A stretch of DNA of 64,000 bases from Podospora anserina (lineage: Eukaryota), in the NCBI GenBank assembly GCA_017654855.1, contig CM030336.1, positions 4,402,001 to 4,466,000 on the forward strand, in the 5' to 3' direction. The notes beneath the pieces are model-generated. The model was not told where the DNA came from. It saw only the letters and a program-made list of their open reading frames with translations, and searched no databases. Within the stretch, counting starts at the first letter, position 1. The number at the start of each line of letters is the position of its first letter. Below, piece after piece: positions 1 through 64,000 of this stretch. The translations under genes were made by a program, and so were the position numbers.

Positions 1-174
1 GCTTCTCTCGCTTGACAAGACAACATGACTGAACTCGGCTTCACAAACTTGAAATCAAAAGCCATTTCTTCTATTAAATAAACACCAAGGGAAGGAAAAA
101 ACGTTTAAAGACATTACAAACATGGTATCATGACTCATAACAAACCAAGCCCCCTCAAACCCAACCAAGACTCC

Positions 175-1436
175 TCAATCAACATCCTCATCAGCCTCCA
201 CCTTTGCCCCCTCCAACTTCTTCCTCGCCTCCTCCACCATCTTATCCTCATTGACTTTCCCATTCTTCGAGTCCTCCCCGTCCTCCCTTATCTCAACATC
301 ATCCGCCAACGGCGCCCCCTGTTCCCCCTCCAAAGCCCCCGACCTTTTCTTCAACGCCTCAATCGCAGCCGGCTTCAAGCTCCCATCCTCATTGACATCC
401 CCCTTCAGGTGCAGTGTAAACAACACCACCAGGTAAACCTGCTTCGTCTTCTTGTTGCGGAGGACATACCTAAGCTGGTGTAAGCGTTTGACCTTGTTAC
501 TATCAATCGTCGTTTCAGCACTTGCTGCTTTCCCACGGTGCAAGGGGCACAACAAAGTTGAAAAGTGTAAAGCCAAGACAGGTGATAGTTGACAAAAAGA
601 CCCCCCCCCAAAAAAAAACAGACATACCTCAACCCCTGCCCATCCCAATACCTCATAATCCCCAACCCAAACCCAGGCAACCTCAACGCAAACTCCCCAA
701 AGTCAATGTAAGGGTTATAAAAATCAACCGCATACTCCCTCCCATACTCCCAAACCCACCTCTCCAGATTCTCCCCCTTCAACCCCCACTTCATCCTCTC
801 CCTGCCCTCCCGTGGAACCCCCCTCTCAATTCTCCATTTTTCATCCCCCCCTTCCTCAACCCAAATCCCGCCCTTCTTTGGGTCATCCTCCACCCCAGGG
901 CCAACATGCACAGCATTAAAGCTACTCAACCCAACTCCATACAGATACGGCGTGTCAGCGTACGGATCCCCCTCCAACCCGGGATCAACCCACCACTTGA
1001 CAATCCTCATCGCGGCCCCGAACCCAGGCGGGAGTCTGTCACGGATAGGATGGTCAAAGTCATTCCCGAACTGCAAGTCCCCTCCTTTTACACCAATGTC
1101 ATCATCCTCTTCAATCTCCTCCCCTTCATCATCCTCCGCTTCCCCGATCTCGTTCCTGTGTGACTCGTCCCTCTCCGGAGCGTGAAGCTTAAACTTGAAA
1201 GCGATCGAGTACTGGTCATTATTGGATTTGTGCGGCTCCTGCTCAAAATAGGGGGAGGTTCTGGGAGCAGTGGGGGGGACAGAGCGGTGGTGGTTTTGGA
1301 TGCGGACGTTGAGGCTAGCAGAAATCAAATCGGACGAGATGGTGGTTGGGGTGGAAGAGTTGACGTTGACGAGCTGGTGGGTTGACAGGTCGTAGGACGG
1401 CCCGGCTGTGACGCGGAGCACGTATTTGTCTGCCAT
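175..1436 (-). CDS. DUF1769-like (UPF0590-type) conserved fungal protein, 2 exons
   Basis: ATG at 1436 (MADKYVLRVTAGPSY); motifs FGNDFDHPIRDRLPPGF and DFYNPYIDF; GT-AG intron 627..470 joins GQGLR to YVLRNKKT; stop at 175. Confidence 0.75.
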
Positions 1437-1457
1437 TTGTAAGAACCTACACTGCCG

Positions 1458-1574
<117 letters not shown>

Positions 1575-1940
1575 ATGATGATGATGTGGTGTGTTCAAAT
1601 GGTGATGGGTTATTGAAGATGGGGGAGTATTGACTGGCCGTTCAGGGATACAGGCAGTTATTTAACAAACAGAATTGACTGAAAAGCAGCTTGAGTGCAC
1701 CCGTCATCATGGCCGCCCAAAATTAATGACGTCGTCAGGCACTATCAATCGCCCCACATGTGATATTCAGGGACCAGCTCGCGCAGCCAATCAGATCAAG
1801 ACAATTCACGCCAGGTCTGCAGCATCGGGAAACTGACCAACAAGAGACAACTGTTGGCACAGGCTTCTCTATGTATTCAGCGCTCACCTATTACTTAGCA
1901 TATAACAAGCCTACCATATCATACAGTCATCACCAACCAT

Positions 1941-4900
1941 CTACTCCTCATCCTCGGCATCGGTAAAGTACTCAAAGTCCGCGGGCTTGGTCGCCTCCTC
2001 ATCACCCTCATTGTCCTCATCAACAGCCGTCAACACACCCGCAGCCGCCGCCGCTCCGCTTCCGTCGCCACCAGCAGTCGAGGAAGAACGTCCCTGCGGT
2101 ATTTCCCGAGCAGCCTGGGCAGAAAGGCGGAGAATCTCGTTAAGCTCGCTGCCCAATCCCGCCCGGCTACGGGCAGCCTCCATGCTCTGCAGCAATTGCG
2201 TGGCTGACGTCTGGGCACCACCTCGCCCGGCCTGCGCGCCAACCACGGGAGCTCTCTCGGTCGTCACCTTCTTCAGCTTCTCCTCAATCAACGTCTTGGG
2301 CTCGTCGGGCTGCGTGTCGTGGAGCAAGAGGGGGCCACCGGTAGGCTAGAAACACATTAGCACCTATCATAACAAAGAATTGTGCAGACAAACATACCTT
2401 CTTGACGGGCTTGTAACGTCCCGTCGGGAAGCTGATGTACTTGAACTGGCCTGGAAGAACACGAGACATGTTCTCAACCTCGTAGCCAACCTTCTCCTTC
2501 TCCGCCTTCTTCTTGGAGTCGACCGAGCCTTCTCTCTCAGCCCCGGTCTCCTCCTTCTTGTCCTTGGGCTCCTCCGTCTTGGCCTTCTTGTCGTCGTCCA
2601 CATCCATCTTGTCTCCAGCGGCGGGGGCAGGAGTCTTGGCAAGGGTAGGAGTATCAATATCCATGCTCTCACGACGCTGGGCACGCTCCTTCTTCTGAGC
2701 GCGACGCTTGGCCTGTGCCGTGGTGGACAAGATGGCAGTTGCAATGAGCGCCGGCCCCTCCTCGGTCTTGACTTCTTGCTCTGGGGGATAGTCAAACAGG
2801 CTCGGGCGAGTGTTGCAGTGAAATTTGAAGCTGGGGATCTCGAGGTCGTGATCAAGTCCGATGATGGAGGTGGGCACGAAGCTCAGCGACAGGAAGTGGG
2901 TGAAGGGGAACCAATACCAGTACTGCGTGAAGACGGCCATGCCCACAATGCCGGGCATGTTGAGGTTGCCAGTCTGCGTCTGGAGACCAACCGAGCAGTT
3001 GCGGCCGCCAGCATCCAGAATACCCATGGCAACGGCGGCACCAAACTTGGTCATGGCATCCTCATGACGATCGCCAACAACCTTCTTGAGAGTCTTTCTG
3101 ATGGCGGCAACCTTGGGGTTCATGACCTCGTTCTGCTGAATCATGATCATGGACAGGGCGATCAGGGCGCCCTGGCGGACAAAGTCGGTAGGATCCTTCA
3201 TCATGGGCTCGAGCAGGTCAATGGCCTCATCCAGACCGGTGCCGGCGCATGAGATACCCAGAGCCATGGCGGAGCCGTACCGGACGTGAGGGTTGTAGGA
3301 TTCAGCAAGGAGCTCCACCATCCGGGGAACACTTCCGGGCTTGCGGAAGAGGATGAAACCAAGAGACATGACGGCGATACGGCGCACATCGTCGTTCACG
3401 TCGCTGACAGCAAGGTGAAGGAGCTTGCGAATGGCCTTGTTGCTTCCAGTACCGCAGTAGGCCATGGCAACCGTGAGCACACCTCCATAGCGCAGCGTCG
3501 GGTCGGGGTCGGCAAGAAGGCCCTCAATCATGACATCGGCATTTTCCTGTTGCCCAAACATGATGAGGGCCATGCCTAGAGCAAGACCGCGGACAATCTT
3601 CTCGTGGGTGGTTTCGTGGGCATAGGTAAACATGGTCTCCACGGCCTTGGCGTTTCCGGTGCCCAACATGATCAAGCCCATGGCCAACCCAACAGCCTCA
3701 CCGTTGAGGGCAGAATCGGCAAAGAGGACCTTGGTAAGATCCTCAAAGATCTGCTCGTCACCCGTGGCCATGCCAGCGATGCCAAGACCCAAGGCACCGC
3801 CGTGCTGGATGACTTCTTCCTCGGCACCGTTGAACTGGCCACGCAGATATTCAAGAGCATCAGCGCCATGGTTGGCGTGGATGAGACCATAGGCGTAAAG
3901 AGCGCCGCCCTGGCTAAAGATGGAGCCACCGCTGCTGACTCCAGTCTGCTTAGGAAGATAGGGCTCCAGCAGCTTGCGGGACTGGGTGATGTTGCCGCGG
4001 TGAATGACACCGAGAGCAGCCGTAGCAGTGAACTTGGACCAGTTGATGGCCTTGCCAAGCCAGTCCAGGTTGTCACGGAAGAATTTGTCGTTGGTGGTGC
4101 CGGCATTCATGAAAGCATTGCAGAAAGTCACAGCCGTGTGGAAGATGGAGTTACGACCTTCCAGGCTGTCCCGGACCTTGTTCAGAATGGTGATGTCTGT
4201 GTGGTTATTGCGATAGAGGAATTCGAGGTTGAGCTTGATCGCCTTGCTGCCATCGAGGATGGAACGAATATTCCTGTAAACCTTGGCCGTCTCCTCGGGG
4301 AGTTGCTCCTCTTCCGAGCCTTCTTGGCTCTCGAGTAGAGCCTCTTCTTCGGCGGGGCCATCCTCGGTCGCAGTCGCTGGGGGCTCGGGCGCTCTTCCGG
4401 ACGGAAGAGACTTGAGCACCTTGCCCAAGAACTCCTGGGTAGCGTTGTCGTAAAGATCAAATGCGATTTGATAAGCAATAGCAATCGAATTCGGGTCGCC
4501 CTTGGTTACTAGTTGCCTAATCATCTTGTCGGCCTCCTCGTCCGAGTCAAGGTGAACCACACACTTGGCGATGGCAAAATAGTCTGGGTTAGGGATCTCG
4601 CTAAGAAGATCCAGGATCAGGCGCAGGATCTCGGTTCTCAGGCCACGCTCCTGGACAATGTCCATGGAGATCTTGAGTAGATAGTCCATGAGCTCCTCGG
4701 CTGGGCTCTGTGTGCTATCCTTGGACTGCTTGCCCTCCTCGCTGGCCCGCTTGATGACCCTCCGGAGAACCTCAAGGTTCTTGGCCTCCACAGCGATACC
4801 AACAACCTGTCTGTATTTTCCCTGCTTCAAGCAGCTCTCAAAGAGACGCTCGATGACATTTTGAAGGGCTTTTTGGGTGCTGCTGTCGGTGATTTGGACG

Positions 4901-5532
4901 ACCGAGTTGGAGCGCCCCTCCTTGGTTGGCTGGAAAGTGGGGTTCAGAATAGTGTTGTCGGTCGAGGCACGCGAGAGGAAAGACTTGGGTGGCAAGGTCG
5001 ACTGGGAGAAGGGCGTGGTTGGCGAGATCAAGGCAGAGCCGTCGATGGAGCCAGTGCCAAAGGTGGTTTCTAGAGAGATGTTGGCCTTGCTCTGTTTCGA
5101 AGGGACATGGCGGGCCGACGAGACGGCAATGTACTGATCGACGCACTTGGAGAGGATAGTCTCCTCGAACTCGCCAGGAGCATCGAAGTTGAACAGGGGC
5201 CCGGCGGCCAAGGCAAAAGTCATGCTCTCATTATAAGCCTGGAGATGGAAATAAACCTTGGCCAAAACGAGGGCAGCGAGGCGACGCTCGGGGAAGGACT
5301 CGTCCTCGTAAAGGGCCTCACTGTGTGGCTCAAAACACAAACGATCAGCTTAGATCGGCAAGGCACAGCGCGGTTGATACACAATCACGTACATTTGACT
5401 CAACGAACTGGCAACCTCGGTCCAAACAGTGTCGATGTCGTCGTTGAGAGTCTTGAGGGCGAAGACCTTGAGCTCGGGCTCCTCGTCAGTGAGAAAAGCC
5501 AACACTCCGCTGGCTGTAACGAGGCCTGGCAT
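1941..5532 (-). CDS. RPN2: 26S proteasome regulatory subunit Rpn2, 3 exons
   Basis: PC repeats (NWSKFTATAALGVIHRG, LLHLAVSDVNDDVRR, QYWYWFP); introns 5392..5321 and 2397..2346 give a continuous frame ending in DFEYFTDAEDEE. Confidence 0.96.
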
Positions 5533-5690
5533 TGTGTCGATGCGCTTCGATGTCGGGGGGGGTGTAGTGATTGTATTTCAATATCTCAGCGAGGATTTCG
5601 CAGATCAAGACTCGAAAGCAAGCTGCGCGCTAAGGGTCGAGATGGATGTTGTGGTGTTGAGAATGTGGTGTTGTTGAAGCTTCGCTGTTT

Positions 5691-5749
5691 GGAGCTTGTT
5701 GTTTGGCAGCGGCGCTTTCCAGGTTGGACTCCAGTCCACGTCAGGAGCT
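5691..5749. promoter_or_regulatory. Two GGAGCT hexamers upstream of RPN2 (possible proteasome-gene element)
   Basis: GGAGCT at 5691 and 5744, 160-220 bp upstream of the ATG; a short motif that could occur by chance. Confidence 0.3.
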
Positions 5750-6879
5750 CTGCCTGCCTGCCTGCCTCGCCCAGGCTTGGCCTTGGGCTTGTTTGGGACA
5801 AGGGCCAAGAGAGGTCAAGGCTGATGTTAGTCAGCGGGTCAGCCAATCAATGGCCAGTTCGGAAGCTTATATTTTGCGTTCCGCCATCTGGTGGTCCATG
5901 CTCCCCCAGCTTTGTCATAAGGCTGGATGGACAGCCAGGGCAGCTGGGGTCGCTGAGTGCGACAGCTGTCCACTGCGACCGGAAACTTTTGTGTTTGTCA
6001 GCTTTTGGCTTTTGGCTGTGACGGGAGCCTCTTGCAGTCAATCAGTCTATATCTCTCTTGTACATCGTAACACTCAACTTCGGTCAGCTCAAGCTGGTGC
6101 AGAGCTGGATGAGTGGATCCTTGAATGTAGACAGCGTGTATCTGTACTGATCTCAGGGCACGCCATTGCCACTGACCTCGTGAGTTGTGCCTCTGGACGG
6201 CATCGATGCCGGAAGCGGGAAAAAACGCACTGTTAGGCCGTGATTTGAGAAATCCCTCCCCCCCCCGACACGAGAGAGCAACAGACATACCGATACCTAC
6301 CGTATGCGCGCGGACGGACCAGGTCCCAGCCCAGCAAGCGACTCCACAATCCACTCGGCGGACCTGCGTTTGGCACAAGGCGTTTGCACACATCAACCTT
6401 TTTCCTAGCTCGCCATCCTCCCCAGCCCCCATGACGCCCATATCGTGATAAACACGCCCGCGCTCCCCTACCTAAATCCCGTCGCCCCGCTCATCCCCTC
6501 CTCCCATCGCCTGTTGCGCCCCATGGCCCGCGTCGCGTGGTGATGTGCGACTGAATCCGAGAGAACGAACTGACGTGTCTGTCTGGCTGCGCATCAAGAG
6601 CAACGACGGAGATGCGATGACCACCAGCTACAGCTACACATCCCGAACCTACCATCCATCCATCCCATTGCTCCTTGGTGCGCGCCCCGAAATCGCGCCC
6701 CGATCCTGTCGCCATCGCCGTTGCCGTCGCATCGCTATTGTCTGGAATAAAGGAACATGCAAGAGACGGGCCATCAGCTGAAGTGAGCGCAGAGAGCAGA
6801 GAGCAGAGAGCAAGGTTGGAAGTAGAGAGAGACGACAGATAAGAACAATCAAGACGTTATATCAGAGCTGTGGTTCAAG

Positions 6880-9561
6880 ATGGATCTCAGGGTCATGCTG
6901 AACGACAATGGGCCTGCTGCCTCGACACCCAGCAAGCCGCCACAACCACCGACACTGCAGCCAGCACCGCAGCACCACCAGCAACAGCACCATCATCAGC
7001 AGCAGATGCATCCACAGCCGACGCTGCCATCGACGCCGATCCAAACAAACCCCCACCAGTCGTTCCGTGACTACGGCCAGCAGCCTCAGCCATCCCCGAG
7101 CCGTCACGTATCGCACGACTACGGCGTCCAACAGCGGGCACCATCGGGCGCCTTCGCATCGCCGCCTCCCTATCCGAGCGCAGGTCCATATGGCGCCGGT
7201 CGACCACCTCCACCATCCATCCAGCCGATGCCAATGCCACCAGCCGAGCTCCGGTCCCCGAGCATGAGCTCCGGGCCCGTCCCGTCCCCGTATCGGCAGA
7301 CACCAGGCTCCTCCTCAATCAGCTCGGCGAGCGGCTACCCTTTCCCACCACAGCAAGCCCCCACCAGCCCTGTGCAACGACACCAGTATACGCCGACCAG
7401 CGCCTACCCCAGAGAAGGCTACGGCCAGCCGACGGGTGTCGCTGGTATGACAGGGCCGCCTTCTTCGTATATGCAAGGATCGCACGTTCCGCAGACGCCT
7501 CCGGTTGGCACTCCGGGCGGGCCACACGCCTATGTCCAACGATCGCACTCGGCCCATTCGACGCCGACACCGACGTCAGCACACAGCCAACCGGCACAAT
7601 ATGGCGCGCCTTTTGTGCAAGGCAGTCCCGTGGCAGCCCCCCATCCGCTTCCGCAGCCGGACCTGCAGCGACAATCCTCGCTGCCACCCACGCCGGGAGG
7701 GGGAGCAGGTGCCGCCCCTCTGTCGACGCGCCCTGCGCAGGTGTCAACAGGGTACGGCCAGCCGACCAGTCCGTACGGACAACGGCTGCCAGCTCCAAGC
7801 TTCCACGGGCACTCGACACCACACACCTCTCCACCACCTCCTCCACCACCTTCCCTGCCCCGGAACTCGAGCGTCCAAAGTTCAGGCCAGCATGACCCAC
7901 ACAGTCGAGACTCAGTAGGCCGGGGCCCACCTTCACACGGTGACAGAGACCGGAGCCTTAGCGTCAGTCCCAAAACTCGAGTCCCCAGTTTGCCAAGAAG
8001 TTCTGGCCGTCCTCGTTCTTCTGTTTCCGACTTTGATTCTCGTATTATTAATCCCCCAATCCATCCGCCACCACCTACCACCACCATGGCCCCGATTGCA
8101 GAACAGGACGCCGCCCGAGACCGCGCCTCGACTCCCGCCAAGCGCAAACTCGCCGAGCGCGAGCTTCGACCCGACGAACTCGAAAACCGCGATACGCGAC
8201 CGCCTCCGCTGCGAGACTCCAGCGGCCGCCCTGCACTCGTCGATGCCGGCGCCGTTCCATTGAATGCGCGACGAGCCATGGTTGCGCCCGAGAAAAAGAG
8301 GAGAAAAGTGTACACACAACCGCCCGTCTGGGCGCAGTCCCAGGACGGCCGTCCACTGCACAAGGCCAACAGCATCTTATTCCACCCCGTCCCCTTCTCC
8401 GGCTCGGTATCTCATCAGACCAACGGCACCAAGACCGAGCCCCAGCCCAGCCGGCAAACATCCCCCGAAGAAAAACGTTCCATCGCCGCTCCCCGAGACC
8501 ACCAGTCGGCACCACTACCACCACCCGGGCCGCCGCAGCCGGATGCTGCCGCGATAGCGTCGGGGCTAGGACCATGGGAACCCAGCATCGTCAACACTGC
8601 TCTTCCCTACGACTCTTGCACAAAACACATTGCCGATTGGCTAACTCATTTCGTCCTCGGCTCACCAGACATCCAAGAGATGGAGGCCAGGGGTGTCAAG
8701 TTTGAGATTGAGGCGAAACTGGGCACAATAATAGACAAGGATACTTCGGAACGTCTTCGCCTACCAATATACACCGAGTGCGTGCTGGAAGAGGGGGAAT
8801 GGGTCAAGTTTCAAAGTAGCATGTCCGAGGTAAATCTTTCGTGCCCCCCCCCCCCCTTACCGCCCTTTCCACCTGCTAACCTGTGTCTTCTTCAGTCTGA
8901 ACACCGCTCCTTCAACGATTTCCTGAACGAGATGGTCAAAGAGACCCACGTGAACCGCACGCGCGTCCCGATCGAATATCTACACCGCCGCGAAATCGAC
9001 CGATTCGTCGAGCTACCTCCCGAGATCCGGGACAGGCACCTGCCCAAGTGCGTGACGAGGCTTGCTGGCCGAAAGCCACCACGGGTGAGGATCACGTACG
9101 AAAAGAAGACGAATCAGGTCTTAGCTCGTATAGTGAAGGCTCGTGTTGCGGACACCAATATTCACTTCCCGCGATCACCGCTAGATTGTCGCATTAGTAT
9201 CAATCTGGAGTGGACGTGGGATGGGCCACCGCAGGTTCTGGATCAGCTGGTGAAGGAGCAGGGCGGGGGGAGTTATCAGAGGGATAAGGACCGGTTGTGT
9301 TATAAGCACCGGTTTTATCAGGTGGATTTGACGCAAGTTATATCACAGGTAAGGTTATGTCGTTATGGCACACTGTGGATTATGCTAACGATTTAACAGA
9401 ACAAGGAGCATGAGTTGGAGGTTGAACTGGATCCGGCCGCGCTGTTTGATCAGGGGAGGAGGGCGATGGATCAGCAGCCAAATCAGTATATGGAATTGGT
9501 GGGCGGGTTGGTGAATAATATCAGGGTGTTGGCGCACAAGGCGGCGGAGTTTCGTAGCTGA
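6880..9561 (+). CDS. CET1: mRNA capping RNA 5'-triphosphatase (Cet1) with long Pro/Gln/Ser-rich N-terminal region, 3 exons
   Basis: Tunnel-metalloenzyme motifs FEIEAKLG, DCRISINLE, RDKDRLCY, QVDLTQV, HELEVEL; PVWAQ guanylyltransferase-binding motif; introns 8830..8895 and 9349..9399. Confidence 0.93.
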
Positions 9562-10153
9562 ACAGTGTATTCGATTGGTAATGTATTTTTTTGGGGGATG
9601 AGGAGGAGGGGCAAGCTTGGTGTTTTGGGATGGGGGATGGGGTTGTGGTAGATACCAGAATTTATGGGATTTGGTCTGAATGTGAACTGCCATCTTCAAT
9701 CTTTGCGAGACATCAAGATCATTTAGATGGCTGATTGTTCTTGGCCTGGCTTTGAGGTCTTTCCCTCTTCCACATCGCCAAAACATCAATATCTTTTAAC
9801 AAAAATTCTATTATCATCTTCTTACTTACATCGTTGCTCCATCCCTGGCGTCAGTCATGATGTGTCTTTTAGTTTTCCCCGATGATAGCTACCGACTTGG
9901 GAACGTCGCATTTCTTACCCCGCGTTGCACCATCCCCATTGCATTACCCCATCCATTCTGCTTGTTTGCCGCCATCACACGCCAGTCTTGCAACATAGGC
10001 TGATGTCACTCTCGGCATATAAACAGATACGTTTGCCCCTTTTCTCCAACTTTTTCTCCTCATCGCTATCTCCAACACATTCTTCGTCTTTCACGTCTGT
10101 TCCCCTGCCACAAACACACTTCACCACTGCTTCACTCTTCCAGTCAAAACACA

Positions 10154-11190
10154 ATGGTCTCCGTCAAAACCGTCGCCGTCCTCGGCGTAAGTTCCTCTGT
10201 CCCCCACTCCCTCACTCTCTTGAAGACTAACGAATCCCCAGGGAACCGGCAACCTAGGCCCCTCCATAGTCCACGAACTCCTCTCAGCAGGCTTCACAGT
10301 CACAGGCCTAACCCGTTTCTCCTCTACCAACTCCACCCCCGCCTACCCCGACAGTGTGACTGTCCACAAAGTCGATTTTGGATCTTTTGACTCCCTTAAG
10401 GATGCCTTTTCAGGCCAGGACGCTGTTGTCTCTGTAGTCGGCAGCCCGGGGGTTTCAGCCCAGAGACTAGCTGTTGACGCTGCTATTGCTGCGGGAGTGA
10501 AGAGGTTTATCCCGAGCGAGTTTGGGGTTAACACGCGGAAGGTGAGGGACAGGCCGATGGGAGCGATACTGAGGGGGAAGGTGGAGGTGGTGGATTATTT
10601 GATTGAGAGAGAGAGAGAGATTGAGTGGACGGGGGTGAGTACGGGGTTGTTTTTTGACTGGGTGAGTTTTTCCACACAACACCATATAGTACAAGTTGTG
10701 GGAAAGGGATGCTGATATTAGGTAGGGTTTGGAGAAGCACGGCTTGAGCACCATCAACCTTGACGATAAAACATCATCGATTGTCGACTCTGGAAACGAA
10801 AAGTTTCAAGTGAGCACGCTTGCGCAGGTGGGCAGGGCGGTTGTCGGGGTTTTGAAGCATCTGGAGGAGACGAGGAATAGGTATCTCGTCACGTCGTCGT
10901 TCCAGGTGTCGCAGAACGAGATTATACAGGCTGTGGAGGAGCTGACGGGTGAGAAGTACCCTGTTGTGAAGAGGGAGAGGGCGGAGGACTTGCAAAGGGC
11001 TGGGGAGGAGAAGCTTGCTGTGGGGGATTATAGGGCTTTTATTGATTTTCTGAGGGCGTATAATAATGCGGATGGGGCAGGGAATGCGGTGGGGGAGGAG
11101 GAGAGTTCGAATGGGTTGGTTGGGTTGGAGGAGGAGGATCTGAGAGAGTGTGTGAGGGGGTGGTTGGTGAGGGCGGGGGTTATTTCCTGA
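10154..11190 (+). CDS. NmrA-like / isoflavone-reductase-family NAD(P)-binding protein, 3 exons
   Basis: Spliced VAVLGGTGNLG Rossmann motif; AAIAAGVKRFIPSEFG; introns 10187..10241 and 10662..10725. Confidence 0.9.
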
Positions 11191-11541
11191 GTTTGTAGAC
11201 GAACGGCAATATGGAGTAATGTTTCTATATCATTAATCTCAGTTTGATCCAGTCTTTGCTGATGGGTCGGAATGGCAGCATAAAGTCAGCCTCATCGTGA
11301 TTCGTATATGCACCACCGCCTTTCAAATCTGCTATGATTCTGCCTTGGCCTTATCCCCCCAACTTTCGCCCCCCCGCTCCTACCCCAAACGAGTATTAGT
11401 AACCCTCGGGATGACCTCACTCTTGTCTTTCGACAACTCCAACTTTTTTACTCGACCAAAACTCACCCAACATTCTTTGTTTTCCCCAGCCAAGCGCTCT
11501 ACATCTTTTACCGCTCAATCCTCACCACTCCCTAGGGTAAC

Positions 11542-12627
11542 ATGGATTACTTCGACCCACCACCACCCTACTCGCCTCCCTCCTGTCCAACCACCCAAAC
11601 CTCACCACCACCACCACCACCACCACCACCAACCTACAACCCCATCTCTATCCCCCCCACACCCCCGAGCAAACCTCCGAGCAAGCCCCCCAGCAAACCC
11701 CCCAGCAAACCCCTCAAAATCCTCTCCCCAAATTCCGAACTCCTCCTCCTCTCCCACCTCCTAAAATCCCACCCCTGGCCCTCCTTCTACGGCCCCCCTC
11801 CCCTATCCCTAACCACCGCCTTATCCATCGCCTCATTATGGGGGAACACCCCCCTCGTGCACTCCCTGCTCTCGACCCACGCCTGTAAGATCCGCGATAC
11901 TGTCCACTCCACAGCCATCCACGCCGCCCTCCGCGGTCCCTCCCCCGAGTTAGCAGTTACCTTATTCCGGTTCTTCGGCCAAGAAGCCTGGATCCTAAAA
12001 GTCAAAACCCAGGATGGGATGACCGCGTTGCATGTAGCAGCCAGGAATGGGGTTCCTGCCGTGGTGATTGAGGAGCTTTTTGCGGGAGTGGGAAAAGAAA
12101 TGCTGGAGGAGCGGGATGGGAGGGGACGGACGGCGTTGCATTTGGCGGGGCGGTTTACCCATCGGGATACTATTCGGGGGTTGCTTAGGTTAGGGGCTGA
12201 CCCAAAAAGGGTGTTGGAGAAGGAAATTTGGGAGGGGGTGGAGCAAAAGGAGAGGTTGGGGGTGCTGGGGTGTTGGGGATTGGTCTATCGGGTGTTGAGG
12301 GAGGAGGTGGATAAGCTAGGGGGACGGTTGGAGGTTGATGAGGCGGTGATGGGGGGGGGTGCTAAACAGGCGGAGAAGGTGGTGGAAGAGGAGGAGGAAG
12401 AAAGGGTGTTGAGTCATGGGAGTTATGCCGGGCCGAGCATGAGCCGGACTGCGATGCCGCTCATGTTGTTTTCGGACGAGTATCAGGCTTGGAAGAGGGG
12501 GTGTGATGCACTACTCCAAGAGTCGAGGGCGCAGAGGGAGAGGGATGGGAGGAATGAGAGCTGGATGTTGGATGTTATGGGGCCGAGGCCGAACGGGGTC
12601 ACGGGTTGGGAGGGAAGATTGAATTGA
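11542..12627 (+). CDS. Ankyrin-repeat protein with Pro-rich N-terminus
   Basis: Ankyrin motifs DGMTALHVAARNG and RGRTALHLAGRF...LLRLGAD; 361-aa single ORF. Confidence 0.8.
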   Translation: MDYFDPPPPYSPPSCPTTQTSPPPPPPPPPTYNPISIPPTPPSKPPSKPPSKPPSKPLKILSPNSELLLLSHLLKSHPWPSFYGPPPLSLTTALSIASLWGNTPLVHSLLSTHACKIRDTVHSTAIHAALRGPSPELAVTLFRFFGQEAWILKVKTQDGMTALHVAARNGVPAVVIEELFAGVGKEMLEERDGRGRTALHLAGRFTHRDTIRGLLRLGADPKRVLEKEIWEGVEQKERLGVLGCWGLVYRVLREEVDKLGGRLEVDEAVMGGGAKQAEKVVEEEEEERVLSHGSYAGPSMSRTAMPLMLFSDEYQAWKRGCDALLQESRAQRERDGRNESWMLDVMGPRPNGVTGWEGRLN

Positions 12628-12722
12628 AAACAGACATCGCTGATTAAGATTTTGGGATTGTTATCCTAGGGTATAACATGTACCAATCATGGCCCGATTG
12701 ATTACTCCTTCTTTGATTCGAT

Positions 12723-14706
12723 TCAAACAGCCTGGATACGCTCGGAGTGATCACTGGCGTTGCCCTTCTCTGGCAGGGTTTCGTAGGGAGTGCCTGTCGT
12801 GTTGGAGCTTTCGGCTCGAAGGATGCGAGAAAGGCCGATTTCGTTGTTGATCTCGGCCATTCTTTCAAAATCGGCTGCTGCGGTCCCTTCAGAGCCAAAG
12901 ATGATGTCCTGAGGTTTCTATCAGCTTGGGAAGATTCAGGGTTAACTGAGCGGGAAGAATCTTACCATCTCCTCCAGCGTCAACCTCTTCGTCTCGGGCA
13001 CCAAAAACCACACAAACGCCGCTCCCATGTACGTCAGGATACCAAAGAGGATATACGTCCCGTAGGTAATTCCCTCCAGCATATCGGGCGTGACTTGCCC
13101 AACAATAAAGTTATTCATCCAGTTGCTCGACGCCCCCAACGCGACACCATACGGCCTCGTGCTCAACGGCCAGATCTCGGCGACGATGATCCACGCGCAT
13201 GGTCCCCACGAGTAGCCAAAGTGGATAACAAACAGCCAGACCATGCACACGGCTGCCCAACCAGCCGCCTTGTGACTCTCCCACTGGTCGATATTCTTCG
13301 CGACAATGACCGCGATGATGATATGGCATGTCGCCATGCCAATCGCGCCAACAGTCAACACCGGCTTGCGCCCTACGCGATCGATCCACAAAACCGCCGG
13401 GATGGTCGCAATAAACATCACAATCCCAACCACACCCGTGGCAAGAAGCGAGGTGGAAGTATCATCCAGGCCGAGCTGTTTGAAAATCGAGGGTGCGTAG
13501 TACAACACGGCATTGATCCCGCTCCACTGCTGGAAAAACATCGTCACCGTCGCCACTACCACCCTCTTGAACATCGCCCGGGTCTGGAACAGTTTCTTGA
13601 TGCTGACGAACTGGAGCTTGAAGATATTCCAGGCTGTCTGCTCGCGCAGGTTGGGAAACAGTTCCGCGACGCTTCTCTTTTCAAAGAGGGACTGGGCCTT
13701 GATTTCAAGGAATTCGAGCTCGACCAGCTCGTGGTCTGGCGAGAGTCCTCGGAGGGAGGAGAGGACCTGGCGGGCTTCTTCCTCACGCCCGTGGTGGACG
13801 AGCCAGCGGGGGGAGAAGGGCATGAAGATCATGCCGACGAAGAGGATCACTGCCGGGGCGAGCTGGAGGCAGATGGGGGTGAGCCAGGCGGCGTCGGATT
13901 GGGTTTCGGCCGAGGTGCCGCCGATGAAGTTGGTGCCGCTGTTTTTCTCTTGTTAACAACCTCCCCCCCTTTTGCTTCGTTCTTTCTTAAAGACACCGGA
14001 GGCTTACTAGTCAATCCAAAAGGAAATCATGATCCCAAAGCAGATCGCCAACTGCTGCGTCGCTACAAGCGCACCTCTCACCTCGGGGGGAGCCACCTCG
14101 CTGTTGTAAATGGGGATAATCATCGCCAACGAACCAACACCCATACCCCTATTTTCACCGTCAACAAACTTGTCCTTTTTCGTGATGATAGATGGGGGGA
14201 ACTCACGTAATAAACCTCCCCGCCAGAATGGCATCATGTCCCACCCCCGTAATCGCCGTAGCCTGAATCACCACCCCAAGCATAAAAACCGCACTAGCAA
14301 CCAGAACCGAATACTTTCTCGACAAAACCTCGGCAATAAAACCAGAGAGAAGCGTCCCGATCCAGGCGCCGAGCTCGAGAATGGCAGTTAGCCACCCCTT
14401 CTTGGTTGAGTCGGTCACGTACTCGCCCATGTCTACATCCAACCTGTGGTTAGCATGAGTTGGTTGGAAAACAGGGGGAGGAGAAAGTAGGCAAATACGT
14501 CGTTCAAAAGCCGGCATGGCCAGAATGCCACTAAACATCCCCTGGTTGTACCCATACAGCACACCACCAATGCAGGCAAACAGCGCGATGCGGAACACCC
14601 TGAAGTTCTTGATCAGGGCCGAAGGTCCAGATTTGCCCATCAGGGTCTCGCGCTTGTGGAGGGCTGCATCGTAGAATGCGCCTGCGCCGGCGTCGGCTCC
14701 GCCCAT
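12723..14706 (-). CDS. MFS sugar porter family transporter (possibly a pentose transporter of the Str1/XAT-1 type), multi-exon
   Basis: ATG at 14706 (MGGADAGAGAFYDAAL); FACIGGVLYGYNQG, SEVAPPEVRG, QQWSGINAVLYY, VPETKRLTLEEM; last exon DIIFGSEG...RIQAV stops at 12723; the subfamily call is from memory only. Confidence 0.9.
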
Positions 14707-17700
14707 GGTGTGTTGGCTTGATGTGTTTACTTGCTCCTGTCTCAGTGAGGACGATGCTGTCTGCTGTTCGATATCAAACCAACCGCTGGACCAGGTCCAC
14801 AGAGGGCATGTGAGAGAGTGTGAGAAAGCAAGTAAAGGGGTCCAAAAGGTCAACAAAGCGGGGAGGACCCCCAATATATTACTGCTGATCTCTTCATGTA
14901 GGCGCAAACCAGTCCCCCTTCATCCGCCCACATGGATAAGGTAGATAGACTCTGACCGGATGGAACCTCAGTGTCACCACCCACCTCGCCTCTTGCTTGC
15001 CAATGGGCCCATATCTTCCAATTGCCCGGGAACCGAGTCCAAAATGCGAGTATCTGTCGTGGCACATCCGTCCGCACCCTTTCCTCTTCAAGAAGGAGGG
15101 AGTAGGACTGGGTCTCAAGCTTGCCTGTCTCTATACCTTAAACAGGCGAGCGTAACATTCCCGCACGAATCAGCAGTGCGAACCTGCGGTCACTGATGCT
15201 GATCGCATCCTTCCAGTGCACCTCTCTGCCGGTCATGGTTCGTAGGAGTCTAGAGCGGTGGTAACAGCGGCAACAAGGTCAGGATCATGGCTCCCGGGAT
15301 GAGGGGTAAACTCAATCCAACTTCCGGAGATAGACAGTGTCAATGTGACCGTACTTTTCTTTCCCGGATGAATGGGGGAATGTGGGATTATGATGGGGAT
15401 CATTGGCCAGGTCGGACGATGCGATGCTGTGTGCTCAAACTCGGGAATTGGAACAGAGGAGGCCAAAAGTGGAAAGCATCAGAGGCCGGAGGTAATCACC
15501 ACCCGGTGACACCATCACACACTCTCTCAGTCCATCCATTGACCGCCAATTTGAGAATCCGAAAGACTTCTTTCATTTATGACCAACCCCAAAAAGAGAG
15601 CACTTACATCACCACCATGCCGCTTGACATGTCGTCAACAAAAGAAGCCTCTTCAAGCCACCAGCCAAAAGAACCATCTTGCCAAGTTCCTCGGCGCAGA
15701 TCTTCCCTCTCGCTCGCGCGGCAACTGCCCGTCATGCCACACAGTAGCACAGGAAACAAGCACTTGTGTGGTTTTTAGCCTGAAATGCTTGGCCTGCTTG
15801 CTTCAACTTCCGCCGCGAGCCCATTGGACAGCTCTCGGGACCAAACGCTGTCATTCGCTGGGCAAAAGCCGTTGACAATATCGATCGGGCCTTCTTTCTC
15901 TGTCGGTTATCTTGGTTTGACGGCAGACACACACTCGTCCTCTTCTTTGTACGGTATAAGAGAAGGAGTTTGCCGTGATGTGTGGCGTCTTGGTGTTTTG
16001 TGGGGGGAGACGATGACGAACGGCAGCTGCTTTGAGTCGTGCGGGTGGCTTGGTGGCTTAACGGCGCGCTGCGTTAGCGCACTTGGCCAGTCTCTTGTCT
16101 GTTCTGTCAGCAAGAGCCCCCTGTCTTTTGTCTTCTTCGGGGATAACTAACCCGAGCCAGTGTTGAGGTCTGGGAATATTATCCCGCCATGGAGCGCCAG
16201 GAGCAGCAAGTAAGATGTCAAGACGTTCGGCCGAGGCTTGCCGACATCCTGGATTGGAAAGGCAGTGAAGACGGGACTGTACTTTTGACAAGACCGATTC
16301 CTGATCACCTCGAAACCCCGGATTACCTATGCCTGCCCGCGGCATCTGTGAGCTGAATCTGCCCGTCATGTTGGTGGTGCGGGGTCTATAAAAAGTCGAA
16401 ACATCAAATGAGGGGTAGCACGCAGGTGAGGTGAGAAAGTAGTAGGTGTGAAGGCCGCCAGCCCCAACCAGACTGGCCTTGGGAAACTCCTGGGACCGAG
16501 ACCGACACCGAGGTCAAGAGACCTATAATTCTCGTGAAGGTTTCACCCCGGAAACCATCGGTGGCTTCGCTGTGCACGTTGGAGATTCTCAGTTGTGAAG
16601 TCGAAAATTGATACCGATTTGGGCGAGAAGACTCGAGATAAAGCCAATCATCATCGAGGCTCAGCTGATCTGCATGACCGTGTTCCAACAGTGCCCAGAG
16701 AGGCGAAGCCAACAGAGAGTATATAAGGCTGCGTTTAGTCATGGCATACGGATGGAGAGAAGGGGAAAGTGAATATTGCGCGCCGCTCGCCAATGTTTGG
16801 AAGTATGGATGACAGGTGCCAACTTGCAGAAGGGTCACAGTGGCCAGTCTATTTCCGCCGACAAAGTGTCGATATCACCAAGTTCCAGACTGCCGGGTGT
16901 GATATTCAGCTCATGCAGAATATTATGAAGATGAAACGACGATTGAGATGCTGCAAGTGCCAGATCTGTATCGACCATATGGCTGGCCGAACGTTGCATA
17001 TGCATGATGGTGCAGTCTTTTTGGATACCTACCGACTGCAAGTTTGACAAGAGACACAGCTGTGATAAATATTAGCGAACCAGGCGAGATGGTTCTTGTT
17101 ACAAGCATGAGGTGCTGCTTGAATGCCCTTCCAGATGGCCGTGCTGCTCCCGGTGTCCGACCGGTTCAAAGTGGGGTTGTGTGACCGGCACCCGGCGACC
17201 AGTCCCGGCGGGGTGCCGATGGACCGGGCCGGTGTCCACTTCGCATCAGTTAGCTGCTTGTACAGTCTTGCACTGGCATAACTCATGTCCAGTTGATTAC
17301 ATATGTAATACCGAGCCACTCTGTTGGTTCATTGGCGTAATCGCAGAACCAAAATAAACCCAAGTGCCGGCCGGGGTTTAGTCCAAGAGGATGGCAGTAA
17401 GGATGTGATGAGGCAGGGTTCGAACCAACAAAGGTGTGTGCGGGATTGATCTTATCTCCTGGCCTTATCTTGATAAGATTGCGGCGCGAGCATCCATTCA
17501 GAAGCTAGACTCACGAGACGAATGGTGAAACGGAAACTCTCGAGATGGTCGCACGGGATGTTGGTGAGTACATGTTCGAGAAGGCAGGCCGGGCCCGAGT
17601 GCAGGAGTCACGGTCGTCGGCCGGCAGCCCGAGTGATTGCGGGAAACCAAAAAAAGATGACGGGACCGCGATCTCTCCCACGCATATCTGGTATCACGCG

Positions 17701-18245
17701 GGAGATTGACAAAGATGACCAGAAACGCAGCCGAGGTCGACGTTGGTCTCGCCCAGGTCAAAAAGTTTCGAAACAAAAACGTTTAGGGCCGGCCGCTCTG
17801 TCAGGCCGGGTCTTGACTTTGGCCGTTCCGTCAACTGCCGTGCTATGCAGGTGTGGTTGGGTCAGATGTATGTAGGTCGGGGGCAGAAGGAGTGACTAAG
17901 GTACGTCGTAAAGAGAGGGGCATGGTCAGCATTTGGCAGCGATGAAAAGAGTTGGTGGGGTTGTTGAAGGGTGGTTACCACAAGGTGTTTTGCCTCCTCC
18001 TGTTATGCTTGCGCCGCTGGGTTGAGTTGGAAAATATTCCCCGGAGGCGTGTGTAATTCCCCTTCCCATGGAGCTCGTACGCCTTGACGAGTCCAAGTCC
18101 CGGAACTACTCACATGTGAGGTTACATGAAATGGTATTCCGGGAGTTGCCCAAAAGAAAGTTGAGACGAGAATGAGGCGGAGTGATGTTGTCTTTTGTTG
18201 ACGGGTAGGTGCCAAAGAGGCAGAACGACTGGGCAGCCAGGGGCT

Positions 18246-18270
18246 GATGAGATGAGATGAGATGAGATGA
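18246..18270. repeat. (GATGA)5 microsatellite
   Basis: gatgagatgagatgagatgagatga. Confidence 0.8.
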
Positions 18271-20610
18271 TTTGTCTACATTTTGCTGGGCAGTCAATCC
18301 AATTTACGATCATGCCTCGAATTTTGGAATACTGTGTAAGAAGTTGTGGGTGCTTCAAACAGCAAGAGACAATTTGGGGGTCGCAACTGCCAAAGCATCG
18401 CATCTTGACGAGGAAGAAGCTTGGACCCCAAATCCATGAAAGAGGGGATGGGGGCAAGTGGAAAATCCTTAACAATTCTGCCGCATAGATCAATGGCAGT
18501 CTGATAGTGAACGCTGTGCAACCCCCAATGCTACAGTGAGTGATGCTCCCAACGGTGATGATCGTCCCTTGCAGCTTTGTTCCTGCCGCCGACAGGATCC
18601 CAGATCTTGTCCAACCAATAAACACCAAGCCAGTGGATCCAGAGCACGTGCGCCTTCCCAAAATTAGAGCGGAAAGGCAGGACGCCAGGACAAGCAAGCC
18701 CCACTCGCTACCGGCAAGATCGATCTTCCAAGCAATTTGACGCGCGCCTCTGTCCCGTCCATCCTCGTCCGTCTCTTTCCTCTCATCAATTGCCCGGAGA
18801 AGGCAGCCAATCCCACAGCTCTTTTGTTTCTGAGAACCAGATTTATTTCGTGTCATCTCGTCTACTGACAGCCGACAACACGCCTCCAGCAGCTGGCAGT
18901 CCATACTGACTGGCTCGCCAGCTGAATTCCACCGTGTCGCAGGTTCCTCGTTGGCGCTGTACCCCGCGGCTACCCACCAACATCACCTCTCCTCGCTGCC
19001 GGGCCGAATTACGTCAAAGATGTTTTCCACGGCTGCTGCTCTTCTGCTTCCGATTGCAACATTGCTACCGAGCGCTACAGATGCTCAGTCCCTGATAATC
19101 TCCTTTGCCGCTCTAATCTCGTGAGACGCTCTTTTGCCGCCTGTCGCGCGCCAGAGCTCAATGCCATTGTTTACCTTTCTCGATGCCTTCTTGGTGAGCA
19201 GTCCCGATCTGTCGGATTCCGGGACACTCTCGAGGACCGGCTGCTGGGCCTTGTGAGACCAGTCGGCCAGTCGCAGAATCGCCCGGCCGGATCTTGATCG
19301 CCTCCTCACAAGGCCATCAATGGCCTCCATTATCAGGTCCGGTGTTTTCCTTGTTTACGGGCAGTGTAAGGTCAGATAGGTAGGTGGTATTTGTTGGTTT
19401 TGGATTCCGTTGTTGTTTCTGACTGATATCCATCTCTCTTGAGACGGCAATTGCGCAGAACCATGATGGATGTCGAGTGCGGCGAGAGGAGGCTTGGGTA
19501 CCGTATGCACGAGGCTGGCGGTAAACTCCTACGAGCCGCTCTCTGGATGCTGGTACTATTTTTTGCACACGCCTGCATGTCTTCCGCTTCCCGCACCCCA
19601 CAACAGCCATTCCCGCTTTGGGATGTTCTTCTTCGAGATACTTGTGTTCTCGCTGCATCTACGAGAGCTGGCGAAGTCACGGCACAGTACCGCACCATGC
19701 CCTAAGCGAACGGTGAGAGAGAGCCTGTTGGGCCCTCGACACCTACCTACCTACCTTACCTACACACCTCATCACCGTTGCAAGTGTAATCTCGCGTTTT
19801 CTTACCTTCTCTCTTCGTCCTGTCTCTTGTCCTTACTGCCGCCAGTGGCCGGTGATTTCTCTTCTATTGTCACCTTATCCACGGACCCCCTGTCTAGCCC
19901 CCAGGTCCTCTTCGAGTTAACCGCCCTACGAGTACTTCCGCGTGCTCCACAGGGTCTGCTTGGTAGCCGCCCGCTCTTCAAACAGACGCCATTTCGAAAC
20001 CCATCAGCCATTAGCAGAGGCCGCTGGCCGCTCATCAAGGTCTTTCAGATACAGATGCGTAGTTTCATCAGTCCAAGCTTTCCTGTCACTATACTGCTCG
20101 TTTCAGATCTCCTACCCCGGTCTTGGGTGCCCTTCCCTTTTTGGCAATCAGAGATCAAAGCCTGGGTCTTATTCTCTTTCCACCCTTGTTTCTTTTCCGG
20201 TCTCCATCTTGAGCCTGAGATACTATAAGTCGACCGCCTCTCCTTCTCTCCTCGGCCGGCCTTCTCTAGCCAGTCATTCAGTCCTCGAGCCCTTCGACCC
20301 GCCTCACCGCGACCCTTTCTTCTTTTTTTCCTCTCCATTGTTCATTTTGTCATTGTCAGGTTTTCCTACTCTGGTCTCATCTGGTTTTCTGGTCTCATTT
20401 GGTCTTGAAGAGTTTCCTCATCATCGTCTCCTTGTTGTCATCATCAAACTAGGTTGCCGGCCTACCTTTTCTTGTTAACGACAACAACAACTACAACATC
20501 ATAAACCGACCCACGAAGCCCGCCTGATAGGTAATACACTCGACCCGGGCCAAACAGAAACGCAAGATCGTCACCGCACCAATAAGGACCGAGGAGGCGA
20601 AAAACATAGC

Positions 20611-21750
20611 ATGCCCAACTTGACTCGGGCACCAAGCAGCAGCGGAAGCAACGCCAATAGCAACAACACATACTACCATTACCCCGACGTCACATCGGCG
20701 CCCGACACAATGTCTTACTACCAACCCACCCGGCAGCTCTCCGGGTTCTACTCGGACCTCACCACCACCGCCGGCGGCAACCCCATGATGGCCGCTTCGT
20801 ACGATCCCTACGCTGTCAACCCCGTCGGCCATGCGGTCCCGTCCCTGCAGATCTCCACCCACCACCAACCACCCCACATGGGCGGGCCAGTAGGAGGCAC
20901 CCTTCCCACTCAGCACCGCGCTTCCTCGGGGGCGTGGAACCAGGAAGACGACCGCACCCTCCTTGCTCTGAGGGCGATGGGCAAGAACTGGAACCAGATT
21001 CAGCGGGAGGCCTTCCCGGGGAAGACGGGGAACGCCTGCAGGAAGAGACACGAGAGGTTGATGGAGAGGAGGGGACAGAACGATTTCGACAACAGGAAGC
21101 TGGAGAGGTTGTGCAAAGAGTACATGAGCATGCGCAAGGAGATTTGGCAGCCCTTGGCGGCGAGGTGTGGGGAGAAGTGGAACGTGGTTGAGATGCAGGT
21201 TTGTTTTTTCCCCCTCCCTTTCTTGCTTGTTCCAATACTGACAAGTGAAAAGTGCATGTCCAACGGCCTAAAAAACATCCAATCCCACGCCCGCGCCTAC
21301 GCCCGTCGTGAGAGGTTAGAGACTGGCCAACCTTTGCCTTCGAGCTACGACGATGACATTGGGCTCGGGGCTCTCACTCCTATCGACGATGTGGCGGAAC
21401 AGAGTTATTCCTCTCCTGAAACTACGGGGTCTACGGGTGCGCATAGCACTCCCGGCGCGGCGAGCAGCAACGGGAGCAGCGGGCATGGGATGGGGCATCA
21501 CTATGGGGGCATGCCGCAGTATCATCAGAGTTATGGGCATCACACGGGGTATGGGCACGGGTACAGCAACAGTGTGTCGAGCACGGGGACGGCGTATGGT
21601 GGGCAGCAGCAGACGCAGCAGCAGCAGCAGCAGAGTCAGAATGGGGGGCAGAGTCAAGGGGCGAGTCCGTATATGGGGCACGGGGGGAGGTTGCCTAGCG
21701 TTGGGGATATGGGGATTGATGCTATGCTTAATCGGGGGCAGCAGCAGTGA
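20611..21750 (+). CDS. Myb/SANT-like DNA-binding protein, 2 exons
   Basis: GAWNQEDDRTLLALR...NWNQIQREAFPGKTGNACRKRHERL; in-frame 54-nt intron 21199..21252; low-complexity G/H/Q tail. Confidence 0.85.
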   Translation: MPNLTRAPSSSGSNANSNNTYYHYPDVTSAPDTMSYYQPTRQLSGFYSDLTTTAGGNPMMAASYDPYAVNPVGHAVPSLQISTHHQPPHMGGPVGGTLPTQHRASSGAWNQEDDRTLLALRAMGKNWNQIQREAFPGKTGNACRKRHERLMERRGQNDFDNRKLERLCKEYMSMRKEIWQPLAARCGEKWNVVEMQVCFFPLPFLLVPILTSEKCMSNGLKNIQSHARAYARRERLETGQPLPSSYDDDIGLGALTPIDDVAEQSYSSPETTGSTGAHSTPGAASSNGSSGHGMGHHYGGMPQYHQSYGHHTGYGHGYSNSVSSTGTAYGGQQQTQQQQQQSQNGGQSQGASPYMGHGGRLPSVGDMGIDAMLNRGQQQ

Positions 21751-23435
21751 TTTGGTTTTCTCTTTGACTTTTGGGATAAGGAGTTTTTTGGTCGGGGGTT
21801 TGGCTTCAAAAAAGGCGTTCGGGAGGTGGTTGGGTGAGTTCGGAATTGGGGTTCCGGATCGGGGTCGGGTTCGGGCTTTACTGTTTCTTCTTTTTTTTGT
21901 TCTACCTTTTTTTTTCTACTTACCTTTTCATCTTTTGGCAAGGCGTTGGGTTCCGGATCGGAGGGATTTTCTTCTTGTCTCTTGTTCTGTCTCTATCAGA
22001 TACCACACCATTCCTTGGCTTTTTTCTTTTTTCTCATAGTCATCACTTTTTCCTTTGTCTTAACTCCTACTTATCATGTCATGCTATATGCTATAGAGAA
22101 GAAAAAGGGATGGATTGGATGGATTGGATGGATGGAATAATGGGAGGAAGAGATTTGAATGAAATGAAGAATTGTTATGTTTTGATCACTTTTTTTGGTA
22201 TCTAACTCGGGTGGTTTCCCGCAATAACTGGCGAGAACCGGTGAGGTGTAAGTCGATTGTGGTGGGGGTTCTTGGTGACGAAGAGGCTGAGAGCGGCTGA
22301 GAAGCAGGTTGGGGGGTGCAACAGCGACGACCGTTGGTGGGCGGCGGCGCGGACGGTTGCACGTTGGTACCAGAGTTCAGATTTGGAAATGTGGACCAGT
22401 GTATGTGGAGTACGCACGTAGCAAAAGGCTCAGTTGGGACAAGTTGACTGTTGTGGAAAACGGCAAGGTTTGTTGATGGATGAGGTGAGGCGGTGGCACG
22501 GGGGAGAGACAGGGGGGAGGGGAGGGGTGTTTACATCAAAAGATTCGGTATCTCGGGTATTCGGTCAGGATGTAAACTCAGGTTCCAGTTCAGTTCAGTG
22601 TTCATGTGTGGCGATGAGCAAAATACCGTAATGGTGAGGAATCACTATATGGCAAATGTCTTCCTCGAAACGAAACAACACAAGTGTAAGATGGCGGCGG
22701 CGCGGTGGTGGGCTACTTGCTCCGCACGGCACCAAACGGGAAATAACACATTCAATGCATGCTGCGAGTCATATCTCGTAACCTCAAAAATATAATGAGC
22801 AGCGGGCGGGGATCTGAGTGAATCCAACCCGGCCCCCAGGCGGGTGTGAGACTGGTTGGTCAAGAAATATCAACTGCGGGGAATAATCCCCCAGCGCCAG
22901 GGAAGGAGGGCAAAGATCGCGAGGATCGGGATTATTCACCCCCCAGCGGCGGGACAGAGATAAAAGTAAGCTGGTCAAGTCCGGATACGCTTGCTGACCA
23001 AGGTGAAGGATTCCCCGAGAAGAACAACAATGACATAATCGGGCTTCTGGCATCAACATCCAGCTGTTGGTCCCCGAGATGTACTGCCCCAGCAACACAC
23101 AAGACCCAAAGGAAGAGGCAAGATTGAGTTCTTACACATTTAGCCCCTCCTGCGACCTACCTTATCCAGAACCCATCATCGCGTTTTCTGCTTCTGACCA
23201 CAAATGGAGACCCCGTTCTGTCACCGCCCGCACATCTGACAGATGATCGATCATGCAAAGACAAAGGTCAACATAGACAAACGCCGTGCCCATGCTTTTT
23301 GAAGAAAAATACAAAAAACATATCAGGTAATCTTACAATAAACTCTCTAAAGAGTCCTCGAGCTTTCTACACCAGGGCACCATTCGGCCTTCCCGAATCC
23401 CGTCCCCAGTCCTGAAGAGGCAGACAACTAACCAC

Positions 23436-24890
23436 CTACTCCTCCTCATCGTAAAACTCTTCCAGTTCATCCTCCTCGGGCTCCCCCATCACACTCCTCC
23501 ACACCCTGCCCCACATCCCCTTCTTCTGCGCCAACGCCAACACCATCACAACAGGCAAATGCCACACACTCGCCCAAAACAACCCCTTCGCACTCCCCTT
23601 GTGCCCCTCATGCCTCCAAAACTTGACCGCCTCGGCAACAAGCCACAAGTTGACCGGCGCGCTCGTGACAGCAAAACTCCACTCCGTCACCCCAGCCGCG
23701 CAGAGCCCAAGACAAATAGGAATAAACACCAAGCTGTACCTCAGCGCAACCCTCGAATTCCTCGCCGGGTTCGTCCAGGCCAGCATCCTCAACCCGGCAG
23801 CCTTGTACTCCTCCCTGATGCCCCACGACAGCGGCATAAAGTGCGGAAACTGCCAAGCAAACAATAAACTGGCAAACAGCCACCCTCCCAAGCTGGAGCC
23901 ATCGCTCGCAAAGAGGAGCTCCCTCCACGTCCCATCGGCCGTCGCGCTCTCACCCGCAGCGGCAGCCCAGCCCATCAGAGGCGGGATACCGCCTACAATG
24001 GCGCCTACCCATGTGTTGAGCACGGAAAGCCGTTTTAACGGGGTGTACATGCCGGCGTAGATGGCAATGTTGCTCGCGCCAAGGAAGGCAACGGTGGGGT
24101 TGACGCCCCAGTAGAGAGCCAGTGTGCCTGCTGCGCCGCAGCCGACGGCGAACAAGACGGCCGCTTTGGTGGTTAGTAACCTCCTGACCAGCGGTCTCGC
24201 CCGTGTGCGGGACATTTTGGCGTCGGTGTCTGGCTCGTAGAGCATGTTGAGCGCGTTGGCGGCTGCTGAGCAGAGGGTTGTGCCGGTTGTGAGGAAGAGG
24301 AGGGTTAATGGTGAGAGGGAAGGTGTGGCAGTCGCGGCTGTGGAGAGAAAGGCCGGGACGGGGTATAAAGCGTAGGGGACCATGGCTGAGAGAACAACCA
24401 AGACTGTCAACCGCGGTTTCGAGAGTGACAGTAGAGATGATAGCTTTCGTCGGAGGGAATCGGCCGGATGTTGGGCTGCTGCGGCAGCGAGAAGGGACGA
24501 GGCGTCGGGCGCCATTGTTGCCGTCGGGGCATCGCTGGTAGCAGATGAGCCGCCCGATCCGGCTCCGGCCAGGACGGCGGCATTTCGTCTTTCGGCTTGC
24601 CGCCTCCGGTGGGGAAGCAAGGTGCTTGTGTCGGTCACATCGGGCGTCGATGCTGTCGGAGCTACATTGGTGCCATTGAATCGAGCCAAGAGGCCGTTCG
24701 ACACAAAGTAGCCGGTCCGTAGGGGGGTAGTGTTGCGCGGTTGTGTTGACCTGGTAAAGAACCTCGCGGGGTAGTTCGGGACAGGCCGTTCGGCTCCTCC
24801 TTTCAGGAGGGCGCGCTTGGTGCACTGCCAGCACACGCTGTTGTCGAAAACACCAGACCGGAGTCTGAGACCGGGTATTGGCGGTGGCAT
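23436..24890 (-). CDS. COX10: Protoheme IX farnesyltransferase, mitochondrial
   Basis: LSKPRLTVLVVLSAM, ANALNMLYEPDTDAKMSRTRARPL, YTPLKR, WVGAIVGGIPPLMGW, WQFPHF; Arg-rich presequence. Confidence 0.95.
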   Translation of the reverse strand: MPPPIPGLRLRSGVFDNSVCWQCTKRALLKGGAERPVPNYPARFFTRSTQPRNTTPLRTGYFVSNGLLARFNGTNVAPTASTPDVTDTSTLLPHRRRQAERRNAAVLAGAGSGGSSATSDAPTATMAPDASSLLAAAAAQHPADSLRRKLSSLLSLSKPRLTVLVVLSAMVPYALYPVPAFLSTAATATPSLSPLTLLFLTTGTTLCSAAANALNMLYEPDTDAKMSRTRARPLVRRLLTTKAAVLFAVGCGAAGTLALYWGVNPTVAFLGASNIAIYAGMYTPLKRLSVLNTWVGAIVGGIPPLMGWAAAAGESATADGTWRELLFASDGSSLGGWLFASLLFAWQFPHFMPLSWGIREEYKAAGLRMLAWTNPARNSRVALRYSLVFIPICLGLCAAGVTEWSFAVTSAPVNLWLVAEAVKFWRHEGHKGSAKGLFWASVWHLPVVMVLALAQKKGMWGRVWRSVMGEPEEDELEEFYDEEE

Positions 24891-26186
24891 CGTCGTTCAG
24901 GTGCCGGCTCGCATCGCCATCGTCGCCGTCAATTGGATCTTTTTGGGTGAAACTCGATCACCAGCTCCTCTCCAGCTTCAGCGTGAGTGGCTCGCTAGTA
25001 TTTTTTGGCCCGCGCGCCAAGCGGTTGTGTGGCAGCTGATGTGGCTGATTGCGCCCCGCAACGTTAGCTTCCATTGTGGCTCGTTTGGGAGCTTGGGCCT
25101 CACCTGGAACAGACAATCGACGTCATCTCTTTTGATGCTGAACGTTTTGACAATTCCATCAAGACTCGAGCGGCCGCTGAATGCGCCTACGATGGAAACC
25201 AGAGGTGTATAAGCAGACACCCCCTCAGTCCTGCCTTTAGCCGCGCGTACGGAAGTTATGAACCGTTATGCAGTTTGATCCTTCAACTCCGAGTTCAGGA
25301 GAAAACAATGAACAGCGTCTAAACCGCCAATCGCACCACAGCAATCTCGAAATTCCATCCAAGTCCAAACAATTGGTCCCAGGAGTCCGGTTTGCCAGCT
25401 TGACGGAAACACAGCACAGGAAGACGCGCGCGATCATCATCTGCTTGCTAGGTATTCCATCATCATCATCATGCCATGATGGTTAGACCCCGTTGTTTGT
25501 CTGCATGTCGCAGGGCCATCACACCAGAGACCGACCACAGTGCGGCTGGCTAAGCGGATACAGCTCCCGTTCCCAGCAACGGCCTACGATCACGGCCCAA
25601 CAGCGATCTGGCGTTACATGGCCCAGCTGGCCCAGCCCGTGGCTTTTTGACAGGCCTGGTCGTACCAATCCCGGCAGTTCGGATCTGGGCGTCACTTAGA
25701 AAGCTTCCGAGAGGACCTGAGAGCGAGCTCGAATTCTGCAACAACACAAGTGCCGAACGCCACAAAAATATTCCTGCCAAGATGGCAATGCTTCGGGATC
25801 TCAAGTGCCGTGCTAATTGTCCGACATTTCTTTTTTGATGCCTGCGTCCGGGTACGAAGCCCGAAGCTCCGGAGGGTGGGTCCGTCTTCGGTCCGCAAAT
25901 TGCGGGGCCCCCCGGAGCGGCATCCGGCACTACGGCTGCAACCCGAACGTCATCACTGGTTTTGGTCTGGTGCTTGCCAACGCACTTTCCCCGCTCATCC
26001 AGTTTGTCAGAAAATATACCCGAAACTGTCAATATTGGCTGGGTTTAGTGACTTGCTGTCGTCAACAACTTCATTGAATGATCAATATTCACGGCTAGGT
26101 TCTGTAAAGTCCAACCACTTACTTGATTATCACCGACTCCTTATTTTCACCCCCACGTTCGCCCCCTCTTGCACCCGAACCCAATC

Positions 26187-27456
26187 ATGACTAGCCTGCT
26201 CGATGAGCTCAGGGGACTGAGCTCCGTTGCTTGTGACACTCTTGACGCCGAAGGTGAACATCCCAGGTCTCCTCAACACACATTCTCACTGACCTGATTC
26301 CCCTGTGTAGTCGCCTCCAGATTCGGCCCATTTGTAGATTGTACCTCCAATCAAGTAAGTCTTTTCAACATGGCAACATCCCACCAATCGTACTGACAAA
26401 GATGTGGATAGGCCATAGCATACAATGAACTCAGCAAACTCGACTCAGACGGCAAGCTGGTCTACCAGCAACTCATACACGAGTCCATCGAGGTAGCCCA
26501 CTGGATGTTTGCCAAACAATCCGACGCCACCCTCGAAGAGCTCGCCGTCGAGCTCATGGTATGTTCTCTCCCCTCTCTTTCCCCCCTTCCCGCAATAAAG
26601 ACTAACACCCTCAAGATGGTCAACCTAGCCCTCCTGATAGCTCCTCACATCACCGGCCGTCTGCACATCCAGACGAACCCCAAGCTAGCTTACTCGACAG
26701 CCAAGACTATCAAAAATGCAGAACGTACGTGTTACCATATCCTCCCTCAAACGCTCAAATACTGATTTCAGCATAGGAGTCCACTCCCACTTCACCCACC
26801 TCTCCCCCTCCCTTTCCCCCAGTAGAATCTGCATCAAAATCCCCTCCACCCACGAAGGCCTCCTCGCATGCCGACACCTCGAAGCAAAGGGCATCACCAC
26901 CCTCGCCACGACGTTGTTCTCTCTCGAACAAGCCATCCTCGCCTCTGCGTCCTCCTGCCGGTATGTAGCCCCTTATGTCAACGAATTAAAAGTCCACTTT
27001 GAGCAAGGGTACGTCGACCCGGACAGGGACAACTCCCTTTTTCTTTGCGGGGTGATACAGGAATATTTCCGGAGGAGGGGGGTCGAGAGGACGGAGGTCA
27101 TGGCGGCGAGTTTTGTGACGGTGGAGGAGGTGATGCAGCTTGCGGGGGTGAGGAATTTGACGGTTTCGCCTGGGTTGTTGGAGGTGCTGGCGGGGACGAA
27201 GGTGGAGGGGTGGACGGGGGCGACGGTGGGGATGGTGGGACGGTGGGTTGGGGGGGAAGGGGGGTGGGATGAGGGTAGGGTTAGGGAGGTGGAACGGGTT
27301 GTAAGAGAGGGGGATGAGGGGGGGTGGAGGATGGCTTTTATGAGGGCGGAGGGGGGGAGGGCGGAGGGGAAGTTGGTGCAGGCGTTGAATTTGTTTGTGG
27401 GGGTGCAGGAGGGGTTGGAGGAGGTTGTTAGGCGGGGGGTGAAGCAAGGGCTATGA
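26187..27456 (+). CDS. Transaldolase/fructose-6-phosphate-aldolase superfamily protein, 5 exons
   Basis: ATG at 26187 (MTSLLDELRGLSSVACDTLD); DCTSNQ; Schiff-base Lys region ICIKIPSTHEG; YVAPYVNEL; VMAASF; four short GT-AG introns. Confidence 0.85.
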
Positions 27457-28440
27457 GGGGGGGCGGGTGAGGTTGTGGTGAGTGCACAAGGGTTGATGGT
27501 TAGCTCTGAGTGATGACGGGACTGGGCGAATAACATCCATGGCCCCATTCAGCTTCTCAGTGTCTCTACTGGTGAGCGGCGAGGCTATGTGCCGAGTCCA
27601 CGAAATGAGAAGCCCAGAACCTCCTTCATCAACACCAATCCTCTCGACAAGTTGGTGAGCCAATCCATCGTCCCAGATATCATTTTCAGCCTCTGAGCCA
27701 GCTAGTCAAATTCCCGATCCATGTCTCGGCTAGTCAACACCAACTTTGTGACCTTTCTCCACATTCAAGTGTAAGTTGCCAAAAAGGTGCCGTTGTGGCA
27801 CAGTTGGGTCTATCAAAAGCCAACCAACGCCAACAACATTCCAGCTGCATCTCCAATTACAAGTTGAAATACTCGAAATTATGGAGCTGAGATATCTCAA
27901 ACTAAAGCGTGGAAAAACTTGCAAGCTGAACCAATTCTTGTGGCACGGTTCACCTTGGACCTTTTGACGCCTCTACTAGTGTAAGTGAGCTGACATGTTA
28001 CACTGGCGGGGGGGGGGGCGGGGGAGGGCGGTTTCAGGGTGCTTTGCCGTATGCGTATTGATGTTCTTTTTAAGAATCATTCATTCAGGTCCTCGCCTTT
28101 GACGTGCGTTTTCGAAAGAACATGTTGCCTCATTATGATTGATGAACCAACCAATAGCTTAAGGCGGCTAGTCACAAACCTCGTTGTATGAATGAGGTCT
28201 TGATTGACGCCGTTGCACCTAGTCCGAATATTCCCCAGTCTTTATATCAATCGATAATGCTTAGCTCCCGACAACTTGAGGCTGAAAAGAAAAATCGAGA
28301 GCAGCACTATCTGACCTTTCAATTCGCACCATCCAAGCCTTCCTCCATAAAACCAAAAAAAAATGCAACAGGACATCACCATCTCTCAAAAATAGGAAAA
28401 ACTCCTCCAAAAAGGAGTTCCTCCCTAAGGGAGGATGGTC

Positions 28441-28531
28441 GGGGCCACCCGGGGATTGAACCCGGGACCTCTCGCAAGCAATGCTGTAGGGTGAACCCTA
28501 AGCGAGAATCATACCACTAGACCAGCGGCCC
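28441..28531 (-). tRNA. tRNA-Pro(AGG) with 19-nt intron
   Basis: GGGCCGC/GTGGCCC acceptor stem, TGGTCTAGTGGTATGA D-arm, CTCGC-TTAGGG[intron]T-GCGAG anticodon arm, GGTTCAATCC T-arm. Confidence 0.95.
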
Positions 28532-29182
28532 TTGTTGTGTTGTGTTTTCATTCTTCCAAACCTCAACTTTTGTGGGTGGGTGGATGGCGGCGGAGGGCTC
28601 CATCCGCATGCATTTGTGGAGTACTCGGTATGAGTCAGTCCGAGTTGCTTCTCTTGGTTCTCGGCAGTGTCAACAACAACCGCAGACCAAGCATCTGGAA
28701 AACCAATCTCATGATGTAAAAAGTATCACCGATGCAGTGCGGTGTCACCTCCCAAATATGTTAAATGTATGCACCAATCAAATGCGCTCAACATCAACCC
28801 CAAGTCAACACACACACAACACCACACAAGCATCATCATCAAACCTCAAACTTCATATATCATCTACTTTACACCTCCCCAACCCCATAAACTATACACA
28901 AATTCATCATCAACTCTTGCTCTCTCATAAAACAAACGCCACCCCTCAACCCAAAATAAACAATAATTACTCAACCCCCAACCATCCCCCTTCGCAAAGC
29001 AATAATGCATTAGTGTGCATGTTGATATAACACAGAAACACACCCACCCCGACCGGTCTCATGCCCCTCAAACTAATCAACACCCTCAAACTTTGTACCC
29101 AGTCCGGTCCGGTTCATCAGTAAGCAAAACTCCTAAACTCCAAATCACCAAACAGAATCCCCCTCGGTGATATGCAAACCCC

Positions 29183-32100
29183 CTACCGCCAAACCATACT
29201 AGGCCTGCTCCTCAAACTCCCCCCTCCCGTCCTCGTCCCCCCATCCTGAGCCTGCCCCGAAAAAGCCTGAATGGTAACCCTTCTAGCTTTCCCATCCCCA
29301 ATCCCCGGCAGTCCACCAATCCCCGGAAACGGCGGCCCCGGCTGCCTAGCCCTCGAACTTCCCGGACTATGCCCCGGCCCATCCTTGTTCCTCAAACTGC
29401 CACTACCCCCCATATTCATCCTCCTCGCCTGACCCTGCGTAAGCCTACCGTTCGTCCCCACCGAAGCAACAGCGCTGTTCAGGCTCAAAAACGACAATTC
29501 CCCTCCCTTACCCGGGGGAGAGCAGCTGATAGGCGGCGACCTTCTCCTCTCCGCACTCCCGCGGCGATGGCGCGAGATGCCATTGGATGCGGCGGCCGAT
29601 GTGGCTGGGCCCGAGCACGACAGCGAAGCCCGGTGTCCCGATACTGACCCCACTGTCGACACGCGCTTGGCGTTCGAAGAGGCGGTGCCAGACATCAGAG
29701 ACAGGCGCTCCTTGCGCTTGTGCGAGTGCAGAGCACTTCTGATCTTCAGCGGGTCGAGGGTGGACGACTCCGAGTCGGAACCCGAGCCGAGCGATGCTCT
29801 CGGTAACCTGGAAATGCCCGATGGCGACAGGCGCTGGGGCTGTGGCGGCTGTGGAGACTCATTCTCCTTCAGGGTAGAAAGAATGGAATTATTGGAAAGT
29901 TTGGGGCTCACACTTCGGTATTGAGGAGGCGACAAGCTGTTGCCTGCTCTACTTACGGGAATGCTGCGCAGCGGCGACGGTTTATCCTCGACATCGCTCG
30001 ATCCGGTCAAGTTCAACGTAAAGGTAGGCGGTGGTGGTGAGCTGGTGCCAATCTGTGACGTGCGGGACTTGGAAAGGAACCCAGCCTGGAATCGGTTCGT
30101 CGAGGGCTTGCTGACACGAAGGGTCGATACGTCGGGCAGAGACATGATTGAGTCGTCATCATTCGGAGATTCGCAGGCTGTGGGTGCGGGAACCGGGGCT
30201 GGGGCTTCCTTGGGCGGCGGCGAATCCGGGTGGTTGAGGTATGAGGGAGCCGGGGGAGGAGCCGGAAGGGACTTTTCGGTGGTATCGATAAGGGAGGCCT
30301 CGGCCGGGGAAGAAAACTTCTGGGGCGTCTTCTCGAAGTCAGCCAGGGTTCCATCCTCCGTCTCGTCATCGCGCCAGCGGACAGAATTCTTCTTTTTGAC
30401 AGGCGTGAAAGACACACCCTTCCTGGCGGTGCCGACCTTACGGCGTCTCGGGGATGAAGCTCTCATCGGAGAGACAAGTACCTGCTGTTGCGCTGTCGAC
30501 AGTGCGGCCAGACCTAGGGGCGCCGGGATGGGTTTGAGGTTGTGGACGCTGAGCGACTTCTTACGCTTGGGGGTCCCGCGCTTGGTGGGAGGGAACAGCT
30601 CGACGGGCATCATGGATCCGTCCGGCTTGACGACGTGGGAGGCTGCCGAGTATCCGGTTTCCAGGAGACGGCTGATAATCCCCTTGGCGTGAGTAATGGC
30701 TTCTTCCTCACTCATGTTGAGCGTTTCAGACAGCGACGACAGAATCTCAAACTGAGCCGTCATCAGGACCTGGAGCACAGCCGCATCACCGGCCTTGTCC
30801 TGCTCCAATACTTCCCAGTAAGCGTCCCGCACAAATGCAGTCTTTAGTGACTCGGCTTCCCGTGTCAACGTGTCTCTCTCCGACGTGTCAGCAATCCCGT
30901 CGCCCTTTGGTAGCTGCCCTAGACTGTGGTGCAGTGCCGAATCCAACGCCCTCTCCCAGTTTGACCTTTCCATCTTTTGCCGGATATGATGTCTGCTGCT
31001 TTCCAGCTCGACCAGAACCCCGTGCGCCGTCTTGCGCATAGCCGACAAGTTGGACGGCATCGCATCCTCGTCACCCCTGGAATCGCACACAGCATCGAAA
31101 GCAGCAATCCACGCTGACAGGAGCCCGCACCTTCTTTCAAAGATCTTGAGCTTCTTCATCATGTTGACCTTCTCCTGCCTCTCCTGCGCCGCATTTTCAT
31201 ATGCTGCACGCAGCCTGGCAATTCCTTCCTTGACAATCCCATCCCGCTTGTCCATCTGCTTTTGAAACTTGGTGAAGAAGATCTTCTCGGCATCCTTTTG
31301 CTGCGCCTTCAACTCATTAATCATGGCCATCTGCTCGTCAATCTTGACCAAAAAGTCCTTGACGTGGCGGTTGACATTGAAGACATTGCGGGTGACCTTG
31401 GTCTGGATGTTCTTTGCGCGGTTGGCATATCGGAGTGTGTTTTGGGTCTCGTCAAAGTGCTCACTCGACGGGCTGACACACACAATCATGACCGTCTTGC
31501 AGTTTCCACCAAGAGAGAACTTCAAGAGACGTGTGAGCTTGCTGTTGCGGTAGGGAACGTGATTCTTCTTTCGTGGGTCGCACAGCGCATTGATGCAGCT
31601 GCCGAGCGCAAGGAGTGACTTGTTGATGTTGGCGCCCTCGATCAGTCTTTCTCCTCTGTTCTTGGTAGCACTGGCGCGCTCACTTCCGGCAAGATCGATG
31701 ATGCTGAGAGTAGCCATGGTATGTGGTTCGTTGATATCGGCATTGCGGTCCTTCTGGGCGATGTTGATTTGCAGCACGGCGTGGGATCGGGACGAGACGG
31801 CGTTGGCCGCTGTGGGCGATACTGTGCGATACTCGTTACCCTGCACTATCATATCCATAACCTCCTGCACGTTGTTCGGGCGGTGGCTGGTGAGACCGGG
31901 CACCGAAACAGCCTGGTTCGAATCCTCGCGCAACATCAGCCCTTGCTTGCTCCCGCCCGGCACCAACAGATCGCGGATCGTTTCGTTGTAGATTTCGAGG
32001 TAAGAAAGGGTGATCTCGGTGTGCTTCTCATCGCTGCGGTCCTGAATCTTTTCGAACAACTCCTGCATTGTCAAGAAGATAATACCCGGCGACTGGGGCG

Positions 32101-32719
32101 TGCCCGTGATGGTGTGTGTTTTGCCACAGCCCGTGGCGCCGTAGGCAAATACCGTGGCATTGTATCCGTCCAGAACACTGTCCAGCAACCCCCTGGTTGT
32201 TCCTTCGTACAAGTCGGCCTGCGTCGCATTTTCGTCGAATACTCTGTCGAAAGCAAAGACTTGGTCCTTGACCTTCTTTCCGCGGGGAACGACTGATCGG
32301 GAGAACTTTTGGACAGGGTTGTCCTCGGGCGGATCGAAAACTCTGCAGAGTGGTAAGCTCGAGTGTAGACTATCATCTTGTTTGTTGGCACGTACAGGCA
32401 TCTGTCGTCGACGACCTTGATCACTGATCTGAGCCCACGTTGGTGCAGTTTGGGAGTGGGAGCCGCGGCGAGGGAGCCATCGCCAAGAAATACTGTGCTA
32501 TCGTCGTTCCTGACTCTGTAGGGGGGGTTTTGTCAGTTTCCAGACTCGGACTGCTCGAGGGAGGGGCCAGATATGCTCACAGTTGCGCAGCTTCTCGAAT
32601 GGTGAAAGGTCGCACTCGCACTAGTTCCCGTCAGTAGGTAAACAAACACCCAGCCCACCAACTCTTCCTCCGGTGTGTGCCCTACCTGCGACCATAATAG
32701 ACGAGGCATTGGAGTCCAT
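29183..32719 (-). CDS. Kinesin-8 family motor (Kip3/KipB-like), 4 exons
   Basis: ATG at 32719 (MDSNASSIMVA|VRVRPF); GATGCGKT P-loop, SSRSH, DLAGSER, HVPYRNSKLTRLL; three short 5' introns. Confidence 0.93.
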
Positions 32720-32830
32720 CTTGGGCCCTCTGGGTGCCAGCCGCCCTCGCAGCGCGGGCGACCTGGCAGAATGTGGGACAACAAAGCCGTCAACAAAGGC
32801 CCTTCGGTAGTTTCTCGTTCTGGCGGTGTG

Positions 32831-32869
32831 TGGTGGTGGTGGTGGTGGTGGTGGTGGTGGTGGTGGTGG
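32831..32869 (-). repeat. (CCA)13 microsatellite in the kinesin 5' leader/promoter
   Basis: (TGG)13 run on + strand. Confidence 0.9.
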
Positions 32870-33391
32870 GTGGGTGTATGTGATGCGACGAGATAAAGGT
32901 AAACCAACAAGAAAAGAGCGGAAAGGAAAGAAAAGGCACCGTTGCCTCTGTCGAACGCAAGACTCCCAGAAGGAAAGACAGGCGACTCCAGCGAAGGAAA
33001 GGAAAGAAATGACGTCCCGGTCCTGGCTTCGTTTCTTCCTTTAGGTGTCTGAGGCGGCTGTTGATTGGCGCATCTGGCTGTTTTGGACACTCCACTATTT
33101 GGTTTCCACGGCGACGTGGCTAGTGCAGTCTGTGCTGGCACCAGCCCCACTTTGACCCCGCCGGCTTCAGGCACAAAACGCCTTGGCACCGCTGGGCACC
33201 TGATGACACTTGGGGCCAATTGCTTGTTTTGACTGCCTGAGGCTTCACTTAGACCAAATTCACAGCTGCCTTTTCAAGATGACTTCAAGTAGGTCTCATT
33301 TACAACTACGTATACAAATAATCATACCATCTCCGCTCCCCTTCATATACTCATGTCATCTTTAACCATTAATCCACCAGCCAACACCCCC

Positions 33392-36300
33392 CTACTGCCC
33401 ATGGCCCCCCTTCGAGTCCCCCTTCCACCCCCCAATAGTATCAACCTCATTCAAAATCGTCGTCCCATTATACCCCCCAACCTCATCCCTCCCCACCGAA
33501 AAGCTCTCCGGCGGCCCAAAATAACTCTCCCTCACCCCTCCCACATCAATCACAACCTTCTGCACCACCACCCCCGGCATCAGCGCCCAGATCCTCAGCG
33601 TATACGCCCCCTCCCTCGGCACCTCAAAAATACTAGTAGTGTACCGTCCCCTAGCACCCCAAACCTGATCCGCCACCGCATTCTGCCACCCAGCCGGCAT
33701 CCCCGTCCCCACCGTCGGCCCAACAGGCCTCACATTCACCACCTTTTCGTCTCCCCCTTTAGGGTACAACGCCACGGCATACTCAAGCGGGTTGTAATCA
33801 CCTAGATAGTTCAGCGCCGGGGAGATGTAAAGCGTGACATTAGCAGCCGAGTGGTTGCTGAAAAAGTAAACATCATACTCCAACGCCGGGGCGGTCTCGA
33901 CAGTAAGTTTCTCCGTGTTGAGGGGCACCATACCCACACCTGAACCAGTTCGGCCAAAGTGAGGGAAGACCTCGTACGTGACGTTATTGCGGTTCCATTC
34001 CGACTCTTCCTTGGGGGGGATGATGGCCTTGAAGTGGGAGCCCGAGATCGAGACGTGGCCGTCCGACTCGACGAAACCCTCTGTAAAGTTAGAGGGGAGA
34101 GAGCGGAGTTTGACGGGGACGTTGACGCGGGGGAGACCGAAGCCGTATCGGTCCATGCCGCGGCAGGGGGTGGTGACGTTGATGGGGACGGTGGAGGAGT
34201 TGATCTGGGGGTGGGCCCAGTCGATGGTAATGTACACCCTGGTGTCGGCCGTGTCGGGGCCGACGGTGCCGTTGTACTGGGAGAGCTTGACCCACGGTTG
34301 CCAGGGGGAGGCGGTCCAGGCGCAGTCTTGGGTGCCGCGGGAGAAGACGTCAAAGTACCTGGTGATGGGGCCATAAGGTTCCATGACTGGGACGGAGAGC
34401 TGGTTGGCCGAGTTGGGGTGGTACTTGTCGTCTCCCTGGACGGTGGCGTTGGAGCCCTCGACACCGATACCGACGTGGCCAGCGAGGGAAGCAAAGTCGG
34501 TTTGGACGTGGACCATAGCAGGGAGGGTGTTCCTCATGGGCTGCTGCCAGTAGCCATCAAAGCCGAGATGCGTCTGGTCCATGAAATGCTTCCACTTTCC
34601 ATCCAACAGCGCGTCCCATCTCCTCGTCAGGTTGGCATCTTCCGAAGACCAAGACAACACCTCCGAAATGACCTTGTTCGCCGCGTTCCTCTTCTGGCCC
34701 GAGTAAAACATATTCCTCGCGCCCCCAATCTGAATCTTGTTGACGATCTCCCCCGCCATGATCGGGTGAAGAATCGTCTGGAAAAACGTCGGCTGCTGCT
34801 CAACCGGCAGATCATCATAAATCGCCTGAGCCTCCTTGTGCAGCTCCGCCCACTGATACAACACCGCATCCGCCTCCCCGTAGTTGATCTGCGAATACAC
34901 ATGTGGCTCGATCAACTCAAACTTCCTCCTCCCCGCCAACATCCCATACCTCTCCAAGATATCCCCAATATGCACCGCATGCTTCGGCCCATACTCCCTC
35001 GTAGCAAACAACCTCGCCCACTCCTCCGTGCTATCCTTATGCCACCTCTTGTAATCATACGCCAGATCAAAGTAGTGACTGATCGGCACCTCCAAAGCCT
35101 TCATGTCCCCCACATTCACAATCCAAATCCTATCCGCCCCCCTCGCCGCCGACAAATGCATCTGCTCCGTCGTCTTGCTCAGCTGGTTCGTGTTAATCCA
35201 CTTGTAACTCCTCGTATCCCCCACATAATCAAAGTGATAGTAAACCCCCGCACCCCCCGACCGCTCCGTCTCATTCAACAGCGGCAACCGCCTCACATTC
35301 CCCCAGTTATCATCCGCCCACAAAAGCGTGATATCCTCCGGAACCTCCAACCCCGCAAACAAATACGTCATGACCTCCTTGTACAAACACCACGCCTGAG
35401 GAACAGTAGTAACATCCTCCACCTCGAGCCCCTCAGCCATAATCTTCCGCTGGTTGTCCACCAAAACGGTCAACATCTCGACAATGTGCTCAACCCCCAA
35501 CCCCTCAATGTGCGTATCCCCCGTCCCCCTCATCCCCACAGTCCACAAGCTGTTCCTCGCATAAGGCTTCGCCCGTTGAACTCCATACCGGAAATACTCA
35601 TCAATCGTCTCATTATTCTCATTATACGCCCACGGCAACGGGTAAAATTTCCCAAACTCATTCTGCGCCCTCATCAACGGCTCGGTATGGCTCGTCCCAA
35701 GCACAATCTCAAACGCATCCGCCAGAGGTTGGTTCCCCGGGTCATCAACCATAAACATCGTCGCCCAAAGCGCAGGCCACAGGTAATTCGCCCTGTTGCG
35801 GAGCAAGACCTCAAAGATGAGGCTGTAAAACGCCGGGCCGTAACCAGGACCGTAAGGGGTATCCTCCCAGTGGGAAGCAACCCAGTTGGTGAGAGCGGGC
35901 TGCTCATCGTTGAGGAAAAAGCCGCGGTACTTGACTGTGGGGGAACCCTGCACCTTCTTGTTCTTGATGACATAAAGGTTCTTGCTCTTCTTGGGCGGGG
36001 TGTCGGCCCAAAAGTACCACGGGCTGACGCCGATTTGCTCGCTGACGTCGTAGATGCCGTAGATGGTGCCGCGGGGGTCGGCGCCGGCGATGACCAGGGC
36101 TTTGGCGGTGCCTGGGATGGGGTTCTCGACCACCTGGCTGGTGAATGCTTCCCACTTGCCCTCCGTCTCGGAGACGTCGACGGCCCCCGAGGCAATGAGG
36201 GCGTCGATGATGGCCGAGTGACCGATAGTGCCGGCAATAATAACAGTGTCGGCCGGGGATGGTTCAAAAAAGTCTGGGCCGGTGAAGTTGGCTGTGCCCA

Positions 36301-36675
36301 GGGTAGAGAACTGTGACGTTGTCAGTAAATTAGGCCTTCATTTCCCGAGCTGTTCTGACGACTCACAAAGGTGTTGTTCTTGTTGTTGATGGGGTTATAC
36401 GTGTACGTAATCGGGGCCGCGCCAGCCTCGCCATTGCTGACAGTGTAGTTGATCCCCGTGACCCTGCCGAAATCCCGAGCAAGATCGTGGGCAGCACGGA
36501 CAACACCCCAGTACTCATCCGGAGCCACAAGAATCTGGCCCGTAGACACAGATCCGCCGGCAATCTGGAGAACAGAACCAGTGGCATTAGGAGAAATGAT
36601 GCGTTCCTGGCCCAGACCTGCCACCACGGAGCTGAAGGCGAGCCAAAGGGCTCCCTTCACACCCGTAGCGAACAT
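33392..36675 (-). CDS. Secreted GH115 xylan alpha-1,2-glucuronidase, 2 exons
   Basis: Signal peptide; GVSPWYFWAD, YRGFFLNDE, ANYLWPA, GTSHTEP, GMRGTGD, LWADDNWG, GVYYHFDYVG, WIVNVGDMK; intron 36366..36311. Confidence 0.92.
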
Positions 36676-38612
36676 CTTGGATGACGAGCTTGATGTTCAG
36701 ACCGGGATTGCTCAGCTACACCCAGAAAAAGGGGCAACAAGATCGAGATGGGTGAACAAGCAGGAGAGGCGAGGCATTCCCGGGGAAGGCACACCGTACA
36801 TGATATAATACACCCAGCTTCCTGGATATGCAAGGCACCGAACGCTCCACTGGGAGGCAATATGGCAAACCACATGGCCTCGCATGGCCCAGAAGGGGTA
36901 TGTTGACCGGTTTTCCTGGGTAAATAGATTAACCACGAGCCACCTCCTCATGGCGAGGTCGTATCCGTTACCCCTCCGAAGGTAAAATGGTATACCGGTG
37001 CAGAAGAGTGCAACTGATCACTACTGGAAACTACCCGTGGTGTAATTCGCCTCCAGCCATCACTCGATATTGGACAAATACCAGCGCTGGAAAGCCAAGA
37101 ATATGGTAGAGACCCCCAAGACCCGGGTGAACGACGGGATGGCGGGTAAAAGGAATCATGAGCGGAGATCACTTGCAACTCGCAAGCTAAGCCCTGGGAG
37201 ACATCGACGACATCACCAAGGTCCTCGCCAGCCACTCGAGTACCGCGATCAAATGACTTGGCAATGGTAGGCGGAAGTGCGTTCGCCGTTCCTAGGGCCA
37301 ACGGCTTTCCTCGGCACCGCTCTTCTAGAAGGTTATTCCCGCAGCCCGTAAGACAAAAAGGTGGGGGAGTGCTAGCCAGGAGCGAAGCAAGGTATATGGT
37401 CGTAGTACCTTATGCATGTTGAGGTGTGCTCATGAGGGGATGGCGGGGAGTAGATCTTCTTAGAAAATTGGAGACGGGTCAACAAAGCTAAAAATTGAGC
37501 TGAACAAGTGGTAGGGACTTCGATGCTTTATCCGACATGGACTCTAGGTCCTCATTTTCTAATTCGGGAGCCTAATCCCATACTGCTAATTGTTGTGAAA
37601 TAACGACAAACGGGAGGATATTAAAGCAATGAAGAGTTACCCATGTGAAAACTAATTGGAGAAGGCGGACGGCGGACGGCTGAGTGGAAAAGGCGGAGGC
37701 GGAGACGTGAGGTGGTGCTGTGGGGTTGGGGAGGCGGGACTCGCAGAGTGACGTTGGGCGTTTAGCCGCCAATTCCATGTCTTGGCTCACATCGACAACC
37801 ATTTTAACCTTTCGGAAATGGCAAGACGACACCAGTTACCAGGCTCACTCGTGGGCCGGTGGTGAATGTGATGCATCCGATGCCGACGAGCTGCTCCTAT
37901 GAATGGTCCAGATCGACAAGGTGGACCGTGGAGGTGCTTGTTGTTGAGGCATCACTTCCTGAATCGGACACATCGGGTGTGCTGGTGTGTTGTATGCGAC
38001 GGTGGAGGTATCGAACGGCTTTGCCAACGGCCTTGTCGGGTTTGTGTATGTGGTTGTACACCGGTACGTGGTATGGATGCGTCCTCCTTGCATTATGCTC
38101 AATGGCAACCAAGTTGACATCAGAACTGGGCCACGGTCCGGATCCCGAGTAAGAGACCCTTGATGGCTCAAAGTTGATGGGCACATTACCTGAGTAACCG
38201 GTGAATATGCACCTCGGTCGGTGGATGCATTCATAAACTTCCTCTCCTGAGCACCATTAGCAACGAGCCTGGGAAATGGCAGACTCACCCTCAAACACCA
38301 GGCTCGCGTAGCGCGGATGATCACGTTGGGAACTGAGTACTTTGAGTCGGCATATGTAAACCATCATAACACGCTATGCTATTTTCTGTTCTTAAATTGA
38401 TTGATACATAGAAGGGAACGTACCTAACAGTTCCCACAAGCCTGCCCATTCCCAAACGTCTCTAGACCCAACAAAAAACATACAGCTGCAAGTGCAGCTG
38501 GAGGTTCAAGGTGTATGCCGGTCTCGAGAATTTCCGCAATGGCCGAATCGGAGCTGCCAAATGAAAGCCATCAACGAATCTCTTGATCCAAACGCTCTTC
38601 AACACCAACAGT

Positions 38613-39819
38613 TCACGCCGCCGCCTCCTCAACCCACCGATATCTTGGCAGCAAGGCCATCTTCTCCTCGGGACTGACCTCGGTGTCATCGTACACCATC
38701 CGCATCCCCTTCTTCTTCTTCTCTGTCGGGGCTGGCTGCTCGTCTCCGTTCTTGGCCGGTTTGATGCCCGCCTCAGCCATCCTTATCAGCTGATCGATAT
38801 CATCGCCACCGGGTGCTCTACCGGCATTGGCCGCAGATTCGTCGACTGGTGAAGCACCTGGGAAGCCAGGAGGGGCCACACCACCGGGGTACGGGTAAGA
38901 AGGTCTCTGCGGGAGTGCCGAAGGGATCGGGCCACCACTTGGAGGTCTCGCCGGGAGGCTGCCAAAAGCGCCAGGGGCTGCCCCGGGGGGGTAAGCAACA
39001 GGAGGGTATGCTGGGGCTCCTGCAGGATATGGGAAACCTGGCTGCGGTGGAGGGAAAGGAGAAGCCTGTTGAGGGAGTGGTAGGTTAGCACTGCTCTGTG
39101 CACAGAATGAATTGGAATGGCACGTACAACCTGAGATGGACTTGGGCCATTGGCTGGGGCAACAACTGGAAGGGGGGTTCCATTTGCGATCGCTTCCTTT
39201 TGAGCGGCAACCTTTGCGCGATGCTCTGCCAACCGCTTCTTGATCTCCTCGGGAGTCTCGATCTTGATCTTCTTGGTCGGACCTTGTCCACCGGACAGCC
39301 CCCTTGGTGGATTTCCAGTAGCAGCCTGTCGCTCCGCCTGGGCTGTGTAGAAGTTCTGGATGATGCGCTGGTTATGTTGCTGGATGATGTCCTCAGGGAC
39401 GCCCTCCATGCCGAAGATCTCGATGTCGAGTCCTTGCCGGTTAGCCAGAGCATTCTCGACGCTGGTCAGATTTTCCTTGTGGACTTGGTTCATGTGAACA
39501 GAGAGACCTATGAATATGACATTAGCAATTGTGCGGGCTGATAAGAGGCAAGGACTGGATGCGCTCAAGGCGGAGGGCAGTACATACCACCGGCGGTGTT
39601 CAATCGTTTGCCACATCGTTCACATTTGAAGTGCTTCGCTTTCTGATGGGAGATCAGGAGCTTCAGATCCTCAAAGTCTCTCTCGCCTGGGAAGTGTTAG
39701 CCAAAGACAATAATCCAATCAATCACAATCTGTCGCGAGAGGGTCTACGAACAGTAGTAGCACCACGGCCGGGCCAGGAGCTCTTCAATGTCCGGGTGTC
39801 CGCGCTTCTTCTTGCCCAT
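38613..39819 (-). CDS. ZNF207/BuGZ-like C2H2 zinc-finger protein, 4 exons
   Basis: Spliced [60 protein letters not shown]-terminal [13 protein letters not shown]; introns 39752..39687, 39587..39508, 39127..39066. Confidence 0.88.
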
Positions 39820-40641
39820 TTTTGCGATTTGCTTCTTTTTGGTTTGTTATCGAGATATTTGATTGATTTGAGTCTCGGAAATCGCGTGTTTGCGCAATCC
39901 GCCGCAGAAAATTCGCCGAGTGTCGATGTTTGGAATTGGAGGATGGAGTTGAAGCAAGTGGCACAATTGACTGCGCTCCCAAAATGTTCGACCTCTCGAT
40001 GCGCGCGACAACCAGCCGCCAGATTACGCTAAGCCTTTTCGGAGATAGTGGATGACAGGCAAAGCGCAGGGTCACGTGTCAGTGCACGGCCTCTGGTAAA
40101 CTTTCCCATGACCCTAACCCTTGTTCTCCTCCAGCAACGCCACAACAACCAACAACCAACATCTGCTCTTCCTGCTCTTCTTCTCCGGCTGTTTACCGCC
40201 ATCCATCTCTGTTGATGCCAAAGCTCAGCGCTTACCGGCAGCAGCAGCGGGACAAGATGTCGACCTCTTCAACTTTCTGCGAGGGTGGCCGCCCCAGTAG
40301 CAGAGAATCAGGCACTTTATGCACGTGTTGCCCTCATCCTCGGACTCCTCTTCGCAGCTGCATCTATAACAGATGCACTTGAACATTGGCGTCTCCTTTT
40401 TGCCGCCACCACCGCCGCTGTTCTTCTCCCCATTCTCCGTGGCCACAGGCATTTTCTTTCTTTCTTGTAAAAAATAAAAAAAGAAGAGAAAAAACGAGTG
40501 ATCGTAAAGTGGTGAAATCTAGACTATGTCTGTTAGCATGTGAAACAAAATAACAATTTAACGTGTTATGCTGGGATGGAAAACATAAATCTTATACTCG
40601 TCTGTTCACGCCAGAACAACCAAGAGCATACTGTCTCTAGT

Positions 40642-40850
40642 ACGAGCAGGCCCTCTTCGAATAGCGCGAGCAAGCCCTCTCTAATGTGCGAACAGGCGTT
40701 GAAAATAGGCAAGCAGGCCCTCTTATAAGTGCGAGAAAGCGCTCAAAAATAGGCGAGCAGGCGTTCCAATTACTGGGCGACTTAACGTTCAACATGGCGA
40801 GCAGGTTCTTAACTCTGGGCGGGCAGGCGCACAAAGTCGGCGAGCAAACA
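40642..40850. repeat. Degenerate tandem array of ~10 units of 20-24 bp with core GCGAGCAGGC
   Basis: Units include gcgagcaagccctctctaatgt, gcgaacaggcgttgaaaatag, gcaagcaggccctcttataagt, gcgagaaagcgctcaaaaatag, gcgagcaggcgttccaattactgg. Confidence 0.75.
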
Positions 40851-41384
40851 CTTCATTCACATTTCTGCTCAACTCACATACACATGTCTCTTGTTTGATG
40901 TGCTAATCACGGCTAGCTTGCTATTTCACAGACTATTTTTGAAGAAGGGATATCAAAGACACCGCCGTGTCCTGGCTCCAGAAAAAGGCAACATCACTTA
41001 CGAAAAATCACTTAGGGCTCGAGTTTTCTGGCTTTTGTGGCCAGATTCTTTCTTGGGAGTCGCTGAGGGAAAAAAAACCCGATTTATGAGATGGGAACAG
41101 CGAGCAGAGTTTATCACTGGCACTGCCGAGGGCTTCAAGAACTGACCGGCCTGCGCCATTCGCTTTGGTTGTACTCTACGGGGCTCTATGGTGATCAACG
41201 GATGTGTTCCTGCCCAAGCTCACAATGATGGTATTGGCAGCCGTTGACTATCGAAAGGGGTTGAAGAGATAGGGGCAAGGCATTCAGCTCAGTAGTAACG
41301 CCCACACCTAACATGTCCATTGTAGAGGTGTTCGAAGTGAAGGATGGTGAATCCAAGGTGAGCTTGCAAGGCAAAGATTTTATT

Positions 41385-42392
41385 TCAAGCTGATCCCTGC
41401 TTTTGTACCCCGTCCCCACTGATAAATACAACCATGACAGCGGCATATCTGCCACAGGAGATTGGTCAGTGTCGGCATAAGTATGTGTTTAAGAATGTCT
41501 GCAAGACTTACGTTGCCGCAGCTACTAGAACCTCGCTGTATTTTGCATCAGTGAGCAAGGATGTTATGGCTGAAAACGCAATCGTCCACACGATAATAAT
41601 AATCAGTGGTTTGTAGCCATCCGTAACAAAGGACATGATCACTATGGGGACAAGCAAGAGACCGGCAGAAAGCATTCCTAACACTGCTCTTGTTATCCTG
41701 TTTGTTGTGGCTTCAGACCAAATATGAACTCCATCTGTCCTTGGAGACAGCAACTGTATCGATGATTTTTAGACCCCACAATATTCCAAGTGCCAGGGGT
41801 AGTTGATAAAGAATAGCATTACTTACCCTGGCGAATTTGCCCACAATCCTGTTGGCAAATGAGAACAAGGCCCCACCATTGGGGTTCACGTACAAGGCGA
41901 CCATTCCACTGAACCCTCCATGCATGAGGTCTTGGTATGCTTCGGAAAGAAAGGCCCAGACCGCGGGGTGATTGCTGAGTCTGGCTCTGCTATACCGCAG
42001 AATACTTGCAACATTTTTTTCTTCAGGCTCAAGAAGCTCACTAACCTTTGCATACGCAAGAAGAGCCCGGTCTTGTCTAGATCAGCTAGGTAACACAAGA
42101 ATAGGTAGCCTTGTGAAAAGGAATATAACTCACTGTATTTGTACAGGACTTCGTCCAACTCATTCATGTCAAAGTTCGGGTCGTCTTGCTCGTGCTTTCG
42201 AGCCAACTCATCCAGCTGGTTCTGCAAATGCAAAAGGTTGCGAACATTGAGGGTATGGTGTCCCTTGAACATAGCCCAGTTGTCGGCTGATCCCATCATG
42301 TGGGAAAGGGCTCTGGTAGCTGCTTCTTGGGTGGCTGGCAGAGAATGGGCTACCACCCTTTGATTCAGGGGGGACTGCATCTGAGTGGCCAT
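41385..42392 (-). CDS. DUF6594-like membrane protein, 4 exons
   Basis: FKGHHTLNVRNLLHLQNQLDEL, LYKYNRALL, three C-terminal TM helices ending ATYAAVMVVF; introns 42133..42072, 41826..41754 and 41511..41449 give an intact frame. Confidence 0.72.
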
Positions 42393-42866
42393 GGCGTTGT
42401 CCGAGTGGACTGGGTCCAACTGCTCTTCGATGTTTAGCAAGAGACGAAAAGAAGGTTGATTATTTCAGAGGCTGATACTGTACCTGCTCATCGGTAACCC
42501 CTCTTTGGCACTACCTATCTTTGGGAGGTTTGGGGGGGCGTGCACGGTTAGCAAACGCGTGGGGTTGCACGACTAGAAAACCTCATCTCTTCAGCTCTCA
42601 CTGTTAAGACTGACGTAACGTCTCTGGTTCGCTTACGCAAGTCTTGTCCAATTACCAGCAGGGTGCTCCACGACATAATGTAAGCGAAGGGGCTATAACA
42701 AGAGAGGAGTTCTGGCCCCCACAAGACTTTCCATCATAACTCCTTTTCTCTGCTTCAACTTCTAGCCAAGGGGTACCTGCTCCATCGCTTGTTTCCCTTT
42801 CTTGAGTTTTAGCTACCTTATCTACCATACTTACCGAGCTACAGCTCGCCTAGGTAACAACAAGTT

Positions 42867-43430
42867 ATGCTACCACCTCCTGGTTTCGACGATGACTCGG
42901 AGCGCCTGAACAGATGTGGTACAGACAATGCAGTTAACGACAAGGAATCTCCACACAATAATCAAAAATTACAGCCACCTGCGGAGAACACCTCAGTTGA
43001 ACCTTCCCGCAAAGAGGAGACTCATGAGACGGCTCAAAAGCAACAAATCTTCATCGAAGTAGCCCCCAATATCGCCATACCACTACTTATCAACCTCTCA
43101 ACAGCCACCGCAGGCAGCATATTTGAGCAAATCGACAAGTGGTTCGTGGATGGTCGCTCGAAAGACGCCTTCTTTTTCTACTTCAATGGCAAAGTGCTGG
43201 AATCGCGGAAGTTGCTCTCGGAGTACAATCTTGAGCCAGGCTCTACTTTGCTCCTCGAGAAGAACGTTGAGGTTATGCCTTACGCCGCACGGTTTGGGAC
43301 CTTTGAATCAGAGCTCGGTAGAGATAGTTCAAGAGTTGTGGGTGGGGAGAGGATCGGTACCTTTGACGACTGGCCACCCCGGGAGCCTTCGATGATGAAA
43401 AAGTTCCTGACATGTTCTTTCCGAGGTTAA
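42867..43430 (+). CDS. Protein with a divergent ubiquitin-like domain
   Basis: QIFIE...FYFNGKVLESRKLLSEYNLEPGSTLLL parallels ubiquitin [27 protein letters not shown]; 187-aa ORF with an upstream TATA-like sequence. Confidence 0.7.
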   Translation: MLPPPGFDDDSERLNRCGTDNAVNDKESPHNNQKLQPPAENTSVEPSRKEETHETAQKQQIFIEVAPNIAIPLLINLSTATAGSIFEQIDKWFVDGRSKDAFFFYFNGKVLESRKLLSEYNLEPGSTLLLEKNVEVMPYAARFGTFESELGRDSSRVVGGERIGTFDDWPPREPSMMKKFLTCSFRG

Positions 43431-43864
43431 CATGAGAAATGCGGTGAGGATATCTTGTCTGATTAGTAGATAGATGGCTGTATGCAACCCACGTCGTCCA
43501 TTCACACTATCTTTCCGTATAGCCACCCAATACTGTTGCCCGGTACCAGCAGAACTTTCAATGGTCGCTCACTGATTGGCCATCGTCCCGCTACACAAAT
43601 ATGTAGTTTGCGGCTGAGCTCAACTTGATCTCTGTAAGCAGCCATTCCCAATGAAGCTCGCGAACGATCATACGATACAAGAATAGTCCACACATGTTGC
43701 TGCATGACCCATGTCGCCACTTGTGGAACTCATGCAAGACGCCATATGGCTGGCTTCTAAGCGTGAGCCCATGTAAAACATTGGGACTAGCCACTTCAAA
43801 AAATTATATACCACGCCATACGTGAACGTTTCCTGGAGTTTCATGGTCAGATTTCAATGAACAT

Positions 43865-44428
43865 ATGCCATTTTTCCTAGATGCCTCCAACAGCACAATG
43901 ACGCCAACCACTTACTCTCCAACGGCTCCGCCTCCGACTGGCAGCGCGAATAACGTAAACCAAGAAGATGATCAGTCACCATTCCCGACCCAACACACGA
44001 GTGAGGCACCATATATGCTTCCGCAACTGCCTCCTCCAGCACCAAGCAACTAATTTTACCCGCCACCCCAACAAACTCAGAGATATGGGTCATTTCACGG
44101 GGAGCCACCAGCCCCGGCCCCGTACATATCTCCGGGGCCACCTCCTCCAGCACCAGCAACAAATCTGCATGATAGACGGGAATTTCCTACTATGAGACAG
44201 GGCTATTATGAAGATCCAAGACCAAACAACTACTTTTGCACGCCACCAAACCCTCGTGGTACACCCACCACAGCCCAAAGATGCGCCTCATTTCACGAGG
44301 AGCCGCCGGCCTTGGTCATGGTCAGAGTTCCACCAAGAGAAGGGAACCGATGTGGCTCGTTTTCAGAAGAGAAAGGTGGTTGGAGGACTCGACATCCGAA
44401 GCTGGTGTCATTTTTGAGGCTCTTTTGA
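43865..44428 (+). pseudogene. Pro-rich small repeat protein interrupted by one in-frame TAA (44051-44053)
   Basis: ORFs 43865..44053 and 44192..44428 share a frame with no other stop between them; internal repeats N[*Y]F..PP...QR[YC][GA]SFH[GE]EPPA. Confidence 0.55.
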
Positions 44429-44935
44429 TGTATCAGAGCTTCCGGGAAGGGATAGTTGATGTTGAGTGCACTGTCTTTCATTGTGGAAGGTCGTCATGAG
44501 AAACGAAACACGAAGCGAGGCATACTAGGTTTTCAAGATACCTACGTAGGCACCTTAGGCAGTCAGGCGTTCACCAAAATCGGCAGCCATAACCCCGCTC
44601 CCAGGTTTCACACCATCTTTCTGCAGAGCTCCTCGTTGATAGGCTGTCTTGACGAGGGGGGTGTCTGCGCAGCGGCTCACCAATTGGCTTTCGTCATGAA
44701 AGCGTCGTTCGTGGCTTTGAGCCCCTATCCGAGAAATGATAAGCATCTCGGCGAGAAAGGTTGCCCGAAACAGCAGCGATGTGACAGGTTTAGACCTCTA
44801 ATGTCCGATTGCTCTCTTAAAAGCCCTGACATCTTTGTGGAAGACAGGTACATGACTTTGTCCCACACATCTCCCGACAATTAGAGCCCCATAAGGCTGT
44901 TCAAAGCACTCTTTATCAAAGTCTTCAGTCCCACC

Positions 44936-45199
44936 ATGCCGCCTCTCATATCCTTATTGAAACGTCCCACCAAGGGAAGCCCGCGGCCTACCCCCGGTCA
45001 GGCTTTAAGGCACGGTTATTTTGAAGATTCACGAATTCAATCTGCTGGGTTGGAAACATCCGGTCCTCTCAGGGAGGGGTCCAGTGCGGGCATCCCGGTC
45101 GAAGGAGGCCGGTATGGAGTGTATTATCAACAGTCAGGAAGCCAAAGGCTTTGGCATTCAAGATTGGCGTCTTGTCTGAGAGTGTTTGGATGCGGTTAG
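44936..45199 (+). CDS. Small 87-aa protein, apparent paralog of the 43865-44428 C-terminus
   Basis: LRHGYFEDSR vs MRQGYYEDPR; EGGRYG vs EGNRCG; RLASCLRVFGC vs KLVSFLRLF*C; ccaccATG start context. Confidence 0.5.
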   Translation: MPPLISLLKRPTKGSPRPTPGQALRHGYFEDSRIQSAGLETSGPLREGSSAGIPVEGGRYGVYYQQSGSQRLWHSRLASCLRVFGCG

Positions 45200-45334
45200 C
45201 TGGTTTTGCAAAAGAGGGCTTGCAGGGTGGGATATGATCGAGATCGTTGTTCGTTTACAGGAGAGAGATGCCGATAATTCAAGTAAGCGAGTACACGTAC
45301 CCGTCTCAGTCAGTGTATCTGTGTACATAAAAGC

Positions 45335-46558
45335 TCAAGTCAACCATGGAATCCTCTCAGATAACGGATTAGTCCAGATCAGCTCCGGGCAGGGCACATC
45401 GGTGGCGTGGGTTTCGAAGGTACCAAGGCTAGTGATATGGAGGTCTTGTAAGCATTGCAGAATCCATAGAAGTGGCGTGACCGTCACGAATATAATCTCC
45501 ATAATTATACACCCAAAAACAACAACAAGAAGACCGCCGACAGGTATCGCCAGAAGGGTGCACAATCTTTCGCGGTTCCTCAACTCGAACACCATCAATA
45601 GCCCAACAACCATGAAACATGCTCCGTAACCAGCACCTATGCAAGCTAGGAGCGGCATTGTAGAGATCCAAGAATCCAGCATCCAGCTCCAACCTCGTAC
45701 ATAACCGTCGTGGAAGAGAAAAGAAATCGAGGGATGATAGTTGAAGATGAGGCAAACCAGCCGAGTGGTTGCAATATGCTTGAATAGCTGAGAAAAGCCC
45801 ACAGCCTCCGTGACCTCACTTGGACAGACGTCTCGGAAGATAAAGCCAACAGAATCAATCGTCTCTGTGTTGAGCTATTCGGGAACAGGTTGATCGAAGA
45901 TTGGGACGCGCAAGATGTAACACAGTGTAAAGATGCCAGCAACCAAACCTGCGCAGGCTAGCTCGAAGATTCTTTGACTCACGGTGGAAACAGCGTTCAT
46001 TTCCCTTCGTCGCTGGTAGAGGACAATGGTCCCAACACATAGGGCTAGGAAGAAGGTAGCTGTGATCAGTCTCCCGACCATCTCTGCGGTTTCCTTCCAG
46101 GTCTCAGGTACTGGATTCCACGTTTGTTCCGTCCCGTCTCCAACCAAAAGTTGATTCTCTCTCGAGGTTGACTGCTGGTAGGTGAGCCGATTTGGGGGCA
46201 CCTTGGCAAAGAGACATCGCAAATTCGCCTTTAGTCTGGCTTCTGGATTGTGATCACCTCGGTTTCGATCGAGAATTGGACTAAACCTCCGGGAAAGTAG
46301 GCCGAATAGGTAAATACTGAAGATGAAGACCAGACCCAGGACATATGATATCACATAACTCAGGGGCGCGAGCCAAAATTACAGCGGACTCCATGTGAAG
46401 CAGGTCTTTTCCTTGATCTTGAGAAGTCGGTAATAAGAGAAGAGCGTAGTGACGCTGACAACCAAGAGCTTGATATACAACTCTCCAGTGTCGCGTCGTT
46501 CATCGATGGGACATGGCTGCTGGGGTAAAGTGATTGTTTTTAAGATGTGGTCGCCCAT
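45335..46558 (-). pseudogene. Multi-pass membrane protein gene with two in-frame stops
   Basis: One frame from ATG 46558 to stop 45335 (408 codons), broken only by TAA 46381-46379 and TAG 45877-45875; several hydrophobic helices; C-terminal VPCPELIWTNPLSERIPWLT. Confidence 0.6.
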
Positions 46559-47169
46559 CTCTGATCATGATTCAGCTGAGTTGTAGAATTCTCAGAAAGA
46601 AAATGAGGCAAACTCACTCAGGTTTTGATGTGTTGGACTTGTCCAGCTCATAAGCTATTGGCTTGGCGGTCGGTGGCTGAGCTATTGGTTTTCGTGGAGT
46701 TCGACGCTTCACTGAGCTCCTCTCCTTGACAGTCATTGGGCACCATATTGTAAACAGAGGCCTTTTTAACAATACAATAATTGTGCCTTTCATGGGAAAG
46801 CCTGACAGGCCTTTGGTGCTCGTGGAGCTTTGTGGTTGACTTCCAACTGAGGGAGCTTATCTTGCCAGCTTATCCGAGTGTCGCAGTAAGAACTGAGGCC
46901 GCCCCTTGCAAAATCACGACCAACCACAGGCCGATAAGACCCTACAAATAACTTAGGTACGCATAAGCGCCTGCTCGGCAAGGCTGCCTGCGCAATTCGC
47001 AAACCCCGTCGCCAGTTTACCTAGACGTCTCGATGCACCGCCACCTCCGCTCAACACTGAACACAATGAAAGGATTTCCCCCGCTGCTGCCCCTGGAGTC
47101 CTGAGGAACTCTCGAACATCGCTTGGAATTGTCATATTTTCAATATCCAGCATCTCTTACTCTGATGAG

Positions 47170-49168
47170 ATGGCCGACCCACTTTCAATCGTTGGTGCTG
47201 TGGGCTCGGTGGCAGGCATCATCGATGTCCTGTCACGATCCATCAGCGCCATTGCAACCCTCCGCAACCAGTACAAGGATGCCGACCTACTATTCATGAA
47301 CCTCACCAGTCAGCTGAGCGTCCTACGAACAGGGCTGGTCAAAATAGCAGAATGGGCCGAAACACAACCAGAGCCTCACTATCAGCTAAAAATGGACCTG
47401 GATTCGGTGCTGATGTGCTGCCAAATCCTGGCCAGCAAACTCGACAACCACCTCGAGAGTCTGCATCAGGGACGCGTGCGGTTGAGCAGCATTGGAAAGT
47501 TGAAGCTCGCTTTGAACGGATCCAATATCGACGCCATCCAAAAGATGCTCGGACAACAGACGGCCACCTTGACACTACTCCTAGCAGCCTGCAACACCAA
47601 ATCACTTGCTGAACAACGAGAGCTCCTCGAGGCGCCATCCACACGAACCGCCATCGCCGCGATGGAGCAGGACTCGGCCTCTCTGATCGTGCACGAAGAC
47701 AGAACTTCAATATGCACCGTGGAGACTGACACCCTGTCGAGACTCTCTGCCATCTTCCCATTCGACAGCCAACTGCTCACCACAAAGGTTTACGGTCGTG
47801 CCTGGAGAACAACCTTCTTGAACCGTGGTCCAAAAACATCCCGACGAACATTGTCTGAAGCAACGACCCTATTGCCAGCTGAAACCGAAAGGAGAATGAC
47901 GATAACGATACACCGAGTCCCCAACAGAAGGAACAGTACTAGCAACATCCCCATCGGCCCTCCTTTCAATTCGAAAGTCAAAATCCTGCTTTTAGGAGCT
48001 GGGGGTTCAGGTAAGAGCACGCTGTTGAAACAAATGCAGTATGTCTGGGGCAACCAGAGTCAAATGCCGATGTCTCATGACAAGATCCGCATTAGACGTG
48101 AAGTTGTCCAGGAACTTTGTCGCTTTTTCTATTTACTCCTGTTTGGCCAGGAAGACGCTGTGGCTCAACTGGTGTGTGGAAAAATGGTTAGTCGCCTGCC
48201 CCTGGAGCCCTACCATTCATGTTCTGGACGCTGACATTATGGACAGGACATCCTCAAAGACGCCATCGCCCTTCATGAGATGGACAACTTTGCAGATGAG
48301 GATGATATCATCTTTTGTGATCGGGTGGTTCCGCTAATCCGCGAGGTTTGGGCTGATGAGACCTGGCGCGCTCGTGCAATGAAGAACCTGAAGAAGAAAA
48401 GGTCAAAGCCGCCATTTGATGTTGAATAGTAAGGTGGCGCCCTACATCATGTGTCTTTTCTCAGGTGCTCGGCTAACATTTTCTCTTGTAGTTTCATGCG
48501 CCATCTTGATCGAATTTCCGACAAAAACTACGTGCCAACTGACCAGGACTTGATGCACATTTCACCAGTGGTCCAAACACTAGGCATCTCACGCTCTGTC
48601 TTCACAGTTGGCAACATACCATATTCTGTATACGACGTTGGAGGCTCCCGATCCGAAAGACGGAAATGGATTCACGAATTCGAAGATGTTGATATTGTCC
48701 TCTTTCAGGCTCCTGTAGGGGCATACGATGAACGACTACGTGAAGATAAATACTCGGTACGTTATTTGCCTACCTAAAAGTCCGCTCTTGCACAATTGCT
48801 GATATATACCCTCCTTCAAGTTCAACATGGAAGAGTCATTAAACCTTTTCGAGTCCCTTGTCAACTCAAGATGGTTCTCCAACACAACATTCTTTGTCAA
48901 CTTCACAAAAAGAGACCTCTTTGAGCAAAAGGTCAACAGTAGTCACGTCCCAATTTCTGACTTTCATCCTGAGTATCAAGGAGACCCAGGTGATGTGAAA
49001 GCAGGGGTTCAATTTTTCATTGACGAGTTTCAAACCAGAGTTGAGGAGCATCCGGGCGGTTCTATCCATATGACTGTTCTTGATACGACCGACACAGCTC
49101 AGGCGACATTGTTGTTGCAAAGGGTTGTTCAAGTGGCTGAGGCGAAGAGGAAGTCTGCCTTTATTTGA
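47170..49168 (+). CDS. HeLo-like (fungal STAND N-terminal) domain fused to an atypical G-protein alpha domain, 4 exons, 603 aa
   Basis: N-terminus MADPLSIVGAVGSVAGIIDV followed by a helical region; G-alpha motifs KILLLGAGGSGKSTLLKQM, YVPTDQD, DVGGSRSERRKWIHEFEDV, MEESLNLFESLVNSRWF, NFTKRDLFEQK; introns 48187..48246, 48429..48491 and 48757..48820 give 1812 nt in frame. Confidence 0.85.
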
Positions 49169-49207
49169 GTGGGATTCGAGCAACACCAAGACTTGAAAAA
49201 TACCCAA

Positions 49208-50044
49208 CTATTCGTTCTTCTCACTCTCGTGTCGTTTGACATGCACCTCTGACACGCCATGATAGGCTGGCAGCTCTGGGGTATACTGTGTATCTTCCAA
49301 CTCCCAAGCTTCTCTGTGATGTGACAGCTCCATGGTCCCGTTGTCTGCTGGCATCTCCCACGGGAAATGGTCGTTGGAGCCTAGCTCTAATTGGGCCTCC
49401 TTTTCATCATCCATTACGTGCGGGCTTTCCTCAGGGCTTTTATCACGTCTACTCCGTCGTCGATGTCGTCGGATGACAACATAAATCCCGATGGCAATGA
49501 GCAAAACGATGATAGTGGTAGAGACGATAACCGCTATCTGGGCTCCCTGACTCAAGCCAGAGTTCCGGGTCCCAGCTTGGGCCCCAGGAGACGGCAAGCT
49601 AATAGGCGGGTTGTCCCTTCCCATCGCATCGGGCGAAGTGTCTGTTACGATTGTCGATGACGACCCCGCGCCTCTTTCGGCGTGTGTTGTGAGACGTGCC
49701 AAAGAGAGAGCCGCTGAGCTGCTTGCAGGATCGAAAGGCAGGCATAGTTGACTGGGCAACAGTTCCCTGTTAAGGATTAGTCTCACAGATAGCCTTCGCA
49801 TGAAAGGTGAGAGAGAGGACTGCTCACCTCCAGTATCCTCGTGACAAGCACGGTAACCTTCAAAGTTGGGACATGGCCTTACAGGCTCCGTCAAACTCAA
49901 GTTCTCGTCCCAACCTGGGAGGTGGCATGTCCTCTCTCCGCAAACGTATCCTATCGGATAACACCCGTCGATTGTGATGTTAGGACTACAAGCGAAATAG
50001 TCCTTCCTGCCGCATACAACTGATTCTGTGGTGTTGGTGGCCAT
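49208..50044 (-). pseudogene. Cys-rich, single-TM surface protein gene, frameshifted if its intron is spliced
   Basis: Cys-rich N-terminus, S/T stalk, GLSQGAQIAVIVSTTIIVLLIAIGIYVVIRRHRRR TM and basic stop-transfer; splicing the 61-nt intron 49827..49767 gives GNCCPVNYAC and then a stop before the TM. Confidence 0.5.
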
Positions 50045-50576
50045 CTCAAAGTCTTCCGAAAGGTGTTGTAAGTCCAGTTGTGAGACAAGAAGAGCTGCGC
50101 AGGAAAGAAAAGCAGGTCTCCTGTGGCCTGGAATTTAAAGTGGTTCCCAGTTAGCCCAAATTCATACGCTTGCACCGTCGTTCCCCAGCTCGAGCGTTAC
50201 ATTCAAGCTTGCCTCATCACCCCGCTGTGCTACCCAGGATGCAGGTTAATATACTCGCAGTGTGTATGATTGGCTCGCTGTTGCGGTATTGGGAGCTATG
50301 TCTCAACCGACTTACTCGAATTTGGCTGCCTGACCACCTTGCCTACCTTGGGTACTTACAAGTACCCATCCTCGCAACAGATATCTTTCGCCGTGTTACT
50401 TGGGCCAATTACTCGCCCGTGGACTTGATCAAGATCTTTCTAAAGAACAGCTGATATGTAATTCTGAACTGAAGATGACATCACATTGATAGAGCCATCC
50501 CCAATCCTAGGAGAGGTATTCAACGTTCGACTGGTGTATACACATAACTCCCCATCCTTGTAGTTGACCGTCTGAC

Positions 50577-50975
50577 CTAAATATTGCAGCACTTGTAATT
50601 TGATCCACCAGGGCAACGTTCTAAGCACTTGATCAATAACTGATGTCTACAAAACAAGGAAATACTGGAGCGGAAAGACTTACCAGATATCCATCTACCC
50701 AAGCAACCGTTCGACGTCCAGGTGCACCACGAATCGGCACCACAGGGTTGTGTGGCAGCGTTAGGAGTGATACCGACCAAGCAGCACTTGACGTCGGACG
50801 GGTCGTTGGGACAGGCACCAGTCTTGTATGAGCCGCCATACGAGTTGCAAGTCGATGTCCTGACGCAAATGCCAGACTCTCCCCACTTGCCAGTGGCCGC
50901 GCTGCCTGTGCACCTGCCGTTGAGAGCGGCCAAGGCAGCCAAGGGAAGAGTGGCGAGGACGAGGATGGAGTGCAT
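50577..50975 (-). CDS. Small secreted cysteine-rich protein with two related Cys modules, 2 exons
   Basis: Signal peptide MHSILVLATLPLAALA; modules ending GACPNDPSDVKCC and RCPGGSNYKCC; in-frame 63-nt intron 50683..50621. Confidence 0.85.
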   Translation of the reverse strand: MHSILVLATLPLAALAALNGRCTGSAATGKWGESGICVRTSTCNSYGGSYKTGACPNDPSDVKCCLVGITPNAATQPCGADSWCTWTSNGCLGRWISGKSFRSSISLFCRHQLLIKCLERCPGGSNYKCCNI

Positions 50976-53875
50976 TGTGGTGATTTGGTCTTTGCCGGTC
51001 AGAGGATAGGTTCCAAGTTGAAAGACGAACCTTGCGAAGCGAATGGTTGGAGGTCCAAGTCCACTCTATTTGTATCCCCCCTCCCCTCACACCAGTGCCA
51101 GGGTCCCTGACTCATCAGTCCACAGTCTAGACCATATTCTTGCTCGCAAATGGACGAAAATCTCGTTTCGTTACCGATAATTCTTTTCTCGATGTAACTT
51201 CGCTACGGTTCCTAAAGACAAATGGGAAGGGCTTCTGGCCTGCCCAGACACGGACAGTTGTAAGATCACGCGACCAAAAGGTTATTTTTACCTCCTGCTT
51301 GGACGAATGTAACATCTTTAGCCAACCGAAAGTTCTAGGTGTGGGAGCAGCACGAGTAAAAAGTTTTGATATTTACCCGGACTGAATGGGAGGATGGTAG
51401 GTCTGTCCTGCATGCCAAGCTGAACCTGGGGCTGGTCGTCATATCATTTGTCTTTTCCATTTGACCAGATGAAGGCGGTCAATGATCCAGCAGCCGAATA
51501 CCCGTACATCTTACAAGTTGGGATGTGGACGGTTGGCTGTGTTGTCCTATGCCGGGGTGTTGGACGAAAGAATTATAAAACAAAGAAAACTGCGAGTGAC
51601 GCCTCGGGCAAAGGCAATAAGTGATGGCGTTGGAAATGTACCAGAATGATCAACCAAGGCTCAAAAGCCATGCAAAATCGACCAATTCTGTGAGTCTGGC
51701 TGCCCCATTAAGCTGCGGCCATCGGTCGAGATACCATTCGAGTGTTTTGCAGATCGAATTGGACACTCGTGAATCCACACCAAATGCCGCGGCCAATCCC
51801 AGCAAAACCTTGCATGGCCCATTCTTCGTAGATCCAGACGCATTTCTCTGTTCCTTCCGTTCCTTCGCATATGGATCCAGCTCATGTGGAGATCTAAGTA
51901 CTAGTCCAATTAATTCACTGTCGTGAAAAAAGAAGACTTTATGAATTTCCGGGCACTCAAACAGCTCGCCCTTCTCTTCCCAAAACTCGGTAACCCCATT
52001 AAAAGTTTAGGGTCACATTACAGGCAATAATACTGTCATCTTGAGAACAGAAAGGAGCGGGTAAAAGGCGACGCTGGCAGCAGACCCATTCTCTAGAGCT
52101 TACGTCATGGAGCTATGTTTGGGCGGCTTCTATACATGTGGCAAGTGTACAGCCCCCTGAATATACAGGTCTTCTTCATGCAAGAAAGAAGAGTCCAGAG
52201 CAAATTACATCACCCTGTTGCTAAAACCTCTGCGCCACTTTGCTCTTTTTTATAGACCGTATCAGACTGAGATGCAGGTGAGACACCGAGTCTGGAGTCG
52301 ATGCTGCACAAGTGCCTGGGCACAAAGAGAGATCTATTTGCATTAACGAAGCTCAAAGGAATATGCATCAATTCCACTCGAGAAGAGACCCAAGAACTTT
52401 CCAAGTCTCCAAGCCGACATATGATGATCTTCGAGTTTCCACATGATCGGACATGGAGACAAAGGGGTCAGGGGAAATAAGGTTAAATCCTACTGACGAC
52501 GACATGATGATTGTTGGGATGGCGATTGTCAACTGTGAGGTTCGATCGCGATGATGGGAAACGATGAAGTCGATATTTTTGTCGATCCATATCACGGCTA
52601 CAGAGCATTCCAGATGGCCAAGGCTCGCAAAAGGACGACAAAAATCTCTCGCTCGCTTGTGATTCCTAGAGTGGTCGAGACAAACCTTGACAGCTTCCTT
52701 CTCCCAGCTAGGGTCTGTGCGTGATGCGTGGTGGATGGAGATTCTCGGCCTGCAAACGAACCGTCGATGACTGGCTATCGATGGACAGCGGGGATGCCAC
52801 GGACCCTTGCCCCTGCTTTTCCTTGCAACTGCCATCCCGAAAAAAGAAAGGGTTGGTCTTGGCAGGAACGACAGGGCAGCAGCAGTGGAACATCACCTTG
52901 CTCGATAGCCTGGAAGATCTGAGCGTCGCAGATCTACGCCGAAAAGGGTTCCCACCACGTGCGGGTCAACCAGTGGAAGTTCTCCCAAAACCTCCCTCCG
53001 ATCAATATATTTGCATCAACCCCGCACTGTTTCGAAGTCAACGCCTCAACAACCCTTTGGGACCGCAGACATGCTCTCGGACTCCCCTCGGGTCCTCGAT
53101 AACACCCTCTTGTGAAGAGAGACAACCTCTGATTGGGGCTCTGACGCATTGACATCAATGGCGGCTTGGAGATATCGACATCTCGAGACAAAGCGCCATT
53201 GTCGTGGGTGCGGCACTTTTTTCCGTCATCAAAGACAAGAAGAAAGACACACACACTGTTCGAGAAGCTCCGGAAGGGCTGGCGAACACGAGACACGAGA
53301 CATCCCGCCAAAATGCAAACGGTTGACCTGAGACCCTCCGACCTTCGCCTTGCTGCAAGGAATTTCGACCCCGTGAATGTCATGGCAAACAGAGGAATAC
53401 CACCCGAGTGGGTAAAGAGAGCAGATCCTCATCCTTCAGCCGAGCCGTACGACTCGCAAAAATGCCTGCGATGCCGACGCCCGTCGGATGCTCAGCTGTT
53501 GTCGTGGACGCACTGATGGCCTCAGCTGGTTGGCCCACATGGCTTGCGTGCCATTATGGATACATAGCGCCGGGTCAAAGCAAACAACGATTGACGCCTC
53601 TAGCCAAATTGGTGAGATCAGTCCGTTTCAGTGGTCATAGGTACCGCCGAGTGGCGTCCCGGCCCGCATTGTGGTCAAAGCTGCTTCTCCTGACCGACTC
53701 CTCTCCCCCCCTCGATCGCTATTAGCAAGCAAGCCCTACATATCTTGGCCGTCTCGTCCCGTTTCTTGGTCCGCTTCTCTCACTTCATCACGAATGTAAA
53801 ACGAATCAACGTCCGCCCGGGAACTGCTCCCTCTCCTCACTCCCTCTGCGGTCTCCGAGACTGCTCACCGTCACC

Positions 53876-55203
53876 ATGCCGCTCAAAGTTCCAGAATGGC
53901 TTGACTGGTACAAGAAGCCCGAGTACCGGGACATCAAAGAATATTCGGCACACGTCAATGCAGGCGAGCGCCCTCAGAGCCCGACTCCGGCTGCCATTCC
54001 AAGCCGCTTGAGGCTCGACCGCATTCTCGCAAACAAGACATGCAGTCCGATGTCCCTTTATGACTTTTACATGTACCTCAAGTACATTGAGTTCTCGGCC
54101 GAGAACCTCGAGTTCTACATCTGGTGAGCACTTACACTTGACCTTCGCCCGCCAACAGGACTAATGGATGACACAGGTACAAAAACTACGAAGCATCCTA
54201 CGAAAAGGGTCTCACGCCAGTTCACACGAAGGAATATGGGGCTATTCCCAGCGCAGCAGAGTCGACTTCATCCATTGTCAAGGAAAGCCAGGCAGCCAGT
54301 TCATGCAGTACCAAAGATCCAGAAAACGGCGATGATGAGGACGCAGACCCCGAGAAGACGCTTCACCGCATCTCCCAGCTCATCGTTGCCAGCGCCATGT
54401 GCAATTCCCGCTCGTGCTCACCCGCCGCCCTTCAACTCACCCCCGACCAGTCCAATGGCAAATCCATCCAGATCACCTCCTGCACCTCCGACTCTGCTCC
54501 AGCCACCATGAAGCTCATGAACTCCGACGGCCAGGTCAGCCGCCACGAACTCGACACCATCATTCATCTCTTTCTTATGCCCTCCGGAGAGAAGGAGCTC
54601 AACATCCCCGCCGCTCTTCGAGCCCAGACTCTTGCCGACTTGCAGAAGTCGACTCACCCCTCCGCACTCAAACCAGTTGCCGACCATGTCTACGGCCTCA
54701 TGCACAACTGCTCCCACCGCAACTTTGTCCGCCTAGGAGTAGGCAATGGGACATTCGAGACAGTCTGCGTGGCAACCATGCTGGGCATTGCCAATCTCAT
54801 TGCCGGCTATGTCGTCGTCATGTGCCGCGCCTTTGTCCCCTACCGGGGCTCCCACACCCGATGGGAGGCCTGGGCGGCGTGGCCCAACTGGTGGCTTGGT
54901 GTCTCGCTCATTCTTGCTGGCCTGCGAGGCAGCTGCTTTTTCCTTTTGTTGTTTTCCAAGAGGCAGAGGCTGCCGTGGGAGAGATTTGATGACAACACGG
55001 ACAGCGTTTTGAGGAACGAGGGAGGCTTCTTGAAGTCGGTGTCGAGGTTGATGATTTTCGATAGGAGGCTGCGGGTCAAGGAAAAGTATCTGAGGAGGCT
55101 ACAGAGAAAAATTGTGTTGCAGAGCTTGGTGGGAGGGGCGATCTTTGCGACGATTTGGGTGGCTGTTTTTATTTTCTTGCCGGTTTGGAAGGAGACGGTT
55201 TGA
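53876..55203 (+). CDS. RGS-domain protein with C-terminal transmembrane helices, 2 exons
   Basis: SLYDFYMYLKYIEFSAENLEFYIW and IIHLFLMPSGEKELNIP RGS motifs; intron 54124..54176; about 3 TM segments at the C-terminus. Confidence 0.85.
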
Positions 55204-55840
55204 TGATACCCATTGCTGTTATTGTTGTTCTTGTAATGTTGGTTTATTTGTGGGGGATTTTGAGAGTTGGTGATGACTGATGATGCTTTGGTAGAGAGAT
55301 GTATCTGCTCGCTGAGGAAGGGGGTTGTACACATACAGATTATACAGTGAGGGTTTTGGATAAGCTCCAGCTGGATCGATCCACATAAAACAAACATAAT
55401 TCTCTTTCGTCACTAACATCTTATTCATCTCTGATATTGTATACTTCTGGTCCATTCTGATTTCCCATGCTACCTTCCTTGACCATGGGTGTTTGCATCG
55501 TGAGTGACCTGATTGGAGCAAATAAGGTAGCAGAACTGAGGGCCAATAGAAGGTAAAGGTGAGCAGAGGACCATGCAAGCAAACGACCTTGCCCAGTGTC
55601 TTCAGGCATCACCTGGTTTTCGTTCCTTGCAGACTATCACAGAGAGAGATCCCGATATTGCCAACCAAAACACAGACCCAATCAATCCCGCCGGTTCATC
55701 AGGCATCATCACACCTACCTTACAGGATCGTGTTTCTCACAGGAGAGAAACACCACCGCCTCCTCACCAACCAAGATCGACGTAGTCGCCCTTCGCCAAT
55801 CACATTTACCACACCAACCACCAGTTTACAGTCCGTGTCA

Positions 55841-56331
55841 ATGTCAACAGCGCCACCCCACCGCATCACCCAGCGCACAATTTTGTTCCGGCACATCGTC
55901 GTCATCACTGTATTTTCCGTCTTCTTTCTCGTCTTAGACTCGTTCTGTCTATTCCTTGGCTACCTTACTCACTCCGACTTCTTCGTTACTCCCCTTATTA
56001 TCTCTGCTTTCGCCGCAACAGCGTACGATTTGGTCCCGTTGTTTTGGTCGGTATATACTTGAATCTCCTCATGCAATAGCATCTGGTAGCGTTTAGTGTT
56101 AATTTTTGGGATGGAAGGACCGGGTATCTTGACTGGAAAATGGGAGTGGGCTACTTTGTGGGAAACTTGATCTGCGATGCGGTGGCGTTGATGGCTCATG
56201 CTAGGGTGATGCTGTGTGCGTTTTCGTGGCACCTAACTGTGGGGAACGACCTTGAACCTTTGAGACGTAATGGCAGAGTGGCTCTTTGGTTCTTTGTACC
56301 TATTGTTCCTGCTATTGTGTTATGGGGATAG
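55841..56331 (+). other. Possible small hydrophobic membrane-protein gene (structure unresolved)
   Basis: Two hydrophobic ORF pieces (MSTAPPHRIT...; MGVGYFVGNL...), but no splice solution tried gave a clean join. Confidence 0.3.
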
Positions 56332-57125
56332 AACAGTAGTAGTTATGGGATGGATGGTTTGGGACCGGATGCCGGAGAAGGAGCAAGAAGTGAGGGTGGC
56401 TACAGAAATCGTCGTGCGCCCCTATATTAATTGGCCGCAACTACATCAGGCATTTACATAGGCCTCGCAGAGACTCGCCTACTGTAAACCAACGCTTGGC
56501 TTCTCATCACCACTTCAACTACCACTTTAACCACCACTTCCAAACCACCAGAGTTGAATATCACGGCTAAGGACTAAATCCTCAGATATACGCCCAGTCA
56601 CATTGGAAACAACAGGAAGAGCTGGCTGACGTTGAAAGCGACAGTTTTCCCAGACAAAATGTAGGGTTGCCTGTGCACGAAGACCCCTCGGTCAATTGTT
56701 GACTTACTTGCCCAACACGGCTACGGCCAATTGATCTAGGAGCAGACGCCAATTTCTGTAGCCACCCTCGCAAGAAGCAACAACTGCAGAGGGGACGGCT
56801 GAAAGCTGGGAGGGTGACCGAGTAGAGACAAGAAGAGAAGAATTGGGTGACGGTTTGGTGTGAGGGGGCCTGAAGCGTTGTGCATGGTTCTTGTCTGATC
56901 ATCAAGCCCTATCAACGACTAAAGTTGATGGTTTGGCCTTGAAATCATCCACCAACTACTTGATCAGGCAACGCGGACATCTTGGTGGTGGTGGACTGTG
57001 ATAGTCTTGCAAAAAGTCTAACCCCTCTTTAATCGCCCTGGATTTATTTATCTACGATCTTCGATAGGCATCTACTAGGCTCACCAAGTCTGTCTATACC
57101 TCTCCAAGTCTACCCCCCCTCCCAC

Positions 57126-58344
57126 TCACGCCCTCCCATCCAACCTCTCCCCCATCTCACACCATTCCCCAATCAACTCATTAAACCACTTCGTCCTCTC
57201 CATACTCGGCGCATGCCCCATCCCCTCCACCACCAACCCCTTCCCCGGCTTCAGCCACTCCATCAACACCTCCCCATGCGGCGAGCTAATCATCCCATCC
57301 TCCGTCCCATGCATGACCAAAATCCTCTCCCTCCCCACCTTATCAGCCATCTCCTGCAGTTGCTTCTCACTCTTGTAATGCCACCCAGCAGCAATCAACT
57401 GCAACAAAAACCCCTTCAACCCAAACCGCTCCTTATCCATCCTCTTGTGCATCTCCTGCGCAACAAACCTCTGCGCATTACTCTCAAACCTCCCATACTC
57501 CTTCAAATCCGTCCCCGCAGGCGGCAAAACTTTCGGATCTTTCCCAGCAACAGGCACCTCCGCATCATCCGGCAAAGGCAGCCACCCATGCGCAAAAATC
57601 TGCCTCGCCACCCCAGCCACACTCTCATCCGGACTCTTGGGCATCAACATCCCCAACCTCGACTTGATATTCTCCAACCAAGTCAACTCATAATTCTTAA
57701 TCTCCGTCGCCGTGCAACACAGCCCCAAACTCGAGATGGTCCCGGGGTATAAACACGCAAACTCCTGCGCAATCATCCCCCCGAGCGAAATTCCCACAAC
57801 ATGCAAACATCTCTTCTCCTCTCCCGTCTTCAGAAACCCGACCTCTTCCGACGTGACGAGGTCATAAACATCCCTCGCCATCTCCCTGCTAGAATACCTC
57901 ATCAGAGGCTTCCCACTCCCCCCCACCCCCCGGTTGTCAAACACCAGCACCGAGTACCTCTCCCGATTCAAATGCCCAAAGTGATACGTCTGCCTCTGCC
58001 AGCCAGTCAAAAGCCCGCCGAGGCCCATGATGAACTACTCACCTTCCCTGTCAAACATCAAAGCGAAACCAAAAACAAGCGAAAAGAAGGGGGGACGTAC
58101 GACTAGCTTGATGGGCCCATCCCCGTGAACCTCCCAGTTGATCCCAAACGGCCCTCCCCTCCCCTCCGCCACGGGACACAACCCCTTGCGGTCCGGCTCC
58201 AGGTTCCAGATGGCTGTCGGAAAGGCCGGGTGGGCGAGCGTTTCGGCCACGGTGGGGATTCCGAGTTGGGGGTCGAGGGTCCTGTTTGGTAAGGTTAGTG
58301 AGATGCCCATGGGTGAGGAGAATGAGAGGTTTATGGGCTTGCAT
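57126..58344 (-). CDS. Alpha/beta-fold hydrolase, 3 exons
   Basis: FIMGLGG oxyanion region, FDNRGVG, nucleophile elbow GISLGG, HGTEDGMI, GMGH; intron 58100..58035; probable first intron 58342..58282. Confidence 0.88.
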
Positions 58345-58851
58345 TGTGATCGAGAGGGGTAGTCAGATCAAATATATCCTATGCTATAAATCTGCTAGCT
58401 TAAACACGGTGTTGACAGGATGATAGATTTCTGTCAAGTTTTTATCCGGTCGGCAGTCTGGTCGTCTCAACTTTTGTTGTTATCGCCGCCGGAGCGAAGC
58501 GTTCCTGAGCCTGAGCCTCGGCGCGAGCGCCACGGCGGCCCCCTGACCCAAATGACGTAATCAGCATGTGAATCCACCAAAATATCCCTGAACTGTCCGC
58601 GGTGGAGGGTTAGGGTGTTGACAGCAAACATTGATATGGTGGTCTATCATTTATACAAATCATAGAGAATTCTTAGGAGCCGATCCAGATCAATGCTATC
58701 ACTGATAGCGGTAGTTCACATGGCTCAAAAACAACCGGACGGTCTACTTTTGTATCCAGCATGAAAACATGCTCCCTGAACGCCTTTTGCTTTCACGCTA
58801 CCACCACCAAACACGCATCCCAACAACTCGAAGCTATTACATGGCCCTGAC

Positions 58852-60625
58852 TCAAAGCATTACAAAGCCCACACCGCTGGACGTGTTCTCCTCCAGCAAA
58901 TTCCTCTTGTTGACACCACCGTGGACAGGGTTGGCCTTGTAGTTGAACAGATAGTAGTGAAGCTGCCCATCACCGGGGTGGAACTTTTGCTGCTCCAAGA
59001 ACAGCGAGTTATCCATCAGCGACAGCGCATTGAACACGTCAAACTTGGCCTTCTTGGCAAGAATGAGCATATCAGCCATGAGGGCATTAAGACGAGCCTT
59101 GAGGGCCGGGCGGTCGTCAGGGCTCTTGAGAGCAACATCCGAGGCGTAGTAGAAGAGGTAGGCGGCGCGAATGGCAGAGTGCTTCTTGGACCGGATGACC
59201 GACGATTCGAGGCAGTAGAAGGAGAAGAAGTCGGTGATTTTGCCGTCGTCGCCCTGGAGACATGTTAGCGCAGAACAGACATAAACGGGGCGAGATGCTA
59301 ACCTCAACAACATATGACCAAATCACACGCTCACCAGGCGCCTCTTTGTTATGCAACAGCCAATGCGACACCTCTTCCTTGGACCACACTGGAGTCAGAT
59401 CAAAGCGCTTCAGGTACGCCTCGACGAGAACCTGCACCGCGTTGAGATCCCTGGCTTCCATCTCACGGAGCCCACGAGTCGACGTGTTCTCGGGGACCCT
59501 GAACCTAATATCTTGCAACTTGGGGGTGCTGTTGGTTGGGCATGGGCTGAAGCCAACCTCATACAGCTTCATCCAGTTCAAGGCGCGGTGGTAGTATCGG
59601 CAGGTACTAACTGGCCGAGGGAGGACAATACCGCCCGTGTAAATGGCCTGCCAGATGCCATCAAGGTTGATGCGCCGTGTAATCTCCTTGATGAGCACTG
59701 GCGCAAGGCGCTTCCCTCTGAGCTTCTTGTGAATGCAGAGGAAGTTGACCTCGGAGCTTTGAAGAATCTTGTCCCGTACCCGCATCTGGGTTGGGATGGC
59801 AGAAATGAAAGCGCAAAGGGTATCGCCAGTGCGAATCCCAACGTGCCATTCCTTGCGCCATCCCGGAGACAGCAAAGACCACCTCAGCAGAGAGCCAGAG
59901 TACTTGAACCTAAACATGGCCTCGTCATCCTCCACGTAGTGACCATACAGAAGCTTCTCTACCTCTTCCAACTGCCTCTCGTCCGTGAGATCCATCGTGA
60001 CCCAGCGGAACTGTGGAAGCGCAAGTTCAATGGGTTCGGTTGGAATGTCCTCCACTTTTTGGACTCTGACGGGACCCTCCTCGATGAGCTTGGGCTCCTC
60101 ATCGAACTGAGGTACTGGTTGTGTGCTCCAGAACTTGTACGAAGCCATATCCTTGCGGTTCTTGCCACTCGTTGCCAAACCGGTCATGATATCCTGTAAC
60201 TTGAGCTTCTTGAAGGCTTCGATGGCTTTGGCCGTGTTGTCCGACGAGCCCGGGGCATCCTGTGCGCCGAGAAGTTCATTCCGCAAGGCAGGGTTGAGGG
60301 TGAGGAATTCAGCGATCTGGTCGTTTGAGAGGCCCGCGATGGCCTTCTTGGGGTCGGCCTCGACATCGGCGGCGGTCAGCTCTTTGGGAGGGCCTCCGCC
60401 AAGGGCTTGAGCAAGAGCTTGTTTGGCCTTCTTCTTCTTGCTCTTCTTCTTCTTCTTTGCGGGAGCTTCTGTGTTTGCGCCTGCTTGTTGTGTTTCCTCC
60501 GCTTCGGACCCCGACTCCCCTTCCGACTCAGCTGTGGTGCCCTTGGCAGAGCTTAGGTTGACGAGAGCTTCAGCAGCCTTCTCCTGCTCCTTGGTCGGGT
60601 CAACCTCTTTCGATTCGGTCGACAT
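58852..60625 (-). CDS. NMT1: Glycylpeptide N-myristoyltransferase, 2 exons
   Basis: YKFWSTQPVP, HYVEDDEAMFRF, EVNFLCIHKKLR, FDVFNAL, GDGQLHYYLFNY, C-terminal GFVML; intron 59302..59254. Confidence 0.97.
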
Positions 60626-61313
60626 GTTTGGGCAATATCTGGGACGTGGTAACCAATGTGCGAAGATTCGAGATGCGTGAAAGATTCAAGTCTCTCCTTT
60701 TTGAAACTTCGGCAGCAGAGTTGTGGTGTCGTGTCGGCAACAAAGCTTGGTGTTTCAAGCAGGTGTGCGGGGCAGCTTCCAGGTTACTTCGACGCGGGCA
60801 CCCCCCCCCTCCAAGCTTTGGGAGTTTGTGATGGTGGGTCTCAACCCCCAGCTCTTTATCGATAAGTCTTATGCAGTTTGCTCGCTTCACTGTTGTCAAC
60901 CGTATTGCGTCGACCGACACTCATCATCAGTAGGGATCCCGAGATATACAGGCCTCATTTCGCTTTCTTAAAGCATACCAAATGTCAAGATACAAAATCA
61001 TCCAGCCTTGTTGAAGTCACACAAAAAGTATGGATCGAGTGCTCACCTCAGATTGCGGGGCGATGAGCTTCTGATTGGTTACGCAGCAAATGTTCAATGC
61101 AAACGACAGCGCTCCGCCGCCACTGTTGCCTGTCGCCGCCCAAGTGTGCAGTGCTCAGTTCCCGACCCCTGCCGTCCTCTCGGTGTTTGTGGTTCAAGGG
61201 GCGTTCAGCCGCTTCTCTTTATTCGCAATCTATTCAGCTTTCTTTTTCATGCTCGTCCAACATCATCTCAATCAAGCACCTACATCTCAGGCCAGACGGT
61301 AGCAATCGCAAGC

Positions 61314-62531
61314 ATGGGCAAACCAACCCCTCCGGCCTATACACCCGGCGCCGGTAGCAGTGCCGACGCCGACCCTGACGCCTTGTCACTCCACACTCCC
61401 ACCGGTGGTGTTAGCGACCCAGCCTTTCCTCTTGATCTCGACGCTCCCGACCTGGGAACTGATGATCTCCCACCTCTCTACTCTGATATCGACAATGACG
61501 CTGGCAGCGGTGCCCCTCTTTTACCACCTGGAACTCAATTCGGCCAGTCCGCCGACCTGGCACCCAAACAGGTTGACCAGAACACTGGAGTCGAGGTCTT
61601 TGTCACCTCGGTGTTCGAAGCCGACCCTAAGCTTCTAGAGAAACAGATCAACATCTCTGCTGCAAAGCCACCCAGGCCATTCGTGAGAATCCATGGTACT
61701 CACCGGCAGATGGTGGAGGAGAACGGCAAAAAGACTGAGAAAGCCGTGACCGACTTTGAAGTCTCTGTCGAACTCACGCCCTATCTCTTCTCTGATGTCG
61801 CCACTCAGCTCTCATGGCGTGAGACACGCACCGTTGAGAATAACGAAAAGACCTGTCGAGGCACTGTCTTCAGAAAAAGAGCTTCTGGATACAAACAAGA
61901 CATCGAGGTTGGCACAGGCCCCAAACCTACCCTGGCTGAGTGGTGCCACCGTTACTGCGCCAGCCATGCCACCGTCAAATGCTTTGTCCTCCGCCGTCGT
62001 GTCGTTGGCTTTGACGAGGAGAAACTTCGAAGTCAGCTCGACGCTCTCGTCCGCAGCACCAACTACCGCGGCAGCGTCTGCATCACCTTCCCGGTCAAGG
62101 ACGAATATGTATTCATCTACAACGACTGCTGGATCAACAGGTGGCGCTACACGAACTGGATCCGCTGGATCTTCTATCTCACCTTCCTGTGGATCTTCTC
62201 CTGGCCATTCTTATACTTCTTCACCAAGACCTTCGAGGTTGTGACGGCCGATTGGGACTTTGCCAGGCCGCAGGAAAATGGCAGACTGGCCTATGTCAGC
62301 ATGTCGGAGGATCATATCTACAACACCTGGGCGAGGGCCATCAGCCGTGCTGTTTTGGGGAAGAGGCAGACGTGTCTGGACCACAATGATCTTGTTGCGT
62401 CTCACACTGATGGGCCGGATGTTGTGGCTGACGTTATGGACGCGGTCCATGCTCCGAGCTTTGTGAGACGAGGTGTCACGGCCATTGCGCATGTCAACCG
62501 TCAGCTTGGATGGGGTTCGGACTGGTCGTGA
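61314..62531 (+). CDS. Hypothetical protein with a single hydrophobic/TM segment
   Basis: ATG at 61314 (MGKPTPPAY); 405-codon ORF with host-like codon use; WIRWIFYLTFLWIFSWPFLYFF hydrophobic stretch. Confidence 0.75.
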   Translation: MGKPTPPAYTPGAGSSADADPDALSLHTPTGGVSDPAFPLDLDAPDLGTDDLPPLYSDIDNDAGSGAPLLPPGTQFGQSADLAPKQVDQNTGVEVFVTSVFEADPKLLEKQINISAAKPPRPFVRIHGTHRQMVEENGKKTEKAVTDFEVSVELTPYLFSDVATQLSWRETRTVENNEKTCRGTVFRKRASGYKQDIEVGTGPKPTLAEWCHRYCASHATVKCFVLRRRVVGFDEEKLRSQLDALVRSTNYRGSVCITFPVKDEYVFIYNDCWINRWRYTNWIRWIFYLTFLWIFSWPFLYFFTKTFEVVTADWDFARPQENGRLAYVSMSEDHIYNTWARAISRAVLGKRQTCLDHNDLVASHTDGPDVVADVMDAVHAPSFVRRGVTAIAHVNRQLGWGSDWS

Positions 62532-63221
62532 TGCGGTTCTTTTGTCTTTACCCGTTGTTTCCTTTTAGCGATTAGGTTCATTCATACCCCCTAGTTTATC
62601 TCGTTCCCCCATAAAATTGAAAACAGTTTCTGGACACCACCAAGACACATTGCCATGGACGAGGACCACCCCCTAATTCCCGAGACCGAGCACCGTATGT
62701 GGTGTGACACGTTCAGCCAACATCTCTCTGCCGAATATGACCGTCCCTTTCAAGACATTCGTAATTCCTCTTATCTGCTGCATCTTAGCGCGGTGAAAGC
62801 GCAGATGCGGAAAAGTTGACCGCATTGAGCAGCACATTTGGCTGGTCTGGTGGTTAGTCGGGGACCCACCCGTCCGCATCGGCCGCACCGCCCGCAAATG
62901 CCCCACCCGCTGCCGTCCGCATGGACCCACCCACACCTCCGCAGCCTCCGCTCCGGGGTGTGTATCCGCTCCGGCCGGACGACATTCCGCTGCATTGTGT
63001 CTGACGAACCTGTGAGATGGGGGTTGTACTCGGAGATACTGAGACATTCGTGAGCCCGGGAGTCCCCTGAGTATTGAGTGATTGTACGATGGAGCGTTCA
63101 TGTATAAAGATGCTGTTGTCTCCTTCATCTCATCTTGTAAATCATCATCATCACGAGTACAAGTTCCAATAACAACTACCACATAACCACTCCAACGCAA
63201 CCCTATCGACACCAACACAAA

Positions 63222-64000
63222 ATGTCCTCCCCCAAGACCTACCTCATAACCGGCACCACCTCCGGCATCGGCCTCGCCTTAGTCCAACACCTCCTCTCCC
63301 AATCTCAAAACGTCATCGCCACGGGGAGAAACATCGTCTCCCGTTTCCCCTCCGACCTCGTCACCTCCCACCCCGACAACCTCAAGTTGTTAGAACTAGA
63401 CATCGCCTCCCCCCTCCCCCACCTCCAATCCATCGCCGCCCAAGCCTGGGACCTCTTCCCAGGCGGCATCGACGTCCTATTCAACAACGCAGGCATGTCA
63501 GCCATGAAACCCTTCGAAGAAGCCTCGTACGTCCCCCCTTATCCCCTTTCCCGTTTCCCAACCCCCCGCTAACCCCAGACATCAGCGAAGAATACATCTC
63601 CCAAATCTACACCGTCAACCTCTTCGGCCCCATGCGCCTCACCCAAGCATTTTTACCTCTCTTCCGGAACAACCGTAAGGGCGTAACAATAGCCTTCACC
63701 TCCTCCTCATCAACCTACACCCCCCTCCCCTTCATGTCCCACTACTCCGCCTCCAAATCCGCCCTCTCCACCACAATCACCTCCCTCGCGAAGGAACTCC
63801 TCCCCTTCCACATCTCCGTCCTGGCCTTCGAATGCGGTGGCACAGTCACCAACCTTGGCCAACCGCGCCAATCATCCCCCTCCCCCTCCCCCTCCCCCTC
63901 CCCCTCCTCCCTCTTATCACCACCACCACCACCACCAGAAACACCCTACGCCCAAGGAATAACCTCCCTGATAACCATGTTCACCCGTGATCCGCCAGCT
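63222..64000 (+). CDS. Short-chain dehydrogenase/reductase (3' end beyond the window)
   Basis: YLITGTTSGIG, IDVLFNNAG, intron ~63527..63585, VNLFGP, YSASK catalytic motif. Confidence 0.9.

What the first reader, a model, noticed from the sequence alone, without database searches (positions are those of the whole stretch)
47170..49168. HeLo-like death-domain / catalytically degenerate G-alpha fusion: candidate GTP-switched fungal immune protein
Seen: an intact 4-exon gene. Its first ~200 aa begin MADPLSIVGAVGSVAGII and look helical, and it lacks the MG myristoylation start of canonical G-alpha. The rest is a complete G-alpha fold with altered catalytic sites: P-loop GAGGSGKST (canonical GAGESGKST), switch I DQDLMHISPVVQTLGI with no Arg finger (canonical DxLRxRxxTxGI), DVGGS instead of DVGGQ, and TKRD instead of NKxD. 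Established: HeLo/HeLo-like domains (HET-S, HELLP, N-termini of fungal NLRs) are membrane-targeting cell-death effectors, and loss of the switch-I Arg or switch-II Gln blocks G-alpha GTP hydrolysis. Inference: the G-alpha replaces the NACHT/NB-ARC switch or serves as an integrated decoy/sensor, making a non-canonical signalling or programmed-cell-death module rather than a GPCR transducer.
Basis: partly seen in the sequence, partly recalled or inferred. Interest (0 to 1): 0.85.

Follow-up and report, generated by a model that had tools for sequence, protein, structure and literature searches.

The report
HeLo-like domain fused to dead G-alpha
A real, expressed Podospora gene joins a HeLo-like (cell-death-type) helical head to a complete G-protein alpha domain that has lost its GTP-hydrolysing residues, and it belongs to a widespread fungal family that no paper I could find describes.

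Summary
Window 47170-49168 (+) is a 4-exon, 603-aa gene. Spliced RNA-type contigs in 4 of 4 runs join exon 1 to the G-alpha exons.

- **G-alpha domain (aa ~267-592):** a full Pfam G-alpha match (orthologue P0001, 3.6e-73). It keeps GxxxxGKS, the switch-I Thr, DVGG and TKRD. It lacks the switch-I Arg and the switch-II Gln.
- **N-terminal domain (aa 1-~215):** a confident helical bundle (pLDDT 82.9). The window's own match to PigL_N/Helo_like_N (PF17111) is sub-threshold (19.1 bits against a cut-off of 27.2). However, 35 of 61 relatives hit PF17111, and the ESM Atlas neighbours are PigL_N clusters. The fold matches to MLKL and CC domains lie within helical-bundle noise.
- **Family:** the fusion occurs in at least four Pezizomycotina classes. 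0 of 36 alignable members keep DxGGQ, and many have lost the P-loop, DxxG or NKxD.
- **What was not found:** no NACHT or NB-ARC domain. Differences between sibling species are 2-5 aa. Nothing shows an immune or cell-death role.

The "GTP-switched immune protein" reading is a hypothesis. A non-lethal, XLG-like signalling role is a serious rival. No paper with both HeLo-like and G-alpha terms was found. Verdict: new variant of a known kind.

The parts
47011..47169 (+). 5' untranslated region (approximate transcript start)
   Evidence: The spliced contigs begin at 47011 (X1), 47012 (X2), 47076 (X9) and 47118 (X10). Contig ends are not mapped transcript starts.
47170..48186 (+). Exon 1 (aa 1-339): HeLo-like/PigL_N domain, linker, G-alpha P-loop and start of the helical domain
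   Evidence: The junction 48186/48247 is spliced in 4 of 4 runs.
47170..47814 (+). N-terminal helical domain (aa 1-~215), PigL_N/Helo_like_N subfamily, with a conserved Gly/small-residue first helix
   Evidence: PF17111: 9.3e-4, 19.1 bits, below the cut-off. 35 of 61 relatives hit PF17111. AF2 pLDDT 82.9, with helices 4-34, 36-65, 71-100, 107-115, 118-141, 146-154 and 156-176. G9 is kept in 53 of 61 relatives and W/Y35 in 57 of 61.
47815..47967 (+). Linker (aa ~216-266), low-confidence and probably disordered; holds RRNS at aa 253-256
   Evidence: pLDDT is below 50 over aa 173-267 in the full-length model. The alignment is poorly conserved here.
47968..49165 (+). G-alpha domain (aa ~267-603, across exons 1-4): GAGGSGKST, switch I without Arg, DVGGS, TKRD
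   Evidence: PF00503 matches. Alignment to solved G-alpha 6ne6_A over aa 270-577. Motif table.
48187..48246 (+). Intron 1 (60 nt, GT..AG)
   Evidence: Skipped in 4 of 4 runs.
48247..48428 (+). Exon 2 (helical domain)
48429..48491 (+). Intron 2 (63 nt, GT..AG)
   Evidence: Skipped in 4 of 4 runs.
48492..48756 (+). Exon 3 (switch I, switch II)
   Evidence: PF00503 1.1e-27. Also.
48757..48820 (+). Intron 3 (64 nt, GT..AG)
   Evidence: Skipped in 4 of 4 runs.
48821..49168 (+). Exon 4 (G4 TKRD, G5 region, C-terminal helix, stop TGA)
   Evidence: PF00503 7.3e-23. Also.

Best explanation
SHOWN. This is an expressed, single-transcript Podospora gene; the P. anserina S mat+ record PODANS_5_11490, cited as Pa_5_11490 in PMC6709928, covers only aa 402-603. 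It encodes a two-domain protein.
- Domain 1 is an N-terminal helical bundle of about 215 aa from the PigL_N / Helo_like_N (HeLo-like) superfamily. It starts at residue 1 with a conserved hydrophobic first helix rich in Gly and small residues.
- A linker of about 50 aa, probably disordered, follows.
- Domain 2 is a complete G-alpha domain (Ras-like plus helical parts). It keeps the nucleotide- and Mg-binding motifs (GxxxxGKS, switch-I Thr, DVGG, TKxD). It lacks both residues that G-alpha needs to hydrolyse GTP, the switch-I Arg and the switch-II Gln.
- It belongs to a Pezizomycotina-wide family with this architecture. The catalytic Gln is missing in every member examined, and many lineages have lost nucleotide-binding motifs altogether.

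INFERRED, my best guess at the mechanism. The G-alpha half no longer works as a timed GTPase. It acts as a stable nucleotide-bound or partner-binding regulatory module. The HeLo-like half is the output: it brings the protein to a membrane and, when released, may permeabilise it, as HeLo, HeLo-like and MLKL domains do. A conformational change in the switch regions, caused by nucleotide state or by a binding partner, would free the first helix. This control route would need neither an NLR nor an amyloid motif.

Confidence. I put about 0.9 on the 'shown' part and about 0.35 on the mechanism. The figure given for this explanation is for the whole statement.
For: - Gene and transcript. In 4 of 4 runs one contig has all three introns removed and joins exon 1 to exons 2-4.
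- G-alpha domain: 3.6e-73, profile positions 19-331 of 333; 279 solved G-alpha sequences at E<=1e-20.
- Lost Arg and Gln.
- Family-wide loss: DxGGQ in 0 of 36 alignable rows. A switch-I Arg pattern in 5 of 35. GK[ST] in 15 of 44. DxGG in 17 of 36. NKxD in 2 and TKxD in 12 of 35. All three binding motifs are kept in 8 rows, including the Podospora clade.
- HeLo-like assignment: PF17111 hit by 35 of 61 relatives, best 3.7e-8. Sub-threshold hits in the same register in the window protein, P0004, P0007 and P0008. ESM Atlas top clusters are PigL_N at 0.95, sharing 198 of 256 features.
- N-terminal model: pLDDT 82.9, with four long helices and a short helix between the third and fourth. PMC9815663 (passages read) describes this layout for MLKL and HeLo-likes.
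- Fold matches: MLKL 4btf Z 10.3 (rmsd 2.3, 100 aa), MLKL N-terminal domain 6ux8 Z 9.7, Rx-CC 9.3, NRG1.1 CC-R 8.8, MLA13 8.7 and AtMLKL3 8.3, among the top 32 of 48,161 chains.
- Family size and range: 632 representative clusters at E<=1e-3 for the N-terminal domain. 43 of the 150 best carry G-alpha. Named members come from Sordariomycetes, Dothideomycetes, Lecanoromycetes and Eurotiomycetes.
- Other partners of the same N-terminal subfamily include HET (P0217, domain order checked) and PNP_UDP_1 (P0183). PMC9815663 lists PNP_UDP as an NLR-linked effector domain; that HET is a cell-death domain is recalled.
- Fast divergence between genera: 86% down to 45% identity within Podosporaceae-like fungi.
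Against: - No functional test exists, so toxicity, membrane binding and GTP binding are all unmeasured.
- The window's own PF17111 score is below Pfam's cut-off. With aa 1-260 or aa 1-230 as query there was no hit at all.
- Foldseek found nothing at E<=0.001.
- In the wide fold search, unrelated bundles such as IncA (Z 11.9) and designed proteins (Z 10-12) score above MLKL. The tool warns that Z under about 13 is unspecific for helical bundles. HET-S HeLo was not among the 50 rows shown.
- I saw none of the hallmarks recalled for fungal allorecognition or immune genes. Sibling species differ by only 2-5 of 603 aa. No NACHT, NB-ARC or repeat domain is present. No neighbouring NLR appeared among the 10 large ORFs scanned.
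- The same N-terminal subfamily also occurs with PH-type domains (P0083). That fits a membrane or signalling role as well as a death role.
- The one published mention places the gene among those down-regulated in a sexual-development mutant (PMC6709928).
- Some degenerate family rows may be faulty gene models rather than real decay.
Confidence: 0.45

Rival explanations
1. Non-lethal atypical G-alpha, analogous to the plant extra-large G proteins. The N-terminal bundle serves only as a membrane anchor or oligomerisation module, replacing myristoylation and the alpha-N helix. The GTPase-dead G-alpha domain acts as a constitutive or nucleotide-independent scaffold in G-protein, RGS or cAMP signalling, for example during sexual development.
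For: - Pa_5_11490 is listed among genes down-regulated in dPaRid micro-perithecia (PMC6709928, one passage read).
- The protein is highly conserved among sibling species.
- The N-terminal subfamily is also fused to PH-type domains.
- There is no NLR context.
- An RGS-domain gene lies about 4.6 kb downstream.
- Plant XLGs show that a G-alpha domain with an unrelated N-terminal extension can have functions distinct from canonical G-alpha (bioRxiv 10.1101/2025.06.18.660248, abstract start in the listing).
Against: - PigL_N/HeLo-like domains are described as pore-forming effector domains (PMC9815663, passages read).
- The first helix is strongly conserved, more than a simple anchor would seem to need.
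- Many family members have lost even the nucleotide-binding motifs, which fits poorly with classical signalling.
- The adjacency of the RGS gene was not shown to be conserved. In one Fusarium record the neighbouring gene merged into the model is a sugar transporter.
Confidence: 0.3
2. Integrated decoy or guard. The G-alpha-like domain mimics the fungus's real G-alpha subunits. When a competitor's toxin or effector that targets G-alpha binds or modifies it, the HeLo-like domain is released and kills the cell.
For: - The catalytic residues are dispensable family-wide while the fold is kept.
- Divergence between genera is fast.
- The same N-terminal subfamily is linked with HET and PNP_UDP domains.
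Against: This is purely inferential. No effector is known, and no signs of diversifying selection or presence/absence variation were seen in the five species compared. Decay of the switch regions in many members would also destroy mimicry of a real G-alpha.
Confidence: 0.1
3. Annotation artefact: two separate genes, an N-terminal 'fungal N-terminal domain' gene and a short G-alpha fragment gene, as the older P. anserina S mat+ record suggests (199-aa PODANS_5_11490, plus a 354-aa exon-1 read-through ORF).
For: The cluster holds a 199-aa NCBI protein covering aa 402-603 and 354-aa ORF calls that correspond to exon 1 read into intron 1.
Against: - Spliced contigs in 4 of 4 runs from four studies join exon 1 to exon 2 to exon 3 to exon 4 in frame.
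- 603-aa models exist in four sibling species.
- The same two-domain architecture is found in distant classes.
- The G-alpha P-loop lies in exon 1, so a 199-aa product would be a fragment of a domain.
Confidence: 0.03
4. A decaying relic: a duplicated G-alpha that lost its function and is drifting, with no selected role.
For: The catalytic residues are lost. Many family members have badly degenerate motifs and long branches.
Against: - The frame is intact and nearly identical in five Podospora species.
- The gene is spliced and present in the contigs of all four runs laid.
- Full-length domain matches persist across four fungal classes.
- The N-terminal motifs are strongly conserved.
Confidence: 0.05

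Closest known systems
HeLo-like (HELL / Helo_like_N, now Pfam PigL_N PF17111) effector proteins of fungi, such as HELLP-type proteins and the N-termini of fungal NLRs
   Same: An N-terminal helical bundle that begins at residue 1 with a hydrophobic first helix rich in small residues. The sequence relationship holds at family level. The predicted bundle with a short helix between the third and fourth long helices matches the description in PMC9815663.
   Different: The window protein is below Pfam's cut-off. The partner is a G-alpha domain, not a C-terminal amyloid motif or a NACHT/NB-ARC plus repeats. No adjacent NLR gene was seen. Cell-death activity is untested here.
Canonical fungal heterotrimeric G-alpha subunits (groups I-III)
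   Same: A full G-alpha fold with a helical insertion. The P-loop GKS, switch-I Thr, DVGG, RSERRKW and a TKxD version of G4 are present.
   Different: - There is no MGxxxS start and no N-terminal helix in the usual place; a 266-aa extension stands there instead.
- The switch-I Arg and switch-II Gln are absent, with a 2-aa insertion in switch I.
- Evolution is much faster (45-86% identity between related genera).
- Placement relative to groups I-III could not be resolved, because only 2 fungal canonical rows were in my tree.
Plant extra-large G proteins (XLG1-3)
   Same: A G-alpha-like domain carried behind a long unrelated N-terminal extension, with functions distinct from canonical G-alpha (abstract starts of PMC13185490 and bioRxiv 10.1101/2025.06.18.660248 in the listing). 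That XLGs have altered catalytic residues and roles in immunity is partly recalled.
   Different: The N-terminal extensions are unrelated: HeLo-like here, and a Cys-rich region in XLGs (recalled). The origin is presumably independent. No XLG sequence was compared here.
MLKL (animal and plant) and the CC / CC-R domains of plant NLRs
   Same: A four-helix-bundle executioner domain held by a catalytically dead regulatory domain; in MLKL this is a pseudokinase, here a pseudo-GTPase-like G-alpha. Fold matches: MLKL Z 10.3 and 9.7, AtMLKL3 8.3, Rx-CC 9.3, NRG1.1 CC-R 8.8.
   Different: The Z scores lie within the range of unspecific helical bundles, and there is no sequence similarity. The regulatory domain is of another fold. 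The analogy of mechanism is an inference.

Membership tests
G-alpha (Pfam PF00503) | Profile match above Pfam's gathering score over nearly the whole profile | tested here: met
   Orthologue P0001 (5 aa different): 247 bits against a cut-off of 48.8, profile positions 19-331 of 333. Window exons 3 and 4: 97.5 and 81.7 bits.
G-alpha (Pfam PF00503) | Ras-like domain with an inserted helical domain | tested here: met
   Continuous alignment of aa 270-577 to solved chain 6ne6_A residues 10-308. Helices 302-408 lie between the P-loop and switch I in the model (moderate confidence).
G-alpha (Pfam PF00503) | Nucleotide-binding motifs G1 GxxxxGK[ST], G3 DxxG, G4 NKxD | tested here: inconclusive
   GAGGSGKST and DVGG are present. 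G4 reads TKRD, with Asn replaced by Thr. Binding itself was not measurable here.
G-alpha (Pfam PF00503) | Catalytic switch-I Arg and switch-II Gln (names and roles recalled) | tested here: not met
   Switch I reads MHISPVVQTLGI where canonical rows read LRxRxxTTGI. Switch II reads DVGGS where they read DVGGQ.
G-alpha (Pfam PF00503) | N-terminal lipid-modification start (MGxxxS) and N-terminal helix for G-beta-gamma | tested here: not met
   The protein starts MADPLS. The G-alpha match begins at aa 267, after a low-confidence linker. The MGxxxS rule for groups I and III comes from PMC8877820 (passage read).
HeLo-like / PigL_N (Pfam PF17111) | Profile match above Pfam's gathering score | tested here: not met
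   Window aa 1-160: 19.1 bits, E 9.3e-4, against a cut-off of 27.2. Window aa 1-260 and aa 1-230: no hit.
HeLo-like / PigL_N (Pfam PF17111) | Homology to the family shown through relatives | tested here: met
   35 of 61 close relatives of the N-terminal domain hit PF17111 at E<=0.01, best 3.7e-8. The next families have 1 member each. ESM Atlas: the ten best named hits share the PigL_N/SesA set, top score 0.95.
HeLo-like / PigL_N (Pfam PF17111) | Four-helix bundle of MLKL/HeLo type with its first helix at the very N-terminus | tested here: inconclusive
   The model has pLDDT 82.9. MLKL gives Z 10.3 and 9.7, but generic bundles score as high or higher and Foldseek found nothing at E<=0.001.
HeLo-like / PigL_N (Pfam PF17111) | Membrane targeting and cell-death activity | not testable with these tools
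   Needs expression and localisation experiments.
Fungal NLR (STAND) proteins | Central NACHT or NB-ARC domain plus C-terminal repeats | tested here: not met
   Only P-loop-sized, sub-threshold NACHT and nSTAND hits were found: aa 272-297, 18-20 bits against a cut-off of 26.7. They lie inside the G-alpha P-loop. No repeats were found.
Plant extra-large G proteins | Cys-rich N-terminal region plus a G-alpha-like domain of the plant XLG clade | not tested
   No XLG sequence was fetched. The comparison is by architecture only.

The most novel reading that the evidence does not exclude
Pezizomycotina possess a so far undescribed class of regulated-cell-death or immune proteins. In them a HeLo-like pore-forming head is gated not by an NLR or an amyloid signal but by a GTPase-dead G-alpha-like domain. 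That domain acts either as a nucleotide or partner sensor, or as a decoy of the cell's real G-alpha subunits that traps antagonists' G-alpha-targeting factors.
Probability: 0.2. Interest if true: 0.85.

Novelty: new variant of a known kind. Interest (0 to 1): 0.62.

Why it matters
HeLo, HeLo-like and MLKL-type domains are described as the membrane-attacking end of regulated cell death in fungi, animals and plants. In fungi they are known to be controlled by NLRs and amyloid motifs (PMC9815663, passages read).

A large, conserved family that couples such a domain to a G-alpha fold without catalytic residues would add a new control logic. It would also give fungi a counterpart to two known arrangements: MLKL, where a dead enzyme domain restrains a four-helix bundle, and the plant extra-large G proteins.

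There is a practical point too. [quoted passage not shown] This mislabels them. The P. anserina S mat+ reference record also holds only a 199-aa fragment of the gene.

Tried and rejected
- **Complex prediction.** The N-terminal domain against the G-alpha domain gave no verdict (score 0.11, mark 0.34). I do not use it as evidence either way.
- **Full-length fold.** With a 7-row alignment the model was poor (pLDDT 61.7, pTM 0.45). It says nothing reliable about contacts between the domains.
- **Foldseek against the PDB.** No match at E<=0.001. HET-S HeLo was not among the 50 rows of the wide VIA search. That is an absence of a listing, not evidence that the folds differ.
- **Word-based homologue searches.**
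  - They reached few relatives.
  - The 'longer' search with the N-terminal profile found only 2 proteins of 665-2000 aa, and none had NACHT. The tool itself calls this weak evidence.
- **G-alpha tree.**
  - I used 29 fusion rows and 42 canonical rows. Family rows covering fewer than 240 profile positions were left out.
  - The tree splits the fusion rows into two groups.
  - An AU test gives p 0.020 against a single clade.
  - Ten end branches are very long, the quick model has no mixture, and only 2 canonical rows are fungal. I therefore treat the origin, and the relation to fungal groups I-III, as unresolved.
- **Whole-genome search.** No genome is held for this window, so paralogues in the same genome could not be counted.
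- **Sequencing-run search.**
  - It failed five times because the machine was busy, then answered.
  - No listed holder is on record as RNA.
  - The RNA nature of X1, X2, X9 and X10 is inferred from intron-free contigs.
- **Literature.**
  - No paper holds HeLo-like or HeLo terms together with G-alpha or heterotrimeric terms.
  - The listings for 'PF17111' and 'Helo_like_N' show no title on G-alpha. I opened only PMC9815663 from them, and it has 0 occurrences of 'G-alpha', 'GTPase' and 'PF00503'.
  - One search was too loose to be useful.
  - MrGPA4 of Metarhizium (PMC8877820) turned out to be an ordinary 353-aa group II G-alpha.
  - Supplementary tables were closed. The supplement of PMC6709928 may hold the expression values for Pa_5_11490.
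- **Considered and dropped.** A C-terminal amyloid motif is not possible, because the C-terminus is the G-alpha fold. The NACHT-like hits are P-loop matches only.
Full report
**1.

Reading window 46800-49500 and splicing in a script gives four exons on the + strand: 47170-48186, 48247-48428, 48492-48756 and 48821-49168. The introns are 60, 63 and 64 nt, all GT..AG. The CDS is 1812 nt and encodes 603 aa. My first attempt started one base late and gave a garbled frame; I corrected it.

- MADPLSIVGAVGSVAGII at the start.
- GAGGSGKST at aa 276-284.
- DQDLMHISPVVQTLGI at aa 417-432.
- DVGGS at aa 448-452.
- TKRD at aa 517-520.

Pfam G-alpha matches the end of exon 1 (3.5e-08), exon 3 (1.1e-27) and exon 4 (7.3e-23). 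The orthologue P0001 (Podospora bellae-mahoneyi, 5 aa different) matches G-alpha at 3.6e-73 over profile positions 19-331 of 333. Against solved structures, 279 distinct G-alpha sequences match at E<=1e-20. The best alignment (6ne6_A) runs through aa 270-577, so the helical insertion is included.

**2. One gene, one transcript**

The 90% cluster of P0001 has 14 members:
- 603-aa models from P. bellae-mahoneyi, P. pseudoanserina, P. comata and P. pseudopauciseta, differing from the window by 5, 2, 4 and 3 residues.
- An identical 603-aa protein (P0210).
- 354-aa proteins that equal exon 1 read into intron 1.
- The 199-aa record PODANS_5_11490 of P. anserina S mat+, which covers only aa 402-603.

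I laid the contigs of four runs from four studies on 46500-49800. In 4 of 4, a single contig starts at 47011-47118 and removes exactly the three predicted introns (48186/48247, 48428/48492, 48756/48821). It continues past the stop codon to at least 49768. Intron-free contigs are RNA-derived, although the runs are only guessed to be RNA. The splice from exon 1 to exon 2 to exon 3 shows that the HeLo-like part and the G-alpha part lie on one mRNA.

The contigs run on into the convergent neighbour gene, so they do not define the 3' end. Additional internal starts are not excluded.

**3. The G-alpha half**

I compared the protein with canonical rows.
- Kept: the P-loop GKS, the switch-I Thr (QTLGI), DVGG followed by RSERRKW, and the Asp of G4 (TKRD).
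- Lost: the switch-I Arg, where there is a 2-residue insertion (HISPVVQT), and the switch-II Gln, replaced by Ser.

That these two residues are needed for GTP hydrolysis, and that their loss gives GTPase-deficient G-alpha, is established knowledge that I recall rather than tested. There is no MG start. The G-alpha match begins at aa 267, after a stretch with pLDDT below 50 in the full-length model (aa 173-267).

**4. The N-terminal half**

Evidence from sequence:
- Pfam gives the window's aa 1-160 only a sub-threshold PigL_N (PF17111, formerly Helo_like_N) hit: E 9.3e-4, 19.1 bits against a cut-off of 27.2, profile positions 2-149 of 209.
- Queries of aa 1-260 and aa 1-230 give no hit.
- Relatives decide the matter. 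A phmmer search of aa 1-230 against 1.84 billion representatives found 632 proteins at E<=1e-3 and 259 at E<=1e-10.
- Of 61 aligned relatives (A2), 35 hit PF17111 at E<=0.01, best 3.7e-8. Every other family was hit by one member only.
- The ESM Atlas feature search puts PigL_N clusters first (0.95, 198 of 256 features shared).
- PMC9815663 (passages read) equates PF17111 with 'HeLo-like' and calls HeLo and HeLo-like domains pore-forming.

Evidence from structure:
- With A2 as alignment, AlphaFold gives a confident model (pLDDT 82.9, pTM 0.71). The helices are 4-34, 36-65, 71-100, a short 107-115, 118-141, 146-154 and 156-176.
- A short helix between the third and fourth long helices is what that paper describes for MLKL and HeLo-likes.
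- Foldseek finds nothing at E<=0.001.
- The wide VIA search lists MLKL (4btf Z 10.3, rmsd 2.3, 100 aa; 6ux8 Z 9.7), Rx-CC (9.3), NRG1.1 CC-R (8.8), MLA13 (8.7) and AtMLKL3 (8.3) among the top 32 of 48,161 chains.
- IncA (11.9) and designed bundles score higher, and the tool warns that Z under about 13 is unspecific for helical bundles.

The fold is therefore compatible with HeLo-like but does not prove it.

The first helix is strongly conserved in A2: D3 in 43 of 57 filled rows, P4 in 48 of 56, G9 in 53 of 61, D19 in 42 of 61, and W or Y at position 35 in 57 of 61.

**5. It is a family**

Among the 150 best N-terminal hits, 43 also carry a G-alpha domain by a local HMM. Most of the others are shorter than 300 aa and are probably exon-1 fragments.

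Named members come from four classes:
- Sordariomycetes: Podospora, Cercophora, Triangularia, Rhypophila, Monosporascus, Fusarium, Clonostachys.
- Dothideomycetes: Massariosphaeria, Clohesyomyces, Corynespora, Lophiotrema.
- Lecanoromycetes: Xylographa, Lecanora, Calogaya.
- Eurotiomycetes: Aspergillus mulundensis.

All carry generic names.

The same N-terminal subfamily also occurs with other partners:
- HET: P0217, with the HeLo-like part at aa 1-182. P0095 looks like a merged model of a HET gene and a fusion gene.
- PNP_UDP_1: P0183.
- PH-type domains: P0083.
- No Pfam match at E<=0.01 besides, at most, a weak PigL_N hit: P0086, P0090, P0104, P0185, P0189 and P0067.

I found no NACHT or NB-ARC partner, but the search for long proteins was weak.

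**6. The G-alpha half decays across the family**

In 52 family rows aligned to a G-alpha HMM:
- GK[ST] is present in 15 of 44 alignable P-loops.
- DxGG is present in 17 of 36 alignable switch II regions.
- DxGGQ is present in 0 of 36. Three rows have a Gln at the fifth place, but without DxGG.
- The switch-I Arg pattern is present in 5 of 35.
- NKxD is present in 2 of 35 and TKxD in 12 of 35.
- All three binding motifs are kept in only 8 rows: P0001-P0004, P0007, P0008, P0140 and P0197.

The six canonical control rows have all motifs. Some degenerate rows may be faulty gene models.

The Podospora protein therefore belongs to the minority that probably still binds nucleotide. The loss of the catalytic Gln is old and general.

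Divergence is fast for a G-alpha. Identity to the window's exon 1 is 86%, 81%, 69% and 45% in Cercophora samala, Triangularia setosa, T. verruculosa and Podospora fimiseda.

A quick tree (29 fusion and 42 canonical rows) splits the fusion rows into two groups. An AU test gives p 0.020 against one clade. Given the many very long branches, a model without mixture and only two fungal canonical rows, I leave the origin open.

**7. Context**

- A convergent gene at 49208-50134 (-) has no Pfam match.
- A gene with an RGS domain (28.4 bits against a cut-off of 23.9) and hydrophobic C-terminal segments lies at about 53.7-55.2 kb (+).
- An N-myristoyltransferase gene lies at 59117-60685 (-).
- A kinesin gene and a GH115 gene lie upstream.
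- No NLR-type gene appeared among the 10 large ORFs scanned.
- Whether the RGS neighbourhood is conserved could not be tested.

**8. What it most likely does**

Shown: the gene, the transcript, the two domains, the lost catalytic residues and the family.

Inferred:
- The G-alpha half is no timed GTPase. It is a stable nucleotide- or partner-binding module.
- The HeLo-like half is the output, which targets a membrane and may permeabilise it.
- Release would follow a conformational change in the switch regions.

This parallels MLKL, where a dead kinase domain restrains a four-helix bundle; that is an analogy from recalled knowledge.

I give the mechanism about 0.35. A non-lethal role like that of the plant extra-large G proteins gets about 0.3. 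It is favoured by three things:
- The only published mention, down-regulation in dPaRid micro-perithecia (PMC6709928, one passage).
- The conservation among sibling species.
- The fusions with PH-type domains.

A decoy or guard role gets about 0.1. The two-gene artefact and the relic readings are largely excluded.

A complex prediction between the two halves gave no verdict and is not used.

**9. Novelty**

Searches of the held library found no paper that combines HeLo-like or HeLo terms with G-alpha or heterotrimeric terms. In the listings for 'PF17111' and 'Helo_like_N', no title concerns G-alpha. The one paper I opened from them, PMC9815663, has no occurrence of 'G-alpha', 'GTPase' or 'PF00503'. 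Subscription journals and supplements were not searchable.

Both domains are known; the combination and its family-wide pseudo-GTPase trend appear undescribed. I rate this a new variant of a known kind, with interest 0.62.

Noticed in passing
window 53726-55203 (+): A gene with an RGS domain lies about 4.6 kb downstream of the G-alpha-like gene. The match is PF00615, 28.4 bits against a cut-off of 23.9, in ORF 54172-55203. Hydrophobic C-terminal segments follow, and a probable first exon lies in ORF 53726-54127. It resembles Rax1/RgsB-type proteins (recalled). Whether the adjacency is conserved is unknown.
   Followed up: partly
window 59117-60685 (-): An N-myristoyltransferase gene (NMT 2.2e-67, NMT_C 1.3e-23) lies 10 kb from a G-alpha-like gene that has itself lost the myristoylation start. 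This is probably coincidence.
   Followed up: no
window 49208-50134 (-): A convergent neighbour encodes a 308-aa ORF with a Cys-rich N-terminal part, a Ser-rich stretch and one hydrophobic segment; it has no Pfam match. The RNA-type contigs of the G-alpha-like gene run into it and show a loose end at 49768, probably an intron of that gene. The 3' ends of the two genes therefore overlap or abut.
   Followed up: partly
window 46500-46900: An upstream transcribed unit has a 57-nt intron (46561-46617, CT..AC on the + strand, so GT..AG on the - strand). It was seen in contigs of 2 of the 4 runs.
   Followed up: no
window 47170-49168; records P0208 and P0204: The P. anserina S mat+ reference record holds only a 199-aa product (PODANS_5_11490, aa 402-603 of the real protein). 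Databases also carry 354-aa exon-1 read-through ORFs. [quoted passage not shown]
   Followed up: yes
window 47926-47937 (aa 253-256, RRNS): The linker holds RRNSTSNIP, conserved in P0001-P0003 but not in P0004. R-R-x-S is the consensus of cAMP-dependent kinase (recalled), so this is a possible regulatory site between the two domains.
   Followed up: no
PMC6709928 (passage); gene Pa_2_10260: The same paper names a second 'alpha-2 subunit' gene, Pa_2_10260, as co-regulated with Pa_5_11490. Whether it is a paralogue of this fusion family or the canonical group II G-alpha could not be checked, because no genome is held for this window.
   Followed up: no
window 29183-36337 (-): A kinesin motor gene (8.2e-113) and a GH115 glycosyl hydrolase gene (9.6e-135) lie upstream. 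They are ordinary genes with no link to the finding.
   Followed up: no
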